Part shown: positions 1 to 64,000 of the stretch, in pieces
Numbering within the stretch: the stretch's first letter is position 1
Layout of the letters: each line of letters opens with the position of its first letter
NCBI GenBank assembly: GCA_039768565.1
Contig: JBDNAG010000065.1
Span: 1,977-65,976 of the forward strand
Reading direction: 5' to 3'
DNA: 64,000 nt
Origin: Akkermansiaceae bacterium
Lineage (GTDB): Bacteria > Verrucomicrobiota > Verrucomicrobiia > Verrucomicrobiales > Akkermansiaceae
Translations under genes and position numbers: made by a program
Notes under the pieces: model-generated
What the model saw: only the letters and a program-made list of their open reading frames with translations
What the model was told of the DNA's origin: nothing
Databases searched by the model: none

Positions 1-1
1 A

Positions 2-742
2 AGCCTTAAATATCTCGAAACCGAGCTCGCAAAATTGGGTTGGAAAACCACCCGCCAAACCTTCACCGGCATCACCCCCGTCGGCCCGCAAGAATTCACC
101 AACCTCCTCGCCCGCTACTCGCCCGATATCGATCCCGATTGGAACTCCTCCACCCCATTCCTCCTCTGCTCCCACCTCGACACCAAGCTATTTGCCGAGT
201 TTGAATTCCTGGGCGCCAATGATAGTGGATCATCCACCGGAGTTCTCGTCGAAATGGCCCGCGTTCTCTCCATTAAAAACGAGGGCGCCAAAAACGTCGA
301 ACTTGTCTTTTTTGACGGGGAAGAAGCCATTCTAAAAAACATCAACCGCAAGGACGGTCTTTACGGCAGCCGTTACTACGCCTCTCAACTGGAAAAGCGC
401 TCGATCAAACCACAAATCGGCATCGTTCTCGATATCGTCGGCGACCCAAACATTCCTCTCCTAATCGGTGGAGATACCCACAAAAAACTCCGGAGCCACA
501 CCGAGGCCGCCGCTTCAAAACTTAATTTACAAGACTGGGTTCGCCCCTACGACGGAACCATTCTCGACGATCAAGTCCCTCTCATGAACCGCGCCAATCT
601 CGCGGTCCTCCACCTCATCGGACACTTCAGCGACGCAAGCTACTGGCACAAGAAAAGTGACACCCTTGACAAGATCACTCCCGGAGCCCTCGAAAACACC
701 GGCAAACTTACCCTTCAGGTCTTCCACCGGCTGACAAAGTAA
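2..742 (+). CDS. M28-family peptidase / glutaminyl-cyclase-like protein, 5' end cut by the window edge
   Basis: The frame is open from nt 2 (SLKYLETELAKLGW...), so the TTG at 35 is not the true start. GANDSGSSTGVLVEMARVL and VELVFFDGEEA are metal-ligand motifs of the M28 fold. Confidence 0.7.
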   Translation, partial: SLKYLETELAKLGWKTTRQTFTGITPVGPQEFTNLLARYSPDIDPDWNSSTPFLLCSHLDTKLFAEFEFLGANDSGSSTGVLVEMARVLSIKNEGAKNVELVFFDGEEAILKNINRKDGLYGSRYYASQLEKRSIKPQIGIVLDIVGDPNIPLLIGGDTHKKLRSHTEAAASKLNLQDWVRPYDGTILDDQVPLMNRANLAVLHLIGHFSDASYWHKKSDTLDKITPGALENTGKLTLQVFHRLTK

Positions 743-866
743 CAATTTTTCAGAAAAATTCAGCTAGCTCAGTGATTCTTAAGGGACTCACTTACCGTTC
801 CTCTTTATTGGGAAAGTAATCCAAAACCGGTTGCGCCTACCGAACGCCCCGTCTAGTTTCGTAACG

Positions 867-1355
867 ATGAAGACGCTCTTCTCCCTCCCTTTTCTCGCGC
901 TTTTCGCAGTGAGCTGCAGTAGCTCGCGGACCCCTGCCTCTCGCATTGAGAAGAATCCCCAAATCTTTCGGGCCCTTCAGCCGGAGCAGCAGGCTCTGGT
1001 CGAAGTCGGTCAAATTAAAAACGGTATGACTCCTGCCGCCGTTTTCCTAGCTTGGGGCGGCCCTGACAGCAAAGCTGAAGGCGAGAAGGATGACAAACGC
1101 TACGAGCAATGGATTTACAACACTCTCTCACCCGTCGTCGTGCAATCGGCATGGAGAGGTTGGGGTTACGGCCCCAGCTATCGCTACGGAGCTGGCTGGG
1201 GTGTTCGCCGTAGTGGTATTGCCGGCCCTGGTTGGGGGCCTTGGGGGTGGAACAATGGTGTCGGAACGGATATCGCTTACATTCCTCGAGCCTCGTCTTG
1301 GGTGAGATTTATCAATGGCAGGGTAGAAGGCTGGCAACGAGGACGCACACAATAA
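867..1355 (+). CDS. Lipoprotein of unknown function with a Gly/Trp-rich C-terminal half
   Basis: The ATG at 867 gives MKTLFSLPFLALFAVSC, a signal peptide plus lipobox Cys. The C-terminus is rich in GWG/GPW repeats. No family recognised. Confidence 0.55.
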   Translation: MKTLFSLPFLALFAVSCSSSRTPASRIEKNPQIFRALQPEQQALVEVGQIKNGMTPAAVFLAWGGPDSKAEGEKDDKRYEQWIYNTLSPVVVQSAWRGWGYGPSYRYGAGWGVRRSGIAGPGWGPWGWNNGVGTDIAYIPRASSWVRFINGRVEGWQRGRTQ

Positions 1356-1364
1356 GCTAACCTC

Positions 1365-2471
1365 TCAAAGCTCACCCCGTTCTTCTTTCTCAAGCTCGAT
1401 CCGGTCATCACGATTACGCGCCTTCACGCGGTTGTTCCGCTTGCTCCAGCGCTCGACAATCATTTGGCGCTTCTTGCGCCTAAAATTGAGTTCCTCAATT
1501 TCTTCGTCGAGCCGCAAATACCCTTCGTAACGAGCCGGATCCAATTCGCCTTCTTTCACCGCTGCCTCAATCGCGCAACCCTTGTCTCCCTGATGCTTGC
1601 AGTCGCGGAACTTGCATTGGTTCGTCAAATCTTCCACGTCCGCAAAGCTGTCCCGGAGAGTATCCTCGTCCGTCCACATCTGGACTTCGCGGATCCCCGG
1701 ATTGTCAACCAACATTCCCCCTTCCTCAAGAACCACCAACTCCCGGGACACTGTAGTATGGCGCCCCTTGCCCGTGACCTCATTTACCTCGCCAGTCCAC
1801 AGCCATTCCTCACCCAGCAATTGATTCACTAGCGTTGATTTCCCTACCCCGCTGGAACCCACCATGGTGAGTGTAATTCCAGTCTTCAGGTAAGATGTTA
1901 AAACATCCAATCCCTCGTGCCGCGTCGCACTTGTCACGTAAACTTCTGCTTCGGGTGCCAGCTCCTGAATTTCCTCGCGAGCTTTCTCATTCACCTCGGC
2001 CTCGAAAAGATCCGACTTATTCACCAGCACCACGCAACGCGCGCCGCTTTTCTGAATAATCGTAAAATAGCGCTCCATGCGGCGGAGGTTGAAATCAGAT
2101 CCCGCATCGGTCACCACGACCACGATATCGACATTCGCCGCCATCACCTGTTCCTCGCTACTCTTTCCAGGAGCCTTGCGCGAAAAACAGGTCTTCCTCG
2201 GAAGCCGCGCACGAATGATGTGCTCGTCGTTCTCCCCCGCGCCCAGCTCAATAGCCACCCAATCCCCCACAGCCGGAAGTTCGGCATCGCAGGAGGCATC
2301 GTGCCAAACCTTACCGCCAACCACGCAATCGACCTCCTCGGCATCATCGAGTAAAGCCGTAAAATTGATCTTGGTCTCCCGGATTAAGCGCCCGGGCACC
2401 CAGCCATCCTTCGAGACCTCGTCAAAGGCTCTTTCAAAGTCATCATTCCATCCGAGATCGCTCAGCGTCAT
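1365..2471 (-). CDS. rsgA: Ribosome small-subunit-dependent GTPase A
   Basis: Circularly permuted GTPase motifs VLVNKSDL then VGSSGVGKSTLVNQLLG. C-terminal zinc knuckle CKFRDCKHQGDKGCA. Confidence 0.9.
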   Translation of the reverse strand: MTLSDLGWNDDFERAFDEVSKDGWVPGRLIRETKINFTALLDDAEEVDCVVGGKVWHDASCDAELPAVGDWVAIELGAGENDEHIIRARLPRKTCFSRKAPGKSSEEQVMAANVDIVVVVTDAGSDFNLRRMERYFTIIQKSGARCVVLVNKSDLFEAEVNEKAREEIQELAPEAEVYVTSATRHEGLDVLTSYLKTGITLTMVGSSGVGKSTLVNQLLGEEWLWTGEVNEVTGKGRHTTVSRELVVLEEGGMLVDNPGIREVQMWTDEDTLRDSFADVEDLTNQCKFRDCKHQGDKGCAIEAAVKEGELDPARYEGYLRLDEEIEELNFRRKKRQMIVERWSKRNNRVKARNRDDRIELEKEERGEL

Positions 2472-2574
2472 CGCGTATCAGTTCAAACCGGAATGGCCTT
2501 GAGAAAAAGTTTCATTTTCCACTCCTGCCAATCACTGCTATTTCTTGGAGGTGGGATACAACGATCGAGAATAC

Positions 2575-3432
2575 ATGCAGCCCGACTTCCAATCGGGGCG
2601 CCCCCGTATGCCTGGCTTCTTCGACGGAGCTCCGGTCACTAAGTGGCTGATCATCGTAAATGTAAGCATTTTTCTCCTGCAGATCCTCCTCACTGGAAAA
2701 GGTGAACGGCTTTTCATGCAATCGTGGGGTGATACCAGCATACGGGACACGTTCATGAAGTTCCAACTCTGGCGCCTCATCACCTCACAATTTCTTCACG
2801 CTGATTTTGGACACCTTTTTTTCAACTGTCTTGGACTTCTTTTCTTTGGTCCTCATGTGGAAAGGTGGATGAAAAGCAGCCCCTATCTTGTCTTCTATCT
2901 TCTCGCCGGGATTTTTGGCGATTTGGTCTACACCACGCTTTTCTTCATTCCGGGTCTCTTCGAAAGCCATTCTCTCGATTCCGCAGCCATAGGCGCGTCA
3001 TGCGGCGTTCTCGGCATCCTTGCGATTTTTTACTTCATCGCGCCTAACGCCACCGTCATGGTTTTTTTGATCATCCCGGTTCCCATCAAGACAATGGCCA
3101 TCGTCTTTCTCGTTTATGAATCGTGTATCGTGGTGTTCGACCTTCACAATTCGGGAGGCAGCGCCGGCCATCTCGGCGGCGCACTTTTTGGCTATCTCTT
3201 TTTTAAATGGCCTCCACTCCGTCCTTTCGTAATCAAGATTTCTCAAATCGGTGAAAATAACCCCAAAAAGAGGAGGCAGACTCGCGACGGTAGAATCGTT
3301 CAAGAAAACAAACGCTCCCCTCTCGAACTCACAAAGGAAGTGGATCGCATCCTCGATAAAATTAGTGAGCAGGGCATTCAGTCCCTGACCAAAAAAGAAA
3401 AAGAGACTCTAGACAAAGCCCGACGACAATAA
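2575..3432 (+). CDS. Rhomboid-family intramembrane serine protease
   Basis: Multi-TM protein with catalytic GASCGVLG (GxSG) and a downstream HLGGALFGYLF His helix. The start is uncertain (TTG 2545 or ATG 2575). Confidence 0.8.
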   Translation: MQPDFQSGRPRMPGFFDGAPVTKWLIIVNVSIFLLQILLTGKGERLFMQSWGDTSIRDTFMKFQLWRLITSQFLHADFGHLFFNCLGLLFFGPHVERWMKSSPYLVFYLLAGIFGDLVYTTLFFIPGLFESHSLDSAAIGASCGVLGILAIFYFIAPNATVMVFLIIPVPIKTMAIVFLVYESCIVVFDLHNSGGSAGHLGGALFGYLFFKWPPLRPFVIKISQIGENNPKKRRQTRDGRIVQENKRSPLELTKEVDRILDKISEQGIQSLTKKEKETLDKARRQ

Positions 3433-4244
3433 TGACCGACGACGAAATGATCAACTGCGCCGAGTCCGGTCGCCAAATCGAACGGCTTCGCGCCATCATG
3501 CATCGACTTCGTGCTCCCGGCGGTTGCCCTTGGGACGCCGAGCAAACCCATGAGTCGCTCGTTTCCAACCTCATTGAGGAAACTTACGAAACGGTCGCCG
3601 CCATCCGCTTAAACGATGAGGAAAACCTCCAAGAAGAACTCGGCGACCTTCTCCTGCAAGTCGTCTTCCACGCCGAACTCGCCGAAGAGGGAAAACGTTT
3701 CGACCTCGATGATATCGCGCGCGGCATCAGCGACAAATTGGTTCGTCGCCACCCCCACGTTTATGGAGACTCAAAAGTTGGCGGCACCGACGGAGTCCTC
3801 GCCCAGTGGGAAGACATTAAACGCGCCGAAAAAGGCCACGAAGAAAAGCCTTATCTCCACGGCGTTGGCAAAGGACTTCCAGCTTTACTCAAGGCCGCAA
3901 AACTCCAGAAGAAAGCCAGTAAGATTGGCTTCGACTGGCCGGATACCACCGGCATCGCCGAGAAGATCGACGAGGAACTGGCCGAAGTCCGCGAGGAGCT
4001 CGACAAGCACGAGCCTGGAACTCCCGCCTCGAAAGAACTTCAAGCCGAGATTGGCGATCTCCTGTTCATCGTCACCAACCTCGCCCGTAAACTCAACGTC
4101 GATCCCGAAGTCGCCCTTGAGGGAACCAACGAAAAATTCCTCCACCGCTTCGACCAAATCGAAAAGGGCCTCAAAAAGGATCAACTTACATTGGAAGAAG
4201 CCACGCTCAAACAAATGGACGAGCACTGGAACGCTGCGAAATAA
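3432..4244 (+). CDS. mazG: Nucleoside triphosphate pyrophosphohydrolase MazG
   Basis: RLRAPGGCPWDAEQTHESL...EETYE motif and tandem MazG domains. Its ATG overlaps the rhomboid stop (TAATG). Confidence 0.9.
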   Translation: MTDDEMINCAESGRQIERLRAIMHRLRAPGGCPWDAEQTHESLVSNLIEETYETVAAIRLNDEENLQEELGDLLLQVVFHAELAEEGKRFDLDDIARGISDKLVRRHPHVYGDSKVGGTDGVLAQWEDIKRAEKGHEEKPYLHGVGKGLPALLKAAKLQKKASKIGFDWPDTTGIAEKIDEELAEVREELDKHEPGTPASKELQAEIGDLLFIVTNLARKLNVDPEVALEGTNEKFLHRFDQIEKGLKKDQLTLEEATLKQMDEHWNAAK

Positions 4245-4274
4245 CAGGCGTTACAAACGGACACCCCCATTACC

Positions 4275-4574
4275 ATGGCTGACAGAGCTTGGATTGGAGA
4301 TGATTCCGCCATGAGAAAAACTTTCCCTGGCCCAAAAGGACATGGCTCCCCCTCATATGCTGATTGCTATTCCGTTGGCCGCCAAAACCGGGCAACGCGG
4401 CCTGCGGAGGAGGAAAAGCCCCGCGTCAAATTTCTCCTCGATGAAGAACCCCTCGAATTCGGGATTAACGATCCCTCGCCATCGCCCCATCAGACCGGTC
4501 TGGGATTTGTAAGCGCCATCTTTCTGACTGGATTACTTCTTATGGCCTTCATCATTTGGATGCAGGGCTGGTAG
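4275..4574 (+). CDS. Hypothetical small protein with a C-terminal TM helix
   Basis: Supported only by ORF length and the hydrophobic tail GLGFVSAIFLTGLLLMAFIIW. No family recognised. Confidence 0.3.
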   Translation: MADRAWIGDDSAMRKTFPGPKGHGSPSYADCYSVGRQNRATRPAEEEKPRVKFLLDEEPLEFGINDPSPSPHQTGLGFVSAIFLTGLLLMAFIIWMQGW

Positions 4575-4637
4575 CTTTCTTAAGCTCAACAATAAAAATC
4601 ATTGCCCTTCCCGCGGCTCTCCCTTACCTCTCCCCCC

Positions 4638-4727
4638 GTCAGGAGTCACGGAGTGTGGGCTTGTGGACCCGGTCAGGACGGAAACGTAGCAGCCGCAGCT
4701 TGTCCCTCATTGCCGTGGCTTCCTGGC
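4638..4727 (+). ncRNA. ffs: Signal recognition particle RNA (small 4.5S type)
   Basis: The helix-8 core GGUCAGG-ACG-GAAA-CGU-AGCAGCC matches the E. coli 4.5S core GGUCAGG..GGAA..AGCAGCC, with a GNRA tetraloop. The 5' arm GUCAGGAGUCACGG (4638-4651) pairs with the 3' arm CCGUGGCUUCCUGGC (4713-4727). It lies in a 240-nt non-coding gap and is followed by a terminator. The exact ends are approximate. Confidence 0.8.
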
Positions 4728-4740
4728 ACTTCTTATTTTC

Positions 4741-4775
4741 AGCCACTACGATTCAGCGTTGGTGGCTTTTTTATT
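4741..4775 (+). terminator. Rho-independent terminator downstream of the SRP RNA
   Basis: AGCCACUACG / CGUUGGUGGCU stem of about 10 bp with loop AUUCAG, followed by UUUUUUAUU. Confidence 0.75.
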
Positions 4776-4813
4776 GGCCGGAAGCACTCCTCATTTCCTA
4801 AGCTTCCCCTGAA

Positions 4814-5779
4814 ATGTCAGCTCACCTGTTTCCCGACGGATCCGCATTCCCCTCTCCCGGTCTTGGCACCTGGAAAATCCCGGAAGAACTCACCCCGCAA
4901 ATCGTCCATCAAGCGATCGAAACCGGATACCGCCACCTCGACTGCGCCGCTGACTACGGCAATGAAGCACTTGTCGGAAAAGGAATCGCCTCCGCGCTCA
5001 GCTCCGGCCTCTGTAATCGCAACGATCTCTGGGTCACCAGCAAACTTTGGAATACCTACCACGAACCCCAACACGTTCGTGCCGCCTGCGAAAAATCCCT
5101 GTCTGATCTCGGACTCGAACAACTCGATCTTTATCTCATTCACTTTCCCATCGCTCTCGAATTCGTTCCCTTCGAAACCATGTATCCTCCCGGCTGGACC
5201 GCTGGAGGCGAGGCCATGAGCCCTATCTCCGTGCCCTACTCGGACACCTGGCGTGCCATGGAGGAACTCGTTGACGCCGGCCTCACCAAGCGAATTGGTG
5301 TTTCGAACATCGGAACGGCCATGCTTCGCGAAGTTCTCTCATACTCCCGCATCAAGCCCGCCGTTTTGCAGGTCGAAATGCACCCCTACCTTTGCCAGGA
5401 GCATCTCCTTCGCTTTTGCAAGGAACAAGATGTCGCCGTCACTGCCTTTTCCCCCTTCGGAGCCGATTCATACCTTCCTCTTGGTATGGCTGAAGAAACC
5501 GAGCGTATCCTCGCACATCCAGTCCTCGAAAAAATCGCAGCTTCGCATGAAAAATCGACCGCCCAGATCGCCCTTCGCTGGGCCATGCAACGCGGCACCA
5601 TTCCCATTCCGAAGACGCAATCTCCTAAACACCTTCGCGAAAACTTCGACATCTTCGAATTTACCCTCACCTCTGAGGAACTCGACGAGATCTCGGCTCT
5701 CGATCAACACAAACGCTTCAATGACCCCGCCGTCTTCGGTGAAAAAGCATTCAACACCTTTTACCCAATCTTTGACTAA
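4814..5779 (+). CDS. Aldo/keto reductase (xylose/aldose reductase-like)
   Basis: GLGTWK, YRHLDCAADYGNE, SKLWN and IHFP motifs carrying the AKR catalytic Asp-Tyr-Lys-His tetrad. Confidence 0.85.
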   Translation: MSAHLFPDGSAFPSPGLGTWKIPEELTPQIVHQAIETGYRHLDCAADYGNEALVGKGIASALSSGLCNRNDLWVTSKLWNTYHEPQHVRAACEKSLSDLGLEQLDLYLIHFPIALEFVPFETMYPPGWTAGGEAMSPISVPYSDTWRAMEELVDAGLTKRIGVSNIGTAMLREVLSYSRIKPAVLQVEMHPYLCQEHLLRFCKEQDVAVTAFSPFGADSYLPLGMAEETERILAHPVLEKIAASHEKSTAQIALRWAMQRGTIPIPKTQSPKHLRENFDIFEFTLTSEELDEISALDQHKRFNDPAVFGEKAFNTFYPIFD

Positions 5780-6487
5780 ATGAAACCACTCACAGGAAAA
5801 ACAGCCCTTGTCACCGGAGGTGGCAGCGGAGTTGGACTCGGCACCGCCCAAGCACTCGCCGAAGCCGGAGCCACCGTCACCATCTGCGGCCGCAATCTCG
5901 AAAAACTCCAAGCCGTCGCCGGTGATCAAATCGAAGCACGGGTCTGCGACATCTCAAATCGCGGAGAAGTGAATACCCTGATCACCGAACTCGGCACGCC
6001 TGATATCCTCGTCAACTCAGCCGGCGTGAATATCGTAAAACGTAAGGTCAGTGAGATCGATCCCTCCGACTTCGACAAGCTTCTCGCCATCAATTGCACC
6101 GGCTTCTTCAACCTCGTTCACGCCGCCCTTCCCACCATGCGCGACCGCCAGGACGGACTCGTTTTCAACATCTCCTCCATCGCCGGCAAGCGCGCCTACC
6201 CGCTCGCCGGTATGGCTTACGCGACTTCCAAGTTCGGTGTCTCCGGCATGGCCTCCGCCATCAATGCCGAGGAAGCTGATAATGGCATTCGCATCACCAG
6301 CATCTTCCCCGGCGAGATCAACACCCCCATCCTCGACGAGCGCCCTGTAAAAGTTCCCGACGAACAAAAGGCGCGCATGGTTCACCCTGAGGACATCGCC
6401 TCTCTCATCGTAGCCATTGCGCAACTTCCAAAGCACGTCGTCGTGCCTGAGCTGGTCATCAAACCGACTTATCAGGAATTCATCTAA
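5780..6487 (+). CDS. Short-chain dehydrogenase/reductase (SDR) family oxidoreductase
   Basis: TGGGSGVGLG cofactor motif and YATSK (YxxxK) active site. The ATG directly follows the AKR stop. Confidence 0.85.
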   Translation: MKPLTGKTALVTGGGSGVGLGTAQALAEAGATVTICGRNLEKLQAVAGDQIEARVCDISNRGEVNTLITELGTPDILVNSAGVNIVKRKVSEIDPSDFDKLLAINCTGFFNLVHAALPTMRDRQDGLVFNISSIAGKRAYPLAGMAYATSKFGVSGMASAINAEEADNGIRITSIFPGEINTPILDERPVKVPDEQKARMVHPEDIASLIVAIAQLPKHVVVPELVIKPTYQEFI

Positions 6488-6595
6488 GAGTAGGTAGCTT
6501 TGGATCTACCACCCACTCGGCTTTCGTCGTCTCCCTCGACTTTTCCTTCCCCTGACAAGTTGTTTGGAAAACGAAGCACACTCCCGTCTCTCCGA

Positions 6596-6997
6596 CTACG
6601 GGAGCTTCACTCTCTCCCATTCCACCGGACCTCCAAAACCCGGCACGAAGTATCCTCGATAAACCTGGATTTGGCCATCCACTTTGATCGCATAGACGGC
6701 CTGAAAATCATCCCTCGACTCGCCGGTCTTCAAAAAGCTGGCTGCTGAAATGGCCTCTGGCGGGATTCCCTTTTCGAGGAACTGCCTCCTGTCGATCGTG
6801 GAAAAGTTGCGAATGTTTTCCTCCACTGGATATGGCTCATCGTTCGTACGCACATAAAGCCCCATCCCTACCCCTGGCTGCCAGGGAGTGATGAACTGCA
6901 CCTCCGGCGGGCCCCGGCGCGTTGGCTCATCCTCTGGCTTCTGAGCACAGGATTGGAGAAGAGATAGCGCGCATATCACGGCTGGATAATACTTCAT
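6596..6997 (-). CDS. Hypothetical lipoprotein
   Basis: MKYYPAVICALSLLQSC signal peptide and lipobox. No family recognised. Confidence 0.5.
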   Translation of the reverse strand: MKYYPAVICALSLLQSCAQKPEDEPTRRGPPEVQFITPWQPGVGMGLYVRTNDEPYPVEENIRNFSTIDRRQFLEKGIPPEAISAASFLKTGESRDDFQAVYAIKVDGQIQVYRGYFVPGFGGPVEWERVKLP

Positions 6998-7057
6998 AGG
7001 TGTCGACGGCAGGGAGGAAGATGCGCCTCTTCTCCCTTCATATCCAACTAAAACGCC

Positions 7058-7093
7058 AACAAAAAACGGTGAGGCGAATGAACCACCTCACCA
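7058..7093 (-). terminator. Rho-independent terminator of the OmpA-family gene
   Basis: On the minus strand, GGUGAGG...CCUCACC hairpin (7068-7074 / 7086-7092) followed by a U6 run (complement of A 7061-7066), about 20 nt after the stop at 7115. Confidence 0.7.
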
Positions 7094-7114
7094 TTTGTCT
7101 GAATTCGAAAATCT

Positions 7115-7783
7115 TTAGTTTAACGGGGCCAACTGGATATTCACACGACGATTAGCCTTTCGACCAGCCTCGGTATTGTTACTGGCGACCGGTTGATCCA
7201 TGCCACTTCCACTGACCTGAAATCTCTGTGGATTCACTTTCTGGCTACCTAGAAAACCGGTCACACTTTGAGCCCGGTCCCAAGACAATCGCTTATTGAA
7301 CTCTCGATCACCCACATTGTCAGTGTGTCCGGTGATCGCAACCATGGTCTTATCATACTTGTTCAGGACTTTCGCCACCGAGGTCAGGGTTGGATAAAAC
7401 TGGCTGCTGACACTAGAGCTACCCGTTGGAAAAGTAATATCTCCAGGCATGATCAGGCTAATCTGGTTGCCATTGCGACTAATCCCAACACCGGTGCCTT
7501 CAAGCTCACGACGAAGTTCGGCTTCCTGTTTATCCATGTATGCTCCAATCCCTCCACCTGCCAGAGCACCAACCCCGGCACCAATCAAAGCACGTTGCCG
7601 TCGCTCCTTGCTATTCCCTCCGCTTAAGGCGCCAATGCCTGCTCCAACCAGCCCGCCGACAAGCGCTCCAGTCGTAGCTTTGGCCTGCCTGGTTTCCCCG
7701 GTGTAGGGATCTGCAGTTTGACAGGAACTCAGAGCCAGACTACCGACCATGAAACACGCGAGAAATCTTTGGGTCAATTTCAT
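7115..7783 (-). CDS. OmpA-family peptidoglycan-binding lipoprotein with glycine-zipper region
   Basis: LALSSC lipobox, GALVGGLVGAGIGALSGG glycine zipper, and C-terminal OmpA_C motif TGHTDNVGDREFNKRLSWDRAQSV. Confidence 0.85.
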   Translation of the reverse strand: MKLTQRFLACFMVGSLALSSCQTADPYTGETRQAKATTGALVGGLVGAGIGALSGGNSKERRQRALIGAGVGALAGGGIGAYMDKQEAELRRELEGTGVGISRNGNQISLIMPGDITFPTGSSSVSSQFYPTLTSVAKVLNKYDKTMVAITGHTDNVGDREFNKRLSWDRAQSVTGFLGSQKVNPQRFQVSGSGMDQPVASNNTEAGRKANRRVNIQLAPLN

Positions 7784-7869
7784 GAACGTAATGATACCTC
7801 GAAATATTATTTAATCCATCTAAAATAATTGTTAGCCAGAACTGAAACCCCACACTACTCCCAGCATCC

Positions 7870-8361
7870 ATGCCCAATGCCCTGCCAAATCCAAGCGGAG
7901 AAGTCTTCGTTCTCACCGACTCGCTCTTCGACAAAGGAAAGTGTGCATCCAGGAAAAGCCCTCGCCTCCGAATGATCCAGCCTGTGCAGCGCGCGCAATC
8001 CGCGAAGGTCCAGCGTCTCTTGAACTTCCTTCAGCCCGGCACCTACATTCGACCGCATTGCCATCCCCTAGATCATGCCACTGAATCAGTGTGTCTCCTG
8101 AGCGGGCACCTGGAGGTTCTTATTTTTTCCCCCGAAGGATCAATTCAGGCCCGGCACCATCTGACCAACACGTCCCCTCTTATCGATATCGAACCAAGGA
8201 CATGGCATGGTATGATTGTTCACGCCCCGGACACGGTAATTTTTGAAACAAAACAAGGCCCCTACAATCCCGAAACAGACAAGAAATTTGCTCCATGGTC
8301 TCCCGACGAAGACTCGCCTGGAGTTGGCGCCTTTCTCGAAGACCTCGACGGCAGCGCCTAA
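7870..8361 (+). CDS. WbuC-family cupin-fold metalloprotein
   Basis: Size about 160 aa, with QRLLNFLQPGTYIRPHCH and a later WHG motif resembling WbuC-type cupins. Assigned from memory of the family. Confidence 0.55.
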   Translation: MPNALPNPSGEVFVLTDSLFDKGKCASRKSPRLRMIQPVQRAQSAKVQRLLNFLQPGTYIRPHCHPLDHATESVCLLSGHLEVLIFSPEGSIQARHHLTNTSPLIDIEPRTWHGMIVHAPDTVIFETKQGPYNPETDKKFAPWSPDEDSPGVGAFLEDLDGSA

Positions 8362-10079
8362 TATGGAAGGTGTTTCCGGCGGTTCGCCAACCAGACACAT
8401 TGGTATGGCGCGAGGATGATATCGCCCTCCTCATCCTCCAAAACGTCCCCTGAAATCAAATCCAACCACTCTTCGGTCGAAATCAAGTTAATGGACGCTA
8501 CCGGGATTCGTTGTTCCTCGTTCGAAACGTTATTCAAACAAAACACGTTATTTCGCCGATCAACAGATTGACGCCAAAAGGCAAAAACACAATCCCCCAA
8601 GTGGAGAGTGAATTGGGTCGCATTAGGATGAAAGGAATTTTGCGCTCTTCTTAATTTAATCAAATGAAGCAATTTCTTCAAAACGCCGGTATGAGGCGAA
8701 GTCACATCATCGAGTTCGGCATCCAGGTCACCCGCCTTCCACTGACGACGATTGATGCGGCGATTAATACCGGAACTGACCGCGCCATCCCGGTCATTCC
8801 GCGTCCCCAAAAGACTGTGGATATAGAATGCCGGAATCCCTTCCAGACCCAATAAAATGGTATGTGCGCATAGAAATCTTTCCTCGGTTTGGAGCGCATC
8901 AAAGAGGCTGATGTTGATCTCGTAGGGACGTTTACTACCATCGGGAAGAGCACGCTCCGAAACGAAACCACCGTATTCCACCATCTTATCGACCATCGAT
9001 TGGATCTCGTTATGGGATAACAATCCCTCAGCTGGCCTGAGACCGATTCCGTCGTGGGATGCGATAAAATTAAAATACATTGTTCCGGGCTGGGCCGGAG
9101 GCATTCTCATTAACCACTGAATCAGGCAACGACAATCCCCATAGGTGAGAGAATATAAAAGAAGCGGAGGAAGTGAGAAATTGTAGATGCCATGCGCCTC
9201 ATTTCCATTTCCAAAATAGGAGAGATTTTCCTGATTAGGAATATTGGTCTCAGTGATGATCACCGCATCCGGTTTCACATGTTCAATCAAAGTCCGGAAA
9301 AGACGAACCAACTCATGGGTCTGAGCAAGATTGATACACTTGGTTCCAAGCTCCTTCCAAACAAAAGCGACCGCATCTAGGCGGAAAACACCGATACCAT
9401 GATCCAAATGACTCCGAATGATCTTCACCAACTCAACAAGGAGATCGTGATCGCGGAAGTTAAGGTCAGCCTGATCGTGCCCAAAGGTACACCACACATG
9501 TTTCATCCCCGACGGCGTCGGAGTAGCACGCAAAAGAGGGCTAGTTCTGGGGCGCACTACTTCGCTGAGATCGTCAAGCGGCGATGCCTCCACAAAGAAG
9601 CGACACCCCGGCTCTTCATCCTTCTCGAATTGCTGAAACCATTCGTGAGAAGTCGAACAATGATTCACAACAAGATCGGACATAATCCGGTAGTCCTGCG
9701 AGAGGTCCTCGAGATCCGACCAATCCCCCAGGTCGGACTTCACCTGAGTATAATCCGAGACTGCGAAGCCATCGTCCGAAGTCCATGGAAAATAGGGCAG
9801 GACGTGAACAATTGAAATGGAGTCACCCAGCCTCTCTCGAACAAACGAAGCCAACTCCTTCAGCGGCGCGCCCTCCCTAGGTAAAATCGAGTCACCATAG
9901 GTGATCAGCGCGATGTCTTTTTCAGACCAGTGATTCGTAAAAGGAACCGGCTCAAAAAAGTGCTCGTGCAAGCGCATTGCCTCGATCAACCGCCCAACGA
10001 GCACCGAGTGATCCCCCTCCCCGTATATCGCGGTTAGATGGGTCTCGATCCGAAGATTGAGGTGATCGAGGGGGCTCAT
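8358..10079 (-). CDS. GH13_18 sugar phosphorylase, YcjM-like (probable glucosylglycerate phosphorylase)
   Basis: Long collinear similarity to E. coli YcjM as I recall it (LITYGDS, VHVLPYFPWTSDDGFAVSDY, VVNHCS, FRLDAVAFVWKE, ITETNVP, FIASHDGIGL). The start overlaps the stop of the upstream glycosyltransferase. Confidence 0.8.
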   Translation of the reverse strand: MSPLDHLNLRIETHLTAIYGEGDHSVLVGRLIEAMRLHEHFFEPVPFTNHWSEKDIALITYGDSILPREGAPLKELASFVRERLGDSISIVHVLPYFPWTSDDGFAVSDYTQVKSDLGDWSDLEDLSQDYRIMSDLVVNHCSTSHEWFQQFEKDEEPGCRFFVEASPLDDLSEVVRPRTSPLLRATPTPSGMKHVWCTFGHDQADLNFRDHDLLVELVKIIRSHLDHGIGVFRLDAVAFVWKELGTKCINLAQTHELVRLFRTLIEHVKPDAVIITETNIPNQENLSYFGNGNEAHGIYNFSLPPLLLYSLTYGDCRCLIQWLMRMPPAQPGTMYFNFIASHDGIGLRPAEGLLSHNEIQSMVDKMVEYGGFVSERALPDGSKRPYEINISLFDALQTEERFLCAHTILLGLEGIPAFYIHSLLGTRNDRDGAVSSGINRRINRRQWKAGDLDAELDDVTSPHTGVLKKLLHLIKLRRAQNSFHPNATQFTLHLGDCVFAFWRQSVDRRNNVFCLNNVSNEEQRIPVASINLISTEEWLDLISGDVLEDEEGDIILAPYQCVWLANRRKHLPY

Positions 10080-11302
10080 TTTTGAGAAAACTCTTTTTGA
10101 TCTGCCTCTACCGCTTCGATCAACCTATCGTAAATATCGGGCATCGCGCTAAGCACCCGCGACCAACTTGGAATGAATGGTTTTTCGTGCGGCGAACTCA
10201 AAAAATTCTTACCAGCCGCAATGATGTTTTCGGCAAAAAGCTCAACTGCCTCCTCCTCCTTGTGAACGTCAAGATCCAACCCATTCATGACGGCATCATT
10301 CTTGTAGCGCTCCACGAAATCGAGGGCATTCCGAAAGTATGCTGCTTTAAGGGTGCGGAAAACCTCTTTGCTAAACACGGTCCCCATAACAGCCATTTTC
10401 CGGTAAACTAGTTTACAAATATCGATCGACATTTTCGACAGGCCTTTGGCCCGATCATCGACTGAAATATCCTGATGCTTGTGATCATAAACTTCGGCAA
10501 TATCGACCTGGCAGAGTTTGTTGTTGGAATAGTTCCGGAACATTTCGGAAAGCGTTCCCATCTCGAGTCCCCAATCGCTCGGCATACGAATGTCGGGAAT
10601 CACGCCCTTGCGGAAAGAGAATTCACCGGCCAAAGGATAGCGAAAAGTATCCAGATAACGCAGGTAATCACTGGGACCACAAACTTGCTCCAGCGACCTC
10701 AAAAGCGGGGTAATTAAAAGACGGGTGACCCGGCCATTGAGACTCCCGTCGGCAATCCGTGGATAGTATCCCTTCGCAAATTGATAACTGAATTGAGGGT
10801 TTGCCATCGGGTATATCAAGCGGGCCAAAAGCGAACGATCGTAAGTCACGATATCGCAATCATGCAGCGCGATCGCCTCGGCCTTGTCAGTCGCCAGCAT
10901 GTAGCCCAGGCAATACCAAACATTCCTCCCCTTACCCTCTTCCTCCGGCGCAAGCCCCTGTTTCTGAAGCTCGGCATCAAGAGCACGCAAACGTGGACCA
11001 TCATTCCAAAGCACCCGGTGATGCTGCGGAAGCTCTCCAAAAAAGCGCAGCGCCTCGCAATACTGGTCCTCGGTTGCCCGATCCAGACCAATTACGATTT
11101 GGCTCAAGTAAGGAACCTTCTTCACCTCCTCAAGAATCTTAGGCATCGCCTCGGTTTCGAGTTCGGAAAAGAGCGATGGCAGCAAAAGCCCCATTGGTCT
11201 TTTCTTTGAAAAACCAACGAGCTCGGCCTCCAATTCATCAAGTGACCTGTCGGTCAGGTTGTGCAGGGTGGCGACGGAACCGCCTTGGTGAAAATCAGCC
11301 AT
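10076..11302 (-). CDS. Glycosyl-3-phosphoglycerate synthase-type glycosyltransferase (GpgS or MggA-like)
   Basis: N-terminus MADFHQGGSVATLHNL resembles archaeal/bacterial glucosyl-3-phosphoglycerate synthases. It is translationally coupled between an MPGP-family phosphatase and the GH13_18 phosphorylase. Sugar specificity cannot be read from the sequence. Confidence 0.6.
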   Translation of the reverse strand: MADFHQGGSVATLHNLTDRSLDELEAELVGFSKKRPMGLLLPSLFSELETEAMPKILEEVKKVPYLSQIVIGLDRATEDQYCEALRFFGELPQHHRVLWNDGPRLRALDAELQKQGLAPEEEGKGRNVWYCLGYMLATDKAEAIALHDCDIVTYDRSLLARLIYPMANPQFSYQFAKGYYPRIADGSLNGRVTRLLITPLLRSLEQVCGPSDYLRYLDTFRYPLAGEFSFRKGVIPDIRMPSDWGLEMGTLSEMFRNYSNNKLCQVDIAEVYDHKHQDISVDDRAKGLSKMSIDICKLVYRKMAVMGTVFSKEVFRTLKAAYFRNALDFVERYKNDAVMNGLDLDVHKEEEAVELFAENIIAAGKNFLSSPHEKPFIPSWSRVLSAMPDIYDRLIEAVEADQKEFSQK

Positions 11303-12056
11303 TTTGTGTTGTTGTTGATTGTGGAATTTGAAGTTGGTCGAGAATTTGGGTCATCATTTCGGCCCATCCGCGCGGACCGGTCTCGCTGCTGCGAAGCATA
11401 TCCTCAGCTTCCAAAACGTAGTCACCGGGCGCCTTGATGATCACTCCGATGTCCGCCGCTTCCAGCATAGCGAGATCGTTGGGCCGATCTCCGAGTGCGA
11501 TGATGGCCACCTTGTCATTTCGAAGATGCTGCAAAGGCTTCCCCTTGTTTGTCTCACCCAGAACATGCAGAAAACGCCCTCCACGCAGGGTCGTCAGGCC
11601 TCGGTCCTTGATCAATTGGCAAAATTCCTCCTCCTTCTCCGGCGTATCCTGCCAGACCAATGGCTCGCTGAAATGCCGATCAGCGGATCTCTCCGATGAT
11701 TGGCGCCCTAATCCGGTCCACTGCATGATTTCAGGCACTCCAACATCCGAGTAGCCCGTGAATTTAAACTTCGCCCGCAGCGGCTTGAGAACGCCCAGAA
11801 TTTCAGCTCGTGGAACCCCGAAAACCTCGACCTTCTCACCGTCGTAAATGGCCGAGCCATTTTCCACAATGTAGGGATCCAGATTCCCAAATTCACCGCG
11901 CATTGCCAGCCATTCAGCCTTGGTCTTACTGGTATTGACCACAAGTGGAATTCCAGCTTCATCCATCCGGTCCAGAATCGGCAAAACAGGATCAAAGGAA
12001 TAGTCATCATGGTCCAGAAGCGTCCCATCCAGGTCGCTTACCACCATCAACTTCAT
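11295..12056 (-). CDS. HAD-IIB mannosyl/glucosyl-3-phosphoglycerate phosphatase (YedP/MpgP family)
   Basis: MKLMVVSDLDGTLLDH, NTSKT, GDRPNDLAML and GPRGW are collinear with E. coli YedP. The ORF could extend to 12167, but homology starts at M38 (12056). Confidence 0.8.
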   Translation of the reverse strand: MKLMVVSDLDGTLLDHDDYSFDPVLPILDRMDEAGIPLVVNTSKTKAEWLAMRGEFGNLDPYIVENGSAIYDGEKVEVFGVPRAEILGVLKPLRAKFKFTGYSDVGVPEIMQWTGLGRQSSERSADRHFSEPLVWQDTPEKEEEFCQLIKDRGLTTLRGGRFLHVLGETNKGKPLQHLRNDKVAIIALGDRPNDLAMLEAADIGVIIKAPGDYVLEAEDMLRSSETGPRGWAEMMTQILDQLQIPQSTTTQNG

Positions 12057-12172
12057 CGTTTCATCAGCCACTTGACTCTCTCCTAGCGCATCCCGTGCCA
12101 AATCCCGAACGCAAAAAAATTCCGAACCTTCAATCGAAGGTCCAGAATTTAGAGAATTTGAATTCAAGTCGA

Positions 12173-12787
12173 CTAGCGACGTCGGCGGAAGCCAAGCAGC
12201 ATTCCACTCAAGCCAAGCAACAGAGCTGAAGTCGGCTCAGGAACAGGAGCCACCGTAGTCACGTTGAACGCCAGCTCGTATTGATTACCGAATGGTTGTC
12301 CCGCTCCATCGAAAAGACTTCCGTCAGTCCCCAAGATTCCTCCCGCAGTTGGGCCATTCAAGCCAACACGAGCACGGACAGGTGTTCCTGACGCCCCTGA
12401 GGTTGCAATCAAAGAGTAAACCGTATCATCAGCCAGAATCCCTCCGGAGAAATTGGCAGTTAACTCAGCACTTGCGGGTGTTAAGAGAATCGTATTGGTA
12501 GAGGAAGCCACTAATGTCCCCAGTCCCTGAGTCTCCGCATTTTGATCTGCATCCGTCCAAATTTCGATCGAAAATGGACCTGTTGGATCACTACCTCCAA
12601 TTGCACTTGCCGCAAAAATCCCAATCTCGGAAAGCTGTGTTTCAGCTCCGATTGCTCCGGTTGTGAATGTTTGGGTCAATATTAGGTTGGCCCGGGCGCC
12701 ACCACCACTGTGAGCCACATCGATAATAACTGCGCCGTGGGCAAGAGGAGCAGCGAGAAGAACGGGAAGAAGAGATTTTAGATTCAT
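12173..12787 (-). CDS. PEP-CTERM sorting-domain secreted protein
   Basis: Signal peptide MNLKSLLPVLLAAPLAHG and C-terminal VPEPTSALLLGLSGMLLGFRRRR (PEP motif, TM helix, Arg cluster). Confidence 0.85.
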   Translation of the reverse strand: MNLKSLLPVLLAAPLAHGAVIIDVAHSGGGARANLILTQTFTTGAIGAETQLSEIGIFAASAIGGSDPTGPFSIEIWTDADQNAETQGLGTLVASSTNTILLTPASAELTANFSGGILADDTVYSLIATSGASGTPVRARVGLNGPTAGGILGTDGSLFDGAGQPFGNQYELAFNVTTVAPVPEPTSALLLGLSGMLLGFRRRR

Positions 12788-12960
12788 TGAACAACTGGAG
12801 TTTTTGTTAGTCGTTCGTGTTTTATCTTGCATCCAATAATTCCTAAGAAATTAGAACAGGTGTTTTTACAAAACCAGTTTTCCAGATCTCGCAGGAAGAG
12901 CAAACCCGTGGCAAGAAAATCTCGAAACATTAACCTCACCTCTTACGTCTCGTTAATGCT

Positions 12961-14094
12961 ATGAAGCTTACCTCGCTGGCTCTGATTTTACCCACCCTCG
13001 TCTTCGCAGACCCCGCCATCACACTGGATCTTGACCACCGGACCTCCCATCAGGTCGTCGTCGATCGCGAAAAGGGACAGTATCTGGGCCACCCGACCAC
13101 GACCCTGCTTGAGGACGGAAAAACTATTCTTTGCGTTTACCCAAAGGGCCACGGCAGGGGAGAAATCGTTTACAAGCGAAGCTCCGACGGTGGGCTCACC
13201 TGGAGCAAACGACTCCCCACTCCGAAAAGTTGGTCCACATCCAAAGAAGTCCCCACCATCCACCGGGTCGTCGATCCCGATGGAAAAAAACGCCTGATTG
13301 TTTGGTCAGGCCTCCATCCCGCACGACTGTCGGTCAGTGAAGATAATGGCACCAGCTGGAGCGAATTGAAACCCGCTGGTGACTGGGGCGGAATCGTTGT
13401 GATGGGATTCGTGGAGGCTCTCAAGACCGGCCCCGGCCATTATCTGGCCATGTTTCACGATGATGGTCGCTTCTTTGAAAAAGAACCCGCTAAAGACAAG
13501 GTTCGAACCTTTACTCTCTATCAAACGAAATCCACCGATGGCGGGTTAACCTGGTCGCAGCCCGAGGCAGTTTACCAATCATCCGAGGTCCACCTCTGTG
13601 AACCCGGTTGCGTTCGTTCTCCCGATGGAAAAACTCTCGCCGTTCTGCTCCGCGAGAATGCACGACGCAAAAACTCCCATATTATATTTTCGAAAGACGA
13701 AGGCAAAACATGGAGCGAGCCCCGTGAACTCCCCCTTACTCTCACCGGAGACCGACATACCGGAAAATATGGTCCCGATGGCAGACTCTTCCTTTCCTAC
13801 CGTTGCATCTCTCCCAAAGCTCAAGTCAAGGAACGGCAGTTTGAGGGCGACTGGGTCGGGTGGGTCGGAACCTGGGACGACCTTGTCAAAGGCAACCACG
13901 GACAGTATTTCTTCCGCCTGAAGGATAACACGAAAGGCTACGACACTTCATACCCCGGAGTCGAGGTCCTACCCAACGGCACCTTCGTGACCACGACCTA
14001 TGGTCACTGGAGTAAAGGAGAAGCTCCCTATATTCTCACCACCCGCTTTCAGGTGGAGGACCTCGACAAGCTGGCCAGCGGAAACAAAAAATAG
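12961..14094 (+). CDS. BNR/Asp-box repeat beta-propeller glycosidase (sialidase-like)
   Basis: Signal peptide plus four SxDxGxTW Asp-boxes (SSDGGLTWS, SEDNGTSWS, STDGGLTWS, SKDEGKTWS). Confidence 0.75.
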   Translation: MKLTSLALILPTLVFADPAITLDLDHRTSHQVVVDREKGQYLGHPTTTLLEDGKTILCVYPKGHGRGEIVYKRSSDGGLTWSKRLPTPKSWSTSKEVPTIHRVVDPDGKKRLIVWSGLHPARLSVSEDNGTSWSELKPAGDWGGIVVMGFVEALKTGPGHYLAMFHDDGRFFEKEPAKDKVRTFTLYQTKSTDGGLTWSQPEAVYQSSEVHLCEPGCVRSPDGKTLAVLLRENARRKNSHIIFSKDEGKTWSEPRELPLTLTGDRHTGKYGPDGRLFLSYRCISPKAQVKERQFEGDWVGWVGTWDDLVKGNHGQYFFRLKDNTKGYDTSYPGVEVLPNGTFVTTTYGHWSKGEAPYILTTRFQVEDLDKLASGNKK

Positions 14095-14249
14095 CACGCA
14101 GTGCTGCAAAGATCTGAATCTAAACTAGCCCGGGCTTCAACGAATTGATTTGGCTGGCCTACCGCCTCCGAATAATGGGGATTGGCTAAATCTTCTCTTC
14201 CCTGCATTTTTCGATGGCAGCCCGATCAAAAAACTGACTCGCTCCTGAC

Positions 14250-15077
14250 ATGCCCGAACTCGCCGAAGTCGAACTAGCCCGCCGCCAATGGGCCGCATTC
14301 CACGGAGACTCCATCATCGACGTTAATGTCCACCCCAAGGCACGTATTTATCGCGACTGCCCCTCCCCAGCCCTGCGCATTCTCGAGGGAAAACCCCTTC
14401 TCTCCTCTCGCGCCCACGGCAAACGCATGCTTTTCACCTTTGGGCCCGAACTTCACCTTGAGGTCCACCTAGGCATGTCCGGCAAACTCTCCACAGCGCC
14501 ACCAGCCCACGAAGAACAAAAGCACGACCACCTCATCCTCCGCACCGCCAAGGCCGCCCTCATCTTTAACGACTACCGCATGTTCGGCCGCGTCATGCTT
14601 CATGATTGCGAAGACCCATGGGCCGATTTTCCGCCCCAACCGCAGGATTCCAAATTCTCCCTCGCCCGCGTTCGCAAGCTCATCGAACGCCACCCCAAAA
14701 AACCTCTCAAAGCTCTCTTACTTGACCAAAACGCCTGCCCCGGCATCGGCAACTGGATGGCGGATGAAATCTGTTGGCGGCTTGGACTCTATCCCGGCAT
14801 CCCCACCGCCAAACTCGAGCCCGTTCTGCTTCGCAAAGAGATCCGCTTTGTCACCCTTGGCGCCCTCAAACACGTCGCCGAAAAAAATACCACCGCCTCA
14901 TCCGATGGTTTCGCGCCTGGCAGCTACGTCTCCAACGTCCCACCAAAAAACTGGCTCTTCCAGCACCGGTGGAAAAAAGGAGGAATCTGCCCCAAGTGCA
15001 AGACCGACCTTGCCCGCGATACCATCGCTACTAGGACCACTGCCTGGTGCCCGACCTGCCAGCCTGAGTCCCATTAA
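14250..15077 (+). CDS. Fpg/Nei-family DNA glycosylase / AP lyase
   Basis: N-terminal MPELAEVE (catalytic Pro2/Glu3), an H2TH region, and the C-terminal zinc finger CPKC...CPTC. Confidence 0.85.
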   Translation: MPELAEVELARRQWAAFHGDSIIDVNVHPKARIYRDCPSPALRILEGKPLLSSRAHGKRMLFTFGPELHLEVHLGMSGKLSTAPPAHEEQKHDHLILRTAKAALIFNDYRMFGRVMLHDCEDPWADFPPQPQDSKFSLARVRKLIERHPKKPLKALLLDQNACPGIGNWMADEICWRLGLYPGIPTAKLEPVLLRKEIRFVTLGALKHVAEKNTTASSDGFAPGSYVSNVPPKNWLFQHRWKKGGICPKCKTDLARDTIATRTTAWCPTCQPESH

Positions 15078-15134
15078 AAATTCAAATTGATCCCTCTCCA
15101 ATAAGTAATTACTTCAAATGCCTCCCAACTTAAT

Positions 15135-15713
15135 ATGGCTACACAAAAAAGAGGCTATGGCTTCCTTCTCACTGCTCTCATCGTTCTACTTCTAGGTGGA
15201 GGCATCGCCGCCTTTCTAGGCATCGGAGCATTCAACTCCGGCAAAGACTTCACTGGGAATATCGATAAAGGTGAATCCTTCGTAACCCCGACGACACTCA
15301 GCTACACCCCAAAGGGAGACACTGAAATCACGGCTTGGATTTCCGGCGATGAAAACCTCGACCTTTCCAAAGTCGAACTTGAATTCACGGACACCTCAAC
15401 CGGAATCACGGAGAAGGCCACCAAGCCTGAAAGCACCGGCCTCATCAACGGAAAACATCTTCTCGCTGTATTTAGCGCCGAGAAAGATAAAACCTATCAA
15501 ATAGCAGCCAAAGGTGCAGTCGACAACAGCACCGTGTGGATCTCAAATGTCTCTTCCGACGTGATCATATCCATGCTTGGCAAAGGCTTGGGAGCATTTG
15601 GCGTAGCAGCCGTCACTTTCCTACTGACCCTCGTCTTTGGAATCATCGGATTGGTCAAATTGCTCGGTTCAAAAAAAGCCGGACCGACTCAGGCCCCACC
15701 TCCCCTTTCCTAG
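15135..15713 (+). CDS. Hypothetical bitopic membrane protein
   Basis: N-terminal TM helix (GFLLTALIVLLLGGGIAAFLGIGAF) and C-terminal TM helix flanking a beta-rich ectodomain of about 110 aa. No family recognised. Confidence 0.5.
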   Translation: MATQKRGYGFLLTALIVLLLGGGIAAFLGIGAFNSGKDFTGNIDKGESFVTPTTLSYTPKGDTEITAWISGDENLDLSKVELEFTDTSTGITEKATKPESTGLINGKHLLAVFSAEKDKTYQIAAKGAVDNSTVWISNVSSDVIISMLGKGLGAFGVAAVTFLLTLVFGIIGLVKLLGSKKAGPTQAPPPLS

Positions 15714-15987
15714 GATCAAAAACCTCACATAACAGAATCAGAGCTAGCAATTCGAGGGCTCTGGGTTGTTTATGCTCCGAGGAATTCCCGGTAGAGTTTT
15801 GAATTGCAGCCACGTCCCACCACCTTTGAGAAGACAGCGACCACGGAAGATCGAACCGGTGGGAATCGTTTTGTTCTCCGCCCCTCCCATCAAGTTGTTG
15901 ACGAAACATCGCCGCAAAAAGTCCTCAGGGAAAACTTGAAATTTCCCAAAATTCAGTCCAATTTGTGCGCTTCCCCGTTTTTCAAAG

Positions 15988-16881
15988 ATGAAATTTCTCT
16001 CAATCGAAGAATCAAATTCCCACGAACTCGAGTCACTTCTTCATCTCGCAGCCGAGATGAAGTCAACCCGCGGTGCGCACCCCAACCAACCACTCGCTGG
16101 ACAAACCTGGGCCATCATTTTCACTAAAGCCTCGACGCGTACCCGTGTCTCCTTTGAAGTTGGAATTCGTGAGCTTGGCGGTAACGTTATGTTCCTTTCC
16201 AAGAACGATATCCAGCTCGGTCGTGGCGAACCCATCAAAGACACTGCCCGCGTCCTCGGGCGCATGGTTCATGGGGCCGTCATTCGGACCTTTGCCCAGC
16301 AAGATGTCGAGGACTTCTCCACCTACTCGGGTATCCCCACGATCAACGCCCTCACTGATGAAGAGCACCCCTGCCAGATTCTTGCCGACCTCTTGACGAT
16401 TCGTGAGAAGCTCGGCACCTGGGATGGCAAGAAAGTCGTTTTCATCGGCGATGGCGACAACAACATGTCTCGCTCGTGGATGTGGGCCGCCAAGCATCTG
16501 AACTTCGAATTCGTCGTCGCAGCTCCCGAGTCCTGCCTTCCTCCCAAGGAGTTCATGGACCGCCTGAATGCGCCCAATGTCACCCTGACTACAGACCCGC
16601 TTACTGCCACCAAGGATGCCGACGTCATCAATACTGACGTCTGGCTCTCAATGGGCCAAGAAGGGCAGGACGAAAAAGAGGCACTGTTTGGCAATTACCA
16701 GGTCAATGCCGACATCCTGTCGCACTGCTCTGCCAATCACATTGTCTTGCACTGCCTTCCAGCCTATCGCGGCAAGGAAATCACGGAAGAGACCCTGGAA
16801 GCGCACGCCGACACCATTTTTCAGCAGGCTGAAAACCGACTCCACGCCCAGAAAGCGGTCCTCGCCACTCTCGTCGAATGA
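15988..16881 (+). CDS. argF: Ornithine carbamoyltransferase
   Basis: STRTRVSFE carbamoyl-phosphate motif, DVWLSMG, and HCLPAYRG ornithine-binding motif. Confidence 0.9.
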   Translation: MKFLSIEESNSHELESLLHLAAEMKSTRGAHPNQPLAGQTWAIIFTKASTRTRVSFEVGIRELGGNVMFLSKNDIQLGRGEPIKDTARVLGRMVHGAVIRTFAQQDVEDFSTYSGIPTINALTDEEHPCQILADLLTIREKLGTWDGKKVVFIGDGDNNMSRSWMWAAKHLNFEFVVAAPESCLPPKEFMDRLNAPNVTLTTDPLTATKDADVINTDVWLSMGQEGQDEKEALFGNYQVNADILSHCSANHIVLHCLPAYRGKEITEETLEAHADTIFQQAENRLHAQKAVLATLVE

Positions 16882-17375
16882 TCACGCGGGAGGTTGGTAA
16901 AGCTTGGCAGTTCTTCCGTGAAAAAGGGTTCAAGGAAACCCTTCTTTCACGCGAAGCCCCGTTTCTGATTCAGTTCGGAAAATATGGCGTGTGCGGAGTC
17001 ATCTCGGTGGTGGTGCTCGCACTCGTCATTTACCTTGGCGAAGCCCTGGCTCCGCAGTATTTCTCGGACAATCTGCCGGATAAAACCATTGCTTGGAATA
17101 CCGCTATTTTACATTTCATTGCCTTCGTTCCATCAAACTTTGTGGCTTACGGACTCAATCGATGGCTCGTTTTCACTCCCGGTCGACACTCCGTAAAAAA
17201 GGAAATGATCCTTTTCACGATCATCTCACTCGTAAGCTTTTCGATAGGCGAGATGCTCCCATTTTGGCTGATCAACAACTTGGATCTCCCCCGCCCCGTC
17301 GTTCATTTTTCATTCATCATCTCCTCGGCGATGGTGAACTTTGTGTGCCGGAAATTTCTAGTCTTCGAAAAGTAG
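16878..17375 (+). CDS. GtrA-family membrane protein (polyprenyl-phosphate-sugar translocation family)
   Basis: Four TM helices with YGLNRWLVF and NFVCRKFLVFEK motifs typical of GtrA-like proteins. ATGA overlap with the argF stop. Confidence 0.7.
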   Translation: MITREVGKAWQFFREKGFKETLLSREAPFLIQFGKYGVCGVISVVVLALVIYLGEALAPQYFSDNLPDKTIAWNTAILHFIAFVPSNFVAYGLNRWLVFTPGRHSVKKEMILFTIISLVSFSIGEMLPFWLINNLDLPRPVVHFSFIISSAMVNFVCRKFLVFEK

Positions 17376-17382
17376 CAGCCAG

Positions 17383-18705
17383 CTACTCCTCTTTCTTCTC
17401 CCGGAGAAAGTCCGGCTTCCGGACGAGATACCTCTCCATCACCATTTCAGTATAAGGGGCGAAGGGTTCATATCCACCCTCGTTGCGATTTAAAATCACC
17501 GCCTTTACCTCACCATCAGCCCAAACGTAACTGAGCAGAGGATTCGTCCACCCCCAATGATCGATATCGTCATGATCAGCGGGCTTCACGAATCCCTTTT
17601 CCTCCTTCAGGATTTCCTGAAACTCCCCTTTAAAGGACCCCCAGCTTTGAAGATGCCTCACATGCAGCAGAGATATGCCAACGACGACTGCTGAAACAGA
17701 AAGAGCCCAGTCTTTGGTCAACTTAAACCGTGAAAGGCTAAACATAAAGGTGACTAGCATCAACAAAGGCAAAGCAGTCAAAGTGAGCGTGCGGGTCGAG
17801 AAGGAAATTCCACCCATGATCCCCGGCGAAAGCAATGAAACGACACCAATGACCAGAGGCGCTACCCACGCCGCCAGCAACGCCCGAGAGGATGAAAAAA
17901 CAATTCCAACGGTGTTTAAGATAACAAAGGAAACTCCGATCCAAGGATAAGGATGTCCAAGGGAAGCCAAAATCGCGCCAAGAAAATGCCCCCGGTTTTC
18001 AGGATCCCGCGGAAATAGAATCCAGGTCACCGCAATCACCACCGAGGCCAGAGCCAATGCTGCCAGTATCCCGCTCCCCCATCGCTCGCGGGGATGCTTT
18101 TCAACCCAGGCCCGGAAAGTGAAAATCACCGTGAAAATCGCACCCGATACCAAGGTTGTTTCGTAAAGTTTGAGGTGTGCAACCAAAAGTAAAGCAGTCA
18201 GCGATTGCTCAAAAAACGTGAGCCGTCGCCGAAGGATTCCAAAATAGAAAATAGGCCAAGCCAGAGAAAGCAAGGTGAGATGCTCACCATAAATCAAACA
18301 CCATGCCGAGAGGTTGAGACTGACCATGGAGATCAGGAAAAAGAAAATAAGAGCCGGACGTTCGCGGGTCGCATAAAGCGAAATGACAAAGGAAAGAACC
18401 CACGGAAACCAAATCCCCATTCCAAAAAACATCTCCAGAGCTCCCAAATCAGTTACCCCCGAGCGAACCGCCATAACGAGGGGCCATTGGGTAAGAAATT
18501 CGGCATGAGCCCGGGAAGGCGCGATATTCGTGAAAGTCGCATTATCCAGGATGATCGCAAAATAGAACGAACCATCACTCGCAAAGTAGGTATCCGCAGC
18601 AAACCCAATCCATAGCGATCCCGAAATTACCACAAACAATGCAATGGCCAGCCCCCGAATCTTTCCAGGTGACAGTGAAGCTGATTCAGAACTCAAATTC
18701 ATCAC
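17383..18705 (-). CDS. Polytopic integral membrane protein (GtrC/ArnT-like role suspected)
   Basis: About 11 hydrophobic helices and a soluble tail of about 70 aa. The start overlaps the stop of the upstream GT2 gene. No motif recognised, so the function is inferred from context only. Confidence 0.6.
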   Translation of the reverse strand: MMNLSSESASLSPGKIRGLAIALFVVISGSLWIGFAADTYFASDGSFYFAIILDNATFTNIAPSRAHAEFLTQWPLVMAVRSGVTDLGALEMFFGMGIWFPWVLSFVISLYATRERPALIFFFLISMVSLNLSAWCLIYGEHLTLLSLAWPIFYFGILRRRLTFFEQSLTALLLVAHLKLYETTLVSGAIFTVIFTFRAWVEKHPRERWGSGILAALALASVVIAVTWILFPRDPENRGHFLGAILASLGHPYPWIGVSFVILNTVGIVFSSSRALLAAWVAPLVIGVVSLLSPGIMGGISFSTRTLTLTALPLLMLVTFMFSLSRFKLTKDWALSVSAVVVGISLLHVRHLQSWGSFKGEFQEILKEEKGFVKPADHDDIDHWGWTNPLLSYVWADGEVKAVILNRNEGGYEPFAPYTEMVMERYLVRKPDFLREKKEE

Positions 18706-19673
18706 GAAGATTTCTCAAGGCCCACCTTTTCAGCGACCAAAAACTCAGGACGCCCCTTCACTTCGGTATAAATTCGATTGAGATACTCTCCAATCACTCC
18801 AAGGAAGAGCAACTGCACCCCCCCCAAAAAGAGGATGGTCACAATGGTGGCAGCAAAACCGGGCACGATTGGCAGGCCCATCTCGCGAAATGGAGCCGGA
18901 TATAGCTTCTGCACAATGAAGAACATTGCTCCCAACGCTGAGAAAAACGAGACCACCAACCCGACATACGATGCCAATCGCAGAGGAACTCCACTGAAGG
19001 AAAAAAGTCCATCACTCGCCAATCCAAGCAACTTTTTAAAAGTATACTTCGGCTCACCTGCGAAACGTGCACTGCGCTCGTATTCCAACCCGGTTTGCCG
19101 AAAACCCGACCAAGCCCGCAACCCGCGAAGAAAGCGATTTTTTTCGGGGAACGCAACCAGTGTATCAACAACCTTACGGTCAAGCAGACTAAAGTCACCG
19201 GAATCGAGCGGGAAATCCTCGATCTCGGTCATCGACTTCATCAGGCGATAAAAACAAAAATAGGCAGCCCGCTTAAAGATTCCTTCCTTCCGTTTTTTGC
19301 GCACCGCATAAATCACTTCGAAACCCTCACGCCATTTGTCGATGAGGTCTGAAATCAACTCGGGAGGATCCTGAAGGTCCGCATCAATGATTGCCACAAC
19401 TTCTCCGGTGACAGATTCCAAACCCGCTGAAACCGCTGCCTGATGCCCAAAATTCCGGCTCAAGATTACGAGCTTCCAACAAGGATTCCTTTCGTTCTGC
19501 TCACGGAGTAATTCAACCGTGCGATCGCTCGAGCCATCGTCGATACAAACCACTTCATAATCCTCGGGCCAATCTCCCGAGATCTTTTCGATCCTCTCAA
19601 AGAGAGCCGGCAGTGAATCCTCCTCGTTATAGCACGGGACGATCACACTCAGTGATTTAGGACTCTCTTTCAT
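18702..19673 (-). CDS. GT2 polyprenyl-phosphate glycosyltransferase (GtrB/ArnC/DPM1-like)
   Basis: SVIVPCYNEEDSL, DDGSSDRT, IDADLQDPPE and two C-terminal TM helices. The start is set at M85 (MKESPKSL), because the longer ORF would overlap the upstream gene. Confidence 0.85.
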   Translation of the reverse strand: MKESPKSLSVIVPCYNEEDSLPALFERIEKISGDWPEDYEVVCIDDGSSDRTVELLREQNERNPCWKLVILSRNFGHQAAVSAGLESVTGEVVAIIDADLQDPPELISDLIDKWREGFEVIYAVRKKRKEGIFKRAAYFCFYRLMKSMTEIEDFPLDSGDFSLLDRKVVDTLVAFPEKNRFLRGLRAWSGFRQTGLEYERSARFAGEPKYTFKKLLGLASDGLFSFSGVPLRLASYVGLVVSFFSALGAMFFIVQKLYPAPFREMGLPIVPGFAATIVTILFLGGVQLLFLGVIGEYLNRIYTEVKGRPEFLVAEKVGLEKSS

Positions 19674-19719
19674 ACGCAGGAGCGGAACTCTAACACTCGA
19701 AAACCTGACACGCAATCCC

Positions 19720-21903
19720 TCACGGCTCTTGAATGACGAGGTTAAACTCGGAGAACAATCGTCCCGGAGCATCAGGAAATTTTTGGAGTAGCAAATCCAA
19801 CCATTCGGATGATTCCTCTGGTTCCATAACACTGCCATTCGGCCCAATAATGTCATCCAAATGAATCTCTTCTGGAGGACCGTAGGAGAAGGGATTTTCC
19901 CAGCGAAAAGTCGCAACCCAACCATCTCGATACCAGGCCATGCAAACTCCGCTCACTCCGGTATTACAGGCGAACGACATCTGGGTTCGCTCCTCTTCGG
20001 ACGCCCTCAGAAGAGAGCTCCCGGGCATTCCGGGGATCTCGGGGAGTTTAAGCAAGTCGCGCAAGCTTGGCAAAAGATCGAGATGTGACGCCGAAGGCTG
20101 GGACGGAGCCTCCACTCCTTTTGGCCACTTGATCAGAAGCGGCACCTGTGTTTGGGCAGGCAACAGGGATGAACTGTGGAACCAACTTCCGTTCTCGTAA
20201 AATTCCTCCCCATGATCTCCGGTCACGATGATCACACTCTCATCGTATCGGCCCTGTCTCTTGAGTTCCAAAACGAATTCCTCCACTTGAAAATCAACCC
20301 ACGATACGGAGTTGTGATAACGCCTTTTGATTGACGCGATATCCTCGTCATTTGGAAATCCGGGCACCCCTGCATCGTCGTGATAATCAGTATAGGGAGG
20401 ATTAAAATCCTCGTGCCACCGGTATCCATAATGAGTGGAATCGAGAGCAATAAAGTGAAAATTCCCGCTGGAAGGAGCCGACTTCAAGGCCTCGATCGTA
20501 GCAGCAAACGAAGCCTTCTCACGTTGTGGAATCTGATCATAATAATCCTGCCAATGAATCTCACCGGCGGGCGATTGTTCATAAACTCGAAACAATTCGT
20601 GATTCGTTCCGAAGCTTGTCGCGCCCATGTTTCGATAGGACAGATCGCAAACCGTCCGGATCTCCATCCGGTATTCGGCCTGTTGGAGTTGTCGAAACCA
20701 AGATGGTGTCGCCAGTACGCTTTCACTGACAGACTCAGCCTTATCGCCCGCCCAAAATACCGGAAGGACACCGTGAAACAATCCATACCATGACAGGGCG
20801 GTTGAATTCGAAGAGGCCCAGGTTGTTCCAATTTGCTGGCATTCATTATCACGAAAATCCGTGAGAAAAGGAGCGTGTTCCAGCGCGATGGCATCCTGAC
20901 GAGTGCTCTCCACCATAATAACGAAAATGTCGGGACGCTTAACCTCCGGGCCCACCTCTTCCGTCGCAATCCCTAGCTCGATCACCGCCTTCGGATAAAA
21001 CTTAACGTTAAACTCAGCCACCCCCAGCGGAGGCTCGAAACCAGCAATGACATGAACATCATAGACGTTGTGCCCCCATCTTTGAGCATTGCGGGACTTC
21101 CAACTGGTTCCAACCACCTTCTCGGCCCAAACACCTCCCCAGAGACCGCCCAGAAAAACCAGTAAAATCCAGCGCGGCATTCGAAGGCGTGAAGCCCAGT
21201 CGCGGGCAGCCAGCCAGTGAAAGAACAGGTAGAAAAGCCAGACCACCAAAAGAAAAACTAATACAACAGCCCAGGGAGGAACCGGAACACCGCTCGATGC
21301 AAGATTCGAACTAAGATCAAAGCTCCCCATCCCATCCAACTGATTGAGCAAATTGATGACCGGATTTTTCCAGTAAAGAATGGCCACGAAATCTGCCAAC
21401 ATTACGAATGGCAAAAACGCTGCCACCACCCAGGGCCAACGACGCATGCGCTTCGGAGCCAGAGCCCCAGCCAGACCACATGCCAGCCAGTATATCCCAA
21501 CCACGACTGCACCCGTAAGGACGCGGCCGAACATCGTACTCATCTTCTCAACCAGAGTGAACCGGAAGCCTTCCAAAAAGAGATAATCGTGGAATCCAAA
21601 AACACCCACAGAAAGCACGAACCACATCCAATGAAACTGATGATGCTCGGCACACCACCGACGAAAACTCCCGATCATAGTGCGCCCCGAAAACTTGATC
21701 CAGAGCAGGCCACCAATTACAGCCCCAATTAGCGCCCACCAAATCGCCAGAATAACATTGTCGCCAAAATTCCCGGAACCAAGAACCCATGGAGCCCGTG
21801 GGCCATTGAAGCCGATCGCCACAAAGAACGGGAGCAATCCGAGCACGATCCCCCCCAACCAAAAGGGACCATGCCAACGTTCACTCAATTTACGATTCAT
21901 CAC
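19720..21903 (-). CDS. Membrane-anchored sulfatase-fold transferase (LtaS/OpgB-like, alkaline-phosphatase superfamily)
   Basis: N-terminal multi-TM region of about 290 aa followed by the sulfatase-fold motifs IFVIMVESTRQD, LDSTHYGY and IIVTGDHGEEF. Confidence 0.75.
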   Translation of the reverse strand: MMNRKLSERWHGPFWLGGIVLGLLPFFVAIGFNGPRAPWVLGSGNFGDNVILAIWWALIGAVIGGLLWIKFSGRTMIGSFRRWCAEHHQFHWMWFVLSVGVFGFHDYLFLEGFRFTLVEKMSTMFGRVLTGAVVVGIYWLACGLAGALAPKRMRRWPWVVAAFLPFVMLADFVAILYWKNPVINLLNQLDGMGSFDLSSNLASSGVPVPPWAVVLVFLLVVWLFYLFFHWLAARDWASRLRMPRWILLVFLGGLWGGVWAEKVVGTSWKSRNAQRWGHNVYDVHVIAGFEPPLGVAEFNVKFYPKAVIELGIATEEVGPEVKRPDIFVIMVESTRQDAIALEHAPFLTDFRDNECQQIGTTWASSNSTALSWYGLFHGVLPVFWAGDKAESVSESVLATPSWFRQLQQAEYRMEIRTVCDLSYRNMGATSFGTNHELFRVYEQSPAGEIHWQDYYDQIPQREKASFAATIEALKSAPSSGNFHFIALDSTHYGYRWHEDFNPPYTDYHDDAGVPGFPNDEDIASIKRRYHNSVSWVDFQVEEFVLELKRQGRYDESVIIVTGDHGEEFYENGSWFHSSSLLPAQTQVPLLIKWPKGVEAPSQPSASHLDLLPSLRDLLKLPEIPGMPGSSLLRASEEERTQMSFACNTGVSGVCMAWYRDGWVATFRWENPFSYGPPEEIHLDDIIGPNGSVMEPEESSEWLDLLLQKFPDAPGRLFSEFNLVIQEP

Positions 21904-21958
21904 GAATCCGCCTCAGCGGGGAGACGTAATAGCATGTCAACCCCGCCGAAGCAACAAT

Positions 21959-21986
21959 CCCGCCGTTCCAGAAAATGGCGGGTTTT
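21959..21986. terminator. GC hairpin between two minus-strand genes (weak terminator candidate)
   Basis: CCCGCC (21959-21964) pairs with GGCGGG (21977-21982). The T-run lies on the plus-strand side only. On the minus strand the trailing sequence is AUUGUUGCUU, so function for the upstream minus-strand gene is uncertain. Confidence 0.3.
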
Positions 21987-22016
21987 ATAACCCTAGCATA
22001 AGTCTACCACACCCTA

Positions 22017-23123
22017 TTAATTAGTCGAAAAGACCGCAGTAGCGGCCATGGCTGGATCTAGCCTTTGTTTAAAAGACTGTTGAATCGCATCACGCGTCCT
22101 CGTCACCTTGCCATTGTGAACCTCTTTGCCGTCAATGATCACTTTCACGGGTTCATCGAGGTTTAATAGCTCATCATTCAAAAAAAGAGTCAACGCGACA
22201 TCCCCAGCACCTTTCACCGAAATTGTCTGGCCCTTCACCGATGCCGTAACCACATCTTTTGGTTTTCCGCCAATCCAATAGAATCGCTCCGAACGTTTCC
22301 CGGTCTTTCCCCAAATCACTTTCTTAGGCCATGCCTTCCGGGTCTTGGTCGCCATCCACGGCACAGCCTCGGCATCTTTCTTCTCCATCCAATGACCCAT
22401 CTCAGGATAAATTGTCACCTTGTGCTCATAGCCGCCACGTTCCTTCTGCAACTTAGCCAATTTCTCCTTCCACTCCCCTGCAATTTTATTTCGCTTATAT
22501 GCAGCATCCTTCCCTCCCATATAGATTCGGAACGGGAGATTGTAGAGCCCATCTGCTGAGACTCCATTCGGATGCCCTGCCATCATGGTGGCAGCGCCAA
22601 ATCGATCTGCCATGCGGGGTGCCAGTTGATAAACACCATCGCCACCCGCCGAGTATCCCATCAGATAGACCCGGTTGGGGTCGACACCTTTGAGGGCAAC
22701 CATATCTTCAACGAGCTTGGAAAAGAGAGCATCGATGTGTCCTTCATGCCAGAGATTCCAGGTGTTGGTCGGGGCGCGTGGTGCCACATACCAACCTTCC
22801 TTAGGAACATAGAGTTGGATTTGATTATTCCACTGCTGATCATTCACACGGGCCGGAGCACCACCTCCTCCGTGCATTGAAATATAAAGAGCACGTTTTC
22901 CGGCCTCGGCTTCACCATAAAGCTTTCCTACACACTTCATCGTCTTCTCTGCCGTCTTGATCTCAAAATATTGAAAACCAGCCTTGGCCTCCTTCATCTC
23001 AAGCTCGCGCTTCTTCGAAAGTTCCTTGTATATTTCAGCCACTATTTTTGAAGCCTCTTCCTTGGTTAATTCCGCCCGAATCAATCCTGACAGAGCCAGA
23101 GCACAAAAAATGACAGTTTTCAT
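22017..23123 (-). CDS. Secreted alpha/beta hydrolase (esterase/depolymerase-like)
   Basis: Signal peptide MKTVIFCALALSGLIRA, HGGGG oxyanion-type motif, and nucleophile elbow GYSAGG. Confidence 0.7.
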   Translation of the reverse strand: MKTVIFCALALSGLIRAELTKEEASKIVAEIYKELSKKRELEMKEAKAGFQYFEIKTAEKTMKCVGKLYGEAEAGKRALYISMHGGGGAPARVNDQQWNNQIQLYVPKEGWYVAPRAPTNTWNLWHEGHIDALFSKLVEDMVALKGVDPNRVYLMGYSAGGDGVYQLAPRMADRFGAATMMAGHPNGVSADGLYNLPFRIYMGGKDAAYKRNKIAGEWKEKLAKLQKERGGYEHKVTIYPEMGHWMEKKDAEAVPWMATKTRKAWPKKVIWGKTGKRSERFYWIGGKPKDVVTASVKGQTISVKGAGDVALTLFLNDELLNLDEPVKVIIDGKEVHNGKVTRTRDAIQQSFKQRLDPAMAATAVFSTN

Positions 23124-23698
23124 GGGGAAGAACCTGCCCCTTAAACCAGAGTGATACCAATTTTTTCTATCATCTCCGAAAGATTTCCAAAAGACTTGTA
23201 AAATGAATTTTTATCAGCGCTCTGGCTACCACGATCACCAGATGGCATTGCCCAACAAGTCAAAACCCTATCACGACAGGAACAGATTGGTTCAACCAAC
23301 CAAACTACCACAAGATCAAAAACCCAGCCGCAAGGATGACTCAAAATCCAATAGGGAAATGACAAGCACAGCAAAGACCGGCCGCTTGAAATCCAGATCA
23401 GTATCGCCACTCCAGCCCAAACCACCCCGCTCCATGAACGAGTTGATACAGAGCAAAGAAGGCAATTCCCCCATCAAAGAAAGAATCAAGATAGGGCTTC
23501 TATCTAATACAGGGAATTCATCGAAGCAATGGACCTTTCAGAGGGCGAAACTTAGTATTTTAGAGAACCCCTAACCAAGTGTCTCCTGAACCAACAGCAA
23601 TTAATCTTTAAGTGGATGCAAGCCAGCGAAGACGTCAAACAGAAGATCGCCAAATAGCAAATGAGAATGTTAAGGTTCGAAATCGAAAAAAAGTAGCC

Positions 23699-24754
23699 AT
23701 GAAACCTAGCCTGAAAATAGGAATTATCGGAAGTGGCTTCATCGTCAGCGATTGTCATCTCCCTGCCTATCGAAATCTTGGGCTCAATATCGCCGCGATC
23801 GCTTCGCGAACCCATGCACATGCTCTCAAGATCGCCAATCTTCATAAAATCTCGACGGTTTATCAAGACATCGACGCCCTTCTCGATGATCCGACCCTCG
23901 AAATTCTCGACATCGCGATCCCCCCTCAACATCAGCCGGAACTCATCCTCGCTGCCTGCCAACGGGGCATCGTAAAAGGTATCCTGGCCCAAAAACCTCT
24001 TGCTTTAGACTTTGACACCTCGCGAGTCCTAGTCGAAGCCTGCGAGGCCGCTGGTATCGTCCTCGCTGTGAATCAAAATATGCGCTTTGACCCATCAGTG
24101 GTTGAAGCATCATCACTCCTCAGGGAAGGGCGATTGGGAGATCCGGTCTTCACCACCATCAACATGCGTGGCATCCCTCATTGGCAGCCGTGGCAGGCCG
24201 AGCTCGAATCCGCCACGCTCAAGATCATGTCTATTCATCACTTCGACTGCCTTCGCCATTGGCACGGTGATCCGGAAGCGATCTATTGCAGCACCCGCAC
24301 CGACCCACGCACTACCTTTCCCCACCACGATGGCATTTGCACCAGCATTCTCGAATATGCCAATGGCTTCCGGGCCACTATTATCGATGACGTGTGGACC
24401 GGACCGGCACAAGAAGGCTGCCCGTCCGATATCGATATCGAATTTCGTATCGAGGGAACCAAAGGTCTCGCCATTGGTAAAATCGGTTGGTGTCAGGATC
24501 CTTACACAAGTCCATCCACTCTCCGCCATGCCGCGATTGGGGATTCCGGGTTCGTTACATCTGATCTTAAGGGAAGTTGGTTTCCCGACGCATTCGGCGG
24601 CGTAATGTTAGACCTCATAAATGCTCTTCAAAACGATTCACAACTCACTCTTTGCGGTCGAGATAATCTGAAAACCATTGCCTTGGTCGAAGCAGCAGTC
24701 ATCAGCTCCACCGAGAAACGACGTATTCTTCTCGACGAAATTTTTCACTCTTAA
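23699..24754 (+). CDS. Gfo/Idh/MocA-family NAD(P)-dependent oxidoreductase
   Basis: MKPSLKIGIIGSGFI Rossmann start. The ATG at 23699 was chosen over the upstream in-frame GTG. Confidence 0.8.
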   Translation: MKPSLKIGIIGSGFIVSDCHLPAYRNLGLNIAAIASRTHAHALKIANLHKISTVYQDIDALLDDPTLEILDIAIPPQHQPELILAACQRGIVKGILAQKPLALDFDTSRVLVEACEAAGIVLAVNQNMRFDPSVVEASSLLREGRLGDPVFTTINMRGIPHWQPWQAELESATLKIMSIHHFDCLRHWHGDPEAIYCSTRTDPRTTFPHHDGICTSILEYANGFRATIIDDVWTGPAQEGCPSDIDIEFRIEGTKGLAIGKIGWCQDPYTSPSTLRHAAIGDSGFVTSDLKGSWFPDAFGGVMLDLINALQNDSQLTLCGRDNLKTIALVEAAVISSTEKRRILLDEIFHS

Positions 24755-24766
24755 AAGCTTCTCTAC

Positions 24767-25588
24767 ATGAAACTTGGAATTATCAACAGCGCCTTCAGTC
24801 AAGCTGGAGTCGACACCATCACCGGACTTGAGCACATCGCACGAATCGGCTTCGACTCGGTCGATATCTTCACCGAGCCAACTAGGATTTCGGCTGATGA
24901 AGTCTCGGCAATTACGAAAACCTGCGAAGTCAGGAATCTTCCAATCCTTTCTCTTCCCGTCGTTGCAATCGGACTGATCGATTTTAACGATCCCGTCCGT
25001 GAATATCACATTTCCCGTTGTAAGGAGTTCATCGACCTCGCCGCCCATTGGGGTGCCAGCAACATCCTCCTCGTGCTTGGCGAATACCTATGGCAACGGG
25101 AAGTGATTCCTCCGGAGGAACAGTGGCGCTGGGGCCTGGAGTCCTGTCGAGTTCTGGGTGATTATGCCGATAGCAAAGGAGTTGATATTGCTCTCGAACT
25201 CGAACCTTTTCGTCTCAGCCTTCTGAGCAGTATCGATGAAATGTCACGCTTTGTTCGCGAATGTGACCACCAGCGTGTCAGAGCCAATATTGACATTTCC
25301 CACCTCGTCCTCGCCGATAACGGTCCCGAAGAAGTTTGCAAACTCAAAGATCAGGCCATACACGTACACATCAGTGACTGTGATGGAAAAGTCCACGGTG
25401 ACCTTCCCCCAGGCCGGGGGATTGTTAAATTCGCACCTTACTTGCAGGCGATCAAAGAACTAAGCATCGATGGAGCCATCTCCATCGAACTGGAATATTC
25501 TCCCGATCCAAACCGTATCGTCGAATGGGTTGAGGAAGCTTACACGCAAACAGCCCGCCTCATGGATCAAGTTGGTCTTAGAGAATAG
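24767..25588 (+). CDS. Xylose-isomerase-like TIM-barrel protein (sugar phosphate isomerase/epimerase family)
   Basis: Length and pattern (IALELEP, HVHISDCDG, ISIELEY metal-ligand Glu/His/Asp positions) typical of the AP_endonuc_2 TIM-barrel family. Confidence 0.7.
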   Translation: MKLGIINSAFSQAGVDTITGLEHIARIGFDSVDIFTEPTRISADEVSAITKTCEVRNLPILSLPVVAIGLIDFNDPVREYHISRCKEFIDLAAHWGASNILLVLGEYLWQREVIPPEEQWRWGLESCRVLGDYADSKGVDIALELEPFRLSLLSSIDEMSRFVRECDHQRVRANIDISHLVLADNGPEEVCKLKDQAIHVHISDCDGKVHGDLPPGRGIVKFAPYLQAIKELSIDGAISIELEYSPDPNRIVEWVEEAYTQTARLMDQVGLRE

Positions 25589-25601
25589 TCACACAGAAAT
25601 C

Positions 25602-27026
25602 ATGTCCACCACCACCAAACCAACGGATCAGGTCGCCTTTCCCGACCCGTCGGTTTACTTGTTGAACCACAAAAATTCTCAAATAGCGATAAAGGCCGGA
25701 CTGGCTGAGGCCGAGTGGTATCAAAGCCCGGTTCCCCGTGCGAAGATGCGCAAATTACTCGTTCGCCGCGATGGCCTCGCACTGCGTGACACATTAATAT
25801 GGTTTAGCCTGATCTTCTCACTTGCCGCAGCAACCATTAGTCTTTGGGGGACATGGTGGATCATCGCGCCTTACCTGATTTATGCCGCTCTCTTTGCTGG
25901 AAGTGCCGACGCCCGCTGGCACGAAAGTCTGCATGGCACTGCCTTCAAAACCGATTGGATGAACAGCGCTCTTTACGAGATCGCCTCTTTCATGGTGCTT
26001 CGCGAATCAACAGTTTGGCGATGGTCCCACACTCGGCATCACAGCGACACCATTATCGTGGGCCGCGATCCCGAGATTGCAGCACCTCGGCCTCCTGACA
26101 TCACAGGTATGCTCCTCGGCTGCTTCGCCATCAAACGCTACCCCAAATACTTTGGTAATCTTCTCCACCATGCCCGTGGTCAACTTGGTGAGCGAGAGCG
26201 TGAGTTTATTCCAGACGATGAACATCCAAAAGTCTTTCGGACCGCCCGCATTCATCTTGCACTTTACCTTCTTGTAATTGTCATCGCTCTCGCTTCCCGA
26301 AGTATCCTCCCCCTCCTCCTCGTCGGGCTCCCAAACCTCTTCGGCACATGGTTGATGTCGCTTTACGGGCTCACCCAACACACCGGCCTTGCCGAAAATG
26401 TTCTCGATCACCGGCTCAACTCACGAACCTTCCTCACCAACATCGTAAACCGGTTCCTTTATCTCAATATGAACTACCATGTTGAGCACCATATGTTCCC
26501 CCTCGTTCCCTATTACAATCTCCCCAGCCTTCATGAAATTATAAAAGAGGATTGCCCCGCTCCTTACCCGAGCCTGTGGGCCTGCTGGAAAGAAATCATT
26601 CCAACAGTCGCCCGACAAACCGAACAACCAGGACACCATGTCAGAAGGGCTCTGCCTACCAACGCCGGCCGCGAACAGAAGCACGCCATCAGACCACCAT
26701 CTCCTGCAAACGCCGAGGGTTGGTTCGAAATCTGCGCCTCATCAGCCTTGGAAAGCTCCGAGGTCATCCGCGTCGATTGCAACAACCAAACCTACGCGAT
26801 CTATCGAGACAGTGAAGGAGAACTCTTTGCAACCGATGGCATTTGCACTCATGGAAAAACCCATCTCGCCGACGGATTCGTCATCGAAAAAATGATTGAG
26901 TGCCCGAAACACAACGGGCGCTTTAACCTCCAGGACGGAAGTCCGGCACGCCGCCCCGCTTGCAAAGCACTACATACCCATGAAGTGAACGAAGCCAACG
27001 GTCGAATCAAATTCCGCCCTTCATGA
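25602..27026 (+). CDS. Membrane fatty-acid-desaturase-family di-iron oxygenase fused to a C-terminal Rieske [2Fe-2S] domain
   Basis: His boxes HESLH, HTRHH and HVEHH with TM helices. The C-terminal 100 aa carry CTHGKTHL...CPKHNGRF (CxH...CxxH). The ATG at 25602 follows the previous stop by 13 nt. Confidence 0.8.
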   Translation: MSTTTKPTDQVAFPDPSVYLLNHKNSQIAIKAGLAEAEWYQSPVPRAKMRKLLVRRDGLALRDTLIWFSLIFSLAAATISLWGTWWIIAPYLIYAALFAGSADARWHESLHGTAFKTDWMNSALYEIASFMVLRESTVWRWSHTRHHSDTIIVGRDPEIAAPRPPDITGMLLGCFAIKRYPKYFGNLLHHARGQLGEREREFIPDDEHPKVFRTARIHLALYLLVIVIALASRSILPLLLVGLPNLFGTWLMSLYGLTQHTGLAENVLDHRLNSRTFLTNIVNRFLYLNMNYHVEHHMFPLVPYYNLPSLHEIIKEDCPAPYPSLWACWKEIIPTVARQTEQPGHHVRRALPTNAGREQKHAIRPPSPANAEGWFEICASSALESSEVIRVDCNNQTYAIYRDSEGELFATDGICTHGKTHLADGFVIEKMIECPKHNGRFNLQDGSPARRPACKALHTHEVNEANGRIKFRPS

Positions 27027-27037
27027 TTTTTGAAATT

Positions 27038-27967
27038 CTATTTCGAAGCAGCTCTAAGAACCGGCGCAAGAAACTTGAAGAGTTCCTCTCCAGAAATTGT
27101 GTAAGCCTCATAACTCGAGTGCCCACAACCAGGGATTAGCAAATGCCTGTGCTTGATCCCCAACGATTTCAAATACTTTGAGTAAGCAACATTGCCCTCC
27201 CAATTAAAATCCTTGCTGGTATCTCCGCTATAGAGCAGCAGCTTTATCGGTCTTTCCTCCTTCTTTTCCACATATTTCCTTGCCAGCGTGTAGGCATCAT
27301 CTCCGGGCGAAAACTGCCTATCCTCGCTCTCCTTGCCAGCCTCCCGACTGATTCGCAACTCCGTCGCAAGCCCCGCGGAACCAGCCGAAGCGGCCACAAA
27401 GATCTCCGGATAACGGAAAGCAGTGCGCAGCGTTCCACGACCGCCTTGCGAATATCCTTCAAGGATCCGCCCCTTTCGTCTGGCGATCGTGCGATACGTT
27501 TTATCTATATGGGGAATGAGCTCTTTGGCAAAAGCGGAATTCCCCTTTGTCCCGACTTCCTTGCCCAAACTCCTGATGGGAGTTGGATAATCATAGTGAC
27601 TTACCGGGCCACCGTTCACGAAAACATAAATCGTAGGTGGAATGATCTCCTTCTCGATTGCCTCATTCACAAAGCCTGCCATTCGGAGAAGCTTTGATTC
27701 ACTTCCCGGACGACCACCGTGCAAAAGATACACCACGGGGAAACGTTGATCCTTCTCAATTTCATAAACCTCGGGCAGGAGGATATTGTAGCCCACTGCT
27801 GCCTTGTTCAACTTGCTCTCGAAGGTCCCATGTTTGACCCGCTCTTTCTCATACTTGGCCGGCAGCAGATTATTCCAACGAAATGGGGGCTGCTTCTTTT
27901 TGCCGGGCTTTTGCTGGGCATGGAGAGACACGCATGAAAGAGCCAATGTCAGCACAATAATTTTCAT
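27038..27967 (-). CDS. Secreted esterase (esterase D / CE1-like alpha/beta hydrolase)
   Basis: Signal peptide MKIIVLTLALSCVSLHA, HGG motif (YLLHGGRPG), nucleophile GYSQGG, and a C-terminal His (GCGHSS). Confidence 0.75.
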   Translation of the reverse strand: MKIIVLTLALSCVSLHAQQKPGKKKQPPFRWNNLLPAKYEKERVKHGTFESKLNKAAVGYNILLPEVYEIEKDQRFPVVYLLHGGRPGSESKLLRMAGFVNEAIEKEIIPPTIYVFVNGGPVSHYDYPTPIRSLGKEVGTKGNSAFAKELIPHIDKTYRTIARRKGRILEGYSQGGRGTLRTAFRYPEIFVAASAGSAGLATELRISREAGKESEDRQFSPGDDAYTLARKYVEKKEERPIKLLLYSGDTSKDFNWEGNVAYSKYLKSLGIKHRHLLIPGCGHSSYEAYTISGEELFKFLAPVLRAASK

Positions 27968-28288
27968 CAAGTGAACAAATGACAGGATCACCAAATTCCC
28001 TCAAGTCAGATTGCTTTTAAGCACGCTATCGAGATTGAATGAATCCACAAACGGCATCAAGGATGTGGCCAAGGGCTTTGGTATAATTTTCAACTCAATA
28101 AGAAGCCAGGGGTTGTCCTCATTCTTCGCAGGCCGGATGATAAAAAGATTATCCCCCAGATTCAGTCCCTTACCGACCACCAAGGCATCGTCCTAGATAT
28201 TTGGGCCATCGCACTCGAGCAGCTTAAAGCTCTCCTTGGTTCCCTCCAAAAAAAAAGACTACCGAAATGGGCAGTCTCAAGAGCAAAG

Positions 28289-28365
<77 letters not shown>

Positions 28366-28452
28366 TCACTTCGAGGGCGGGAAACTGTGTCAGACAGCGA
28401 CATTTGGCAAGCCGAAATCACTGCCTTTCCCCAGAAAATATTCCCATCATGC

Positions 28453-29451
28453 TCAGCAACAGCACCAAAAGTCCCTTCCTTCCTCAAATCCGGCCTCCTC
28501 AGCCAGCTCTCTCACTTTGAATCGTCCTCCACTCACTCCCACCGCGGAAAGCAAAATCGCATCCGGCCAGCGCCGTCCAAATTCCTCCGGGCCGGCAATC
28601 GGAGCCCCCTGACACGTACTCCCAATCCGCTTCGGACTAACCTCAAAATAGCCATGGACTTCAATTCCTCGAGAGATCAATTCCCGCCCAAGCACCTTTC
28701 CAATTGGCCCGGCACCCGAAATCACGACTCCTTTCTCTTTAATCTCCGGCAAGCGAGTTAAAGCGTCCGCTTTCAGGGCGAGCATCATTTTGTGCTCAAA
28801 ACGCGGGTCACTTCGAGTCAGCCGATCCGGCCGATCATTCCAATGATAGAGTAGGTCCGAAACCTTCCCGAATCGCGCTCCATATTCCAGCAAGCGCAGC
28901 CAAAGGTCATAGTCCTCCGCAAAACCGTTCCGCAGATAACCACCAACCTCTTCAAACAAAGACTTCGCCATCACAACTGTGGGCTGCACCACTGGGCTTT
29001 CCACAAATCGTTCCCGTGAAACTTTTTCGGGCGTATTCAAACCATTCACCCAATCCACATACCTCTGCATTCCTTCACCCAAGGCTCCTTCGACTATGAT
29101 CCCACAACTCACTACCTCGCACTCGCCGCCTTCCAATAGAGCAACCTGCTTCGCAATTCTTGTCGGATCACATCGATCATCCGCATCCATTCTCGCCATC
29201 CATTTCCCACGGCTCCCTTGAGCCGCCAAATCAAGCGCATCGAGCAACCTTGGTTCACCCCCCAAATCAATCACCCTCAACCGTGGATCTGACCGATCCA
29301 AGAACTCCCGTCGCACTTTTTCAGGACAACCATTCAACACCGCCAGGATCTCAAGATCAGGATAGGTCTGCTCCAACAAGTCGCCAAGAGCAAGCCCTGC
29401 ATGAAAGACTGCCGGCCCCACCGGAAAAACCACTGATACCAAATTATTCAT
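28453..29451 (-). CDS. GT2-family glycosyltransferase with a C-terminal Rossmann-like domain
   Basis: MARMDADD (DxD) and AEDYDLWLRL motifs. The C-terminal GVVISGAGPIGKVLG region looks nucleotide-binding. Confidence 0.65.
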   Translation of the reverse strand: MNNLVSVVFPVGPAVFHAGLALGDLLEQTYPDLEILAVLNGCPEKVRREFLDRSDPRLRVIDLGGEPRLLDALDLAAQGSRGKWMARMDADDRCDPTRIAKQVALLEGGECEVVSCGIIVEGALGEGMQRYVDWVNGLNTPEKVSRERFVESPVVQPTVVMAKSLFEEVGGYLRNGFAEDYDLWLRLLEYGARFGKVSDLLYHWNDRPDRLTRSDPRFEHKMMLALKADALTRLPEIKEKGVVISGAGPIGKVLGRELISRGIEVHGYFEVSPKRIGSTCQGAPIAGPEEFGRRWPDAILLSAVGVSGGRFKVRELAEEAGFEEGRDFWCCC

Positions 29452-29622
29452 CTAGTAACCTCCGGCCGCGCTTACCCCGCCCTGCTCATCGACCATGAGC
29501 GTCAACGGCCGTCAACACACCTCACAATCGTAATCCATCTGGCTCCCATAATCCTCGGGCGCAACTGCTGCGATAGCAAACCACTCGCCGCAGGAAGGGC
29601 ATTGGACTTCATCGTCGTTCAT
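29452..29622 (-). CDS. CPXCG-motif cysteine-rich zinc-ribbon mini-protein with an in-frame TGA (codon 37, 29512-29514): candidate selenoprotein, or truncated at 36 aa
   Basis: Not in the ORF track (under 60 aa). Translation: MNDDEVQCPSCGEWFAIAAVAPEDYGSQMDYDCEVC-TGA-RPLTLMVDEQGGVSAAGGY-TAG. The family hallmark, as I recall it, is CPxCG...DCxVCCRP, so the TGA sits on the second Cys of VCC and RP follows in frame. The final TAG abuts the ATG of the next gene. Confidence 0.6.
29484..29500 (-). promoter_or_regulatory. SECIS-like hairpin 11 nt downstream of the in-frame UGA
   Basis: RNA GCUCAU-GGUCG-AUGAGC: a perfect 6-bp stem with the apical loop GGUCG at nt 21-25 counted from the U of UGA. In the E. 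coli fdhF SECIS, as I recall it, the GGUC loop lies at nt 22-25. Confidence 0.45.
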
Positions 29623-29670
29623 GATTGAAAGCGTCGCCTCCAAGTCAAGAATCAGCAACCGTTACTTTTT

Positions 29671-30336
29671 TTAACCTCGAAACCGATATCCAACCCCACG
29701 AACAGTTTCAATCAACTCACCTCCGCTTTCGATCTTCTTCCGCAACATGTGTATGTGCTGATCTAGCGTCCTAGAATCCGGAAAATAATCCATTCCCCAG
29801 CAACGGTCCAAAAACTCGTTTCGCGACACCGGCAAACTTCGTCTCTCCTCAAGTAGTAAAAGCATCTTCACCTCGCGCAAGGTCAATTCGATTCCCCTCC
29901 CTCCCTGCTCGGCCCGCAATTCATCAGGCCAAATCACAACATCGGACATTTGAATCTTCCGACTTCCCTTTTCCGGATAGGCACGGCGTAAAGCCGATCT
30001 AATTCGAGCCATCACCTCTCCCGTCGTGAAGGGCTTCCGGATAAAGTCATCCGCCCCCAATTCAAGCCCGGCAACGATATCTTTCTCCTCGTTTTTAGCA
30101 GAAAGAAACAAAATTGGAGTTCGAGAATCCTTTTCACGCAACCTCCGACACACCTCGTATCCATCCATCCCCGGCATCATAATATCGAGACAAACCAAAT
30201 TAGGGTGCACCTCATCCCAAAGCTTCAATGCCATCTCACCGCCACTTGCTTCCACCACCTCGAACCCCTCCATTCGCAAAAGCTCCCCCAAGGCTTCAAG
30301 GGTCATCGGGTCATCTTCAGTCAGGAGAATTTTCAT
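29671..30336 (-). CDS. OmpR/PhoB-family response regulator
   Basis: Receiver domain (LVCLDIMMPGMDG, SAKNEE) plus winged-helix output (LTLREVKMLLLL..., RGVGYRF). Confidence 0.9.
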   Translation of the reverse strand: MKILLTEDDPMTLEALGELLRMEGFEVVEASGGEMALKLWDEVHPNLVCLDIMMPGMDGYEVCRRLREKDSRTPILFLSAKNEEKDIVAGLELGADDFIRKPFTTGEVMARIRSALRRAYPEKGSRKIQMSDVVIWPDELRAEQGGRGIELTLREVKMLLLLEERRSLPVSRNEFLDRCWGMDYFPDSRTLDQHIHMLRKKIESGGELIETVRGVGYRFRG

Positions 30337-31853
30337 GTCGTTTTCAGGGGGATCAATAATTCAAAAATAGTCATCTGCGGATCATCAACTAGGGAAAGAC
30401 TTCCACCCAGCGACCCCGCCAAGTCACGGGAAATTGAAAGGCCCAATCCGGTTCCGCTCACCCCTTCCTTTGTAGAATCAGAAACGCGTTCGAAGGGCTT
30501 GAAAATTTTAGCCCGCCGGTCGCGGGGAATCCCATCTCCAAGATCACAAACCCTTACCCTCAATGCCTTATCGCTCCGAGAAACAGAAACTGAAAGCCAC
30601 TCACCACTTGAGGCATACTTCTCAACATTTGAGATCAAATTCCAGACGATCTGCGATAGAGCATCTGCGTTAATTTGCTGTTGCCCGATCTCACCGGGAC
30701 TCCATTCGGTCTCAATTCCACGGCGTTCAAGCGCCGGGCGGAACTGGTCCAATACACCAAGAACAACTGCATCAGGATCGCAGGGAACCAAGCGATCTTG
30801 TCCTCCGTCACTAGACTTGCGCGAGTGAGTCAGAACATTCGTCACCAATCGCCCCAGCCTTGAAACCTCCTCACTCACCTTCTCCAACCGACGACCAGCA
30901 ATCTCAGGTTGGGATCGCAACGACCTTGATGCCAGCTCCAGATTCAAAGTCATATTAGTCAAGGGAGTTCCCAATTCATGAGAAACCCGGTTCACAAAAG
31001 AAACCCTTTGCTCGGACTCGTGCCACATCCTCTGCTGGGAAAAAAATAGGCCAAGGCCAACCCCGCCAATCACGGCCGCCAACCCAATTGCACCGAACAT
31101 CGTAGCCCACTCAAATTCCTGCTTCTCAGTTCTGCGGTCCCAAGCCCGGACCGCATACTTTCCGTCCCCGGTCTCTGCCGTCGCCATTCGCCCGTCCAAT
31201 CCCTCTCCGGCCAATCGCTTCCCGTTGTAAACAGCTTCCACTATTGAACCACCCATCGCAATCCGTTCGAAATCCCTCTGAAGCTGAAACCCAACGTCGT
31301 TCATCATCGTGGCCTCTTCCAACCAGCCTTCCACCAAATACAAAACCACCACACCTTGAAGCGGAGAAAACCACCACCCATAGAATGATTGTTCCTGATT
31401 GTCGATCCGACCTGATTCCCCAAAGGTTACCTCCTTACAAAGACCCTCCGGAACCACGATCGCTCGCTCCGTAATAAGCGGAATTTTTCCACCTTCCACC
31501 ACCACTTCGGCAGGTGACCTCGAGCCCACCCGCCCCAGTAAAATCCATTCCCGGCCCGGCCTTCCCTCTTGAAAAAGGAAAGCCCCACGGACTCCGGGTA
31601 GCGAGGAGATTTTCTCTTCGATCTCCTCAGCCATCGGCTTCGCAGCTTCGTAAGAAATCTCTTCAAGCGCGTTTTCCCTCTTCGATTTCCAGTCCACCAA
31701 AAGCGACGCGACTTTGGTCGAAAGCTCTTTAAGCACCTGCCGGTCAACAGACGTCACCCGCGTGGTTGAATGTCTCGCCAGAACCCCGCCAGCCAGCAGG
31801 ACCACGAGGGAGACCAGCAATGTGAGCACGAGACTGAGGTAGATTTTTCCCAT
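30333..31853 (-). CDS. Sensor histidine kinase with a periplasmic domain of about 220 aa
   Basis: TM1 at residues 5-27 and TM2 around MFGAIGLAAVIGGVGLGLFF. H-box SHELGTPLT, N box NLISNVEKY, G2 box GTGLGLSI. ATGA overlap with the response regulator. Confidence 0.9.
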   Translation of the reverse strand: MGKIYLSLVLTLLVSLVVLLAGGVLARHSTTRVTSVDRQVLKELSTKVASLLVDWKSKRENALEEISYEAAKPMAEEIEEKISSLPGVRGAFLFQEGRPGREWILLGRVGSRSPAEVVVEGGKIPLITERAIVVPEGLCKEVTFGESGRIDNQEQSFYGWWFSPLQGVVVLYLVEGWLEEATMMNDVGFQLQRDFERIAMGGSIVEAVYNGKRLAGEGLDGRMATAETGDGKYAVRAWDRRTEKQEFEWATMFGAIGLAAVIGGVGLGLFFSQQRMWHESEQRVSFVNRVSHELGTPLTNMTLNLELASRSLRSQPEIAGRRLEKVSEEVSRLGRLVTNVLTHSRKSSDGGQDRLVPCDPDAVVLGVLDQFRPALERRGIETEWSPGEIGQQQINADALSQIVWNLISNVEKYASSGEWLSVSVSRSDKALRVRVCDLGDGIPRDRRAKIFKPFERVSDSTKEGVSGTGLGLSISRDLAGSLGGSLSLVDDPQMTIFELLIPLKTT

Positions 31854-31862
31854 CGAAGAATT

Positions 31863-32630
31863 TTACTTCTTCACTTCTACGACAGATGCCGTGACGAAAG
31901 CGAACCAAACCCGAGCCTCTTTATTTGTCTTTCGGGTAGCCGGGCTCGGCGAAATCGTTCCGATCATGCTAGGCTCTCCCCCTTTCAAACTGAAACTGGA
32001 TTGTAATTTCTGTTCCTCAAATCGAGGCATATTCGCCTCAGACAACCCCTGACCCCATAAATCAGGGGCCTTCAAAGCGAGATGAGTCGCCGCAAACCTT
32101 AACAAAACCAATCCGACTTCAGCACCTAAAGTCGCCTCGACTTCGAGGGAATCTCCCAGTTTCAAGGTTACAAAGGCTGAAGGAGTGGCCGGAGTTACCG
32201 GGAAGTTCCCTTCATGCCAGCCTGCTCCCTTTTTGGCCTTAGCCACAGACTCTGCCAGACTGGCATTTTCCACATCCGGAGACTGTTCCAGATATCCACC
32301 AAGTTGATTAGGAAGCTTGGGCGGCTCAAACTGAGTGGGGAACATAAATTCACTCGCATGATCTACCGTGGCTTTTTGCCCGGTGAGCGACCTAATTGCC
32401 AATAGCTTCTCTTGCCTAACTTCTCCCTTTTCCAAACCGGTCACCATTCGAGAATACAATTCACGGTCGGTGAGCGAGTCACGTTGACTCTGCGCCCCTT
32501 CCCCTTCTGGAAGCGAGAACACCTCGTAAACTACTTGAATCAACTTTGGCGGCTCTTCTCCCTGGGCTGCCAGAGGCATCGCTCCAGAAATTAAAATCCC
32601 GCCAATCACTGCTACTATTTTCACTTTCAT
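31863..32630 (-). CDS. Secreted protein of unknown function, paralog B of a tandem family
   Basis: Signal peptide. Shares VVYEVFSLP, FMFPTQFEPPKLPNQ, FPVTPATP, GDSLEVEA, GQGLSEANMPRF, IGTIS and VWFAFVT blocks with the adjacent gene. Confidence 0.7.
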   Translation of the reverse strand: MKVKIVAVIGGILISGAMPLAAQGEEPPKLIQVVYEVFSLPEGEGAQSQRDSLTDRELYSRMVTGLEKGEVRQEKLLAIRSLTGQKATVDHASEFMFPTQFEPPKLPNQLGGYLEQSPDVENASLAESVAKAKKGAGWHEGNFPVTPATPSAFVTLKLGDSLEVEATLGAEVGLVLLRFAATHLALKAPDLWGQGLSEANMPRFEEQKLQSSFSLKGGEPSMIGTISPSPATRKTNKEARVWFAFVTASVVEVKK

Positions 32631-32633
32631 CGC

Positions 32634-33404
32634 TTACTTAGTGATAGAGGGTTCGTTGCTCAAATCTGTCGTAGTAATAAAAGCGAAGCTTACCAACTCC
32701 GGTCCTTCTTCGGGCTGCAACTCTGCTGGTGCACTTACTGTTCCCAGATAAAATGCCTGTCCTGATTGGGTCTCAACTGCAGTGCGAATTTCGGGAACCG
32801 AAAACCGAGGCATTTCCACTTTGGATAGCCCTTGTCCGTAGCTGTCTTTCTGAATGAGCACAGTGCGAACCGGAGCCACTCGCAGATCAACTTGGCCACT
32901 TTCCTTCACCACAGCCTCAACTTCGAGAGATTCTCCAAGAATCCTCTTTTTGTAAGCAGCCGGCGTCGCAGGAGTCGCTGGGAAAATTGTGACCTCCTTA
33001 CCGTCCGCCCCTTTTCTTTTTGAAGCTCCGATCACTTGATTGGGCAGCTCGGGAGGCTCAAACTCCAGAGGATAGGTGTATTCCTCGGCCTGACTTGTCA
33101 CCATCGACTGCCCTGAAATCCCCCGCACGGTAAGAAAGCTCTCCAGCTTCACCTTCTCCTCCTTCAAGCCAGCGAGCAACCGGCCATAAAATTCCGTATC
33201 CGCCAGGCCAGCCCTTTGCAATGCTGCTGCCTCGCTCAAAGGCAAAGTAAAAACCTCATAGACTACTTTCACCGGCAATGGCTTCACCGGCATTGGCACC
33301 GCTGGCTCGGGTGTTTTTGGTTTGCTCTCCTGGGCGAACATTGTCGTGGGCATCCCGAGCAATACCACCCCGAGTGTCAGCCCACAAAATCCTTGCTTAT
33401 TCAT
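32634..33404 (-). CDS. Secreted protein of unknown function, paralog A of a tandem family
   Basis: Signal peptide. Blocks VVYEVFTLP, YTYPLEFEPPELPNQ, FPATPATP, GESLEVEA, GQGLSKVEMPRF, LGTVS and VSFAFIT are collinear with paralog B. Only 3 nt separate the two genes. Confidence 0.7.
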   Translation of the reverse strand: MNKQGFCGLTLGVVLLGMPTTMFAQESKPKTPEPAVPMPVKPLPVKVVYEVFTLPLSEAAALQRAGLADTEFYGRLLAGLKEEKVKLESFLTVRGISGQSMVTSQAEEYTYPLEFEPPELPNQVIGASKRKGADGKEVTIFPATPATPAAYKKRILGESLEVEAVVKESGQVDLRVAPVRTVLIQKDSYGQGLSKVEMPRFSVPEIRTAVETQSGQAFYLGTVSAPAELQPEEGPELVSFAFITTTDLSNEPSITK

Positions 33405-33461
33405 ACATTTACCAATCTGCCCCAGAGGAGATCGGGCAGTGTCAAAACCCTGTCAAAAGAT

Positions 33462-33900
33462 TCACTCTTTTTCCTGCCCGGTCAACGTCACAAAGGCCAA
33501 CCAAACCATCTTTGCTCTGGCTATTTGCATTTGCTTCGGCAGAGAAACAGTTCCCACCAGAGCCGGTTTTCCAAGAGTGACCTCAAACTCTGAACGCAGG
33601 CTCTGAACCAAAAACGGGGCATCTCAATTTGCGCCATCCCCCATCCAAAAGCGTCAAAAGCAGTCAACCCAACTTTGGTTGGGCAAACCCTCAAACGATA
33701 TGACACTCCCACCCGATTGACCATAATTTCTAGAGTCTGACCCAGATTTTTAGTGTCGTAGGCAGTCACATCAGGGCGGGTCAGAAACGGAGAAGGCACA
33801 ACAAAAAGACCAGCATACGATCCCATGAAGGAGGAGAGGCTTCCTTCATACTCTGTCGGAAAAATAAACTCCTCAACCGACTCCGATTCGCTTTTTAAGC
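33462..33900 (-). pseudogene. Decayed third copy of the secreted paralog family (N-terminal half missing, one frameshift)
   Basis: EEFIFPTEYEG..LGQTLEI..GWGMAQIEMPRF lies in one frame. After a T5 run (A-run 33610-33614 on the plus strand), the homologous tail LVQSLRSEFEVTLGKPALVGTVS...MVWLAFVTLTGQEKE continues in another frame to the TGA at 33462. A TAA at 33920-33922 closes the frame upstream, and I found no signal peptide or VYEVF block. Confidence 0.55.
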
Positions 33901-34172
33901 ATGATCGCTTAAGAGGCCATTAGACGGCCCGGCAGAGCAGCCTATTCACTCGTTTTCCAACCAATAGCGCAGGCGAATAAAATCAACCTCCCTCCATCTT
34001 TTGGCGATATTGGTTCCGAGCATAATCGAATCCTCAAAATGATTGGCAACTCACTACTGCCGCATCGAAAATCAGCACCCCACACATTCACTTACAAAAG
34101 CTCTCTCGATGCTTCCCATTGAGGGAATGATCATGCCCTATGATCAGTCCATCTTAAGCCTTCGCAAAAGAC

Positions 34173-34973
34173 TCAATACCCACCACCAAAAGTTCCGCTT
34201 TGATACCTTTTGCGGTAGGCTCCGGGAGTCAGTCCGGTCTCCCTTTTAAAAAGCCGCCCAAATTGTCCCTGATCATAAAAACCACACTCGAGCGCTACAT
34301 CTCCAAGCCTCCCCCTCCCCCGCGTCAGAATCGTTCGGGCAGCATTGACCCGGGAGCGCAAAACAAATTGCATCGGAGCAATGCCGAACAACTTCCGAAA
34401 GCGGCGGTTCAACTGACTGACCGACAAGTCCACAAGCGCCGCCAATTCCTCCGCACTGATGGGTTCCGCAAAGTTCTCAAGAACATACTCTACCACCGGA
34501 GCAAGCCCCTCATAACTCTCCTTCAATTGCCCTGCGCTCTCCAAGGGTCTCATCACTCCAGCCAGACCGACAACCACTCCAGCGTGCCCCAACAATGGAA
34601 TCTTCGTCGAGACGAACCAGCGTTGCGCCCCCAAATAGTCATAGACCAACCAGATCTGCTCCGGAATCGGCTCTCCCCCCTCCATGACCCGCCTATCCTC
34701 TTCGCGATAGGCCGAAGCCATCTGGGGCGGATGGATATCAAAATCTGTTTTGCCAATCATCTCATCCGGATCCTCAAAACCATTTCTCCGAGCAGAGGCC
34801 AGATTCACCATCATAAATTCCCCCTCCCCATTTTTCAGGTAAAGGTGGGCATCCGGCAGCCAATCAAACAGTCCCAGAACCTGTGCCACCGATCCCAAAC
34901 CTTCCAAAAACTTTTCCTGCACACCCTTCACCGTCATGCGCGGATGATACAAAACCTTCAAAACTTCATCCAA
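34173..34973 (-). CDS. AraC-family transcriptional regulator with an N-terminal PAS-like sensor domain
   Basis: C-terminal HTH_AraC (LSVSQLNRRFRKLFG..., GFYDQGQFGRLFKRETGLTPGAYRK). The N-terminal 150 aa are PAS-like. It is divergent from the PSCyt gene, 47 bp away. Confidence 0.8.
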   Translation of the reverse strand: MDEVLKVLYHPRMTVKGVQEKFLEGLGSVAQVLGLFDWLPDAHLYLKNGEGEFMMVNLASARRNGFEDPDEMIGKTDFDIHPPQMASAYREEDRRVMEGGEPIPEQIWLVYDYLGAQRWFVSTKIPLLGHAGVVVGLAGVMRPLESAGQLKESYEGLAPVVEYVLENFAEPISAEELAALVDLSVSQLNRRFRKLFGIAPMQFVLRSRVNAARTILTRGRGRLGDVALECGFYDQGQFGRLFKRETGLTPGAYRKRYQSGTFGGGY

Positions 34974-35020
34974 GACAAAACAGCTTTGGGTCGATAGCTT
35001 ATCAAAACTCTCTTCTTTTC

Positions 35021-38000
35021 ATGCCACGCGCTTTCCTTCTCATCATTCTCGCTCTGCCTTCCCTCACCCAGGCAGCCGGGACAATTAGCTACAACCGGGA
35101 CATCCGCCCCATTCTCTCGAACAACTGCTTCTTCTGTCATGGATTTGACGAGAAGAAGCGCGAAGCTGACCTGCGACTCGATACCTTTGAAGGAGCAACC
35201 GAGTTCAATGCTATCGTTCCCGGTAAGCCCGAAAAGTCGGAACTGATCAAACGCATCTTCACCAAAGATGCAGATGATCACATGCCTCCGGTCGATACCG
35301 TTTACCGCCTCACTCAAAAGGAGAAGGAAATCCTGCGCCTTTGGATCAAGCAAGGAGCCTATTACGAAGATCACTGGGCCTTCCAAAAACTGACCCGCCC
35401 CAAGATCCCCGGCAATGATACGAACCCGATCGATTCATTTCTCAAACGCACCTGGAATGAGAAAGGAGTTGAGCCTGTCAACAAAGCTTCCCCACGCGTC
35501 CTGCTACGGAGACTTTCTTACGACCTTCGAGGTATCCCGCCCAGCTACGAAGAAGTCACGGTATTCCAAAAAGATCCCTCTCAGAAAAACTATCTCAGCT
35601 TCGTTGATCGCTGGACACAGTCACTCGAGCACGCCGAACATCAAGCCATACGCTGGCTCGATCTCGTCCGCCACGCCGACTCCAATGGCATGGTTTCCGA
35701 TGAACCCATTGCAACTGGCCCCTTCCGAAAATACGTCATTGAAGCTTTCCGGAAAAACATGGGCTTTGATCAGTTTACCCGTGAACAACTCGCAGGTGAT
35801 CTCCTTCCTGACCGGAACGATCGCACTCTGACCGCCTCCGCTTACAACCGACTCGTTAAAACCAACTGCGAGGCCGGCGTCATCGAAAAAGAAGCTCTCT
35901 ACGCGCTAAAGGGCGAACACGTTCGAGCACTTGGCACGGTCTGGCTCGGCCTGACTACCGGATGCGCCGAGTGCCACGATCACAAATATGATCCCATCCT
36001 CGCAAAGGATTACTACTCCCTCGCGGCCTTCTTTGATCCACTCATCGAAGCCGGCGTCTACGAACCCGGAGACCGAAGAGTTCCACTTCACTACATCCAC
36101 GAAGAGGCCGCCAAATCTTCAATAGAAAACGAGCTAACCACCCGAATCGACACCATCCGGAAGGAACTTTACTCCGCTCCCATCGAGCCGAATTCTTTAA
36201 AAAACTGGTCCGACGAAGTACTCAAACAAGAAGTAGAAGCCAAAGGCACCAAAGCGAAGGTCGATTGGATTTGGTTTCCGGCCACTCTCCCAGTGGCACA
36301 TATTACAAGAGGCGACTTCACTCAAAATGAAACCGGTCGTGAAATTATTGCGGGATCCGGCGAAATCAAGCAACACATGTGCGTCGAAACCTTGGCATCG
36401 TCGGACTTTGGCAACAGCGAGGAATACTTCACGCACGTTACCATTGATCCTGAAAACAAGCCTGACTTTGTCGCTTTCCAAATCATCAACGGCGCCTATC
36501 GCCGTATGGGCTGGCACGACAGTTACTTCCGCACATTCTACTGGGGCCCCAAAGATCACCCTACTGCCAAGAAAGCCTTTCCAACCAAGCTCACACACAT
36601 GGGCCCGCTACCCAAATCCGGCGAAGTCATTCGTCTCGTGGTTCCCAAAAGCAAGCTGGGAAAAGCAGCATACGTTCCCCAAGGGATGGCTTGGATTCAA
36701 CAAGGAGGAAAAGTCACCTGGGGTGGTTCCGGATACCAAACCACCGCCCATCGTTTCTTCACCAACGAAATGGCCGAATCAACGTTCCGCTACTTCTGGG
36801 AACTACCGTTCAACCGCGACGACCGTAAAGATTTCCCAACTCTCCTCCTCACATCCCTTAAAAAGTCACCTTCCTCCCGGCGAGCCATTCACCAAACCGT
36901 CATCGAGATGGCCTTTCGTGAATACCAAAATCCGAAACTCACGGCTCAACTCCACGAACTTTACCGTCAAATATACCTTCACCGTCAGGGAGCTACTGAA
37001 ACCCTCGTCAGCAAGGAAGGCCCTCCCAAGAAAACCCACGTTCTCAAACGTGGCAACTTTATGGACGAATCCGGTCCGGTCGCCACACCAGCCATCCCCG
37101 AAATTTTCGGGAAACTCGAATCAGTAAATCCCACCCGCCTCGACCTCGCCAATTGGATTGTCTCAAAAAACAATCCACTCACCGCCCGAGTCTTCGTCAA
37201 TCGGCTCTGGCATCAGTATTTTGGCCGGGGCCTAAGCGAGACCCTGGAAGACTCCGGGAACCAAGGCGATTGGCCGTCCCACGTCGAACTCCTCGATTGG
37301 ATGGCCGCCGAATTCCAGGAAGACTGGGATATTCGTAAAATGACCCGCCGTCTCGTCAGCTCCAAAGCCTACCAACTTTCGTCGATCCCCGGTTCTCTTC
37401 TCGCTCAAAACGATCCCACCAACCGTCTCCACGCCAGACAATCAAGGCACCGGCTTTCCGCCGAGCAAATCCGCGACTCGGCCCTCCTCACTGCAAACCT
37501 CCTTAAGCTTACCGATGAAATTCCGAGCGACTCCTTCTTCCCCTACCAGCCAAAAAGCTATTGGGAAAAGTCGAACAAGGTCATGTTTGGTTCCCGGTAT
37601 CAAATTTGGGAAACAAACGCAGGGCCGGAGCAATACCAACGCTCACTTTACACCTTCTGGAAGAGACAAAACCATCATCCTGCGCTCCTCGCCCTCGATG
37701 CACCCACCCGACAGGAATGCACCGCCCGGCGAGCCATCACCAATACCCCCGCCCAAGCTCTCGCATTACTCAATGATCCTCAGTTTGTGGAAGCAGCCCG
37801 TTGTCTGGCCACCCGGGTGATCAATCACGAAAAACCTATCGAGAAACTCTATCACCTCGCTCTCCAACGCAAACCGTCTAACAAAGAATCCGAAGAAATT
37901 AAAGCACTCCACAAAAAGCTCCTCGCCGAATTCAAAGCCAATCCAGAGGCCGCCAAATCTCTTCTCTCTATCGGACAATCCTCTTCGGGAGACCATGATC

Positions 38001-38074
38001 CGATCAGCCATGCCGCTTGGACCGCCACAGCACGCATCGTCCTCAACCTCCACGAATTTCTCACCCGAAGTTAA
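35021..38074 (+). CDS. PSCyt1/PSCyt2(DUF1549)/PSD1(DUF1553) multidomain protein with a CxxCH heme motif
   Basis: Signal peptide MPRAFLLIILALPSLTQA, CFFCHG heme-c motif, DUF1549 hallmark GCAECHDHKYDPI, and a DUF1553-type C-terminus. The ATG is at 35021. Confidence 0.85.
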   Translation: MPRAFLLIILALPSLTQAAGTISYNRDIRPILSNNCFFCHGFDEKKREADLRLDTFEGATEFNAIVPGKPEKSELIKRIFTKDADDHMPPVDTVYRLTQKEKEILRLWIKQGAYYEDHWAFQKLTRPKIPGNDTNPIDSFLKRTWNEKGVEPVNKASPRVLLRRLSYDLRGIPPSYEEVTVFQKDPSQKNYLSFVDRWTQSLEHAEHQAIRWLDLVRHADSNGMVSDEPIATGPFRKYVIEAFRKNMGFDQFTREQLAGDLLPDRNDRTLTASAYNRLVKTNCEAGVIEKEALYALKGEHVRALGTVWLGLTTGCAECHDHKYDPILAKDYYSLAAFFDPLIEAGVYEPGDRRVPLHYIHEEAAKSSIENELTTRIDTIRKELYSAPIEPNSLKNWSDEVLKQEVEAKGTKAKVDWIWFPATLPVAHITRGDFTQNETGREIIAGSGEIKQHMCVETLASSDFGNSEEYFTHVTIDPENKPDFVAFQIINGAYRRMGWHDSYFRTFYWGPKDHPTAKKAFPTKLTHMGPLPKSGEVIRLVVPKSKLGKAAYVPQGMAWIQQGGKVTWGGSGYQTTAHRFFTNEMAESTFRYFWELPFNRDDRKDFPTLLLTSLKKSPSSRRAIHQTVIEMAFREYQNPKLTAQLHELYRQIYLHRQGATETLVSKEGPPKKTHVLKRGNFMDESGPVATPAIPEIFGKLESVNPTRLDLANWIVSKNNPLTARVFVNRLWHQYFGRGLSETLEDSGNQGDWPSHVELLDWMAAEFQEDWDIRKMTRRLVSSKAYQLSSIPGSLLAQNDPTNRLHARQSRHRLSAEQIRDSALLTANLLKLTDEIPSDSFFPYQPKSYWEKSNKVMFGSRYQIWETNAGPEQYQRSLYTFWKRQNHHPALLALDAPTRQECTARRAITNTPAQALALLNDPQFVEAARCLATRVINHEKPIEKLYHLALQRKPSNKESEEIKALHKKLLAEFKANPEAAKSLLSIGQSSSGDHDPISHAAWTATARIVLNLHEFLTRS

Positions 38075-38077
38075 GCC

Positions 38078-39442
38078 ATGACCATTCCACGCCGCGACTT
38101 TTTTGCCCGTTCCTCGACTGCCCTTCTTGGCACAGCTTTTGCCGATCTCCTCGCAAAGGACGGCATGGGTGAAGTCCTTCATCACGCTCCCAAAGCCAAG
38201 CAGGTCATCTACCTTTACATGGCTGGCGGCCCTTCTCAATTCGAGTCCTTCGACGACAAACCGAAGCTTCGCGAACTCAACGGAAAGCCCATCCCCGAGT
38301 CTTTGACCAAGGGAATCAAATTTGCCTTTCTCCAGCACTCGGCACTGAAGTGCTTTGGCACCGATGTAGGATTCACCCGGTGCGGAAAATCAGGCCAAAT
38401 GATTTCCAACCTACTCCCGAATATTCAGAAAATCGCGGATGACATTTGTATCATTCGCACCCAACAAACGGACCAGGTGAACCACGACCCTGCCCACGCC
38501 TTTATGAATACCGGCACAGCCATCGCCGGACGGCCAAGCATGGGATCATGGGTGACATATGGACTTGGCCACCTTGCCAACGACCTCCCTTCATTTGTCG
38601 TGATGCGATCCGGTCCGGAAGGCCAACCTGTTCCACAAACCGCCTGGAACTCCGGATTCCTTCCCGGCAAACATACCGGTGTGGAGTTCTATTCTTCCGG
38701 CACACCCCTGAATTATCTCAAATCACCGGCCGGAGTCAGCAACACCACCCAAAGGGCTTCCCTGGACTCACTCAGAAAGCTCAATCAACTTCACGACACC
38801 AATGTCGCAGATCCCGAAATCGCGACCCGGATTTCGCAGTATGAACTCGCCTTCAAAATGCAATCCAGTGTTCCGAATTTGGCCGACTTCAGCTCTGAAT
38901 CAACTGAAACGCGGAAACTTTACGGCGTAAGTGATAAGCCTGACGGATCCTTCGCTTCGAACTGCCTTATGGCCCGCCGCATGGCCGAGCGCGGAGTTCG
39001 CTTTGTCCAACTCTACCACACCGGGTGGGATCATCACGGCAACGTTGTCGGAGGCATGAAATCTCGCTGCAAGGATATCGACCAAGGCGCAGCCGTGCTC
39101 ATCAGCGATCTCAAAAAACGTGGAATGCTCGATGACACTCTTGTCATCTGGGGCGGAGAATTTGGTCGCACCCCGATGTCACAGGGCAGCGGCAGGGATC
39201 ACCACACCAAGTCCGGTTCCATGTTTATGGCTGGCGGCGGCATCCAGGGCGGGATCACTTATGGCGAAACCGATCCCTTCGGCTTCACTGCTGCCGTCGA
39301 CCCCTTCCATGTTCACGACTTCCACGCAACCGCACTTCATTTACTGGGGGTTGATCACAAGCGACTCACCTATAAATACAAGGGCCGCAACTTCCGCCTT
39401 ACCGACGTCCATGGCGAAGTCGTCAGGAAAATTCTCGCCTAA
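38078..39442 (+). CDS. DUF1501 sulfatase-fold protein with a Tat signal
   Basis: Twin-arginine signal MTIPRRDFFARSSTALLG. GGEFGRTP and GRDHH motifs of DUF1501. Starts 3 nt after the PSCyt gene. Confidence 0.85.
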   Translation: MTIPRRDFFARSSTALLGTAFADLLAKDGMGEVLHHAPKAKQVIYLYMAGGPSQFESFDDKPKLRELNGKPIPESLTKGIKFAFLQHSALKCFGTDVGFTRCGKSGQMISNLLPNIQKIADDICIIRTQQTDQVNHDPAHAFMNTGTAIAGRPSMGSWVTYGLGHLANDLPSFVVMRSGPEGQPVPQTAWNSGFLPGKHTGVEFYSSGTPLNYLKSPAGVSNTTQRASLDSLRKLNQLHDTNVADPEIATRISQYELAFKMQSSVPNLADFSSESTETRKLYGVSDKPDGSFASNCLMARRMAERGVRFVQLYHTGWDHHGNVVGGMKSRCKDIDQGAAVLISDLKKRGMLDDTLVIWGGEFGRTPMSQGSGRDHHTKSGSMFMAGGGIQGGITYGETDPFGFTAAVDPFHVHDFHATALHLLGVDHKRLTYKYKGRNFRLTDVHGEVVRKILA

Positions 39443-40194
39443 TTCAGTCTGAAGCTAAAAGGGATGGCAACCTGGGTGGAAACTGCTTGCCCGGCGCTAT
39501 TTTTTGCAGGGGTAAATCGATACCGAGTTGCGGCTTTCACCGCTGCCGCGTCGAGCGACGAACTTCCGCTGCTTGAAGTCACCCGGGTATTCGAAACCCG
39601 GCCAGATGTTGCCACGGTCACCAGAACGGTCACCTTTCCTTCGGTTCCCGAACGACGGGCCTTACTCGGATAAACAGGAGAACTTCGAGAGAGCACTTTC
39701 GCAGAGCTTGGCTTACTGGTAGCAGGTTTTGGCGAAGGAGTCGTCCTCTTTGCAGGCGTTGACTTGCGCACTACCTTGGTCTGGGGTTTCACCTTTGGCT
39801 TCTTTTCTTCTTCCCAAGGTTCGAAAGTTTCCTCGGACCAGGCTAAATCATCCATTTTCGGGACTTTTGCAATTTCCGGCATCGGGATGGCATCGGGTGA
39901 CTCCACCTGTTGAATATCAAGTGCCATTGATGAGAGTGGAGGCACCGAGACGCTCGGCGAAGGCTCGTGAGCTTCGGTCACCTCTTCCACCTCCTCGGTT
40001 TTCTCAATCTCTTCCGAATTCACCACGACAGGTTCACCCGGCACAACAATTTGGAGAGCTGTTGCGAGCGAGACTGATACGAAGGCCAACAAGCCCAAAA
40101 GACCGCCCACAATGAAGACCGACCCAACCGACGAAAGTAAAAGCTCCCGACGACAGGGCAATTTCATTTCCAGAGGTGGACGTTGTATTTTCAT
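39439..40194 (-). CDS. TonB-family energy transducer
   Basis: N-terminal TM anchor, Pro/Lys/Glu-rich spacer, and the C-terminal TonB_C pattern PVYPSKARRSGTEGKVTVLVTV...RYRFTPA. Confidence 0.75.
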   Translation of the reverse strand: MKIQRPPLEMKLPCRRELLLSSVGSVFIVGGLLGLLAFVSVSLATALQIVVPGEPVVVNSEEIEKTEEVEEVTEAHEPSPSVSVPPLSSMALDIQQVESPDAIPMPEIAKVPKMDDLAWSEETFEPWEEEKKPKVKPQTKVVRKSTPAKRTTPSPKPATSKPSSAKVLSRSSPVYPSKARRSGTEGKVTVLVTVATSGRVSNTRVTSSSGSSSLDAAAVKAATRYRFTPAKNSAGQAVSTQVAIPFSFRLN

Positions 40195-40477
40195 GAATCT
40201 TCGGCTCTCTTCCTATCTTGAAAACCACTAGACTAGGTTTGTAACGTTGATTGATCTCCTCCATTTTCAATGAAAATCAAACTCATATCTTTCAGAAACT
40301 GAAATGCGAAACTCACCGAAGAGTCCGAGCGATAGATTTCACCCCATTGTTTTATTTTGGTTTCTATCTCCAAAACACTCGAAATCAAAGAGAAGCAAAA
40401 GTGGCTAAATAGTTCTCAACCAAGTAAAAGCATGACGACATTGCCTCCGGTTCAGAGCCAGCTTTTTCTATAAAACG

Positions 40478-41356
40478 TCATTTTATTCGATCAATTATTT
40501 CGAGCCCAACCCTCGGAGCATAAATCACCCCCTTCGAGCCCAAGCCATTGACCATCCACCCTTTGCCCTCTTGAAATCGCACTACCGGCTTACTGCGATC
40601 GACAATAGGCCGAATTCCAGCAACGTGATCGATCACTTCATAGTCTCGATCAGTAAAGGTTTGCAAAATAGCTTCCACCTTTCCCCGCCCCTCTCCTGTT
40701 GGCCCGGATTCCAATTGGTCCCAATCATAAGTGGCTCCAACTCGATAAAGCTCTTTGCCAAGGGGAATGACCCACCCAGCTCGATTCAAAATTCGTCTCT
40801 CTTCCCATCCCGGTATCCGAACGGTGAGAACCTCTCCTTTCGCGCTACGATGTTCGACTTCAGGAAAGTCACCCCGAATGAGCCCAGCTGCTCCAGCGCA
40901 CCAAATCTGAGAGCCTCCCAGCGGGGTATTTTGCCACTCTCCCCCGTTCTTTAAAAACTCCTCGCGGGCCACCTGCAAAAACCTTGGACAATCCAACCAT
41001 CCTCCTCCACTCCAAAGAACACCCTCATTAGTAACTTCGACGACCCACGGATGCACAAGCCCACGCTTGCGTTCAAACTTTGCCCGATCTTTCTCATCAA
41101 ACCATAGCCGCATAATCGGCACGGAATGAAACAGACAGTCACCGAGGCTTTGATAAAACGGGAGGGCAATTTTCCAGGACGCAGCAACTTCCCAACTCGG
41201 TTCGAAATTCCGGCCTGCAACCGGATTGACCAGACCCGCCGCCACATGAGAGCTCCCCTCACGCCCGTCGTCGATGACCCGAACCTCAATTCCGGCACGC
41301 TGGAGTTGCAAGGCCACACAAGCTCCCGCAAGCCCAAACCCGATGACCTCCACCAT
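40478..41356 (-). CDS. FAD-dependent oxidoreductase (DAO family, short form)
   Basis: N-terminal dinucleotide fold MVEVIGFGLAGACVALQL...VRVID and a C-terminal GLGSKGV motif. Confidence 0.65.
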   Translation of the reverse strand: MVEVIGFGLAGACVALQLQRAGIEVRVIDDGREGSSHVAAGLVNPVAGRNFEPSWEVAASWKIALPFYQSLGDCLFHSVPIMRLWFDEKDRAKFERKRGLVHPWVVEVTNEGVLWSGGGWLDCPRFLQVAREEFLKNGGEWQNTPLGGSQIWCAGAAGLIRGDFPEVEHRSAKGEVLTVRIPGWEERRILNRAGWVIPLGKELYRVGATYDWDQLESGPTGEGRGKVEAILQTFTDRDYEVIDHVAGIRPIVDRSKPVVRFQEGKGWMVNGLGSKGVIYAPRVGLEIIDRIK

Positions 41357-41362
41357 GCCCGT

Positions 41363-41812
41363 TTAAAGTTGGGTGTTCAGAGCTGCGATTACTCCGCGAG
41401 CTTTTTTCCTAGCCGATTCAAGATCTTCCGCACGCCCCAAACCAACTGCCATGCGACGGATGCCTTCCCGATTCATCGTAAGCTGAGTGGCTCGAGCGGT
41501 CGGAGTAATGGTAACGAGGCCTTCAGCCTCAATCTCCGCCAGCGTGCCGGTGGCAATCGCTTCGACTTCCGGAACAACAAGATCCGGCTTTTCCTCCTCG
41601 ATGATCCGACGAAGCGACTCCCCATCCAACATCGAAAAAACATGGCTTCGGTCTGCCACCTGCATCGCTGGAGCATTCGCATAGGCGTCGCAAGCGATTA
41701 CCTCCACGCCGTAGCGTTGGAGTTCAATCACAACTTCCTTGCCCAGCTCTCCCGAGCCGCAAAGGAGGACTTTTTTTGCCATTTTTGTGAAAGGAGTTCC
41801 AATCGTTGACAT
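41363..41812 (-). pseudogene. purT: purT remnant: N-terminal 115 aa joined in frame to the last 30 aa (ATP-grasp core deleted)
   Basis: [45 protein letters not shown]...[15 protein letters not shown] is collinear with the E. coli PurT N-terminus. It then continues [25 protein letters not shown], which resembles the PurT C-terminus [25 protein letters not shown] (from memory). Total about 150 aa against about 390. Confidence 0.6.
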
Positions 41813-41875
41813 GGCGACAGTCAAAACCACCGGACTTAATCTGAAAAGCGGGAACCGCCATGGAAATCGCAGAAA

Positions 41876-43549
41876 TCACTCTTCCACAGAGTAACACCCC
41901 AGCACCGCACTCACCATGGCCTGACCACTTGTAACCTCGTCGTGGAAAATGTGGTGCACTCCACCCTTCTGGAGCAATTCGACCCCATTGGAAAACTTCG
42001 CTCGCGCAAATGTCACAATTTCAGGGTTAATATTCCGCGCCGCACGAATGCCCTCGAGAGCCAGCTTTGACTCCGGGAAAGTAAACGCCAGAGCCCGTGC
42101 CTCCTTGATCCGGGCAAGCTCCATGGTCTGGGAATTGGTGGCATCAGCAAAAAGCACCTGCACCCCGCGTTTATGAAGATCCCGCACAGTCGCAGCGTTC
42201 ATCTCAATCACGACAACCGGAACTGAAAGCCGGTTCATCTCTTCGTGCAGGGCCTGACCCACCGGACCATAGCCACAAATGACGACGTGATCACGAAGAA
42301 CACCGACTTGCGCGCCGTCCCTGAGTTCAGCGCTCCGTTCGCGGCTCTGAAAAAGAGGCCACTTCTCGAGCTTCCTGGAAAACGGCATTGAACTCCTCAT
42401 CAAAGTTGGCACCAAGGCCATCGAAATCGCAGTGCTTGCCAAAAGAACCTGTCCAATTTCGGCCGAAAGTCCGCCCAGTTCAGCCGCCCGATTCAAGAGC
42501 ACCAGCGAAAACTCCCCGCTACTCGAAAGCGCGGCCCCAGCGATCAGAGCTTGTCGCAAACGAAGGCCCATCCGCTTTGCGATGGCAGCGACAATCGCGC
42601 CCTTGATTAATAGAACCCCCAACACCCCAAGACCGATCACCCAAGCCGAATCCCACACGGCGTTGAGATCGATCAGCAAGCCCACCGAGACAAAGAAAAC
42701 GGTCAAAAACAGGTCCTTAAATGGAAGCACATCAGCCAAAACCTTGTGCGAATAGATCGACTCACTCACCACCAAGCCACCAGCAAATGCCCCCAGTGCA
42801 AGGCTCAAGCCAAACCAATTGGCACCCCAGGCGATGATCGCACAAAGTCCCACCACCGTTACCGTAAAGAGCTCCCGGCTTCGCGAAGTCGCCACGGCAT
42901 GAAGGAGATGCGGGACGACATAAAGGCTTAGGAACCAGCACAAACCTAGAAATAAAACGCCCTTCCCCAGTGCAAAGAAAACCGGGCCCATACCATCAGC
43001 GCCATCGCCAACCAATGACGGTAGGACTACCATAAAGAAGATGACCGCGAGATCTTGAAAAATTGCCACACCCAGCGCCATGCGAGATCCCGGCGAGTCT
43101 GGCTGACCCATGTCCTGAAAAGACTTGATGCTCACTGCGGTCGACGACAAGGCCATCGCAAATCCCACCACCAAAAGCACAGGCCCCGTGAGGCCAAAGC
43201 TCCAGCCCACTGCCATTCCCACCACCGTGGTTAAAAACATCTGCGCTCCGCCGCCACCGATTACTATTTTTTTGAGATGCATCAGCTCGCGAAGTGAAAA
43301 CTCAATACCCAGAGTAAACATCAAAAGAACCACCCCAAGCTCTGAAAGAATAGAGATCGCGTCATCCGCAGAATCCCCAAGCCACCCAGTGGCTCCGGTA
43401 TTAGCAAGGACCACACCACAAATAAAATATCCCACCAGCAAAGACTGCCGCGCCTTAACCAAAAGGAGCGAAACAGCAATCACACTCCCCAGAACCATCC
43501 CCAACAGAGCAACCACCGGGGCGACGTGATCAGCAGCAGCGATTATCAT
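41876..43549 (-). CDS. Kef-type monovalent cation:proton antiporter (CPA2) with a C-terminal RCK/TrkA-N domain
   Basis: About 12 TM helices followed by VVICGYGPVGQAL, a Rossmann RCK domain. Confidence 0.85.
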   Translation of the reverse strand: MIIAAADHVAPVVALLGMVLGSVIAVSLLLVKARQSLLVGYFICGVVLANTGATGWLGDSADDAISILSELGVVLLMFTLGIEFSLRELMHLKKIVIGGGGAQMFLTTVVGMAVGWSFGLTGPVLLVVGFAMALSSTAVSIKSFQDMGQPDSPGSRMALGVAIFQDLAVIFFMVVLPSLVGDGADGMGPVFFALGKGVLFLGLCWFLSLYVVPHLLHAVATSRSRELFTVTVVGLCAIIAWGANWFGLSLALGAFAGGLVVSESIYSHKVLADVLPFKDLFLTVFFVSVGLLIDLNAVWDSAWVIGLGVLGVLLIKGAIVAAIAKRMGLRLRQALIAGAALSSSGEFSLVLLNRAAELGGLSAEIGQVLLASTAISMALVPTLMRSSMPFSRKLEKWPLFQSRERSAELRDGAQVGVLRDHVVICGYGPVGQALHEEMNRLSVPVVVIEMNAATVRDLHKRGVQVLFADATNSQTMELARIKEARALAFTFPESKLALEGIRAARNINPEIVTFARAKFSNGVELLQKGGVHHIFHDEVTSGQAMVSAVLGCYSVEE

Positions 43550-43650
43550 CTGCCCGCCATACTAGGGAGATATGCCTTCTTTCCAAGCGCCAGCGAAAGA
43601 AAACCGAGGGCTTGCCCTCAGCCAAAGAAATTCTATGGTTTTGAAAAGCG

Positions 43651-44325
43651 ATGAAACTTCTTCTCACTCTATCTCTCGGCCTAGCCTCCTTCGCCGGGGC
43701 ATTCACGATTCCAAAAGGAACGCACAATCTCGCTCAACTCGATGAAGTGCAAAAAAAAGCAACCAAGGCAAAGCAGCCCATCGCCTTTGTGATCGCAGAG
43801 AAAAAAATGGCCGCAACATGAGTGGATTGCCCGGGAGCCGTCAGTGTGTCGGCCAGCAAAGCAGTGCTCGGATTTTCAAAAAGCATTATTGTCGATGTCT
43901 CTGAAACCGCAGGTCTTCCTGAACTGATAAAGAATGCCTACCGCACGGGAGGCGCCTCCATTCCCATCGTGATCTTCACAGATCCGGGAGTGACCAAAAT
44001 TTTCGGTAGATACGATCACCCCGCAATGAAGACCCAGAAATATGGAACAGTCTTCAAGCCTGCCCGCGATGGCGTGGCTAAAGCAAAAAAAGAAGGCACA
44101 TTTGCCGACGGCGGAAAACCCGCAGTTATCACCAAAGTCGAAGGCGGTAAATTGGAGAGCTGGAAGAGCTCTGCAGGAACTGAAATCAAAGCCAAACTGG
44201 TCGGCATTGAGGACGATAAGATCTATCTTTTCGTCACTGAAGCCGGAAAATCAATCCGCGCCACCGCTGCCCAGCTCGATAAAACCAGCGTCGCGCGAGC
44301 TCGCAAGCAGGCCGGCTTAAAGTAG
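43651..44325 (+). CDS. Secreted thioredoxin-fold protein with a C-terminal SHD1 domain and an in-frame TGA (codon 57, 43819-43821) at the first position of the CxxC motif: candidate selenoprotein
   Basis: The ATG at 43651 opens 56 sense codons: MKLLLTLSLGLASFAGA (signal peptide) ...KQPIAFVIAEKKMAAT. TGA follows, then VDCPGAVS... in the same frame (the listed ORF 43822-44325). This gives T-U-V-D-C where Trx-fold homologs carry W-C-x-x-C after the beta1 strand. The C-terminus WKSSAGTEIKAKLVGIEDDKIYLF...LDKTSV is SHD1-like. Confidence 0.65.
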
Positions 44326-44381
44326 TCTCTTTGGAGAGCCAATCAACCCGACGGCATCTCTGCGAGATCGCGCGGCCCGGT

Positions 44382-44922
44382 CTATGTAGTCGCAGCCGCC
44401 CCCCCGGCGTTGGAGCCGTCATATGGGCGCAACTCCTGCACCTCCGGGGGAAAGAACTTCGCAAGATGCGATCGCCGCCACTCTTCCAAATATATGAGGG
44501 CATCGGGGTGTATCCCGCTAAGAATCGCCACCCGCTTCTTGATCTCAACAACACGAAAAGATTGATCAAGTCGTCGTAGCAGAAACAAGCCCAGAAGTGC
44601 CACAATTCCCCCAAAGGTTAAGCGTGCCTCTGGATCAAAAGGAGTGAGAACAATGAATGCGAGCGCACCCCCAATCATCCCCCATCCGGCCATGCCGAAA
44701 AGCTTCTGTTTTTTGAATGCCTTCCCGGCAAGACCATAGCTGATAGAAACTGATTTCCAAAGCCGGCGCAGTATCATTCCCGCAATCACGACAAGAAAGG
44801 GCAGAGCCAACCCTGAAACTACAAGGAACGGGACGACCTCGTTTCACCCCTTCCTGGGAATCAGACTCTGGAGGAGCGTAAGGATTCTCACTTGTCCGGC
44901 CTTCCTTCTCCACCCCGGTCAT
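44382..44922 (-). pseudogene. Small membrane protein apparently split by a 1-nt frameshift
   Basis: MTGVEKEGRTSENPYAPPESDSQEGVKRGRPVP (ATG at 44922) runs in one frame. The TM body FLVVSGLALPFLVVIAGMILRRLW... (ORF 44382-44810) is open in the adjacent frame from 44843. The junction lies within about 44820-44843. This may be a sequencing error. Confidence 0.45.
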
Positions 44923-45037
44923 TCTCGGTCCATTGATCTTAATTCGCAAGGCCAACAAAATTGTCTCTACTAATCCTAAATCACAAAAAAGCACGGAAGG
45001 CCTTCCTCCCGTGCTTTGAAGATCAAGGTTACAACAA

Positions 45038-48000
45038 CTACTTCACGGTCATGACGCCGCGCATGAGAACCGCGTGCCCCGGGAAAGTGCAGATAAAGTT
45101 GTATTCACCGGGCTCAGCAGGAGCATTAAATTCAAGAATCTCGGTCTGCCCCTTCTCCAACAACTTGGTCGCGTGAAGAATGCTGTCGGACTCAGGCAGG
45201 AATTGCTTCTTGAAGCCATCGGCACCGAGAGCAATCGCAGCCGCCGCAACAGCGTCAGCAGTTCCAGGTTTGGTAATCACGAGGTTGTGAGGCATGAAGT
45301 CAGGATTCACAAAAGTAAGCTTCACTTTCTTTCCTGCCTTTAATTCAACCTTCTTCACGTCGAATTGAATCTTCTCAACAATCGCATTCACGCGAATTTC
45401 GGTCAAAGAGGGAGCGTCTTTGACACCTCCGGGGATGACTTTCATCTCCTCTTCTTTCTCTATTTCCTGCGGTCCTTTAGCTGGATCGGCAGGCCCCCAC
45501 CAATGTTGAACCACCTTGGCTCCCTGAACGACATGCGGGTCAGTCGACTTAAGGACAAGATCGAGAAGGTCGGTGTTACGCACATTGTGCTGCTGATGAA
45601 CCCAGAGAGCTTCCAGCATGGGAATACCATCCTCTTTCTTAACTGGATCAAACTGCTTCACCCAAGCTTGGGTGGCTTTGGCCACCTCTGCGGTGTCGCG
45701 CTCACTGATCTCCACCCGGGTGCGGTGGCGGACATACATGTCGGGATGTTTGAAGTTATCCAGCAACTCGGTCATAGAAGCCCCATCGATTTTAACGGGC
45801 TTCTGAAGCGGCTTCTTGGTATTCACCATCCGGTAGATCCGACCGTGAACCTTGTCACGATTTGGGTCGCGCACGTTGTGCTGCATGTGCCCGATGATAA
45901 CGTTGTGCCAATCGGCAACATAAAGAGCACCATCTGCGCCGAAGATTGCATCGGTCGGGCGAAAATTCCCGTCATCGCTGCGAAGAAGTTCGACTGCCGG
46001 AGTGCCCCAGACTTCTCCAAGCTTGTATTTCTTGTCCTCGAAGCCATCACGATGAAGATCGTAGTGCTTGAGTCCCAAATAGCCGATGGTGTTACAGAGA
46101 AGGAAGTTTTGCTGCATTTCATCCGGGAAGTTGGTTCCAGAAATGATCGCGTCGGCAGCCACCGGTCGAACCTCCTTGTTCACAAGAGGAAACATCTTAA
46201 AGCCGTCCCCATTGGGGCGAACCTGATAGGAGCGCCCTCCGGTGCCATCGTTGGCGTAAAGGTAGCCCCACTGATCAAAGCTGGTCCCATGTGGATTCGG
46301 GCTATTGCCAGCTACTAATGAAACAGTGTAGCGGCGTGGATCAAATCGATACATAGCAGATGAACCGGCCGTGAGTGAAGGTCCCCATGGTGTCTCGTGG
46401 TTGTGCTGAAGGAAAACTCCGCTCTGCCAGTAAATGCCGCCATCAGGCCCAAAAATGAGATTATTCGCCGCGTGGTGGGTATCAGACGATCCTATACCCT
46501 GCATAATGACATAACGGACATCAGCAACGTCGTCGCCGTCGGTATCCTTGAGGAAGATGATGTCCGGCTGACTGGTGACGATCACACCACCATTCCAAAA
46601 TTCAAAACCAAGTGGATTATGAACCTTGGCGAATTCCTTCACCTTGTCAGCCTTACCGTCGTTATCGGTGTCTTCAAGAATTAGCAAAGAATCGTTCATC
46701 TCCTTAAGCGGCTCCCACTTCGGATAAGTAGCCCAAGCGGCAGCCCAGAGGCGACCTTTGCCATCCACCTGAAGCTGAACCGGATTCGCAAGCTCCGGGA
46801 ACATCTCCTCATCAGCAAAAAGATTCACTTCGAAGCCATCGGGGACATGTATCTTCTTGATCCCATCTTCTCCGCTAAGATACTTAAGGTTCCCTTCCTT
46901 CGCTTTGCTTGAGCTGCGGGAGCCACCACCAACGTTAGAAATCACCGGAATCGCCTTTGGAGTATTAGCGTCATTTACCGAGTAGTCCTTGCCCTGCGCC
47001 TTTGCCCAGATGAGTGGATCACGATTAGCGGTCATGACATCAAGCATTTTAAGCTCGTGCTGAAGAACGACAGCGTTGGTCTGATCATCGACAAATTTCA
47101 GTCCGGAACGTCCGCCCCAAACATCATTTCCATCGGTCGCACGGTAGCGATTATGCCAGTGCCAGTTCTTGTCGAGAACAGCTTCGCGAAGCGGCTGCTG
47201 GCTTGGGGAAGCGGCAATCTCCTTTTTCAAAAGAGCCTTAGCCAAAACTTCACCGATGAGACGATTGCCATCCTCATTCAAGTGAATCCCATTCAGCGTC
47301 AACGGAGACTTGGCCGTCCCATAAAGCTTGATCGAGGGGTGGAAGAGATCGATGAAAGCAACTCCATTCTTATCTGCGGCTACTCGGGTCGCCTCTGTGA
47401 TAGCGAGAAGGCGCTCGTTATTGGCTCGACCCGTCGGAAGATTCCGATCTCTCAAATTTTCGTGCCCGATTGGACTACAAAGAACAATGCGGGGAAAGCT
47501 CTCACCATTCGGCATCGCCTTACGAAATTCCGCGATCATTTTGGTGAGGTTTTGTTCATGGTCTTCGGGCTTGGTGTCGAAAGACTCATTGTAACCAAAC
47601 ATGGCGATAACTACGTCAGCTCCTACCTGCTGGAGATACTTTGGCATCGCAGTAAAGCCACGCGAACGAGGATACTTGTTCGGACGATCTCCGGTGAGGC
47701 TCATATTGCGGAACTTCAACTCCATCCCGGGAGCTGCAGACTGGATTAAAGTCTCTGTCCATCCATCATGCTGCATGCGGTCAGCAAGGCCATTTCCAAT
47801 AATGGCGACGGTATCGCCTTTCTGAAATCTAAAGGGAGCAGGATCCCGGTAATCGGCTGGCACGCTGACCGTCTTGGCAACCTTTCCGTCGGCACCGATA
47901 TAGGCAACATCGCCGCCCTTCTTCAGATCAAAGATCACTGCCGTCTCGGGCGCAGAAACATCCTTGTTTTGAAAGACCGACTTTTTCTTCGAATCAAGGA

Positions 48001-48397
48001 GAGTCAGCGTGAAGCCATCGAGGCGCTGCCCCAGATCACCCTCAACACGATTCCAAACCGAGATCGAATCAATTTTGGCTGACCTTCCGAGGTCAAGCTC
48101 CCACCAGGCATTTTTTTTGCCCTCCGAAGTGTGGGTTTGGCCACCCGAATTAAAGTCAGGCTTTTTATTACCGTCGATGGCACGTTCAGCACCCGCGTTA
48201 TTCGAGGTGGTCGATTGGCTGGCTTTTCCAGAGCGGGCGATATTTTTGCCGCCTGCCATCACCTCGACTTCAGCGAGGGTCAACGTGCGGCCTCTGCCGG
48301 GCAGCTCAATCCGGACAAAGCGAGCCTCCTTTTGGGCGGAGGCCACGGTATTTAGGGCGAGTAATGGAAGAAGAAACTTCATAGATCGGACTGCCAC
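45038..48397 (-). CDS. Secreted multidomain protein: discoidin (F5/8 type C), SGNH hydrolase, PVC-type dehydrogenase beta-propeller, HEAT region and C-terminal cupredoxin (azurin-like)
   Basis: Signal peptide. AIDGN...WWELDLG discoidin motif. A GDSL/SGNH-like block ([19 protein letters not shown]). [19 protein letters not shown] and [17 protein letters not shown] are typical of the putative membrane-bound dehydrogenase domain. The C-terminal [11 protein letters not shown]...[21 protein letters not shown] carries type-1 copper ligands His, Cys, His and Met. Confidence 0.8.
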
Positions 48398-48463
48398 TTA
48401 CGGCAGAGTCTCCGACCTTATTTCAGGAAAGACCTGAGAGCAATCTGCAAAAGCTTCTGCCGA

Positions 48464-49300
48464 TCAAGCCACCACATTCGTCAGCACCCCGATCCCATCG
48501 ATCTCAATTTCCACCACATCCCCGGACTTCAGCGTAAAATCAGATCCCGGCACAAGTCCCGTCCCCGTCATCAATAACGCTCCATGGGAAAAATGAACTT
48601 CCCGGCAAAGATAATCCACCAATTCCTCAAGACTTCGTTTCAGTTGCCCCACATCAGTCCGATCGTCAAACATGAGCTCCCGCCCCCTCATGATCTTCAG
48701 TTTAATAAAGGCATCTTTTTTCAGCGCCTCCCTCCCCAGCAATAGACACGGCCCCACCGCGCAGCTCCCGTCATAGACCTTCGCCTGAGGAAGATAGAGC
48801 GGATTTTCCCCTTCAATCGAACGCGAACTCACATCGTTCCCCACCGTAAACCCGAAAATTTCGCCTCCCGCGTTAACCGCCAAGGTCAATTCCGGCTCCG
48901 GCACATCCCAAGTGGAATCCCCCCGCACCCGGATTTGCCCGCCATTCCCGACCGCCCGGCGCCCAATCGATTTAAAAAATAACTCAGGCCGTTCTGCTTC
49001 GTAAACCATATCGTAAAAAACATCTCCGCCCGCTTCCTCAGACTCCTCCATCCGCGCCGACTTCGAACGCAGATAGGTCACCCCCGCCGCCCAGATCTCA
49101 GTCTCATCAAGCACCGGCGGAAGCCCTCCCCGCTCTCCATTGGCCTCATCTCCCAATTGAACCTCGTCGATCAATCGCCGCACTTCCCCTTTTCCTGAAC
49201 TAAAAAGCTTAGCGAGAAACTCGTCATCCACTCCGTAAGACTTCTCATCGATCTCCAACTCCAAACCTTGCCAGCTTCGAAACAATTTCATCTCCTCCAT
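48464..49300 (-). CDS. Fumarylacetoacetate hydrolase (FAH) family protein
   Basis: C-terminal FAH-fold pattern (GNDVSSRSIEGENPLYLPQAKVYDGSCAVGP, LLMTGTGLVPG, GDVVEIEIDGIG). Confidence 0.75.
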   Translation of the reverse strand: MEEMKLFRSWQGLELEIDEKSYGVDDEFLAKLFSSGKGEVRRLIDEVQLGDEANGERGGLPPVLDETEIWAAGVTYLRSKSARMEESEEAGGDVFYDMVYEAERPELFFKSIGRRAVGNGGQIRVRGDSTWDVPEPELTLAVNAGGEIFGFTVGNDVSSRSIEGENPLYLPQAKVYDGSCAVGPCLLLGREALKKDAFIKLKIMRGRELMFDDRTDVGQLKRSLEELVDYLCREVHFSHGALLMTGTGLVPGSDFTLKSGDVVEIEIDGIGVLTNVVA

Positions 49301-49341
49301 CTTGCCTCCAAGCGACCTTCACCAAAAGCCTAAACCTCGCC

Positions 49342-50817
49342 ATGCACGATCCTTTCTCCCAATCCCAGCTCCTCGTCAACCGACGCCACTTCTTCGGAAA
49401 GTCCGCCTCCGGCATCGGTGTCGCCGCACTTGCCTCCATGCTGGGCGATAACCTAGGAGCCAGCACCCCTGCCAAGCCCGAGCCAAAGGCCAAGCGCATG
49501 ATCTATCTCTTCCAATCCGGCGCTCCCTCCCCCCAAGACCTCTTCGACTACAAACCAAAACTTCAGGAACACCACGGCAAGGAACTCGGAGACTTCGTCG
49601 ACCTCAACCAGCGAAAAACCGGGATGACCGCGGGCCAAAAATCCTTCCCCATTGCCGGAACCAAATACAAATTCAAAAAACACGGCAAGGCCGGCACCGA
49701 AATCTCCGAACTCCTCCCCCATATCTCCGGCGTCGCTGACGACATCTGTCTCATCAAATCGATGTACACCGAGGCCATCAATCACGACCCCGCCATTACC
49801 TTTTTCCAATCCGGGTCGCAAATCCCCGGGCGCCCCTCCATGGGAGCCTGGCTCAGCTACGGCCTCGGGTCAGAAAACAAAAACCTCCCGGACTTCGTCT
49901 CTATGGTTTCCCGTGGCACCGGGCGCCCCAATTGCCAACCCCTTTACGACCGACTTTGGGGGTCGGGCTTTCTCCCGACCAAACACGCCGGCGTCAAATT
50001 CATGTCCGTCGGCGACCCCGTCCTCTACCTGTCCAACCCCGCCGGCTACTCCGCCTCGGCCCGACGCAAGATGCTCGATGATCTCGCTGAGCTCAACGAA
50101 AAGAAGCTCGCCGAATTCTCCGACCCCGAAATCGACACCCGCATCCAGCAATACGAACTCGCCTATCGCATGCAGACCTCGGTCCCCGAGCTCACCGACA
50201 TCTCGGATGAGCCCGAATCGGTTCTCAACATGTATGGTCCCGAGGTCAAAAAACGCGGCACCTACGCATACAACTGCCTCATGGCGCGCCGTCTTGCCGA
50301 GCGCGACGTTCGCTTCATACAACTTTACCACATGGGTTGGGATCAACACTTCACCCTCCCTAAACAAATTTCCGGCCAGTGCTACGATGCCGACCAACCC
50401 ACCGCCGCTCTCATCAAGGACCTCAAAATGCGAGGACTCCTCGATGACACCCTCGTCGTCTGGGGAGGAGAATTTGGACGAACCTCATACTGTCAGGGCA
50501 AACTCACTCGCGAAAACTACGGCCGCGATCACCACCCTCGTTGTTTCTCTCTCTGGGCCGCTGGCGGCGGCATCAAACCTGGCACTACCTTCGGCCAAAC
50601 CGACGATTTCTGCTATAACCTCGTCGATAAAAACGGAGCACCCATTGAAGCCCACCCCACCAAGCATCACAAGGAGGCCGTCCACGTCCACGACCTCCAC
50701 GCCACCCTCCTCCACCAACTTGGCATTGATCATACCAAGCTCACCTACAAATTCCAGGGCCGCCAATACCGACTCACCGATGTGCACGGACACGTCGTCA
50801 AAAACATTCTATCTTAA
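49342..50817 (+). CDS. DUF1501 sulfatase-fold protein with a Tat signal (second copy)
   Basis: RRHFFGKSASGIGVAALASML twin-arginine signal and GGEFGRT/GRDHH motifs. Collinear with 38078-39442. Confidence 0.85.
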   Translation: MHDPFSQSQLLVNRRHFFGKSASGIGVAALASMLGDNLGASTPAKPEPKAKRMIYLFQSGAPSPQDLFDYKPKLQEHHGKELGDFVDLNQRKTGMTAGQKSFPIAGTKYKFKKHGKAGTEISELLPHISGVADDICLIKSMYTEAINHDPAITFFQSGSQIPGRPSMGAWLSYGLGSENKNLPDFVSMVSRGTGRPNCQPLYDRLWGSGFLPTKHAGVKFMSVGDPVLYLSNPAGYSASARRKMLDDLAELNEKKLAEFSDPEIDTRIQQYELAYRMQTSVPELTDISDEPESVLNMYGPEVKKRGTYAYNCLMARRLAERDVRFIQLYHMGWDQHFTLPKQISGQCYDADQPTAALIKDLKMRGLLDDTLVVWGGEFGRTSYCQGKLTRENYGRDHHPRCFSLWAAGGGIKPGTTFGQTDDFCYNLVDKNGAPIEAHPTKHHKEAVHVHDLHATLLHQLGIDHTKLTYKFQGRQYRLTDVHGHVVKNILS

Positions 50818-50859
50818 CCGCACGCCATCACAACACCACTCAACCTCGGCGATCACCTC

Positions 50860-53832
50860 ATGACAAAACGTCTCCTTCTCCTCCTCGCTCTCGTCACCAC
50901 CCTCGGCGCTGAAGAGCAAATCAGCTATAACAAGCACATCCGCCCCATCCTCTCGGAGAATTGTTTCTACTGCCACGGGCAGGACCCAAAAACCCGTGAA
51001 GCCGACGTCGCCCTCCACCTCGCCGAGTTCGCTTACAAAGAGCACAAGGGAACCACCCCCATCGTCCCCGGAAACAGCGAAGACTCGGAAGTCGTCTACC
51101 GCATCTTTGATAAAGATGACCCGATGCCCCCCGAGGACTCCAACCGCTCCCTCACCGAAAAACAAAAAAACCTCATCAAGAAATGGATCGAACAAGGCGC
51201 AAAGTACGAAGACCATTGGAGTTTTGTTACCCCTACAAAAGAAGCTGTCTCTGCCGACAACAATCCCGTCGATCACTTCATTCATAAAAAACTTACCGCA
51301 AAAGAACTCACTCCTTCCCCTCAGGCCGATCTTCCGACTCTCGCCCGCCGCGCAGCACTTGCCCTCACAGGCTTACAACCAACACCGGCCCAACTCGACG
51401 AACTCAAGAAGCACGGTTCATACGAAAAATTTGTCGACTCACTTCTTTCGACCGATGCCTATGCCGAACGCATGGCCCTTTTCTGGATTGATGCCGCCCG
51501 CTACGCAGATACCGATGGATATCAGGTTGATCGGGGCCGCTCCAACTGGCCCTGGCGTGACTGGGTCATCGACGCCTTCCGAAAAAACATGCCCTTCGAT
51601 CAATTCACCATCGAACAAATCGCCGGTGACATGCTAGACAACCCCACCGACTCCCAACTCCTAGCCACCGCCTTCAACCGTAACCACCGCCAAAATGCCG
51701 AAGGCGGAGCCCTCGCGCCGGAATTCTACGTTGAAAATGTCATCGATCGTGTCGAAACCACCTCAACCGTCTGGCTTGGCCTCACCACCGGCTGCGCCCG
51801 TTGCCACGACCATAAATACGACCCCATCTCCCAAAAGGAATTCTTTCAGCTATTCGCCTACTTCAACAACATTGGTGAAAGTGGCACCGGACAAGGCACC
51901 AAGGCAAGGCCGGTCAGAAATTTCACCTCCCCACTGGCGACCGTCCCACCCGATCTCCATGCCGAACTAAATTCCGCTCAGGAAAAAGTCACTGCTGCCG
52001 AAAACTCACTCCCCACACGCCTCGCGGAATGGATCAAAAACCACGGTGAAAAGTCTCCCAAATCTGATTGGTTTCCCGTCACTCTTGCCTCCGCCAAGTC
52101 CACCAAGGGAAAACTCGAAAAGCTTCCCGGTAACACGTGGCTTCTCAAGGGGAACGCCGCCAAATCCACTTATCAACTCCGCCTCCCCACCGGCAAACGC
52201 ACCCTTACCGGCATCCGTCTCGATACCCTCTCGCACCCTTCCCTCAAGGGCCCTAACAACCTCGCCCTCTCCGTAAACGGCAACTTCGTCCTCACCGACG
52301 TTAAAATCTCAGCTAAAGGAAAACCGGTCAAAATCGCGAAGACAGAAGCCACCTTTTCCCAAAAAAGTTACCCCGCAAAAAATGCCACTGACAAGAACGG
52401 CACATCGGGTTGGGCCATCGCCGGACACCCCAACAAATCAGAATCCCTCTTCCTCGTTTTTGACAAACCAGTCCCGGCAAACTCTGGTGAACTCTCCATT
52501 GAACTCCACTTCAACTCCGGCTTCGCCAACCACCAAATCGGATCCTTTCAAATCCTCGCCACCGAAGCCCCCAATCCCATCCTAAAGATCGGCGGGATCC
52601 CCACCAATGTTCTCGCCCAGCTCGACAAAACCACCAACCCCAAAATCCTCGCGGACTATCACCGGACGATCGACCCTGTCCTCCGGCAAACCATCGCCCG
52701 AAGATCCGCAATCGAGAACAAAATCCAAGCAGCGTCCGGCGGCTCGGTCCCCGTCATGATCATGACCGAAAAGACCGGCACTCCCACGCACTCCTACGTC
52801 CTAAATCGGGGGCAATACGATGAACCCGATAAGGAAAACCCTCTTAACCGCGGCATCATCGCCAGACTCCTACCCCCCGGAAAAAAGCATCCCAAAGATC
52901 GACTTGAATTCGCCAAATGGCTCGTATCTCCGGATAACCCAATCACCGCGCGCGTCACCGTCAACCGTATGTGGCAACACCTCTTTTCTATCGGCCTAGT
53001 CAAAACATCCGAAGACTTCGGACTGCAGGGCGAACTCCCCAGCCACCCCGAACTCCTCGATTGGCTAGCGGTCGAGTTCATGGAGTCCGGCTGGGATATC
53101 AAAAAACTCTATCGTCTCATCGTAACCTCCGACACCTTCAAGCAGAGCTCAAAGAGCAACTCCATCCTCAACGAACGAGATCCCGAAAACCGCCTCCTCG
53201 CCCGCGGACCGCGCTACCGCATGGACGGCTTCGCCATTCGCGACATGGCCCTCCACGCCTCCGGTATCCTCAACCCCAAACTTGGCGGAGCCCCCGTCAA
53301 GCCCTACCAACCAGATGGCCTTTGGGAAGCCCTCGCGGCCAACAAAGGAACCCGCTACAAGCCCTCCACCGGCCGGGATCTGTATCGCAAGAGTATGTAT
53401 TCCTACTGGAAGCGCGCCGTCGCCCCACCCCGCCAACTCATCTTCGATGGCTCGGGCCGTGAAATCTGCAATGTTCGACACAAGATTACCAACACTCCCC
53501 TTCAAGCCCTCGCTTTAATGAACGACGTGACCTTCGTCGAATCTGCCCGCCATCTCGCCAAGCGCATGATTAAGGAAAACCCCGAGGCACCTCTCGCTTA
53601 TGGATACCTCCTTGCGAAAGGCCATTCGCCCGATGCCGAAACACTCGTCATCCTCAAGCGCAACCGAAACCACTTCCTCAAGCACTTCAAAGAAAACCCG
53701 GAAAAAGCCAATGCGTTCCTGGCCATTGGTCAAACAAAGCGTGATGAATCTATAGACCCGATTATCCACGCCGCACACGCGTCCACCGCTCACCTTATTC
53801 TCAATCTGGATGAAGTGATAAGTATCGAGTAG
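50860..53832 (+). CDS. PSCyt1/PSCyt2(DUF1549)/PSD1(DUF1553) multidomain protein (second copy)
   Basis: Signal peptide, CFYCHG heme motif, GCARCHDHKYDPI, and a DUF1553-type C-terminus. The central region differs from that of the first copy. Confidence 0.85.
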   Translation: MTKRLLLLLALVTTLGAEEQISYNKHIRPILSENCFYCHGQDPKTREADVALHLAEFAYKEHKGTTPIVPGNSEDSEVVYRIFDKDDPMPPEDSNRSLTEKQKNLIKKWIEQGAKYEDHWSFVTPTKEAVSADNNPVDHFIHKKLTAKELTPSPQADLPTLARRAALALTGLQPTPAQLDELKKHGSYEKFVDSLLSTDAYAERMALFWIDAARYADTDGYQVDRGRSNWPWRDWVIDAFRKNMPFDQFTIEQIAGDMLDNPTDSQLLATAFNRNHRQNAEGGALAPEFYVENVIDRVETTSTVWLGLTTGCARCHDHKYDPISQKEFFQLFAYFNNIGESGTGQGTKARPVRNFTSPLATVPPDLHAELNSAQEKVTAAENSLPTRLAEWIKNHGEKSPKSDWFPVTLASAKSTKGKLEKLPGNTWLLKGNAAKSTYQLRLPTGKRTLTGIRLDTLSHPSLKGPNNLALSVNGNFVLTDVKISAKGKPVKIAKTEATFSQKSYPAKNATDKNGTSGWAIAGHPNKSESLFLVFDKPVPANSGELSIELHFNSGFANHQIGSFQILATEAPNPILKIGGIPTNVLAQLDKTTNPKILADYHRTIDPVLRQTIARRSAIENKIQAASGGSVPVMIMTEKTGTPTHSYVLNRGQYDEPDKENPLNRGIIARLLPPGKKHPKDRLEFAKWLVSPDNPITARVTVNRMWQHLFSIGLVKTSEDFGLQGELPSHPELLDWLAVEFMESGWDIKKLYRLIVTSDTFKQSSKSNSILNERDPENRLLARGPRYRMDGFAIRDMALHASGILNPKLGGAPVKPYQPDGLWEALAANKGTRYKPSTGRDLYRKSMYSYWKRAVAPPRQLIFDGSGREICNVRHKITNTPLQALALMNDVTFVESARHLAKRMIKENPEAPLAYGYLLAKGHSPDAETLVILKRNRNHFLKHFKENPEKANAFLAIGQTKRDESIDPIIHAAHASTAHLILNLDEVISIE

Positions 53833-53877
53833 CAGATTACTCCGGCTATCACCCCCCAGATCAATAAAGTTCAGATT

Positions 53878-54288
53878 ATGACGTCACCTCACATCTGCGT
53901 GGGCAGGAAACTTGGCGCGATAATCAAGGAGATTCCGTCTTCAATTGAGTATAGCAGCCCAGCCTGGGTCGATTGCGAATTCAATGATACCAATCTCGAA
54001 GGCGCCAATCTGGACAACCACATTTTTACTCGCTGTCATTTTGAGAAGGTCGACTTCTACTGGTGCTACGCCTTCCGCGCTACCTTCATCGACTGCAAAT
54101 TTGTCAACTGCGACCTCCGCGGTTCCTTCGCCGAAACACGGTTCATCCGTTGTGGATTCGTCAACTGCCAGGTCGGAGACAATAACCTCGGTGGAAAAAC
54201 CGAATGGCGAAATGCACTCGCTATTGAATGTGTCATCGCAGGAAACCCCCTTCCTATCATCGAATTCCCCTCAAGACATCTCGATTGA
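53878..54288 (+). CDS. Pentapeptide-repeat protein
   Basis: Runs of A(D/N)LxX-type pentapeptides (CEFNDTNLEGANLDNHIFTRCHFEKVDFYWCYAFRATFIDCKFVNCDLRGSFAETRFIRCGFVNC). Confidence 0.7.
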   Translation: MTSPHICVGRKLGAIIKEIPSSIEYSSPAWVDCEFNDTNLEGANLDNHIFTRCHFEKVDFYWCYAFRATFIDCKFVNCDLRGSFAETRFIRCGFVNCQVGDNNLGGKTEWRNALAIECVIAGNPLPIIEFPSRHLD

Positions 54289-54426
54289 ACTACTTTTCTA
54301 CATTCAAGCTTCCATCGCGACAGTTCACCTCTCCCATCAAAACCATTCCTCCAATTCCGCGAAGCGTAGCTTTTCTTGATTTCACGATTCCCCCCACCGC
54401 CTTGGATCTCTTAAATAACACCAGTA

Positions 54427-56916
54427 ATGGCAGGAGAAAAGAAGCTCACCCCGATGATGGCCCAATATATGGCCATGCGCCGGTCGCTGCCCGACGACAT
54501 CCTACTCCTCTACCGGCTTGGTGACTTCTACGAAATGTTTTTCGAAGACGCCAAATGTGCAGCTGGGATTCTTAACGTCGCCCTGACAAAGCGGAATGAC
54601 ATTCCCATGTGCGGGGTTCCACACCACGCTGCCCAAGGTTACATCGCCAAACTTATCAAGGCGAACAAGCGGGTTGCCATTGCCGAGCAGACCACCGAAC
54701 CCCAGCCAGGAAAAATCGTAGAACGCGAAATCGCGCAAATTATCTCAGCCTCCACCGTCGATGATCTTTCCCTTCTCGACGACACCCGCCACAATTACCT
54801 CGCCGCTGTTTTTATCGGAGGCACAGCCAAGAAACCATGCCTTGGGCTTGCCTGCGCCGATCATACCACTGGAGAATTCACAGTCGCCGAATTCGCCGAC
54901 CGCCAGCAACTCGAAGACGAACTCACCCGCCTCTCACCTTCCGAACTTCTCATTCCGGAAGATCAAACGAAAGAGTTGGGCGGACTTCGGAACTGCCTCC
55001 CTTACGATTCCTACGCCTTCCTTTCTGACCAGGCCCTGCACACTCTCAAGGAACAATTTAAAGTTCAGTCACTCGATGGCTTCGGCTGCTCCGGGATGAC
55101 CGCTGCGCTCTCCGCTGCCGGAGGAGCCTTACACTACCTTACCTTTCAGCTTCGGAGGAACTGCGATCACCTCAAAGGCCTTTCGGTGCGAAATGTTGCC
55201 GACTTCGTTCTCATTGATTCGGCATCTCAACTCAACCTTGACCTCGTCGAATCCCGCTCCGGCAAACAACACACCCTGCTTGGAGTTCTCGACCGCACCT
55301 CAACCCCTATGGGGGCTCGCAAGCTTCGCGACTGGATCCTCCACCCCCTGCGTGACCTTTTCGAGCTAACCGCCCGACTCGACCTTGTCGACTCTCTCCT
55401 CGCCGAGCCCTACCTCCTCACCAAACTTCGCGACTCCCTGAAGCAAATCCGCGACATCGAACGCACTACCGGGCGACTCTCTCAAGGATCAGGCAATGCT
55501 CGAGACCTCAAGTCCCTCCAGGTCTCGCTCGAACGTATCCCCGATCTCAAAGCCGACTTGGCCGCCGTGGCAGAGACCTCCGGGCTCCACGCCCAACTCA
55601 TCGCAAATATTCAGGAATTTCCCGAACTGGTCGAAACTCTTCAAAACGCCCTCGTCGACGAACCTCCCGCCCAACTCCGCGACGGCGGTATCATTCGCGA
55701 TGGTCATTCCAATGCCCTCGACGAACTTCGCGACGCCTCCCGCTCCGGCAAGCAATGGATCGCCGAAATGCAAGCGACCGAGCGCGAACGCACCGGCATC
55801 GACACCCTCAAAATCAAGTTCAACAACGTCTTCGGTTACTTCATCGAAATCACCAAAGCAAAAGCCGACCAAGCTCCCGACGACTATCAGCGGAAGCAAA
55901 CGATGGCGAACGCCGAGCGCTTCATCACGCCCGAACTCAAAGAGGTGGAAGGAAAGGTGCTCGGTGCTGACGACCGGGCAAAATCCCTAGAATACGATGA
56001 ATTCATCAAACTCCGCGCCGGAGTGACCGATCATCTCATCCAACTTCAAAACACGGCTGATGCTCTTGCCACTCTCGACGTGCTCATTTCCTTCGCCGAG
56101 ACCGCCCAACTCTACCAACACACCCGCCCGGTCCTCGACGACTCCCGCCACCTGCAAATTGTCAACGGCCGGCACCCGGTCCTTGAGCAAACCCTCGTGG
56201 AAGAAAAATTCGTCCCCAACGACACTCTCATTGATCCGGAAGAAAGCCTTCTCCAAATCCTCACCGGGCCCAACATGGCGGGAAAATCAACCTACATTCG
56301 CCAGATCGCCCTCATCACCCTGATGGCCCAGATTGGCGCTTACGTTCCCGCCGAGCATGCCCATATTGGGTTAACCGATCGCATCTTCTGCCGTGTTGGA
56401 GCTTCAGATGATCTGGCCAAAGGGCAATCAACCTTCATGGTTGAGATGAACGAGACCTCGCTCATCGTCAACAACGCGACCGAAAACTCTCTCGTTATCC
56501 TCGATGAAATCGGACGTGGCACCGCAACATTCGACGGGCTTTCCATTGCCTGGTCCGTCGCCGAGCACCTCCACGACGAAGTACAATGTCGTACTTTGTT
56601 CGCCACCCATTACCACGAACTCTGCGCACTTTCCGACTCCAAGGACTCCGTGGCCAACTTTAATGTCGCGGTCCGCGAGTGGAATGACGACATTATTTTC
56701 CTTCGTAAGATCCTACCTGGCCAGGCCGACAAAAGCTACGGAATCCAGGTCGCCCGCCTCGCTGGACTACCAAAGAACATCCTCGACCGCGCCAAGGAAA
56801 TCCTAAGCCACCTTGAAATGAGCTCCGCAAAACCCACCAGGGAAAAAACGAAATCTCCAAAGGCTAAAAAAGCCCTTCCCGAAGCCCATCCGCCACAAAT
56901 GGACCTCTTTGATTAA
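54427..56916 (+). CDS. mutS: DNA mismatch repair protein MutS
   Basis: N-terminal TPMMAQY...GDFYE mismatch-binding motif, Walker A GPNMAGKSTY, and Walker B LVILDEIGRGT. Confidence 0.95.
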   Translation: MAGEKKLTPMMAQYMAMRRSLPDDILLLYRLGDFYEMFFEDAKCAAGILNVALTKRNDIPMCGVPHHAAQGYIAKLIKANKRVAIAEQTTEPQPGKIVEREIAQIISASTVDDLSLLDDTRHNYLAAVFIGGTAKKPCLGLACADHTTGEFTVAEFADRQQLEDELTRLSPSELLIPEDQTKELGGLRNCLPYDSYAFLSDQALHTLKEQFKVQSLDGFGCSGMTAALSAAGGALHYLTFQLRRNCDHLKGLSVRNVADFVLIDSASQLNLDLVESRSGKQHTLLGVLDRTSTPMGARKLRDWILHPLRDLFELTARLDLVDSLLAEPYLLTKLRDSLKQIRDIERTTGRLSQGSGNARDLKSLQVSLERIPDLKADLAAVAETSGLHAQLIANIQEFPELVETLQNALVDEPPAQLRDGGIIRDGHSNALDELRDASRSGKQWIAEMQATERERTGIDTLKIKFNNVFGYFIEITKAKADQAPDDYQRKQTMANAERFITPELKEVEGKVLGADDRAKSLEYDEFIKLRAGVTDHLIQLQNTADALATLDVLISFAETAQLYQHTRPVLDDSRHLQIVNGRHPVLEQTLVEEKFVPNDTLIDPEESLLQILTGPNMAGKSTYIRQIALITLMAQIGAYVPAEHAHIGLTDRIFCRVGASDDLAKGQSTFMVEMNETSLIVNNATENSLVILDEIGRGTATFDGLSIAWSVAEHLHDEVQCRTLFATHYHELCALSDSKDSVANFNVAVREWNDDIIFLRKILPGQADKSYGIQVARLAGLPKNILDRAKEILSHLEMSSAKPTREKTKSPKAKKALPEAHPPQMDLFD

Positions 56917-57515
56917 TCACTCATTTTTGGGAAGCGCTCCAAGAAGCAATACGACCTCCGAGACAACGGCACGGGCACCTTCGAGAGTCGGATGAATTTG
57001 GTCCCAGTGCTGAAACAATCCCGACTATTCCCGGCTGAAATTTTCCAACCGCCACCCACGACCGGACATTTTAGCTTGGCGAGATGAGCCGGCCCCAACT
57101 CCAATTACTCCAATCGGGCGAAATCCCGATACCCCTGCCGCAGATCTTCGGCCTCGGCTCTTAAATACCAGAAAAAAACGCTTGGATCTAGAGTTTCGAC
57201 TTTTGCCGCGGTCGTCCTACAAAACCTCATCGAGGAGGCATTCCAATTTAAGTTGATCGGACTTTAGAGTTAAAAAAGGAACTTTCATTTCAGGTAAATA
57301 GAACCCAGCAGCCAAACTCGCCCCCAAAACAACAGGACGATCCCAGCCCTTCTCTTTCGCTCCCATTAAAGGAGGCGAAAATGGGATTCCCCCTAAACAA
57401 GAGGACTTGTTATTCAAAAGAGTTGATTATTAACAGCACTAACTAGTTTCGATTATCTCTCGAAATTTAGGGAATTGCAGTAGATTTTTCATGGCATTCA
57501 TAACTCGAATGTAAT

Positions 57516-59969
57516 ATGTTCATCGACGCTATGAACATACACGCAATCAAAAGATCTCTGCTCTCGCTAGGCGGGATCTTTGTTTCATCAACCCTAGCGC
57601 ATGGCCAGATCGAGAATGGCCTCTTGAACTACTGGCCTCTTGACGGCGACGCCAGCGATGTCGCCTCCGATATCCCCGGGTCATCCGGAGCGACCGTAGA
57701 CAACGGAGTTGTCAATGGTACCGCAAGCTTCGATGCCGGACTCTTCGGAAATGCAGTGAGCTTGGACGGAGCCCAAGGAAACAATATTACAGTTCCCGAT
57801 GGCATAGGCTCGGAAACGGGAGGTGTCGCGAATGATATCGACCGTACCGCCTCAAGTGTCTCAATTTCAGTTTGGGTAAAAGCGACTGCCTGGAGCACGA
57901 GCTGGCAAGGCATCGTCGCCCACGGAGAGCAAAGCGACTACCGAATCGCACGCCGCGGCGATAATAACCCCGTCCTTTTGGCCTTTGCCGGTGGTGTTGG
58001 AGACATTCAGACAGCAACATCCTACGGAGCAAGCCCCGATGGAGACGGCCTCTGGCATCACATCGTTGCGATCTCTGAAAACGGAGTCAGCACCCGCCTC
58101 TGGGTAGACGGGGTTCTTGAAGCAACTGGCGGAGCCCCCAGCATCGCTCAAAGCAACGCAAACAACAACGTTCTTTGCTTTGGCTGCAACCCTGATAATG
58201 GCCGTGAATTCAATGGTCTCATTGATGACATCGCGATGTGGGACCGGGCAATCACCGATCAAGAGGTCACAGACATTTTCAATGCCGGACAGTCCGGACA
58301 GGCCCTCTCCTCCTTCTTCGCGGATCCCGACGACACCGATGGCGATGGACTCCCCGACACATGGGAAGTCCGCTACGGACTCGACCCCGACGACGATGGT
58401 TCGGTAGATGTGAACAACGGAGCCGCTGGAGACCCCGACTTGGACAATGTTTCTAACATTGATGAGTTCAATAATAGAACCTTCCCTAACGACGATGACA
58501 CTGATGACGACAATCTGAAGGACGGAGTCGAAACCAACAACGGCGAGAACAGCTACGTCGATGAAAACGACACCGGAACCAACCCACTCTCCGCTGACTC
58601 GGACGGAGACGGCATCAATGACGGGGCCGAAGACAACGGCGGAACTTATGTCAGCGAAACCCAAACCGGTAGTAACCCTACCGTTGTTGACACAGATTCT
58701 GACACCATGCCTGATGGCTATGAAGTCGACAACTCTCTGAATCCTACCACCGACGACGGAGCGCTTGATCCCGATACCGACGAGTTGAGCAACCTTGGCG
58801 AATTTACAGCCGGATCAGATCCCCAGGTGGCAGATACCGACATGGACGGTCTGAATGACGGCCCTGAAGTAAGCACTCACACCACAAGCCCAATTATTGC
58901 CGACACTGACGGTGACGCTTTGAGTGACGGCGACGAGGTCAATGTGCACGCAACCGACCCCAACGTTGTTGACACTGACGGTGATCTCTTCTCCGATGGC
59001 AAAGAAATTGCCGAAGGCGGAGACCCCAACGACATCAACAGCACTCCATCTATCCCAGCTCCTCTGCTTTACTACAGCTTCAACGTCGAAAACGGCACTG
59101 AAGTTGAAAACCTGGGAACAACTGGAACAGCTGGAACCCACCAGGGAGTCATCACATATGGCGAAAGTAAGGATGATAGCTTCGGAACAGCCTTCGTTGG
59201 AAACCGCAATGACTTGAACGATTCTTATGTCGCCACCGGACTTGCCGGGGACCTTCTCGGCCTGGCCTCTGACGACAAATACACTGCTATGGCATGGATC
59301 AAGTGGGATGGAAGTGCCGGACAAGTCGACCACATGGTCTTCGGCCAAGACGATGGCGACGGGAACAACCCCCAACTTCACCATGGTATCCGTGATGACA
59401 GCCCGGTAAATATTCACTTTGGTGGATGGGGCGGCGCTCAGGATATTGGCGATGCCGGAACCGTTCCCATTGGCGAATGGACTCACGTTGCTTGGCAGTA
59501 TGATGGCGATGAAAAAGTCGTATTCGTAAATGGCATCGAATCAGCTCGTGCCACAGGAAACAACATCACCAACTCTGCTTTGAATGTCATTATTGGCGCT
59601 CATGGACGGGATGCCACAGACCTCCCGAGCCATAGCTTCAACGGCTCCATTGACGAGGTGAAGATCTACGGGACAGACGTTCTTGAGTCTCAAATGGAAG
59701 AAGCCATGCAGCCGGGCGCAAGCGCTGGCGGTGGTCTTGTGATCACAGCCACCAGCTTCGATCCTACCGTCGGTGCAAACGGCCAATATTCCGTAACCTT
59801 CAACTCACGTTCGAACAAGACCTATACACTGGCTTACTCAACCGACCTTTTCGATTGGGGCGCTGAGATCGACGATGGCATTGTTGGGCAGGATGAGACC
59901 ACCACGGTGACGTTTCCACATCCCGAACCGGGGGTTACGCAAATTTTCTTCCGAATAGGAGAAAACTAG
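57516..59969 (+). CDS. Large secreted protein: two LamG/concanavalin-like domains separated by thrombospondin type-3-like Ca-binding repeats
   Basis: Signal peptide. LamG-type blocks (WHHIVAISENGVSTRLWVDG, FNGLIDDIAMWDRA; WTHVAWQYDGDEKVVFVNG, FNGSIDEVKIY). About 12 D-x-D-x-DG-x-x-D acidic repeats at 58300-59050. The start may be the ATG at 57531. Confidence 0.8.
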   Translation: MFIDAMNIHAIKRSLLSLGGIFVSSTLAHGQIENGLLNYWPLDGDASDVASDIPGSSGATVDNGVVNGTASFDAGLFGNAVSLDGAQGNNITVPDGIGSETGGVANDIDRTASSVSISVWVKATAWSTSWQGIVAHGEQSDYRIARRGDNNPVLLAFAGGVGDIQTATSYGASPDGDGLWHHIVAISENGVSTRLWVDGVLEATGGAPSIAQSNANNNVLCFGCNPDNGREFNGLIDDIAMWDRAITDQEVTDIFNAGQSGQALSSFFADPDDTDGDGLPDTWEVRYGLDPDDDGSVDVNNGAAGDPDLDNVSNIDEFNNRTFPNDDDTDDDNLKDGVETNNGENSYVDENDTGTNPLSADSDGDGINDGAEDNGGTYVSETQTGSNPTVVDTDSDTMPDGYEVDNSLNPTTDDGALDPDTDELSNLGEFTAGSDPQVADTDMDGLNDGPEVSTHTTSPIIADTDGDALSDGDEVNVHATDPNVVDTDGDLFSDGKEIAEGGDPNDINSTPSIPAPLLYYSFNVENGTEVENLGTTGTAGTHQGVITYGESKDDSFGTAFVGNRNDLNDSYVATGLAGDLLGLASDDKYTAMAWIKWDGSAGQVDHMVFGQDDGDGNNPQLHHGIRDDSPVNIHFGGWGGAQDIGDAGTVPIGEWTHVAWQYDGDEKVVFVNGIESARATGNNITNSALNVIIGAHGRDATDLPSHSFNGSIDEVKIYGTDVLESQMEEAMQPGASAGGGLVITATSFDPTVGANGQYSVTFNSRSNKTYTLAYSTDLFDWGAEIDDGIVGQDETTTVTFPHPEPGVTQIFFRIGEN

Positions 59970-59991
59970 CCCCCTTTCTAAATCATTACTC

Positions 59992-60026
59992 AAAAGCACC
60001 GGTAGCAATACCGGTGCTTTTTTATT
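59992..60026 (+). terminator. Rho-independent terminator of the LamG gene
   Basis: AAAAGCACCGG-UAGCAAUA-CCGGUGCUUUU hairpin followed by UUAUU, 22 nt after the stop. Confidence 0.85.
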
Positions 60027-60205
60027 GGGGAGTCCAGTGATGAAAACAAAGCGTCTAATTTTCTCAACACTCAAACGAATCCCCGCCGCCGAAATTCATC
60101 GCCCCTGTCAAAAAATGATCCGGAGCGGCCTTTTGTCTAAGTAGAAACTTGCCAGGGTCTACCCGGACGAAAAATCTAACACCTCCCCCTTAACCCAAAG
60201 TTGAT

Positions 60206-61546
60206 CTACTTTGGGTTATTCCTCGAAGATGCTCCCGGTCCCCAACGGGGATCCTCCAATTGTTTCTCCCATGCATCGAGTTTCTTCATCATCGTCAAAA
60301 GCACTTCCCTTTGCTCTTTCGCAAGATCTTTTGACTCCCCAATATCCTGACTCAAATCGAAAAGTGCAGGTTCCTCTCCGGTCTTTCGGTTATGAACAAT
60401 CTTCCACTTCCCTTCTCTCATGGCGCGGGGCCCGCCACTTCCACCCTGTCTCCAAAACAATGGTCTGGGCTTTTCGATCACCGTCCTGGTTTTTGGAAAT
60501 CCACCCAGTTTCGAAAAAAAACTTACCCCATCTAGATTCCATTCCCCATTCACTTTCCCTCCGACGGCCTCGACAAAAGTTGGCAGCAGATCGAGCGCAA
60601 TGACCGGTTGGTCAATGACGCTTCCAGCCGGGATCCTACCCTTCCACCGCATTACCCAAGGAACTCTTACTCCGCCTTCCCACAGAGTTCCCTTCTTTCC
60701 TTGAAGAGGGGAATTATCGGCCCCCGTCGAAGTCTGACCACCATTATCATTGGTAAACAAAACGATCGTATTTTCATCAAGACCTTCGTCCTTCAAGCAA
60801 TCTAAAACTTTACCTACATTATCATCCAGGCTCACAACCAGCCCCGCATATCCGGCCCTTCTCTTTTGAGCGATATGCGCCACTCTTTTTGCATCCTCCG
60901 GCTTTGGCTGAAGAGGCCCGTGAGGCGAAGTGAAGGAGACAAAGAGAAAGAATGGCTTCTCCTTCTTCTCCCGGATAAAGCGACAAGCAGCATCACCAAA
61001 ACGATCCGTAACGTAGCCCTCTTCCTTGGTAATTTCACCATTCTCTTGAATCACTCGGTGAGCACTTGCCTTCGGCATCTCATAGTAGGGTCGTGATCCC
61101 TGCAGCAGGCCATAGAACCAATCAAACCCCCGTCTATTGGGATGATACTGCTCCGGATAGCCCAAGTGCCACTTACCGATCAACCCCGTGATATAACCGA
61201 GTTCCTTTAGATATTTCACTCCAAAGTTCTCTTTCAACTCCAGACCGCTTTGAAAACCGGGAGGCAAATTATTGTCGTAGCCAAATCTCTGTTGATAACG
61301 CCCTGTCATCAATCCAGCGCGCGACGGAGAGCACACCGATCCAGCCATATAAGCATTTGTAAACCTCGCTCCCTCATTAGCGATAAGGTCGATGTTCGGA
61401 GTCAATTTTTTCATGTCCGCAGCACAATTCGGCTGAAAACCAAAGTCCGCATAACCCGCATCATCAGAGTAAAGAACAACGATGTTTGGCTTGGCAGAAA
61501 CCACAGACGCTGCAGCAAAAAGAAATAGAACGCTTTGAAAACCCAT
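60206..61546 (-). CDS. Secreted arylsulfatase (formylglycine-dependent sulfatase family)
   Basis: Signal peptide MGFQSVLFLFAAASVVSA, VVLYSDDAGY, the C-x-P-x-R motif SVCSPSRAGLMTGR, and GKWHLG. The alternative GTG start is at 61567. Confidence 0.9.
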   Translation of the reverse strand: MGFQSVLFLFAAASVVSAKPNIVVLYSDDAGYADFGFQPNCAADMKKLTPNIDLIANEGARFTNAYMAGSVCSPSRAGLMTGRYQQRFGYDNNLPPGFQSGLELKENFGVKYLKELGYITGLIGKWHLGYPEQYHPNRRGFDWFYGLLQGSRPYYEMPKASAHRVIQENGEITKEEGYVTDRFGDAACRFIREKKEKPFFLFVSFTSPHGPLQPKPEDAKRVAHIAQKRRAGYAGLVVSLDDNVGKVLDCLKDEGLDENTIVLFTNDNGGQTSTGADNSPLQGKKGTLWEGGVRVPWVMRWKGRIPAGSVIDQPVIALDLLPTFVEAVGGKVNGEWNLDGVSFFSKLGGFPKTRTVIEKPRPLFWRQGGSGGPRAMREGKWKIVHNRKTGEEPALFDLSQDIGESKDLAKEQREVLLTMMKKLDAWEKQLEDPRWGPGASSRNNPK

Positions 61547-61573
61547 CCGCCTAAGATGGCGGTCCACAAGGAA

Positions 61574-61593
61574 GTAGCAATCATGATTGCTAC
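61574..61593. repeat. Perfect 20-bp palindrome GTAGCAATCATGATTGCTAC between murC-murB and the sulfatase gene
   Basis: Read directly from the sequence. It lies 28-47 nt upstream of the sulfatase ATG and about 70 nt downstream of the murC-murB stop. No U-tract follows on either strand. Confidence 0.6.
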
Positions 61594-61665
61594 CTTCTCA
61601 CCATTTTGAGCTCCTGAGCAGATGCGTTGAGTTAGCTAAAAACGCAACTCTCTGATTCGTCCTTC

Positions 61666-63966
61666 CTAAAACACAACCTCATCCTCACCGAGAATCTGCA
61701 CTTCGGTTTCAAGGTCCACCCCCCTCTCTTCCTTTGCCTTTGCCTTAATCTGTTCAATTAGCGAAAGGACCTCTGAAGCGCTGGCTTTGCCTCGATTGAC
61801 AATAAAGTTTCCGTGCTCCGGTGAAACCTCGGCTTTACCAACGCCCGTCTCCTTCAGACCCATTTCATCAATCAGCTGCCCGGCGCCACAGACCTCGGGA
61901 TTCTTGAAGGTGCATCCGGCACTCGCAGCCTTGGGCTGGGTGGAATTGCGATGATGACGGGATTCATCGAGCTTTTCCTGAATCGATTCCAAATCAGAAG
62001 TTAGGCCGATAAAGGTAGCTTCCAGAGCATAGTTTCGGCGAAGTTCGGGGACATTGCGATAAAAGGACTCTATCTCATCACACTTACGCGTCCGGATTTC
62101 CCCGTCCTCATCAAGAAAAGTCACTGAAACCACCTGATCAAAGGTTTCCACACCCATCGCCCCCGCATTCATGCGCAGACCACCACCGACATTTCCCGGA
62201 ATCCCTTCCATCCATTCGAACCCACCGATGCCATGCTCGCGCGCCACACTGGCGATCTTCTTAAAGCGGACTCCCGCTCCCGCTGTGATAGATTCGCCAT
62301 CAACAGTCACCGCCGCAAAAGCACCACCGGTTGGATGCACAACGGCGCCACGAATTCCTCCGTCCCGAATTAATAGATTCGACCCCCGCCCCACAATACG
62401 CACCGGGATTCCCCGGGCTTTGCAGAAAGAAACCGAATCAGCAAATTGTTCAAATTGCGATGGCTCGATCCAAAACTGAGCTGGACCTCCGACGCGCATC
62501 GTACTATGACGTGACATCGGTTCATAAAGTTTGATCGCCGAGACCTCCGTTTCATTCCGGATTTCTTCTAAAACCTGAAGATCCCTGATGATTTGATTTC
62601 CCGCCTCGTGAACATTTCCCGCTCCCAAAGTAAGGAACAGGTCCCCCTCCGCAAGAGCATTTCCCACCGCGTGGTGAGCAGTCGACAAATTTGGAACAAA
62701 ATACGCTTTCGTCGAACCATTGACTTCTATGGCATCGATAATTGTTTGCCCGCTCACGCCGGGAATCGGATCTTCGCTGGCCGCATAGACATCGGTCACG
62801 AAAACCAGGTCGGCAGCCTGCAGAGCCTTCCCAAAATCATCCGCCAACTTTTGAGTCCGGCTATAACGGTGAGGTTGAAAGAGAACAATAACACGACCCG
62901 GCTCATAGCTTCGCGCAGTTTGCAAGGTCGCGGCAACTTCCGTTGGATGATGCCCATAATCATCCACGATACGATATCGCCTACTCAAATGCTTGGTTTC
63001 AAAGCGACGCTTTGCACCAGCAAAAGAAGATAGAGCCCGATTCATCATTGAGAAATCGATTCCGCAACCAGAGGCCACCGCAATTGCTCCGAGGGCATTC
63101 AAGACATTGTGCAACCCGGGGATACCCAACTGAACTCTCCCCAATTCCTTACCGTGGTGGTTGACCGTAAAGCTAACCGTGCCGATTTGCTCGGAAAGAT
63201 CAGTCGCAGTCCAATCGGCATCCTTCCAACCGTATGAAATCGCGTTTTCCCGCACTCCGCAAAGTCGCGAGGCCTCCTCACACTCGCTGCAATAAACGAT
63301 CATATCCGAAGTTTGATCCATTAACTTATTGAAGACCTCCCGAATCTGCTCAATTCCCCGAGTGTAGTGATCTAGATGCTCTTCCTCGACATTCAACACG
63401 ATGGTGTGCCGCGGTTTGTATAGAGCGAGCGTGCCATCAGACTCATCACCTTCTGCCACCAGATACTCACCATCTTCGTTCCACTCGGCATTGGATCCAA
63501 GAACCGGGATTTCAGCGCCCACATAGTGGCAGGGCATAATATCGCCCTGACGGAGAATATGGGAAATCATTGAGGACGTTGTCGTCTTCCCATGAGTGCC
63601 GGAAACCACTACTCCCGCCTTGGTGTGAAGAATGGCGGCGAGGCATTCCGCGCGACGGAAGGTGGCGACACCTTGCTTCAAAGCTTCGGCAAGTGCCGGA
63701 TTCGCCGCACGAATTGCCGAAGAATAAATCACCACATCAACACCCTGCACGGCTTCCGCGGAATGCGGCGTTGAAAAATCAAGACCCAACTTGCGAAGAC
63801 GTTCCGTTTCACCCGAGGTCACTCGATCCGATCCACTCACGCCATGCCCCATCTGGATCAAGAGTCGGGCCAAACCGCTCATTCCCGAACCCGCGACACC
63901 AATCAGATGAACCCGGAGCGGCTGTTTCGGATTCAAAAGTTTTTCGCTAAATTGTTCAATGGTCAT
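61666..63966 (-). CDS. murC-murB: Fused UDP-N-acetylmuramate--L-alanine ligase / UDP-N-acetylenolpyruvoylglucosamine reductase (MurC-MurB)
   Basis: The N-terminal 460 aa are MurC (HLIGVAGSGMSGLA, GTHGKTTTSSM, Mur ligase middle and C domains). The C-terminal 300 aa are MurB (MRVGGPAQFW, GRGSNLLIRDGGIRG, C-terminal GEDEV tail). Confidence 0.9.
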   Translation of the reverse strand: MTIEQFSEKLLNPKQPLRVHLIGVAGSGMSGLARLLIQMGHGVSGSDRVTSGETERLRKLGLDFSTPHSAEAVQGVDVVIYSSAIRAANPALAEALKQGVATFRRAECLAAILHTKAGVVVSGTHGKTTTSSMISHILRQGDIMPCHYVGAEIPVLGSNAEWNEDGEYLVAEGDESDGTLALYKPRHTIVLNVEEEHLDHYTRGIEQIREVFNKLMDQTSDMIVYCSECEEASRLCGVRENAISYGWKDADWTATDLSEQIGTVSFTVNHHGKELGRVQLGIPGLHNVLNALGAIAVASGCGIDFSMMNRALSSFAGAKRRFETKHLSRRYRIVDDYGHHPTEVAATLQTARSYEPGRVIVLFQPHRYSRTQKLADDFGKALQAADLVFVTDVYAASEDPIPGVSGQTIIDAIEVNGSTKAYFVPNLSTAHHAVGNALAEGDLFLTLGAGNVHEAGNQIIRDLQVLEEIRNETEVSAIKLYEPMSRHSTMRVGGPAQFWIEPSQFEQFADSVSFCKARGIPVRIVGRGSNLLIRDGGIRGAVVHPTGGAFAAVTVDGESITAGAGVRFKKIASVAREHGIGGFEWMEGIPGNVGGGLRMNAGAMGVETFDQVVSVTFLDEDGEIRTRKCDEIESFYRNVPELRRNYALEATFIGLTSDLESIQEKLDESRHHRNSTQPKAASAGCTFKNPEVCGAGQLIDEMGLKETGVGKAEVSPEHGNFIVNRGKASASEVLSLIEQIKAKAKEERGVDLETEVQILGEDEVVF

Positions 63967-64000
63967 CCTTCAATCACATTTGCGATTTGAGCAGCGGCAT
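63963..64000 (-). CDS. 3' end of an upstream minus-strand gene (likely murG by dcw-cluster position), cut by the window edge
   Basis: An open frame ...AAAQIANVIEG ends in a TGA that overlaps the murC ATG (ATGA). Identity is inferred only from the usual murG-murC order. Confidence 0.35.
   Translation of the reverse strand, partial: AAAQIANVIEG

Follow-up and report, generated by a model that had tools for sequence, protein, structure and literature searches.

A CPXCG (PF14255) zinc-ribbon gene of marine Akkermansiaceae with a predicted selenocysteine codon in place of a family-defining cysteine

A very small gene on the minus strand of an Akkermansiaceae genome is interrupted by an in-frame TGA, and the question raised by this locus is whether the codon ends the protein or is read as selenocysteine (Sec). 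The gene is located in a stretch of 64,000 nucleotides which was analysed as a whole and is referred to as the window. From the ATG at 29622 up to the TGA the frame encodes MNDDEVQCPSCGEWFAIAAVAPEDYGSQMDYDCEVC. When it is followed beyond the TGA, the minus-strand reading from 29622 to 29452 becomes MNDDEVQCPSCGEW...DYDCEVC-TGA-RPLTLMVDEQGGVSAAGGY-TAG, with Arg-Pro in frame right after the TGA and ...AAGGY as the C-terminus of the protein. The terminal TAG (29454-29452) adjoins the ATG (29451) of a gene for a family-2 glycosyltransferase (GT2). The mechanical ORF list of the window contains only a 48-codon version of the gene which ends at the TGA. Every assembly found has it in the public records as a 'hypothetical protein' which is truncated and 35-85 residues long.

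A preceding sequence-only reading of the window had proposed that a Sec codon replaces the second Cys of a conserved VCC-RP motif and is followed by a SECIS hairpin resembling that of Escherichia coli fdhF. Its statements about the sequence itself, namely the ATG, the TGA, the Arg-Pro in frame, the TAGATG junction and the hairpin, were all correct when the DNA was read again. The proposal is supported by the conservation of the TGA, of the tail behind it and of the hairpin, as well as by the alternation of the TGA with Cys codons. The preferred reading of the locus, to which we assign a probability of roughly 0.87 on comparative grounds, is therefore that the ORF encodes a 56-residue CPXCG (PF14255) selenoprotein in which the UGA at codon 37 would be decoded as Sec by a SelB-type mechanism with a SECIS element. 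The features are compiled in Table 1.

Table 1 Positions of the features discussed in the text, counted from the first letter of the window
Feature	Position	Strand	Description
Complete candidate selenoprotein ORF	29452..29622	-	56 sense codons (Sec = codon 37) and TAG; CPXCG (PF14255) zinc ribbon
In-frame TGA, predicted Sec codon (codon 37)	29512..29514	-	Aligned with the second Cys of CxxCC
19-codon C-terminal tail RPLTLMVDEQGGVSAAGGY	29455..29511	-	Translated solely if the UGA is decoded
SECIS-like apical hairpin GCUCAU-GGUCG-AUGAGC	29484..29500	-	6-bp stem; loop GGUCG at 29494-29490
Extended SECIS-like stem-loop	29474..29512	-	RNAalifold consensus
Family-2 glycosyltransferase (GT2), 332 aa	28453..29451	-	Pfam PF00535, 49.9 bits
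GGAGG inside the tail (Gly54-Gly55 codons)	29459..29463	-	7 nt upstream of the GT2 ATG
Second candidate selenoprotein gene	43651..44325	+	Secreted, thioredoxin-like, T-U-VDC, own hairpin
TGA of the second gene (codon 57)	43819-43821	+	T-TGA-V-D-C-P-G
Hairpin of the second gene	43837-43853	+	Conserved in both relatives with DNA

The assignment to PF14255 (Cys_rich_CPXG) extends across the TGA. With Cys written for the TGA the read-through protein reaches 34.1 bits at a gathering cut-off of 25.2 bits, and residues 6-46 are aligned; the truncated product of 36 aa reaches 17.5 bits and remains below the cut-off. The N-terminal CPxCG motif is present as CPSCG (residues 8-12) and the second family motif, DCxxCC-RP, as DCEVC-TGA-RP, its last Cys being the TGA codon. 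The motif CxVCCRP, which the sequence-only reading had given for this family, is real: 12 Cys-form relatives all contain the block DYDCEVCCRPL without any change. In the wider family, for which 1.84 billion representative proteins were searched with a profile and 189 family proteins inspected, CxxCC is found in 147, whereas 30 stop exactly after CxxC; the other 12 are off-target matches, fragments, damaged sequences or regex misparses. Since there is practically no variation of CxxCC in the wider family, the TGA replaces a family-defining residue. The window protein shares with PF14255 the length of 56 aa, the CPxCG and DCxxC[C/U]RP motifs and a score above the gathering cut-off, and it is 78% identical to the closest Cys form, but its fifth Cys is encoded by TGA. 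PF14255 is a widespread family without an experimentally known function. In the literature the term 'CPXCG' mostly stands for haloarchaeal zinc-finger proteins and for the RiPP precursor motif CPxCGxG, both of which are unrelated to PF14255.

A protein search for relatives yielded 44 clusters which, where named, all come from marine Verrucomicrobia or Akkermansiaceae. About 28 of them terminate at ...DYDCEVC, with N-terminal extensions of varying length set by the gene callers, and about 15 sister clusters carry ...DYDCEVCCRPL... instead. On the level of DNA, 33 loci taken from collections of genomes and metagenomes, together with 15 further ones retrieved by exact-protein look-ups, gave 25 distinct interrupted genes from marine Akkermansiaceae/Verrucomicrobia assemblies. 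Orthologues of the TGA form occur in seven species-level MAGs and in contigs of many metagenome samples. Assemblies with the TGA form are JAKMGP01, CASIAV01, JAUIGV01, JAQWSX01, CBFHQJ01, DCQM01 and JALQTQ01, and those with the Cys form JBPOGH01, JAAEZT01, JAKMEV01, JAQWZU01, NHEN01, JBMHCQ01 and CALGMJ01. All 25 distinct genes have TGA as their internal stop, while the extended frame ends variably, with TAG in 15, TGA in 9 and TAA in one. At the aligned codon the sister clade has TGC or TGT in all nine distinct sequences, so an alignment of CPXCG homologues, recommended by the sequence-only reading as a check for Cys/Sec alternation, does reveal it at this column. Synonymous divergence in the head of the gene, the part before the TGA, is near saturation (pS 0.77; 22 distinct sequences were used for this and for the following pS and pN/pS values), and a mere stop codon would therefore be free to drift to TAA or TAG.

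The same comparison bears on a different explanation of the locus, which we regard as improbable. In that case the TGA would be a true stop, the product a 36-residue ribbon with four Cys, and the downstream 60 nt a leader of the GT2 gene containing a regulatory or stabilising hairpin and a Shine-Dalgarno sequence. The four remaining Cys are indeed enough for a zinc ribbon, the short form is annotated by gene callers everywhere, and a GGAGG lies within the tail, 7 nt before the GT2 ATG. However, the tail evolves as a protein. Its pN/pS is 0.33 when the reading frame of the head is continued (0.16 in the head itself), against 1.55 and 1.39 in the two other frames. The out-of-frame readings hit stops in 21 and 22 of the 22 sequences, whereas the continuous frame is open in 21 of 22, and the lone exception is a tail one codon shorter. 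Furthermore, the tail of the TGA form (RPMxLxVDEQGGV) corresponds by homology to the C-terminal part of the Cys form (RPLxLxVxEDGE; RPLxLxVxExG) and doubles the Pfam score. Its length is 18-20 codons across the 25 genes. A product truncated at the TGA would be without the invariant fifth Cys and the Arg-Pro. Relatives that carry the truncated form and an unconserved downstream frame had been named as evidence against the Sec codon; instead, all 25 genes keep the TGA together with an open tail conserved as protein.

The neighbouring gene contributes to both sides of this comparison. GT2 is a conserved operon partner that is coupled to the CPXCG gene in both clades: it follows this gene in most contigs of the Sec clade with called genes, and in the Cys clade the CPXCG gene is followed by the start of a homologous ORF (..LVSVVFP..). 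The GGAGG recurs in many relatives and probably acts as the Shine-Dalgarno sequence of GT2. Part of the tail conservation, at Gly54-Gly55 and its GGAGG, could thus serve the ribosome-binding site of the next gene. However, in the two most divergent members, L052 and L053, GT2 is absent downstream, yet the TGA, RPMILMVDEEGRV and the hairpin are kept. These features therefore belong to the CPXCG gene and not to the leader of its neighbour, which speaks against a true stop. Common criteria for a selenoprotein are a Sec/Cys pair, conservation in a single frame on both sides of the TGA and orthologues of the TGA form elsewhere, and all of these are found at this locus. The comparative evidence from the 25 independent genes is far beyond chance.

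The RNA behind the UGA has the properties expected of a bacterial SECIS (bSECIS). The 17-nt apical hairpin begins 11 nt past the UGA and, counted from the U of UGA, its loop occupies nt 21-25 with GGUC at nt 21-24. In the extended stem-loop lower pairs are predicted between A3 and U41, C4 and G40, C7 and G38, and C8 and G37; this lower helix is paired in 91% of cells, without covariation. As given in a 2026 catalogue of prokaryotic selenoproteins, the bSECIS rules comprise an apical loop of 3-9 nt, an upper stem of 4-16 bp, GG at the start of the loop followed by G or U, 16-37 nt from UGA to loop and a minimum free energy (MFE) of at most -7.5 kcal/mol (PMC13188914). Within these rules fall the 5-nt loop and the 6-bp stem of the element (extended to 7 bp in the variants GTG and L052), the loop sequence (GGUCG; 23 of 25 distinct genes), the 17 nt (nt 4-20) that separate UGA and loop, and the MFE of -14.7 to -18.4 kcal/mol, which is -14.7 kcal/mol for the UGA and 45 nt. 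A GGUC loop occurs in four L006-type rows which represent one hairpin variant and two of the 25 genes. The structure with the hairpin only has -8.4 kcal/mol in context, the isolated 17-mer -6.9 kcal/mol, and across the relatives the MFE ranges from -9.9 to -19.4 kcal/mol. Compared with shuffled sequences the single-sequence fold is unremarkable (z = -0.64). Rfam at gathering thresholds reported nothing in the window except tRNA and SRP RNA, and a permissive Rfam scan of 29380-29680 gave just meaningless sub-threshold matches to snoRNA and lncRNA models.

Selection on the hairpin is suggested by its codons. Among 22 sequences, codons 44-46 (GTC GAT GAG) do not vary at any of their three positions, whereas two to four synonymous codons are in use for equally conserved residues of the head, and pS is 0.24 over the hairpin codons versus 0.77 in the head. 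Synonymous change is thus suppressed over the hairpin. None of the nine distinct sequences of the Cys clade forms the hairpin. In the L006 group the 5' arm carries three substitutions (CAT to ATC); shifted by one register, it pairs again with the unaltered 3' arm, and the result is a stem of 6 bp with a single bulged G and GGUC as its loop. The closing pair is G-U in L005 and L033, and in L052 it is flipped from G-C to C-G, a compensatory change at the cost of a Gln-to-Glu exchange. The formal covariation signal is weak, since the hairpin scarcely varies: a double change is found at one pair, and values as high as the observed ones are obtained in 42-52 of 500 shuffles. Pairing is realised in 87% of cells, compared with 31-49% when the partners are slid. 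Apart from the hairpin, a long-range pair between the third position of Val35 and codon 51 was observed as GC in six, CG in five and GU in three cases; this may be mere shared ancestry.

The likeness to fdhF, which the sequence-only reading had pointed out, can be followed on the E. coli K-12 DNA, where the UGA is codon 140 of fdhF and GGUC stands at nt 22-25, one position from nt 21-24 here. Both elements are stem-loops within the coding region directly past the UGA with GGUC in the apical loop, and the predicted overall shape is similar, with lower pairs reaching the UGA. The minimal SECIS reported for E. coli is likewise a 17-nt apical hairpin which starts 11 nt past the UGA. The fdhF loop has 4 nt and that of the window element 5 nt (GGUCG), and outside the loop there is no sequence similarity. 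In addition, the upper stem of the fdhF SECIS contains a bulged U which is a contact of SelB. This U is without counterpart in the window and in most relatives; the L006 variant alone has a bulge, and there it is a G. Because the bulged U is unmatched, the hairpin is described as a candidate SECIS that may work like the one of fdhF, and not as the same element.

Readthrough by a near-cognate tRNA for Trp, Cys or Arg, which would insert an ordinary amino acid while the hairpin stimulates the leak, is a further explanation and a very improbable one. UGA is the leakiest stop codon; conserved hairpin-driven readthrough of such a kind, however, is not known in bacteria. SelA, SelB, SelD and tRNA-Sec were unseen in the related DNA, which may be counted in favour of this explanation: tblastn with the E. 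coli proteins gave no match in 337 kb, a tiny fraction of any genome, and ARAGORN, run on the window and on 45 loci of relatives, detected tRNA-Pro only and thus no tRNA-Sec. In a protein search with E. coli SelA the best 120 of 8000 matches are all from Enterobacterales. The literature searched is silent about a Sec trait of Verrucomicrobia; in the related phylum Planctomycetes some marine members are documented to have the complete Sec machinery (PMC4807772). Against ordinary readthrough stands the site itself, a family-invariant Cys for which TGC or TGT would supply Cys far more efficiently. The hairpin, moreover, matches a SelB-type SECIS in loop sequence and spacing. We infer that the residue inserted would be Sec rather than another amino acid and that its insertion would depend on SelB.

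A second gene in the window points in the same direction, since its TGA stands at the first position of a thioredoxin-like UxxC, a classical Sec site. Its product has a signal peptide and a weak thioredoxin-like region, and all 83 homologues (83/83) are annotated solely as the piece after the TGA. The DNA could be compared in two relatives, CP144259.1 (the complete genome of a cultured Verrucomicrobiaceae isolate) and another one which is 49% identical. Both of them keep the TGA, the 56 codons ahead of it and the hairpin GGAGCCGTCAGTGTGTCGGC, which is invariant. The claim of a second TGA at a Cys position, near 43651 in the same 64-kb window, thus holds. Two unrelated genes in one window of 64 kb show the same Sec-type signature, and the second one argues that the lineage decodes Sec.

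That the TGA stems from a sequencing error, from a decaying pseudogene or from a reassignment of UGA to Trp or Gly has a negligible probability, even though TGA is one base away from TGC and TGT and UGA-to-Trp reassignment exists in Verrucomicrobiota, where it is confined to two ciliate endosymbionts with tiny genomes (PMC13462651): reassignment is ruled out because TGA ends 12 of the 35 long ORFs of the window, which uses the standard genetic code with TGA as a normal stop, and error or decay is ruled out because the same codon is found in 25 distinct sequences from independent assemblies at saturated synonymous divergence, with purifying selection on both sides of it.

According to the preferred reading as a selenoprotein, the UGA at codon 37 would be read as Sec by a Sec-tRNA(Sec) that is brought by SelB. 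The 17-nt stem-loop, with GGUC(G) in its loop and a start 11 nt downstream of the UGA in an arrangement like that of fdhF, would recruit SelB, and translation would run on through the tail of 19 codons to the TAG adjoining the glycosyltransferase start codon. The CPSC at residues 8-11 and the CEVC at residues 33-36 are predicted to make a ribbon of the Zn(Cys)4 type, and codon 37 adjoins the last of these Cys. Sec37 would thus be placed directly past the fourth ligand and replace the fifth, family-invariant Cys, which would make position 37 the reactive residue. It may be a member of a redox-active Cys-Sec pair, in line with the redox rather than purely zinc-binding role suggested by the sequence-only reading, or a ligand of a soft metal or metalloid. 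The Cys-Sec pair of thioredoxin reductase forms a selenenylsulfide.

The zinc ribbon is also predicted by the AlphaFold model of P0001, the closest Cys form (78% identical), which shows two knuckles and a three-stranded sheet at a pLDDT of 90. No solved structure was found by sequence. The best PDB matches of the P0001 model are zinc ribbons of the LysW/amino-group carrier type (5k2m_F, TM 0.68, and 3wwn_B, TM 0.56), with non-significant Foldseek E values of 0.15-0.9, so that the LysW match at E 0.15 says no more than 'zinc ribbon'. LysW is a zinc-ribbon amino-group carrier protein of about 53 residues with a similar CPxCG...CxxC build, but it is without the fifth Cys. The C-terminal tail of LysW is acidic, of the EDWGE type, and ends in Glu. 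The window protein ends in GGY and has no EDWGE-like acidic tail, and in this respect it is not of the LysW type.

Closer parallels exist for the position of Sec. In the catalogue mentioned above, SaoC, the MerB-like SaoL, HgcA, MbdU, the Csac_0668-type 2Fe-2S protein and KCU-star have Sec directly after Cys. Several of these CU-dyad selenoproteins are small, rich in Cys and regarded as binders of metals or metalloids, and such binding is ascribed to SaoC, SaoL, HgcA and MbdU (PMC13188914). However, they have no sequence relationship with the window protein, in which the dyad is placed at the end of a zinc-ribbon knuckle, and NCBIfam models of the CU-dyad families gave no match to the read-through protein up to an E value of 0.1. 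The same catalogue lists, as small CxxC-rich predicted selenoproteins, the FmdB-family zinc ribbon (TIGR02605, UxxU) and the 'Dual CXXC motif small protein' (NF041197); in these, unlike in the window protein, Sec replaces ribbon ligands (UxxU) or sits in an RxU/GxU motif (PMC13188914). TIGR02605 reaches 13.8 bits with the read-through protein at a cut-off of 31.3, and NF041197 does not match.

In agreement with the sequence-only reading, which was not aware of the family as a listed selenoprotein, no entry for PF14255/CPXCG was found among the 119 prokaryotic selenoprotein families and subfamilies of the 2026 catalogue, within the searched text and table parts (PMC13188914). The family is also absent from BSepDB and deep-Sep, it is never mentioned together with selenocysteine in the literature searched, and the NCBIfam selenoprotein models do not match the read-through protein save for the sub-threshold TIGR02605. 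A new selenoprotein family is well supported; the mechanism would be ordinary bacterial Sec decoding, and the new part would be the family. New selenoprotein families are reported regularly.

If the Sec reading holds, the widespread PF14255 family would be added to the bacterial selenoproteins, and the marine Akkermansiaceae and Verrucomicrobia, which are little studied, would join the organisms apparently using selenocysteine. The annotation of the short form would then be a systematic error which can be corrected. Because the SECIS is so close to that of E. coli fdhF, a direct test of the prediction in E. coli may be possible. Residues occupied by Sec are nearly always catalytic or metal-binding, and the Sec/Cys alternation therefore singles out the fifth Cys, directly past the zinc-ribbon ligands, as a functional residue; this would be the first concrete functional lead for PF14255. 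A more specific reading, which we consider unlikely, is that the Cys36-Sec37 dyad acts as a selenenylsulfide or metal-sensing switch and the protein as a redox- or selenium-responsive partner of GT2. Since GT2 starts at the stop codon of the Sec gene, the efficiency of Sec insertion could, in this reading, also tune GT2 translation. If this were true, the PF14255 proteins as a whole would act as carriers or switches with reactive thiols and not as structural zinc fingers.

Besides the CPXCG gene, the window contains a second candidate selenoprotein gene, which probably represents another, as yet uncatalogued selenoprotein family. It codes for a secreted protein of ~224 aa, one region of which weakly resembles thioredoxin, and the in-frame TGA (43819-43821) lies within the motif T-U-VDC-PG. 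The TGA, the 56 codons upstream of it and the hairpin are all kept in the isolate genome CP144259.1 and also in a relative at 49% identity. In the database the annotation of all homologues (83/83) covers only the part after the TGA, and a Cys form was not seen among these 83 proteins. Furthermore, the protein matched none of the NCBIfam selenoprotein models.

Features of the window and of related loci (L-numbers)
Feature	Position	Strand	Remarks
Bacterial small SRP RNA	4637-4731	+	Rfam RF00169, 58.2 bits
518-aa fusion ORF	25470-27026	+	Membrane fatty-acid-desaturase-like domain and C-terminal Rieske domain
tRNA-Pro(TGG) gene	28289-28365	-	Just downstream of the GT2 gene
Two tandem ORFs, ~255 aa each	31863-33404	-	Amuc_1098 type IV pilus secretin model
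Second candidate selenoprotein gene	43651-44325	+	Counterparts L049 9806-10480, L050 356-1033
Hairpin GCCGUCAGUGUGUCGGC of this gene	43837-43853	+	
CPXCG genes of L052 and L053	3001-3165		Most divergent Sec forms

The CPXCG gene is followed by the gene of a 332-aa GT2 glycosyltransferase (28453-29463 including the junction, minus strand), and the two are joined by TAGATG; in relatives the junction is an overlap, either ATGTGATG or ATGAATGA. A GGAGG at 29463-29459, located within the tail of the Sec protein, is likely the Shine-Dalgarno sequence of the GT2 gene. The C-terminus of the glycosyltransferase (residues 238-322) shows weak matches to Rossmann domains of the Rex/NeuD type. The partnership with GT2 is not universal, since the gene is absent beside the CPXCG genes of L052 and L053, which lie in another setting, preceded by an MFS transporter and followed after 400 nt by an Exo_endo_phos gene. 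The position of the tRNA-Pro(TGG) gene is kept in nearly all loci of both the Sec clade (internal TGA) and the Cys clade.

Among the CPXCG proteins, the Cys-form relatives (P0001-P0044, P0128 onward) carry a conserved C-terminal G-L-[G/D]-[E/D], and as modelled they appear to resemble the amino-group carrier LysW, the C-terminal Glu of which is the end through which this carrier is used. In the Sec clade the acidic end is lost and the proteins terminate in GGY or GGM instead. One Sec-clade gene copy (P0029) has a frameshift shortly before the TGA (…DYDCEGMLTPDDAVGR), due either to faulty assembly or to decay of the gene. In certain distant members of the family (P0173, P0201), a Cys-rich module (YHLxRGxCCxxxCxHCPY) is joined to the N-terminal side of the CPXCG domain.

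Elsewhere in the window, the C-terminal domain of the desaturase-like fusion ORF is a MocE-type Rieske 2Fe-2S ferredoxin. The tandem ORFs each match only a short segment (~601-688) of the 805-position Amuc_1098 model, and these matches are consistent with an Akkermansiaceae-type origin of the window.

What the first reader, a model, noticed from the sequence alone, without database searches (positions are those of the whole stretch)
43651..44325. Secreted thioredoxin-fold/SHD1 protein with TGA in place of the first Cys of CxxC (U-V-D-C): candidate selenoprotein
Seen in the sequence: an ATG at 43651 opens a 56-codon frame encoding a clean signal peptide and a beta1-like strand (PIAFVIAE). A single TGA follows at 43819-43821, and the same frame then continues for 167 more codons beginning VDCPGA. 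The TGA therefore falls where thioredoxin-fold proteins carry the nucleophilic Cys of CxxC, giving UxxC. UxxC is the classic signature of bacterial thiol-oxidoreductase-like selenoproteins (established knowledge). Without read-through, the downstream ORF has no signal peptide and only half a redox motif, and the upstream 56-codon ORF is an orphan leader. Downstream RNA can form a two-tier structure: outer AUUGC/GCAGU (43826-30 / 43861-65), inner GCCG/CGGC (43837-40 / 43850-53), and a 9-nt loop UCAGUGUGU at +23 to +31. This is only a weak SECIS candidate. I do not recall a Sec-containing Trx module fused to an SHD1 domain being described.
Basis: partly seen in the sequence, partly recalled or inferred. 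Interest (0 to 1): 0.72.

Follow-up and report, generated by a model that had tools for sequence, protein, structure and literature searches.

The report
Unannotated secreted selenoprotein of marine Verrucomicrobia
This is almost certainly a real gene for a secreted, thioredoxin-like protein in which a conserved "stop" codon (TGA) is read as selenocysteine; it belongs to a large family from marine Verrucomicrobia that nearly all database records retrieved cut in half at that codon, and no curated family model describes it.

Summary
ATG 43651 to TAG 44325 is one 224-codon gene with an in-frame TGA at 43819-43821. All 42 relatives whose DNA I read (25-99% protein identity to the window) have TGA at the same codon, while their terminal stop varies. 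The 56 upstream codons (signal peptide, helix, strand beta1) evolve as coding sequence. Starting 15 nt after the TGA is a 17-nt hairpin, 43837-43853, with loop A-G-U-N-U. Its synonymous sites are frozen (6 of 8 codons versus 0 of 97 elsewhere, p = 1.7e-8). It covaries in distant members and is absent from the one Cys-form gene read. It meets the published bacterial SECIS criteria in 42/42 sequences (41/42 for the energy criterion). Nine rare relatives carry C-x-x-C, which profile-profile alignment places on U-x-x-C. Models of relatives show a thioredoxin fold plus a C-terminal SHD1 domain. No Pfam model (at its threshold) or NCBIfam model covers the family. 141 database proteins start at or after the Sec position. 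Two points remain open: no selA/B/C/D genes lie in the window, and the genome could not be searched. It is a new family of a well-known kind.

The parts
43651..44325 (+). Complete selenoprotein coding sequence: 224 codons including Sec57, with terminal TAG at 44323-44325
   Evidence: Full-length frame with the same architecture in 42 relatives.
43651..43701 (+). Predicted Sec-type signal peptide MKLLLTLSLGLASFAGA, with cleavage predicted after A-G-A before F18. Read from the sequence; not run through a predictor.
   Evidence: Mean hydropathy of residues 3-17 is +1.86, against -0.38 for residues 19-56. The M-K-hydrophobic-AGAF-x-IPKG pattern is conserved in homologs.
43720..44100 (+). Thioredoxin-fold domain, about residues 24-150: a0, b1 (I44-A49), U57-x-x-C60, a1, b2, a2, cis-Pro P105, b3, b4, a3. 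Boundaries inferred by alignment to modelled relatives.
   Evidence: AlphaFold models of relatives P0154 and P0137. Foldseek hits to AGR2, AGR3, ERp19 and thioredoxins. Weak Pfam Thioredoxin_9 match, E = 0.0033.
43819..43821 (+). TGA read as selenocysteine (U57)
   Evidence: TGA in 42/42 homologous genes, while terminal stops vary among TAA, TAG and TGA. Aligns with the first Cys of CxxC in Cys forms.
43828..43830 (+). TGC, Cys60, the resolving partner in the U-V-D-C motif
   Evidence: Cys in all 35 close relatives, encoded by both TGC and TGT. Aligns with the second Cys of CxxC.
43837..43853 (+). SECIS upper hairpin GCCGUCA-GUG-UGUCGGC. The loop A-G-U-G-U is at 43843-47, with invariant G43844 and U43845.
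   Evidence: Two pairs show changes on both sides; pair 21-33 is CG 24, UA 3, UG 1 and never broken. The hairpin is absent from the Cys-form gene L042.
43827..43864 (+). Whole SECIS element including the lower stem UUGC (43827-30) / GCAG (43861-64)
   Evidence: Lower helix is 92% paired across 28 sequences, with U-G/C-G and C-G/U-G alternations. It is less certain than the upper stem.
43837..43863 (+). Zone of frozen synonymous sites, codons 63-71 of the gene (GCC GTC AGT GTG TCG GCC AGC AAA GCA)
   Evidence: 6 of 8 codons that are at least 4-fold degenerate use a single codon in all 35 sequences, against 0 of 97 elsewhere. Fisher p = 1.7e-8.
43963..43965 (+). CCC, Pro105, the presumed cis-proline of the thioredoxin fold, preceding b3
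   Evidence: An invariant column in every family-wide alignment. It sits just before strand b3 in both models.
44143..44322 (+). C-terminal SHD1-like (SH3-like) domain, about residues 165-224
   Evidence: Pfam SHD1 passes its gathering score in relative P0154 and hits 14 of 39 members at E<=1. Foldseek matches Sla1 SHD1 2hbp with TM 0.77 and rmsd 1.3 A. The family profile hits 2hbp at E = 0.0016.

Best explanation
Window 43651-44325 is a single gene for an exported selenoprotein.

Translation starts at ATG 43651. When the ribosome reaches UGA 43819, the hairpin at 43837-43853 acts as a bacterial SECIS element. Its apical loop A-G-U-G-U begins 21 nt after the UGA (22 nt counting the 3-nt loop G-U-G). 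The hairpin recruits SelB carrying Sec-tRNA(Sec), so selenocysteine is inserted instead of terminating. Translation then continues to TAG 44323.

The 17-residue signal peptide sends the protein across the inner membrane. The mature protein, about 207 residues, has two domains. The first is a thioredoxin-fold domain with the redox centre U57-V-D-C60 at the beta1/alpha1 junction. That centre cycles between selenol/thiol and selenenylsulfide, opposite the invariant cis-Pro105. The second is a C-terminal SHD1 (SH3-like) domain, which probably docks the enzyme on a partner or substrate.

Shown here: the conserved TGA, coding selection on both flanks, the conserved and covarying hairpin that fits the bSECIS model, the Sec/Cys correspondence, and both folds (modelled on relatives).

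Inferred: actual Sec insertion, export, redox chemistry, and the role of SHD1. The substrate is unknown.
For: TGA at the same codon in 42/42 homologous genes spanning about 25-99% protein identity, while terminal stops vary.

The upstream 56 codons show abundant synonymous change with conserved amino acids.

The codons between the TGA and the hairpin (Cys, Pro, Gly) vary synonymously, so that stretch is translated in this frame.

The codon after the TGA is often not a start codon: GTC, GTA, GAG, AAA, GCC, CCA, GCG, GGG.

Synonymous sites are frozen over 43837-43863, 6/8 versus 0/97, p = 1.7e-8.

Hairpin covariation: 2 pairs with changes on both sides, 0 of 500 shuffles reach the covariation score, and slid registers pair at 26-50% against 86%.

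All published bSECIS criteria (PMC13188914, read) are met in 42/42 sequences, 41/42 for MFE.

The Cys-form gene uses TGT and lacks the hairpin.

hhalign with U masked aligns U and C with the two Cys of CxxC, probability 99.9-100%.

Thioredoxin fold and SHD1 are supported.

TGA is an ordinary stop in 11 of 38 large ORFs of the window.
Against: No selA, selB or selD was found among the 30 larger ORFs of the window that were scanned. No tRNA-Sec was found in the window or in 34 related loci. The rest of the genome could not be searched, so the organism's ability to decode Sec is unverified.

The hairpin is not unusually stable compared with shuffled sequence (z = 0.63).

Within the close family the hairpin is invariant, so covariation rests on seven distant sequences.

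MAFFT, and an AlphaFold model built on the MAFFT alignment, place U three residues before the canonical nucleophile position.

Confidence: 0.88

Rival explanations
1. The UGA is read through without selenocysteine. The conserved hairpin stimulates near-cognate insertion of Trp, Cys or Arg, or some other programmed read-through. The protein would be full length but contain no selenium.
For: Sec machinery was not found in the window or in the related loci. Conservation of the TGA, its flanks and the hairpin would also be expected under this model.
Against: The TGA aligns with the catalytic Cys of a CxxC motif in Cys-form relatives, which is the classic Sec/Cys signature. The hairpin fits the SelB-type bSECIS model in loop sequence and spacing in 42/42 sequences. 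In other bacterial selenoprotein families Sec likewise occupies a redox-active Cys position (PMC13188914). Trp or Arg at that position would destroy a redox motif that is otherwise strictly conserved.
Confidence: 0.06
2. These are two separate products: a 56-residue secreted peptide ending at TGA, and an independent 159-167 residue protein that starts at the GTG after the TGA or at GTG 43846. This is how public annotation treats the locus.
For: All database gene calls start after the TGA. GTG follows the TGA in the window. The GTG/TTG at codon 66 of the gene (43846-43848; alignment column 69) is fairly conserved, with GTG in 30 of 35 sequences and TTG or CTG in the rest.
Against: The codon after the TGA is not a start codon in many relatives: GTC, GTA, GAG, AAA, GCC, CCA, GCG, GGG. 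The Cys-Pro-Gly codons between the TGA and codon 66 of the gene are under amino-acid selection with synonymous variation. The downstream product alone would lack the signal peptide, strand beta1 and half of the redox motif of a thioredoxin fold. Cys-form relatives are single uninterrupted ORFs with the same architecture.
Confidence: 0.03
3. The TGA is a sequencing error, a recent nonsense mutation (pseudogene), or a sign of genome-wide UGA reassignment.
For: UGA-to-Trp reassignment has been reported in some Verrucomicrobiota (abstract of PMC13462651, listed). Two database relatives were called with Trp at this codon.
Against: The same TGA appears in 42 independent assemblies. TGA ends 11 of 38 large ORFs in the window, and 89% of the window is covered by ORFs of at least 100 aa read with the standard bacterial code (table 11). 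No other credible TGA-split gene exists in the window. The two Trp calls are artefacts of gene calling on short contigs, since the DNA has TGA.
Confidence: 0.01

Closest known systems
Thioredoxin-fold UxxC selenoproteins of bacteria: Sec-containing Trx, Grx, DsbA-like, DsbG-like, thiol:disulfide interchange protein, and GOS 'Trx-like 1-3' and GOS_C (PMC13188914 Table 1; PMC2398784 Table 2)
   Same: Thioredoxin fold. UxxC at the beta1/alpha1 junction, with U in the nucleophile position. The bSECIS lies immediately downstream inside the coding sequence. A thiol/selenol oxidoreductase role is presumed. Several of these families, such as DsbA-like and DsbG-like, are also exported.
   Different: No sequence-model membership. 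NCBIfam gives no hit even at E<=1, including NF045500 (GOS_C), NF041057 (DsbG-like), NF047660 and NF040730. Pfam gives only a sub-threshold Thioredoxin_9 match. The family carries a C-terminal SHD1 domain. Sec forms outnumber Cys forms about 15 to 1 among the proteins retrieved, whereas most families have many more Cys homologs. I could not exclude identity with GOS 'Trx-like 3' or the GOS 'Unknown' family, but the family's signature peptides are absent from the supplementary text held for that paper.
AGR2 / AGR3 / ERp19 (TXNDC12)-type thioredoxin-fold proteins, and Pfam Thioredoxin_9
   Same: These are the best structural matches for the N-terminal domain of the modelled Cys-form relative (Foldseek E = 1.7e-4 to 6e-4). 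They are secreted or luminal single thioredoxin domains with a CxxC or CxxS motif.
   Different: Only 14-19% identity. They are eukaryotic ER proteins without Sec and without SHD1. The resemblance is at the level of fold only.
SHD1 domain (Pfam PF03983; yeast Sla1 structure 2hbp)
   Same: The C-terminal roughly 60 residues of the family adopt the same small SH3-like barrel (TM 0.77, rmsd 1.3 A, 26% identity for P0154). The profile hits 2hbp at E = 0.0016. Pfam SHD1 is at or above threshold in several relatives.
   Different: The window protein itself does not reach any Pfam SHD1 score. In yeast, SHD1 binds an NPFxD endocytic signal (my background knowledge). The bacterial ligand is unknown, and I found no report of an SHD1 fused to a Sec-containing thioredoxin module.
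Bacterial SECIS elements (consensus model of Zhang and Gladyshev, as summarised in PMC13188914 Fig. 2)
   Same: A 3-5 nt apical loop with the pattern N1-G-U-N-N2 and N1-N2 paired. A 6-7 bp upper stem. 21-22 nt between the UGA and the loop. MFE at or below -7.5 kcal/mol.
   Different: Nothing essential differs. The window-type hairpin has a conserved U.U mismatch, which becomes U-A or U-G in distant members. Rfam returned no SECIS-type match for this region even at E <= 10.

Membership tests
Bacterial selenoprotein gene (Sec-UGA plus bSECIS) | In-frame UGA conserved among orthologs, with conserved coding sequence on both sides | tested here: met
   TGA in 42/42 genes. Flanks are conserved at amino-acid level with synonymous variation.
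Bacterial selenoprotein gene (Sec-UGA plus bSECIS) | Downstream stem-loop fitting the bSECIS model: 3-9 nt loop, 4-16 bp stem, G in the first two loop positions, 16-37 nt spacing, MFE <= -7.5 kcal/mol (PMC13188914) | tested here: met
   Loop A-G-U-N-U in 42/42. At least 5 of 7 stem pairs in 42/42. Spacing 21-22 nt. MFE criterion met in 41/42. Covariation and frozen synonymous sites support it.
Bacterial selenoprotein gene (Sec-UGA plus bSECIS) | Homologs with Cys aligned to the Sec position (Sec/Cys pair) | tested here: met
   Nine CxxC forms exist. hhalign in three modes, with U masked, puts U on the first Cys. hmmalign is mostly in register. Caveat: MAFFT, and an AlphaFold model built on the MAFFT alignment, give a register shifted by 3 residues.
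Bacterial selenoprotein gene (Sec-UGA plus bSECIS) | Sec-decoding machinery (selA, selB, selC/tRNA-Sec, selD) in the same genome | not testable with these tools
   None in the 64-kb window or in the flanks of 34 related loci.
Bacterial selenoprotein gene (Sec-UGA plus bSECIS) | Selenium physically present in the protein (75Se labelling or mass spectrometry) | not testable with these tools
   This needs an experiment.
Thioredoxin-fold thiol-disulfide oxidoreductase | beta-alpha-beta-alpha-beta-beta-alpha fold | tested here: met
   AlphaFold models of relatives P0154 (pLDDT 84) and P0137 (pLDDT 87). Foldseek hits to thioredoxins, AGR2 and ERp19. The window protein itself was not modelled.
Thioredoxin-fold thiol-disulfide oxidoreductase | Two redox residues spaced x-x at the N-terminus of helix alpha1, and a conserved cis-Pro before beta3 | tested here: met
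   U57-x-x-C60 follows beta1. In P0154, Cys59 is at the N-cap of alpha1. Pro105 is invariant family-wide.
Thioredoxin-fold thiol-disulfide oxidoreductase | Score above the Pfam gathering threshold for a thioredoxin family model | tested here: not met
   Thioredoxin_9 scores 17.8 bits against a cut-off of 25, E = 0.0033. Only 4 of 39 members hit it at E<=1.
SHD1 domain (PF03983) | Score above the Pfam gathering threshold | tested here: not met
   No SHD1 hit for the window protein at E<=1. Relatives do pass: P0154 scores 24.0 against 23.7; 14 of 39 members hit at E<=1; PF03983 is precomputed for P0202, P0203, P0206 and P0207.
SHD1 domain (PF03983) | Structural match to the solved Sla1 SHD1 domain | tested here: met
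   Model of relative P0154 against 2hbp: TM 0.77, rmsd 1.3 A over 57 columns. Family profile against the 2hbp sequence: E = 0.0016.
Curated prokaryotic selenoprotein families with NCBIfam models (e.g. GOS_C NF045500, DsbG-like NF041057, HUIPC-motif NF047660, SaoT NF040730, VPGUxxT NF041383) | Match to the family's NCBIfam HMM | tested here: not met
   No relevant NCBIfam hit at E<=1 for the read-through window protein or five relatives.

The most novel reading that the evidence does not exclude
This is a Sec-dependent exported redox system specific to marine Verrucomicrobiota. Sec forms outnumber Cys forms by about 15 to 1, which may be why pipelines that rely on Cys homologs (PMC12013277) have not reported it. 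The selenol oxidoreductase is tethered by an SHD1 peptide-binding domain to a specific envelope partner. One distant member has even moved to a U-x-x-U diselenide motif (L038). If so, selenium availability would directly shape envelope redox biology in an abundant group of marine polysaccharide degraders.
Probability: 0.3. Interest if true: 0.6.

Novelty: new member of a known kind. Interest (0 to 1): 0.5.

Why it matters
In the proteins retrieved from public databases, 141 entries of this family start at or after the Sec codon, and NCBI names the ones it holds simply 'hypothetical protein'. Recognising the Sec codon restores a signal peptide, the central beta strand and the catalytic residue. 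That converts two meaningless fragments into one interpretable exported redox enzyme.

It adds a family to the prokaryotic selenoproteome and extends documented Sec use to marine Akkermansiaceae and Verrucomicrobiaceae, which I did not find covered in the literature searched.

It also supplies a well-conserved SECIS with natural covariation that could seed an annotation model.

The scarcity of Cys homologs illustrates a blind spot of discovery methods based on Cys/Sec pairs.

Tried and rejected
(1) Rfam: nothing relevant at gathering threshold, nor at E<=10 over 43780-43920.

(2) Thermodynamic test: the 66-nt segment is no more stable than shuffles (z = 0.63). Stability alone is therefore not evidence; conservation and covariation are.

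(3) Covariation within the 35 close relatives: none, because the hairpin is invariant. Seven distant sequences were needed.

Relatives were modelled instead.

(5) Profile search against PDB sequences: the top hits were designed 'Cake' propeller repeats. This is a repeat artefact on the SHD1 region and did not help with the thioredoxin register.

(6) Second profile search of the protein database for more Cys forms: no new ones.

(7) Search of the window for other TGA-split genes or further copies of the hairpin core: only this gene. The motif count was at chance level, 2 found against 1.34 expected.

(8) Search for Sec machinery in the window and in locus flanks: none.

(9) Literature and supplementary searches for the family's signature peptides in the GOS and Sargasso Sea selenoproteome papers: none found.

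(10) The shifted-register reading, with U three residues upstream of the canonical Cys, was considered seriously. It was then downgraded after hhalign and hmmalign, and because distant Sec forms read U-P-T-C, parallel to C-P-L-C in the Cys forms.

(11) Promoter and terminator scan: nothing convincing for the + strand.
Full report
OBSERVATION. ATG 43651 follows an in-frame stop at 43645 and opens 56 codons: MKLLLTLSLGLASFAGAFTIPKGTHNLAQLDEVQKKATKAKQPIAFVIAEKKMAAT. TGA lies at 43819-43821. The same frame then runs 167 codons (VDCPGAVSVSASK...) to TAG 44323-44325. The gene stands alone on the + strand between minus-strand genes.

IS THE TGA CONSERVED? A search of about 5.8 billion proteins with the read-through sequence (U written as C) found 83 relatives, named Akkermansiaceae or Verrucomicrobiaceae where a source gave a name. 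All are 125-170 aa and cover at most 75% of the query, so all were called downstream of the TGA. None is full length.

I fetched 34 genomic loci from species-representative genomes and read through the junction. In all 34, plus the window, the codon is TGA. The terminal stop varies among TAA, TAG and TGA. The upstream frame is open back to a conserved M-K-signal peptide-AGAF-x-IPKG...KQPIAFVIA...AT segment.

An exhaustive profile search of 1.84 billion representatives reached relatives at about 25-45% identity. I fetched DNA for seven of them. All seven have TGA at the aligned codon, and each is preceded by a 57-60 codon 'orphan' ORF, or by a gene call that wrote Trp for the TGA. That makes 42 of 42.

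BOTH SIDES ARE TRANSLATED. Codon-by-codon analysis of 35 sequences shows conserved amino acids with free synonymous variation, both upstream of the TGA and in the Cys-Pro-Gly codons just after it. Pairwise counts agree: for example, 17 synonymous against 3 non-synonymous codon differences upstream between the window and L001. The codon following the TGA is GTG in the window but GTC, GTA, GAG, AAA, GCC, CCA, GCG or GGG elsewhere. Re-initiation at that codon therefore cannot explain the family.

TGA is not reassigned in this genome. It terminates 11 of 38 large ORFs, and 89% of the window is covered by ORFs of at least 100 aa read with the standard bacterial code, table 11. No other credible TGA-split gene exists in the window.

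THE RNA ELEMENT. Codons 63-71 of the gene (43837-43863) are frozen at synonymous sites. Six of eight codons that are at least 4-fold degenerate use one codon in all 35 sequences, against 0 of 97 elsewhere (Fisher p = 1.7e-8).

The consensus fold is a hairpin GCCG-U-CA / GUG / UG-U-CGGC at 43837-43853, above a lower stem UUGC/GCAG at 43827-30/43861-64. Within the close family the hairpin is invariant, so no covariation can be measured there.

Adding the seven distant genes gives two pairs with changes on both sides. Pair 21-33 is C-G in 24, U-A in 3 and U-G in 1, and is never broken. These two columns are the third positions of codons 63 and 67 of the gene. Pair 19-35 shows G-C to A-U changes. 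The U.U mismatch becomes U-A or U-G. No shuffle out of 500 reaches the observed covariation score, and slid registers pair at only 26-50% against 86%.

The published bacterial SECIS model requires a 3-9 nt loop, a 4-16 bp stem, a G in the first two loop positions (pattern N1-G-[G|U]-N-N2 with N1-N2 paired), 16-37 nt between the UGA and the loop, and MFE at or below -7.5 kcal/mol (PMC13188914, read). The loop A-G-U-N-U, the stem and the 21-22 nt spacing are met in 42/42 sequences, and the energy criterion in 41/42.

As a negative control, the one Cys-form gene read at DNA level uses TGT and forms only 3-4 of 7 pairs in any nearby register. The element is not unusually stable compared with shuffles (z = 0.63), and Rfam returned no SECIS-type match for the region.

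THE PROTEIN. Pfam gives only a sub-threshold Thioredoxin_9 hit for the window protein. NCBIfam, which holds models for most curated selenoprotein families, gives no relevant hit at E<=1 for it or for five relatives.

Full-length relatives exist but are rare. Nine are Cys forms with [ST]-C-[PG]-[LH]-C (P0154, P0166, P0169, P0202-P0207). Two are redox-dead forms (P0139, P0189). Two are Sec forms whose TGA was called as Trp. Against these stand 141 N-truncated calls among the 207 proteins held.

AlphaFold models of the Cys form P0154 (pLDDT 84) and the Sec form P0137 (pLDDT 87) show a0-b1-a1-b2-a2-b3-b4-a3 followed by a five-strand SH3-like domain and a helix. Foldseek matches the N-domain to AGR2, AGR3, ERp19 and thioredoxins, and the C-domain to Sla1 SHD1 (2hbp; TM 0.77, rmsd 1.3 A). 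Pfam SHD1 passes its threshold in P0154 and hits 14 of 39 members at E<=1. The family profile hits 2hbp at E = 0.0016. Pro105, just before b3, is invariant family-wide, as expected for the cis-proline of the thioredoxin fold.

REGISTER OF U. MAFFT aligned the Cys of U-x-x-C with the first Cys of C-P-H-C. The P0137 model, built on that alignment with Trp at the U position, starts helix a1 after that Cys. This would put U three residues upstream of the canonical nucleophile.

However, hhalign with U masked as X, in global, local and Viterbi modes, aligns U with the first Cys and C with the second (probability 99.9-100%). In hmmalign, 5 of 9 Cys forms aligned to the Sec HMM are in register, as are all three distant Sec forms aligned to the Cys HMM. 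Several distant Sec forms read U-P-T-C or U-P-D-C, parallel to C-P-L-C and C-P-H-C. The shift appears only where the C-P-G of the Akkermansiaceae clade attracts the C-P of the Cys forms.

CONTEXT. The window is typical of the Planctomycetes-Verrucomicrobia group. It has two PSCyt1/PSCyt2/PSD1 plus DUF1501 gene pairs, sulfatases, MutS, a MurC-MurB fusion and SRP RNA. A Kef-type Na/H exchanger with a TrkA_N domain is the divergent upstream neighbour in 21 of 34 loci, and a DUF7133/cupredoxin protein lies downstream in about 15. This looks like vertical synteny rather than an informative operon.

No selA, selB, selD or tRNA-Sec is present in the window or in the locus flanks. The rest of the genome could not be searched. 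This is the main open point. Sec machinery is documented in the sister phylum Planctomycetes (PMC4807772).

MECHANISM. The most likely course is SelB/SECIS-directed Sec insertion at UGA 43819, followed by export via the signal peptide. The signal peptide has a hydrophobic core with mean hydropathy +1.86 and an A-G-A/F cleavage motif. The exported protein would be a selenol/thiol oxidoreductase whose U57-x-x-C60 centre cycles through a selenenylsulfide, with the SHD1 domain serving as a docking module. Sec insertion, export, chemistry and partner are all inferred.

The rivals are non-Sec read-through, two separate products, and error or reassignment. Together I give them about 10%.

NOVELTY. 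UxxC thioredoxin-fold selenoproteins with an in-frame SECIS are a well-known kind; dozens of families are listed in PMC13188914 and PMC2398784. This family matches none of their models. Its signature peptides are absent from the supplementary text held for the GOS and Sargasso Sea papers. No paper found mentions an SHD1-linked or Verrucomicrobial selenoprotein family.

The scarcity and remoteness of Cys homologs may explain why it has not been reported: deep-Sep states that it may miss selenoproteins lacking Cys homologs (PMC12013277).

My verdict is a new member of a known kind. The case is solid but mechanistically unsurprising, so interest is about 0.5.

Noticed in passing
L038:689-700 (JGI 3300002038 contig; gene of P0092): A distant family member has two in-frame TGAs three codons apart, giving U-G-T-U. 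This is a possible diselenide-type UxxU motif, followed by the same hairpin. The second UGA lies only about 5 nt from the stem, which is unusually close for SECIS-directed decoding. It is seen on a single contig, so an error cannot be excluded.
   Followed up: partly
L035:257 and L036:684 (proteins P0119 and P0137): Public protein records for these short Logan contigs show Trp where the DNA has TGA. The contigs were evidently gene-called with a code in which TGA means Trp. By accident this produced the only full-length database entries for Sec forms of this family.
   Followed up: yes
Proteins P0139 and P0189 (no window coordinates): Two full-length relatives keep the signal peptide, the thioredoxin fold and SHD1 but have neither Sec nor Cys at the motif (D-D-D-T and S-S-K-S-S-S-S). 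They look like redox-inactive paralogs, perhaps binding or chaperone-like proteins.
   Followed up: no
window 41363-43549, minus strand: The TGA stop (41876-41878) of the Kef-type exchanger gene is followed in the same frame by 170 open codons. These contain the 155-aa ORF with a preATP-grasp domain (41363-41830). There is no redox motif at this TGA, so it is probably a coincidence of frame. The preATP-grasp ORF also looks like a lone N-terminal fragment, sitting directly upstream of a DAO-family oxidoreductase gene (40478-41356).
   Followed up: partly
window 41876-43549 (-) and loci L001-L033: A Na_H_Exchanger plus TrkA_N (Kef-like) gene is the divergently transcribed neighbour of the selenoprotein gene in 21 of 34 related loci, separated by about 100 nt. 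This could mean shared regulation, or simply conserved synteny.
   Followed up: partly
window 34883-39442 and 49342-53832: There are two gene pairs of PSCyt1-PSCyt2-PSD1 (DUF1549/DUF1553) with DUF1501. Sulfatase genes lie at 19720-21903 and 60206-61567. This is a typical signature of the Planctomycetes-Verrucomicrobia group.
   Followed up: no
window 45038-48397, minus strand: A large 1119-aa secreted protein combines F5/8-type C, GDSL lipase, DUF7133 and a C-terminal cupredoxin (plastocyanin/azurin-like) domain. It lies downstream of the selenoprotein gene in about 15 related loci.
   Followed up: no
window 61666-63966, minus strand: A single ORF carries both Mur ligase (MurC-like) and MurB (FAD_binding_4 plus MurB_C) domains, which suggests a MurC-MurB fusion.
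   Followed up: no
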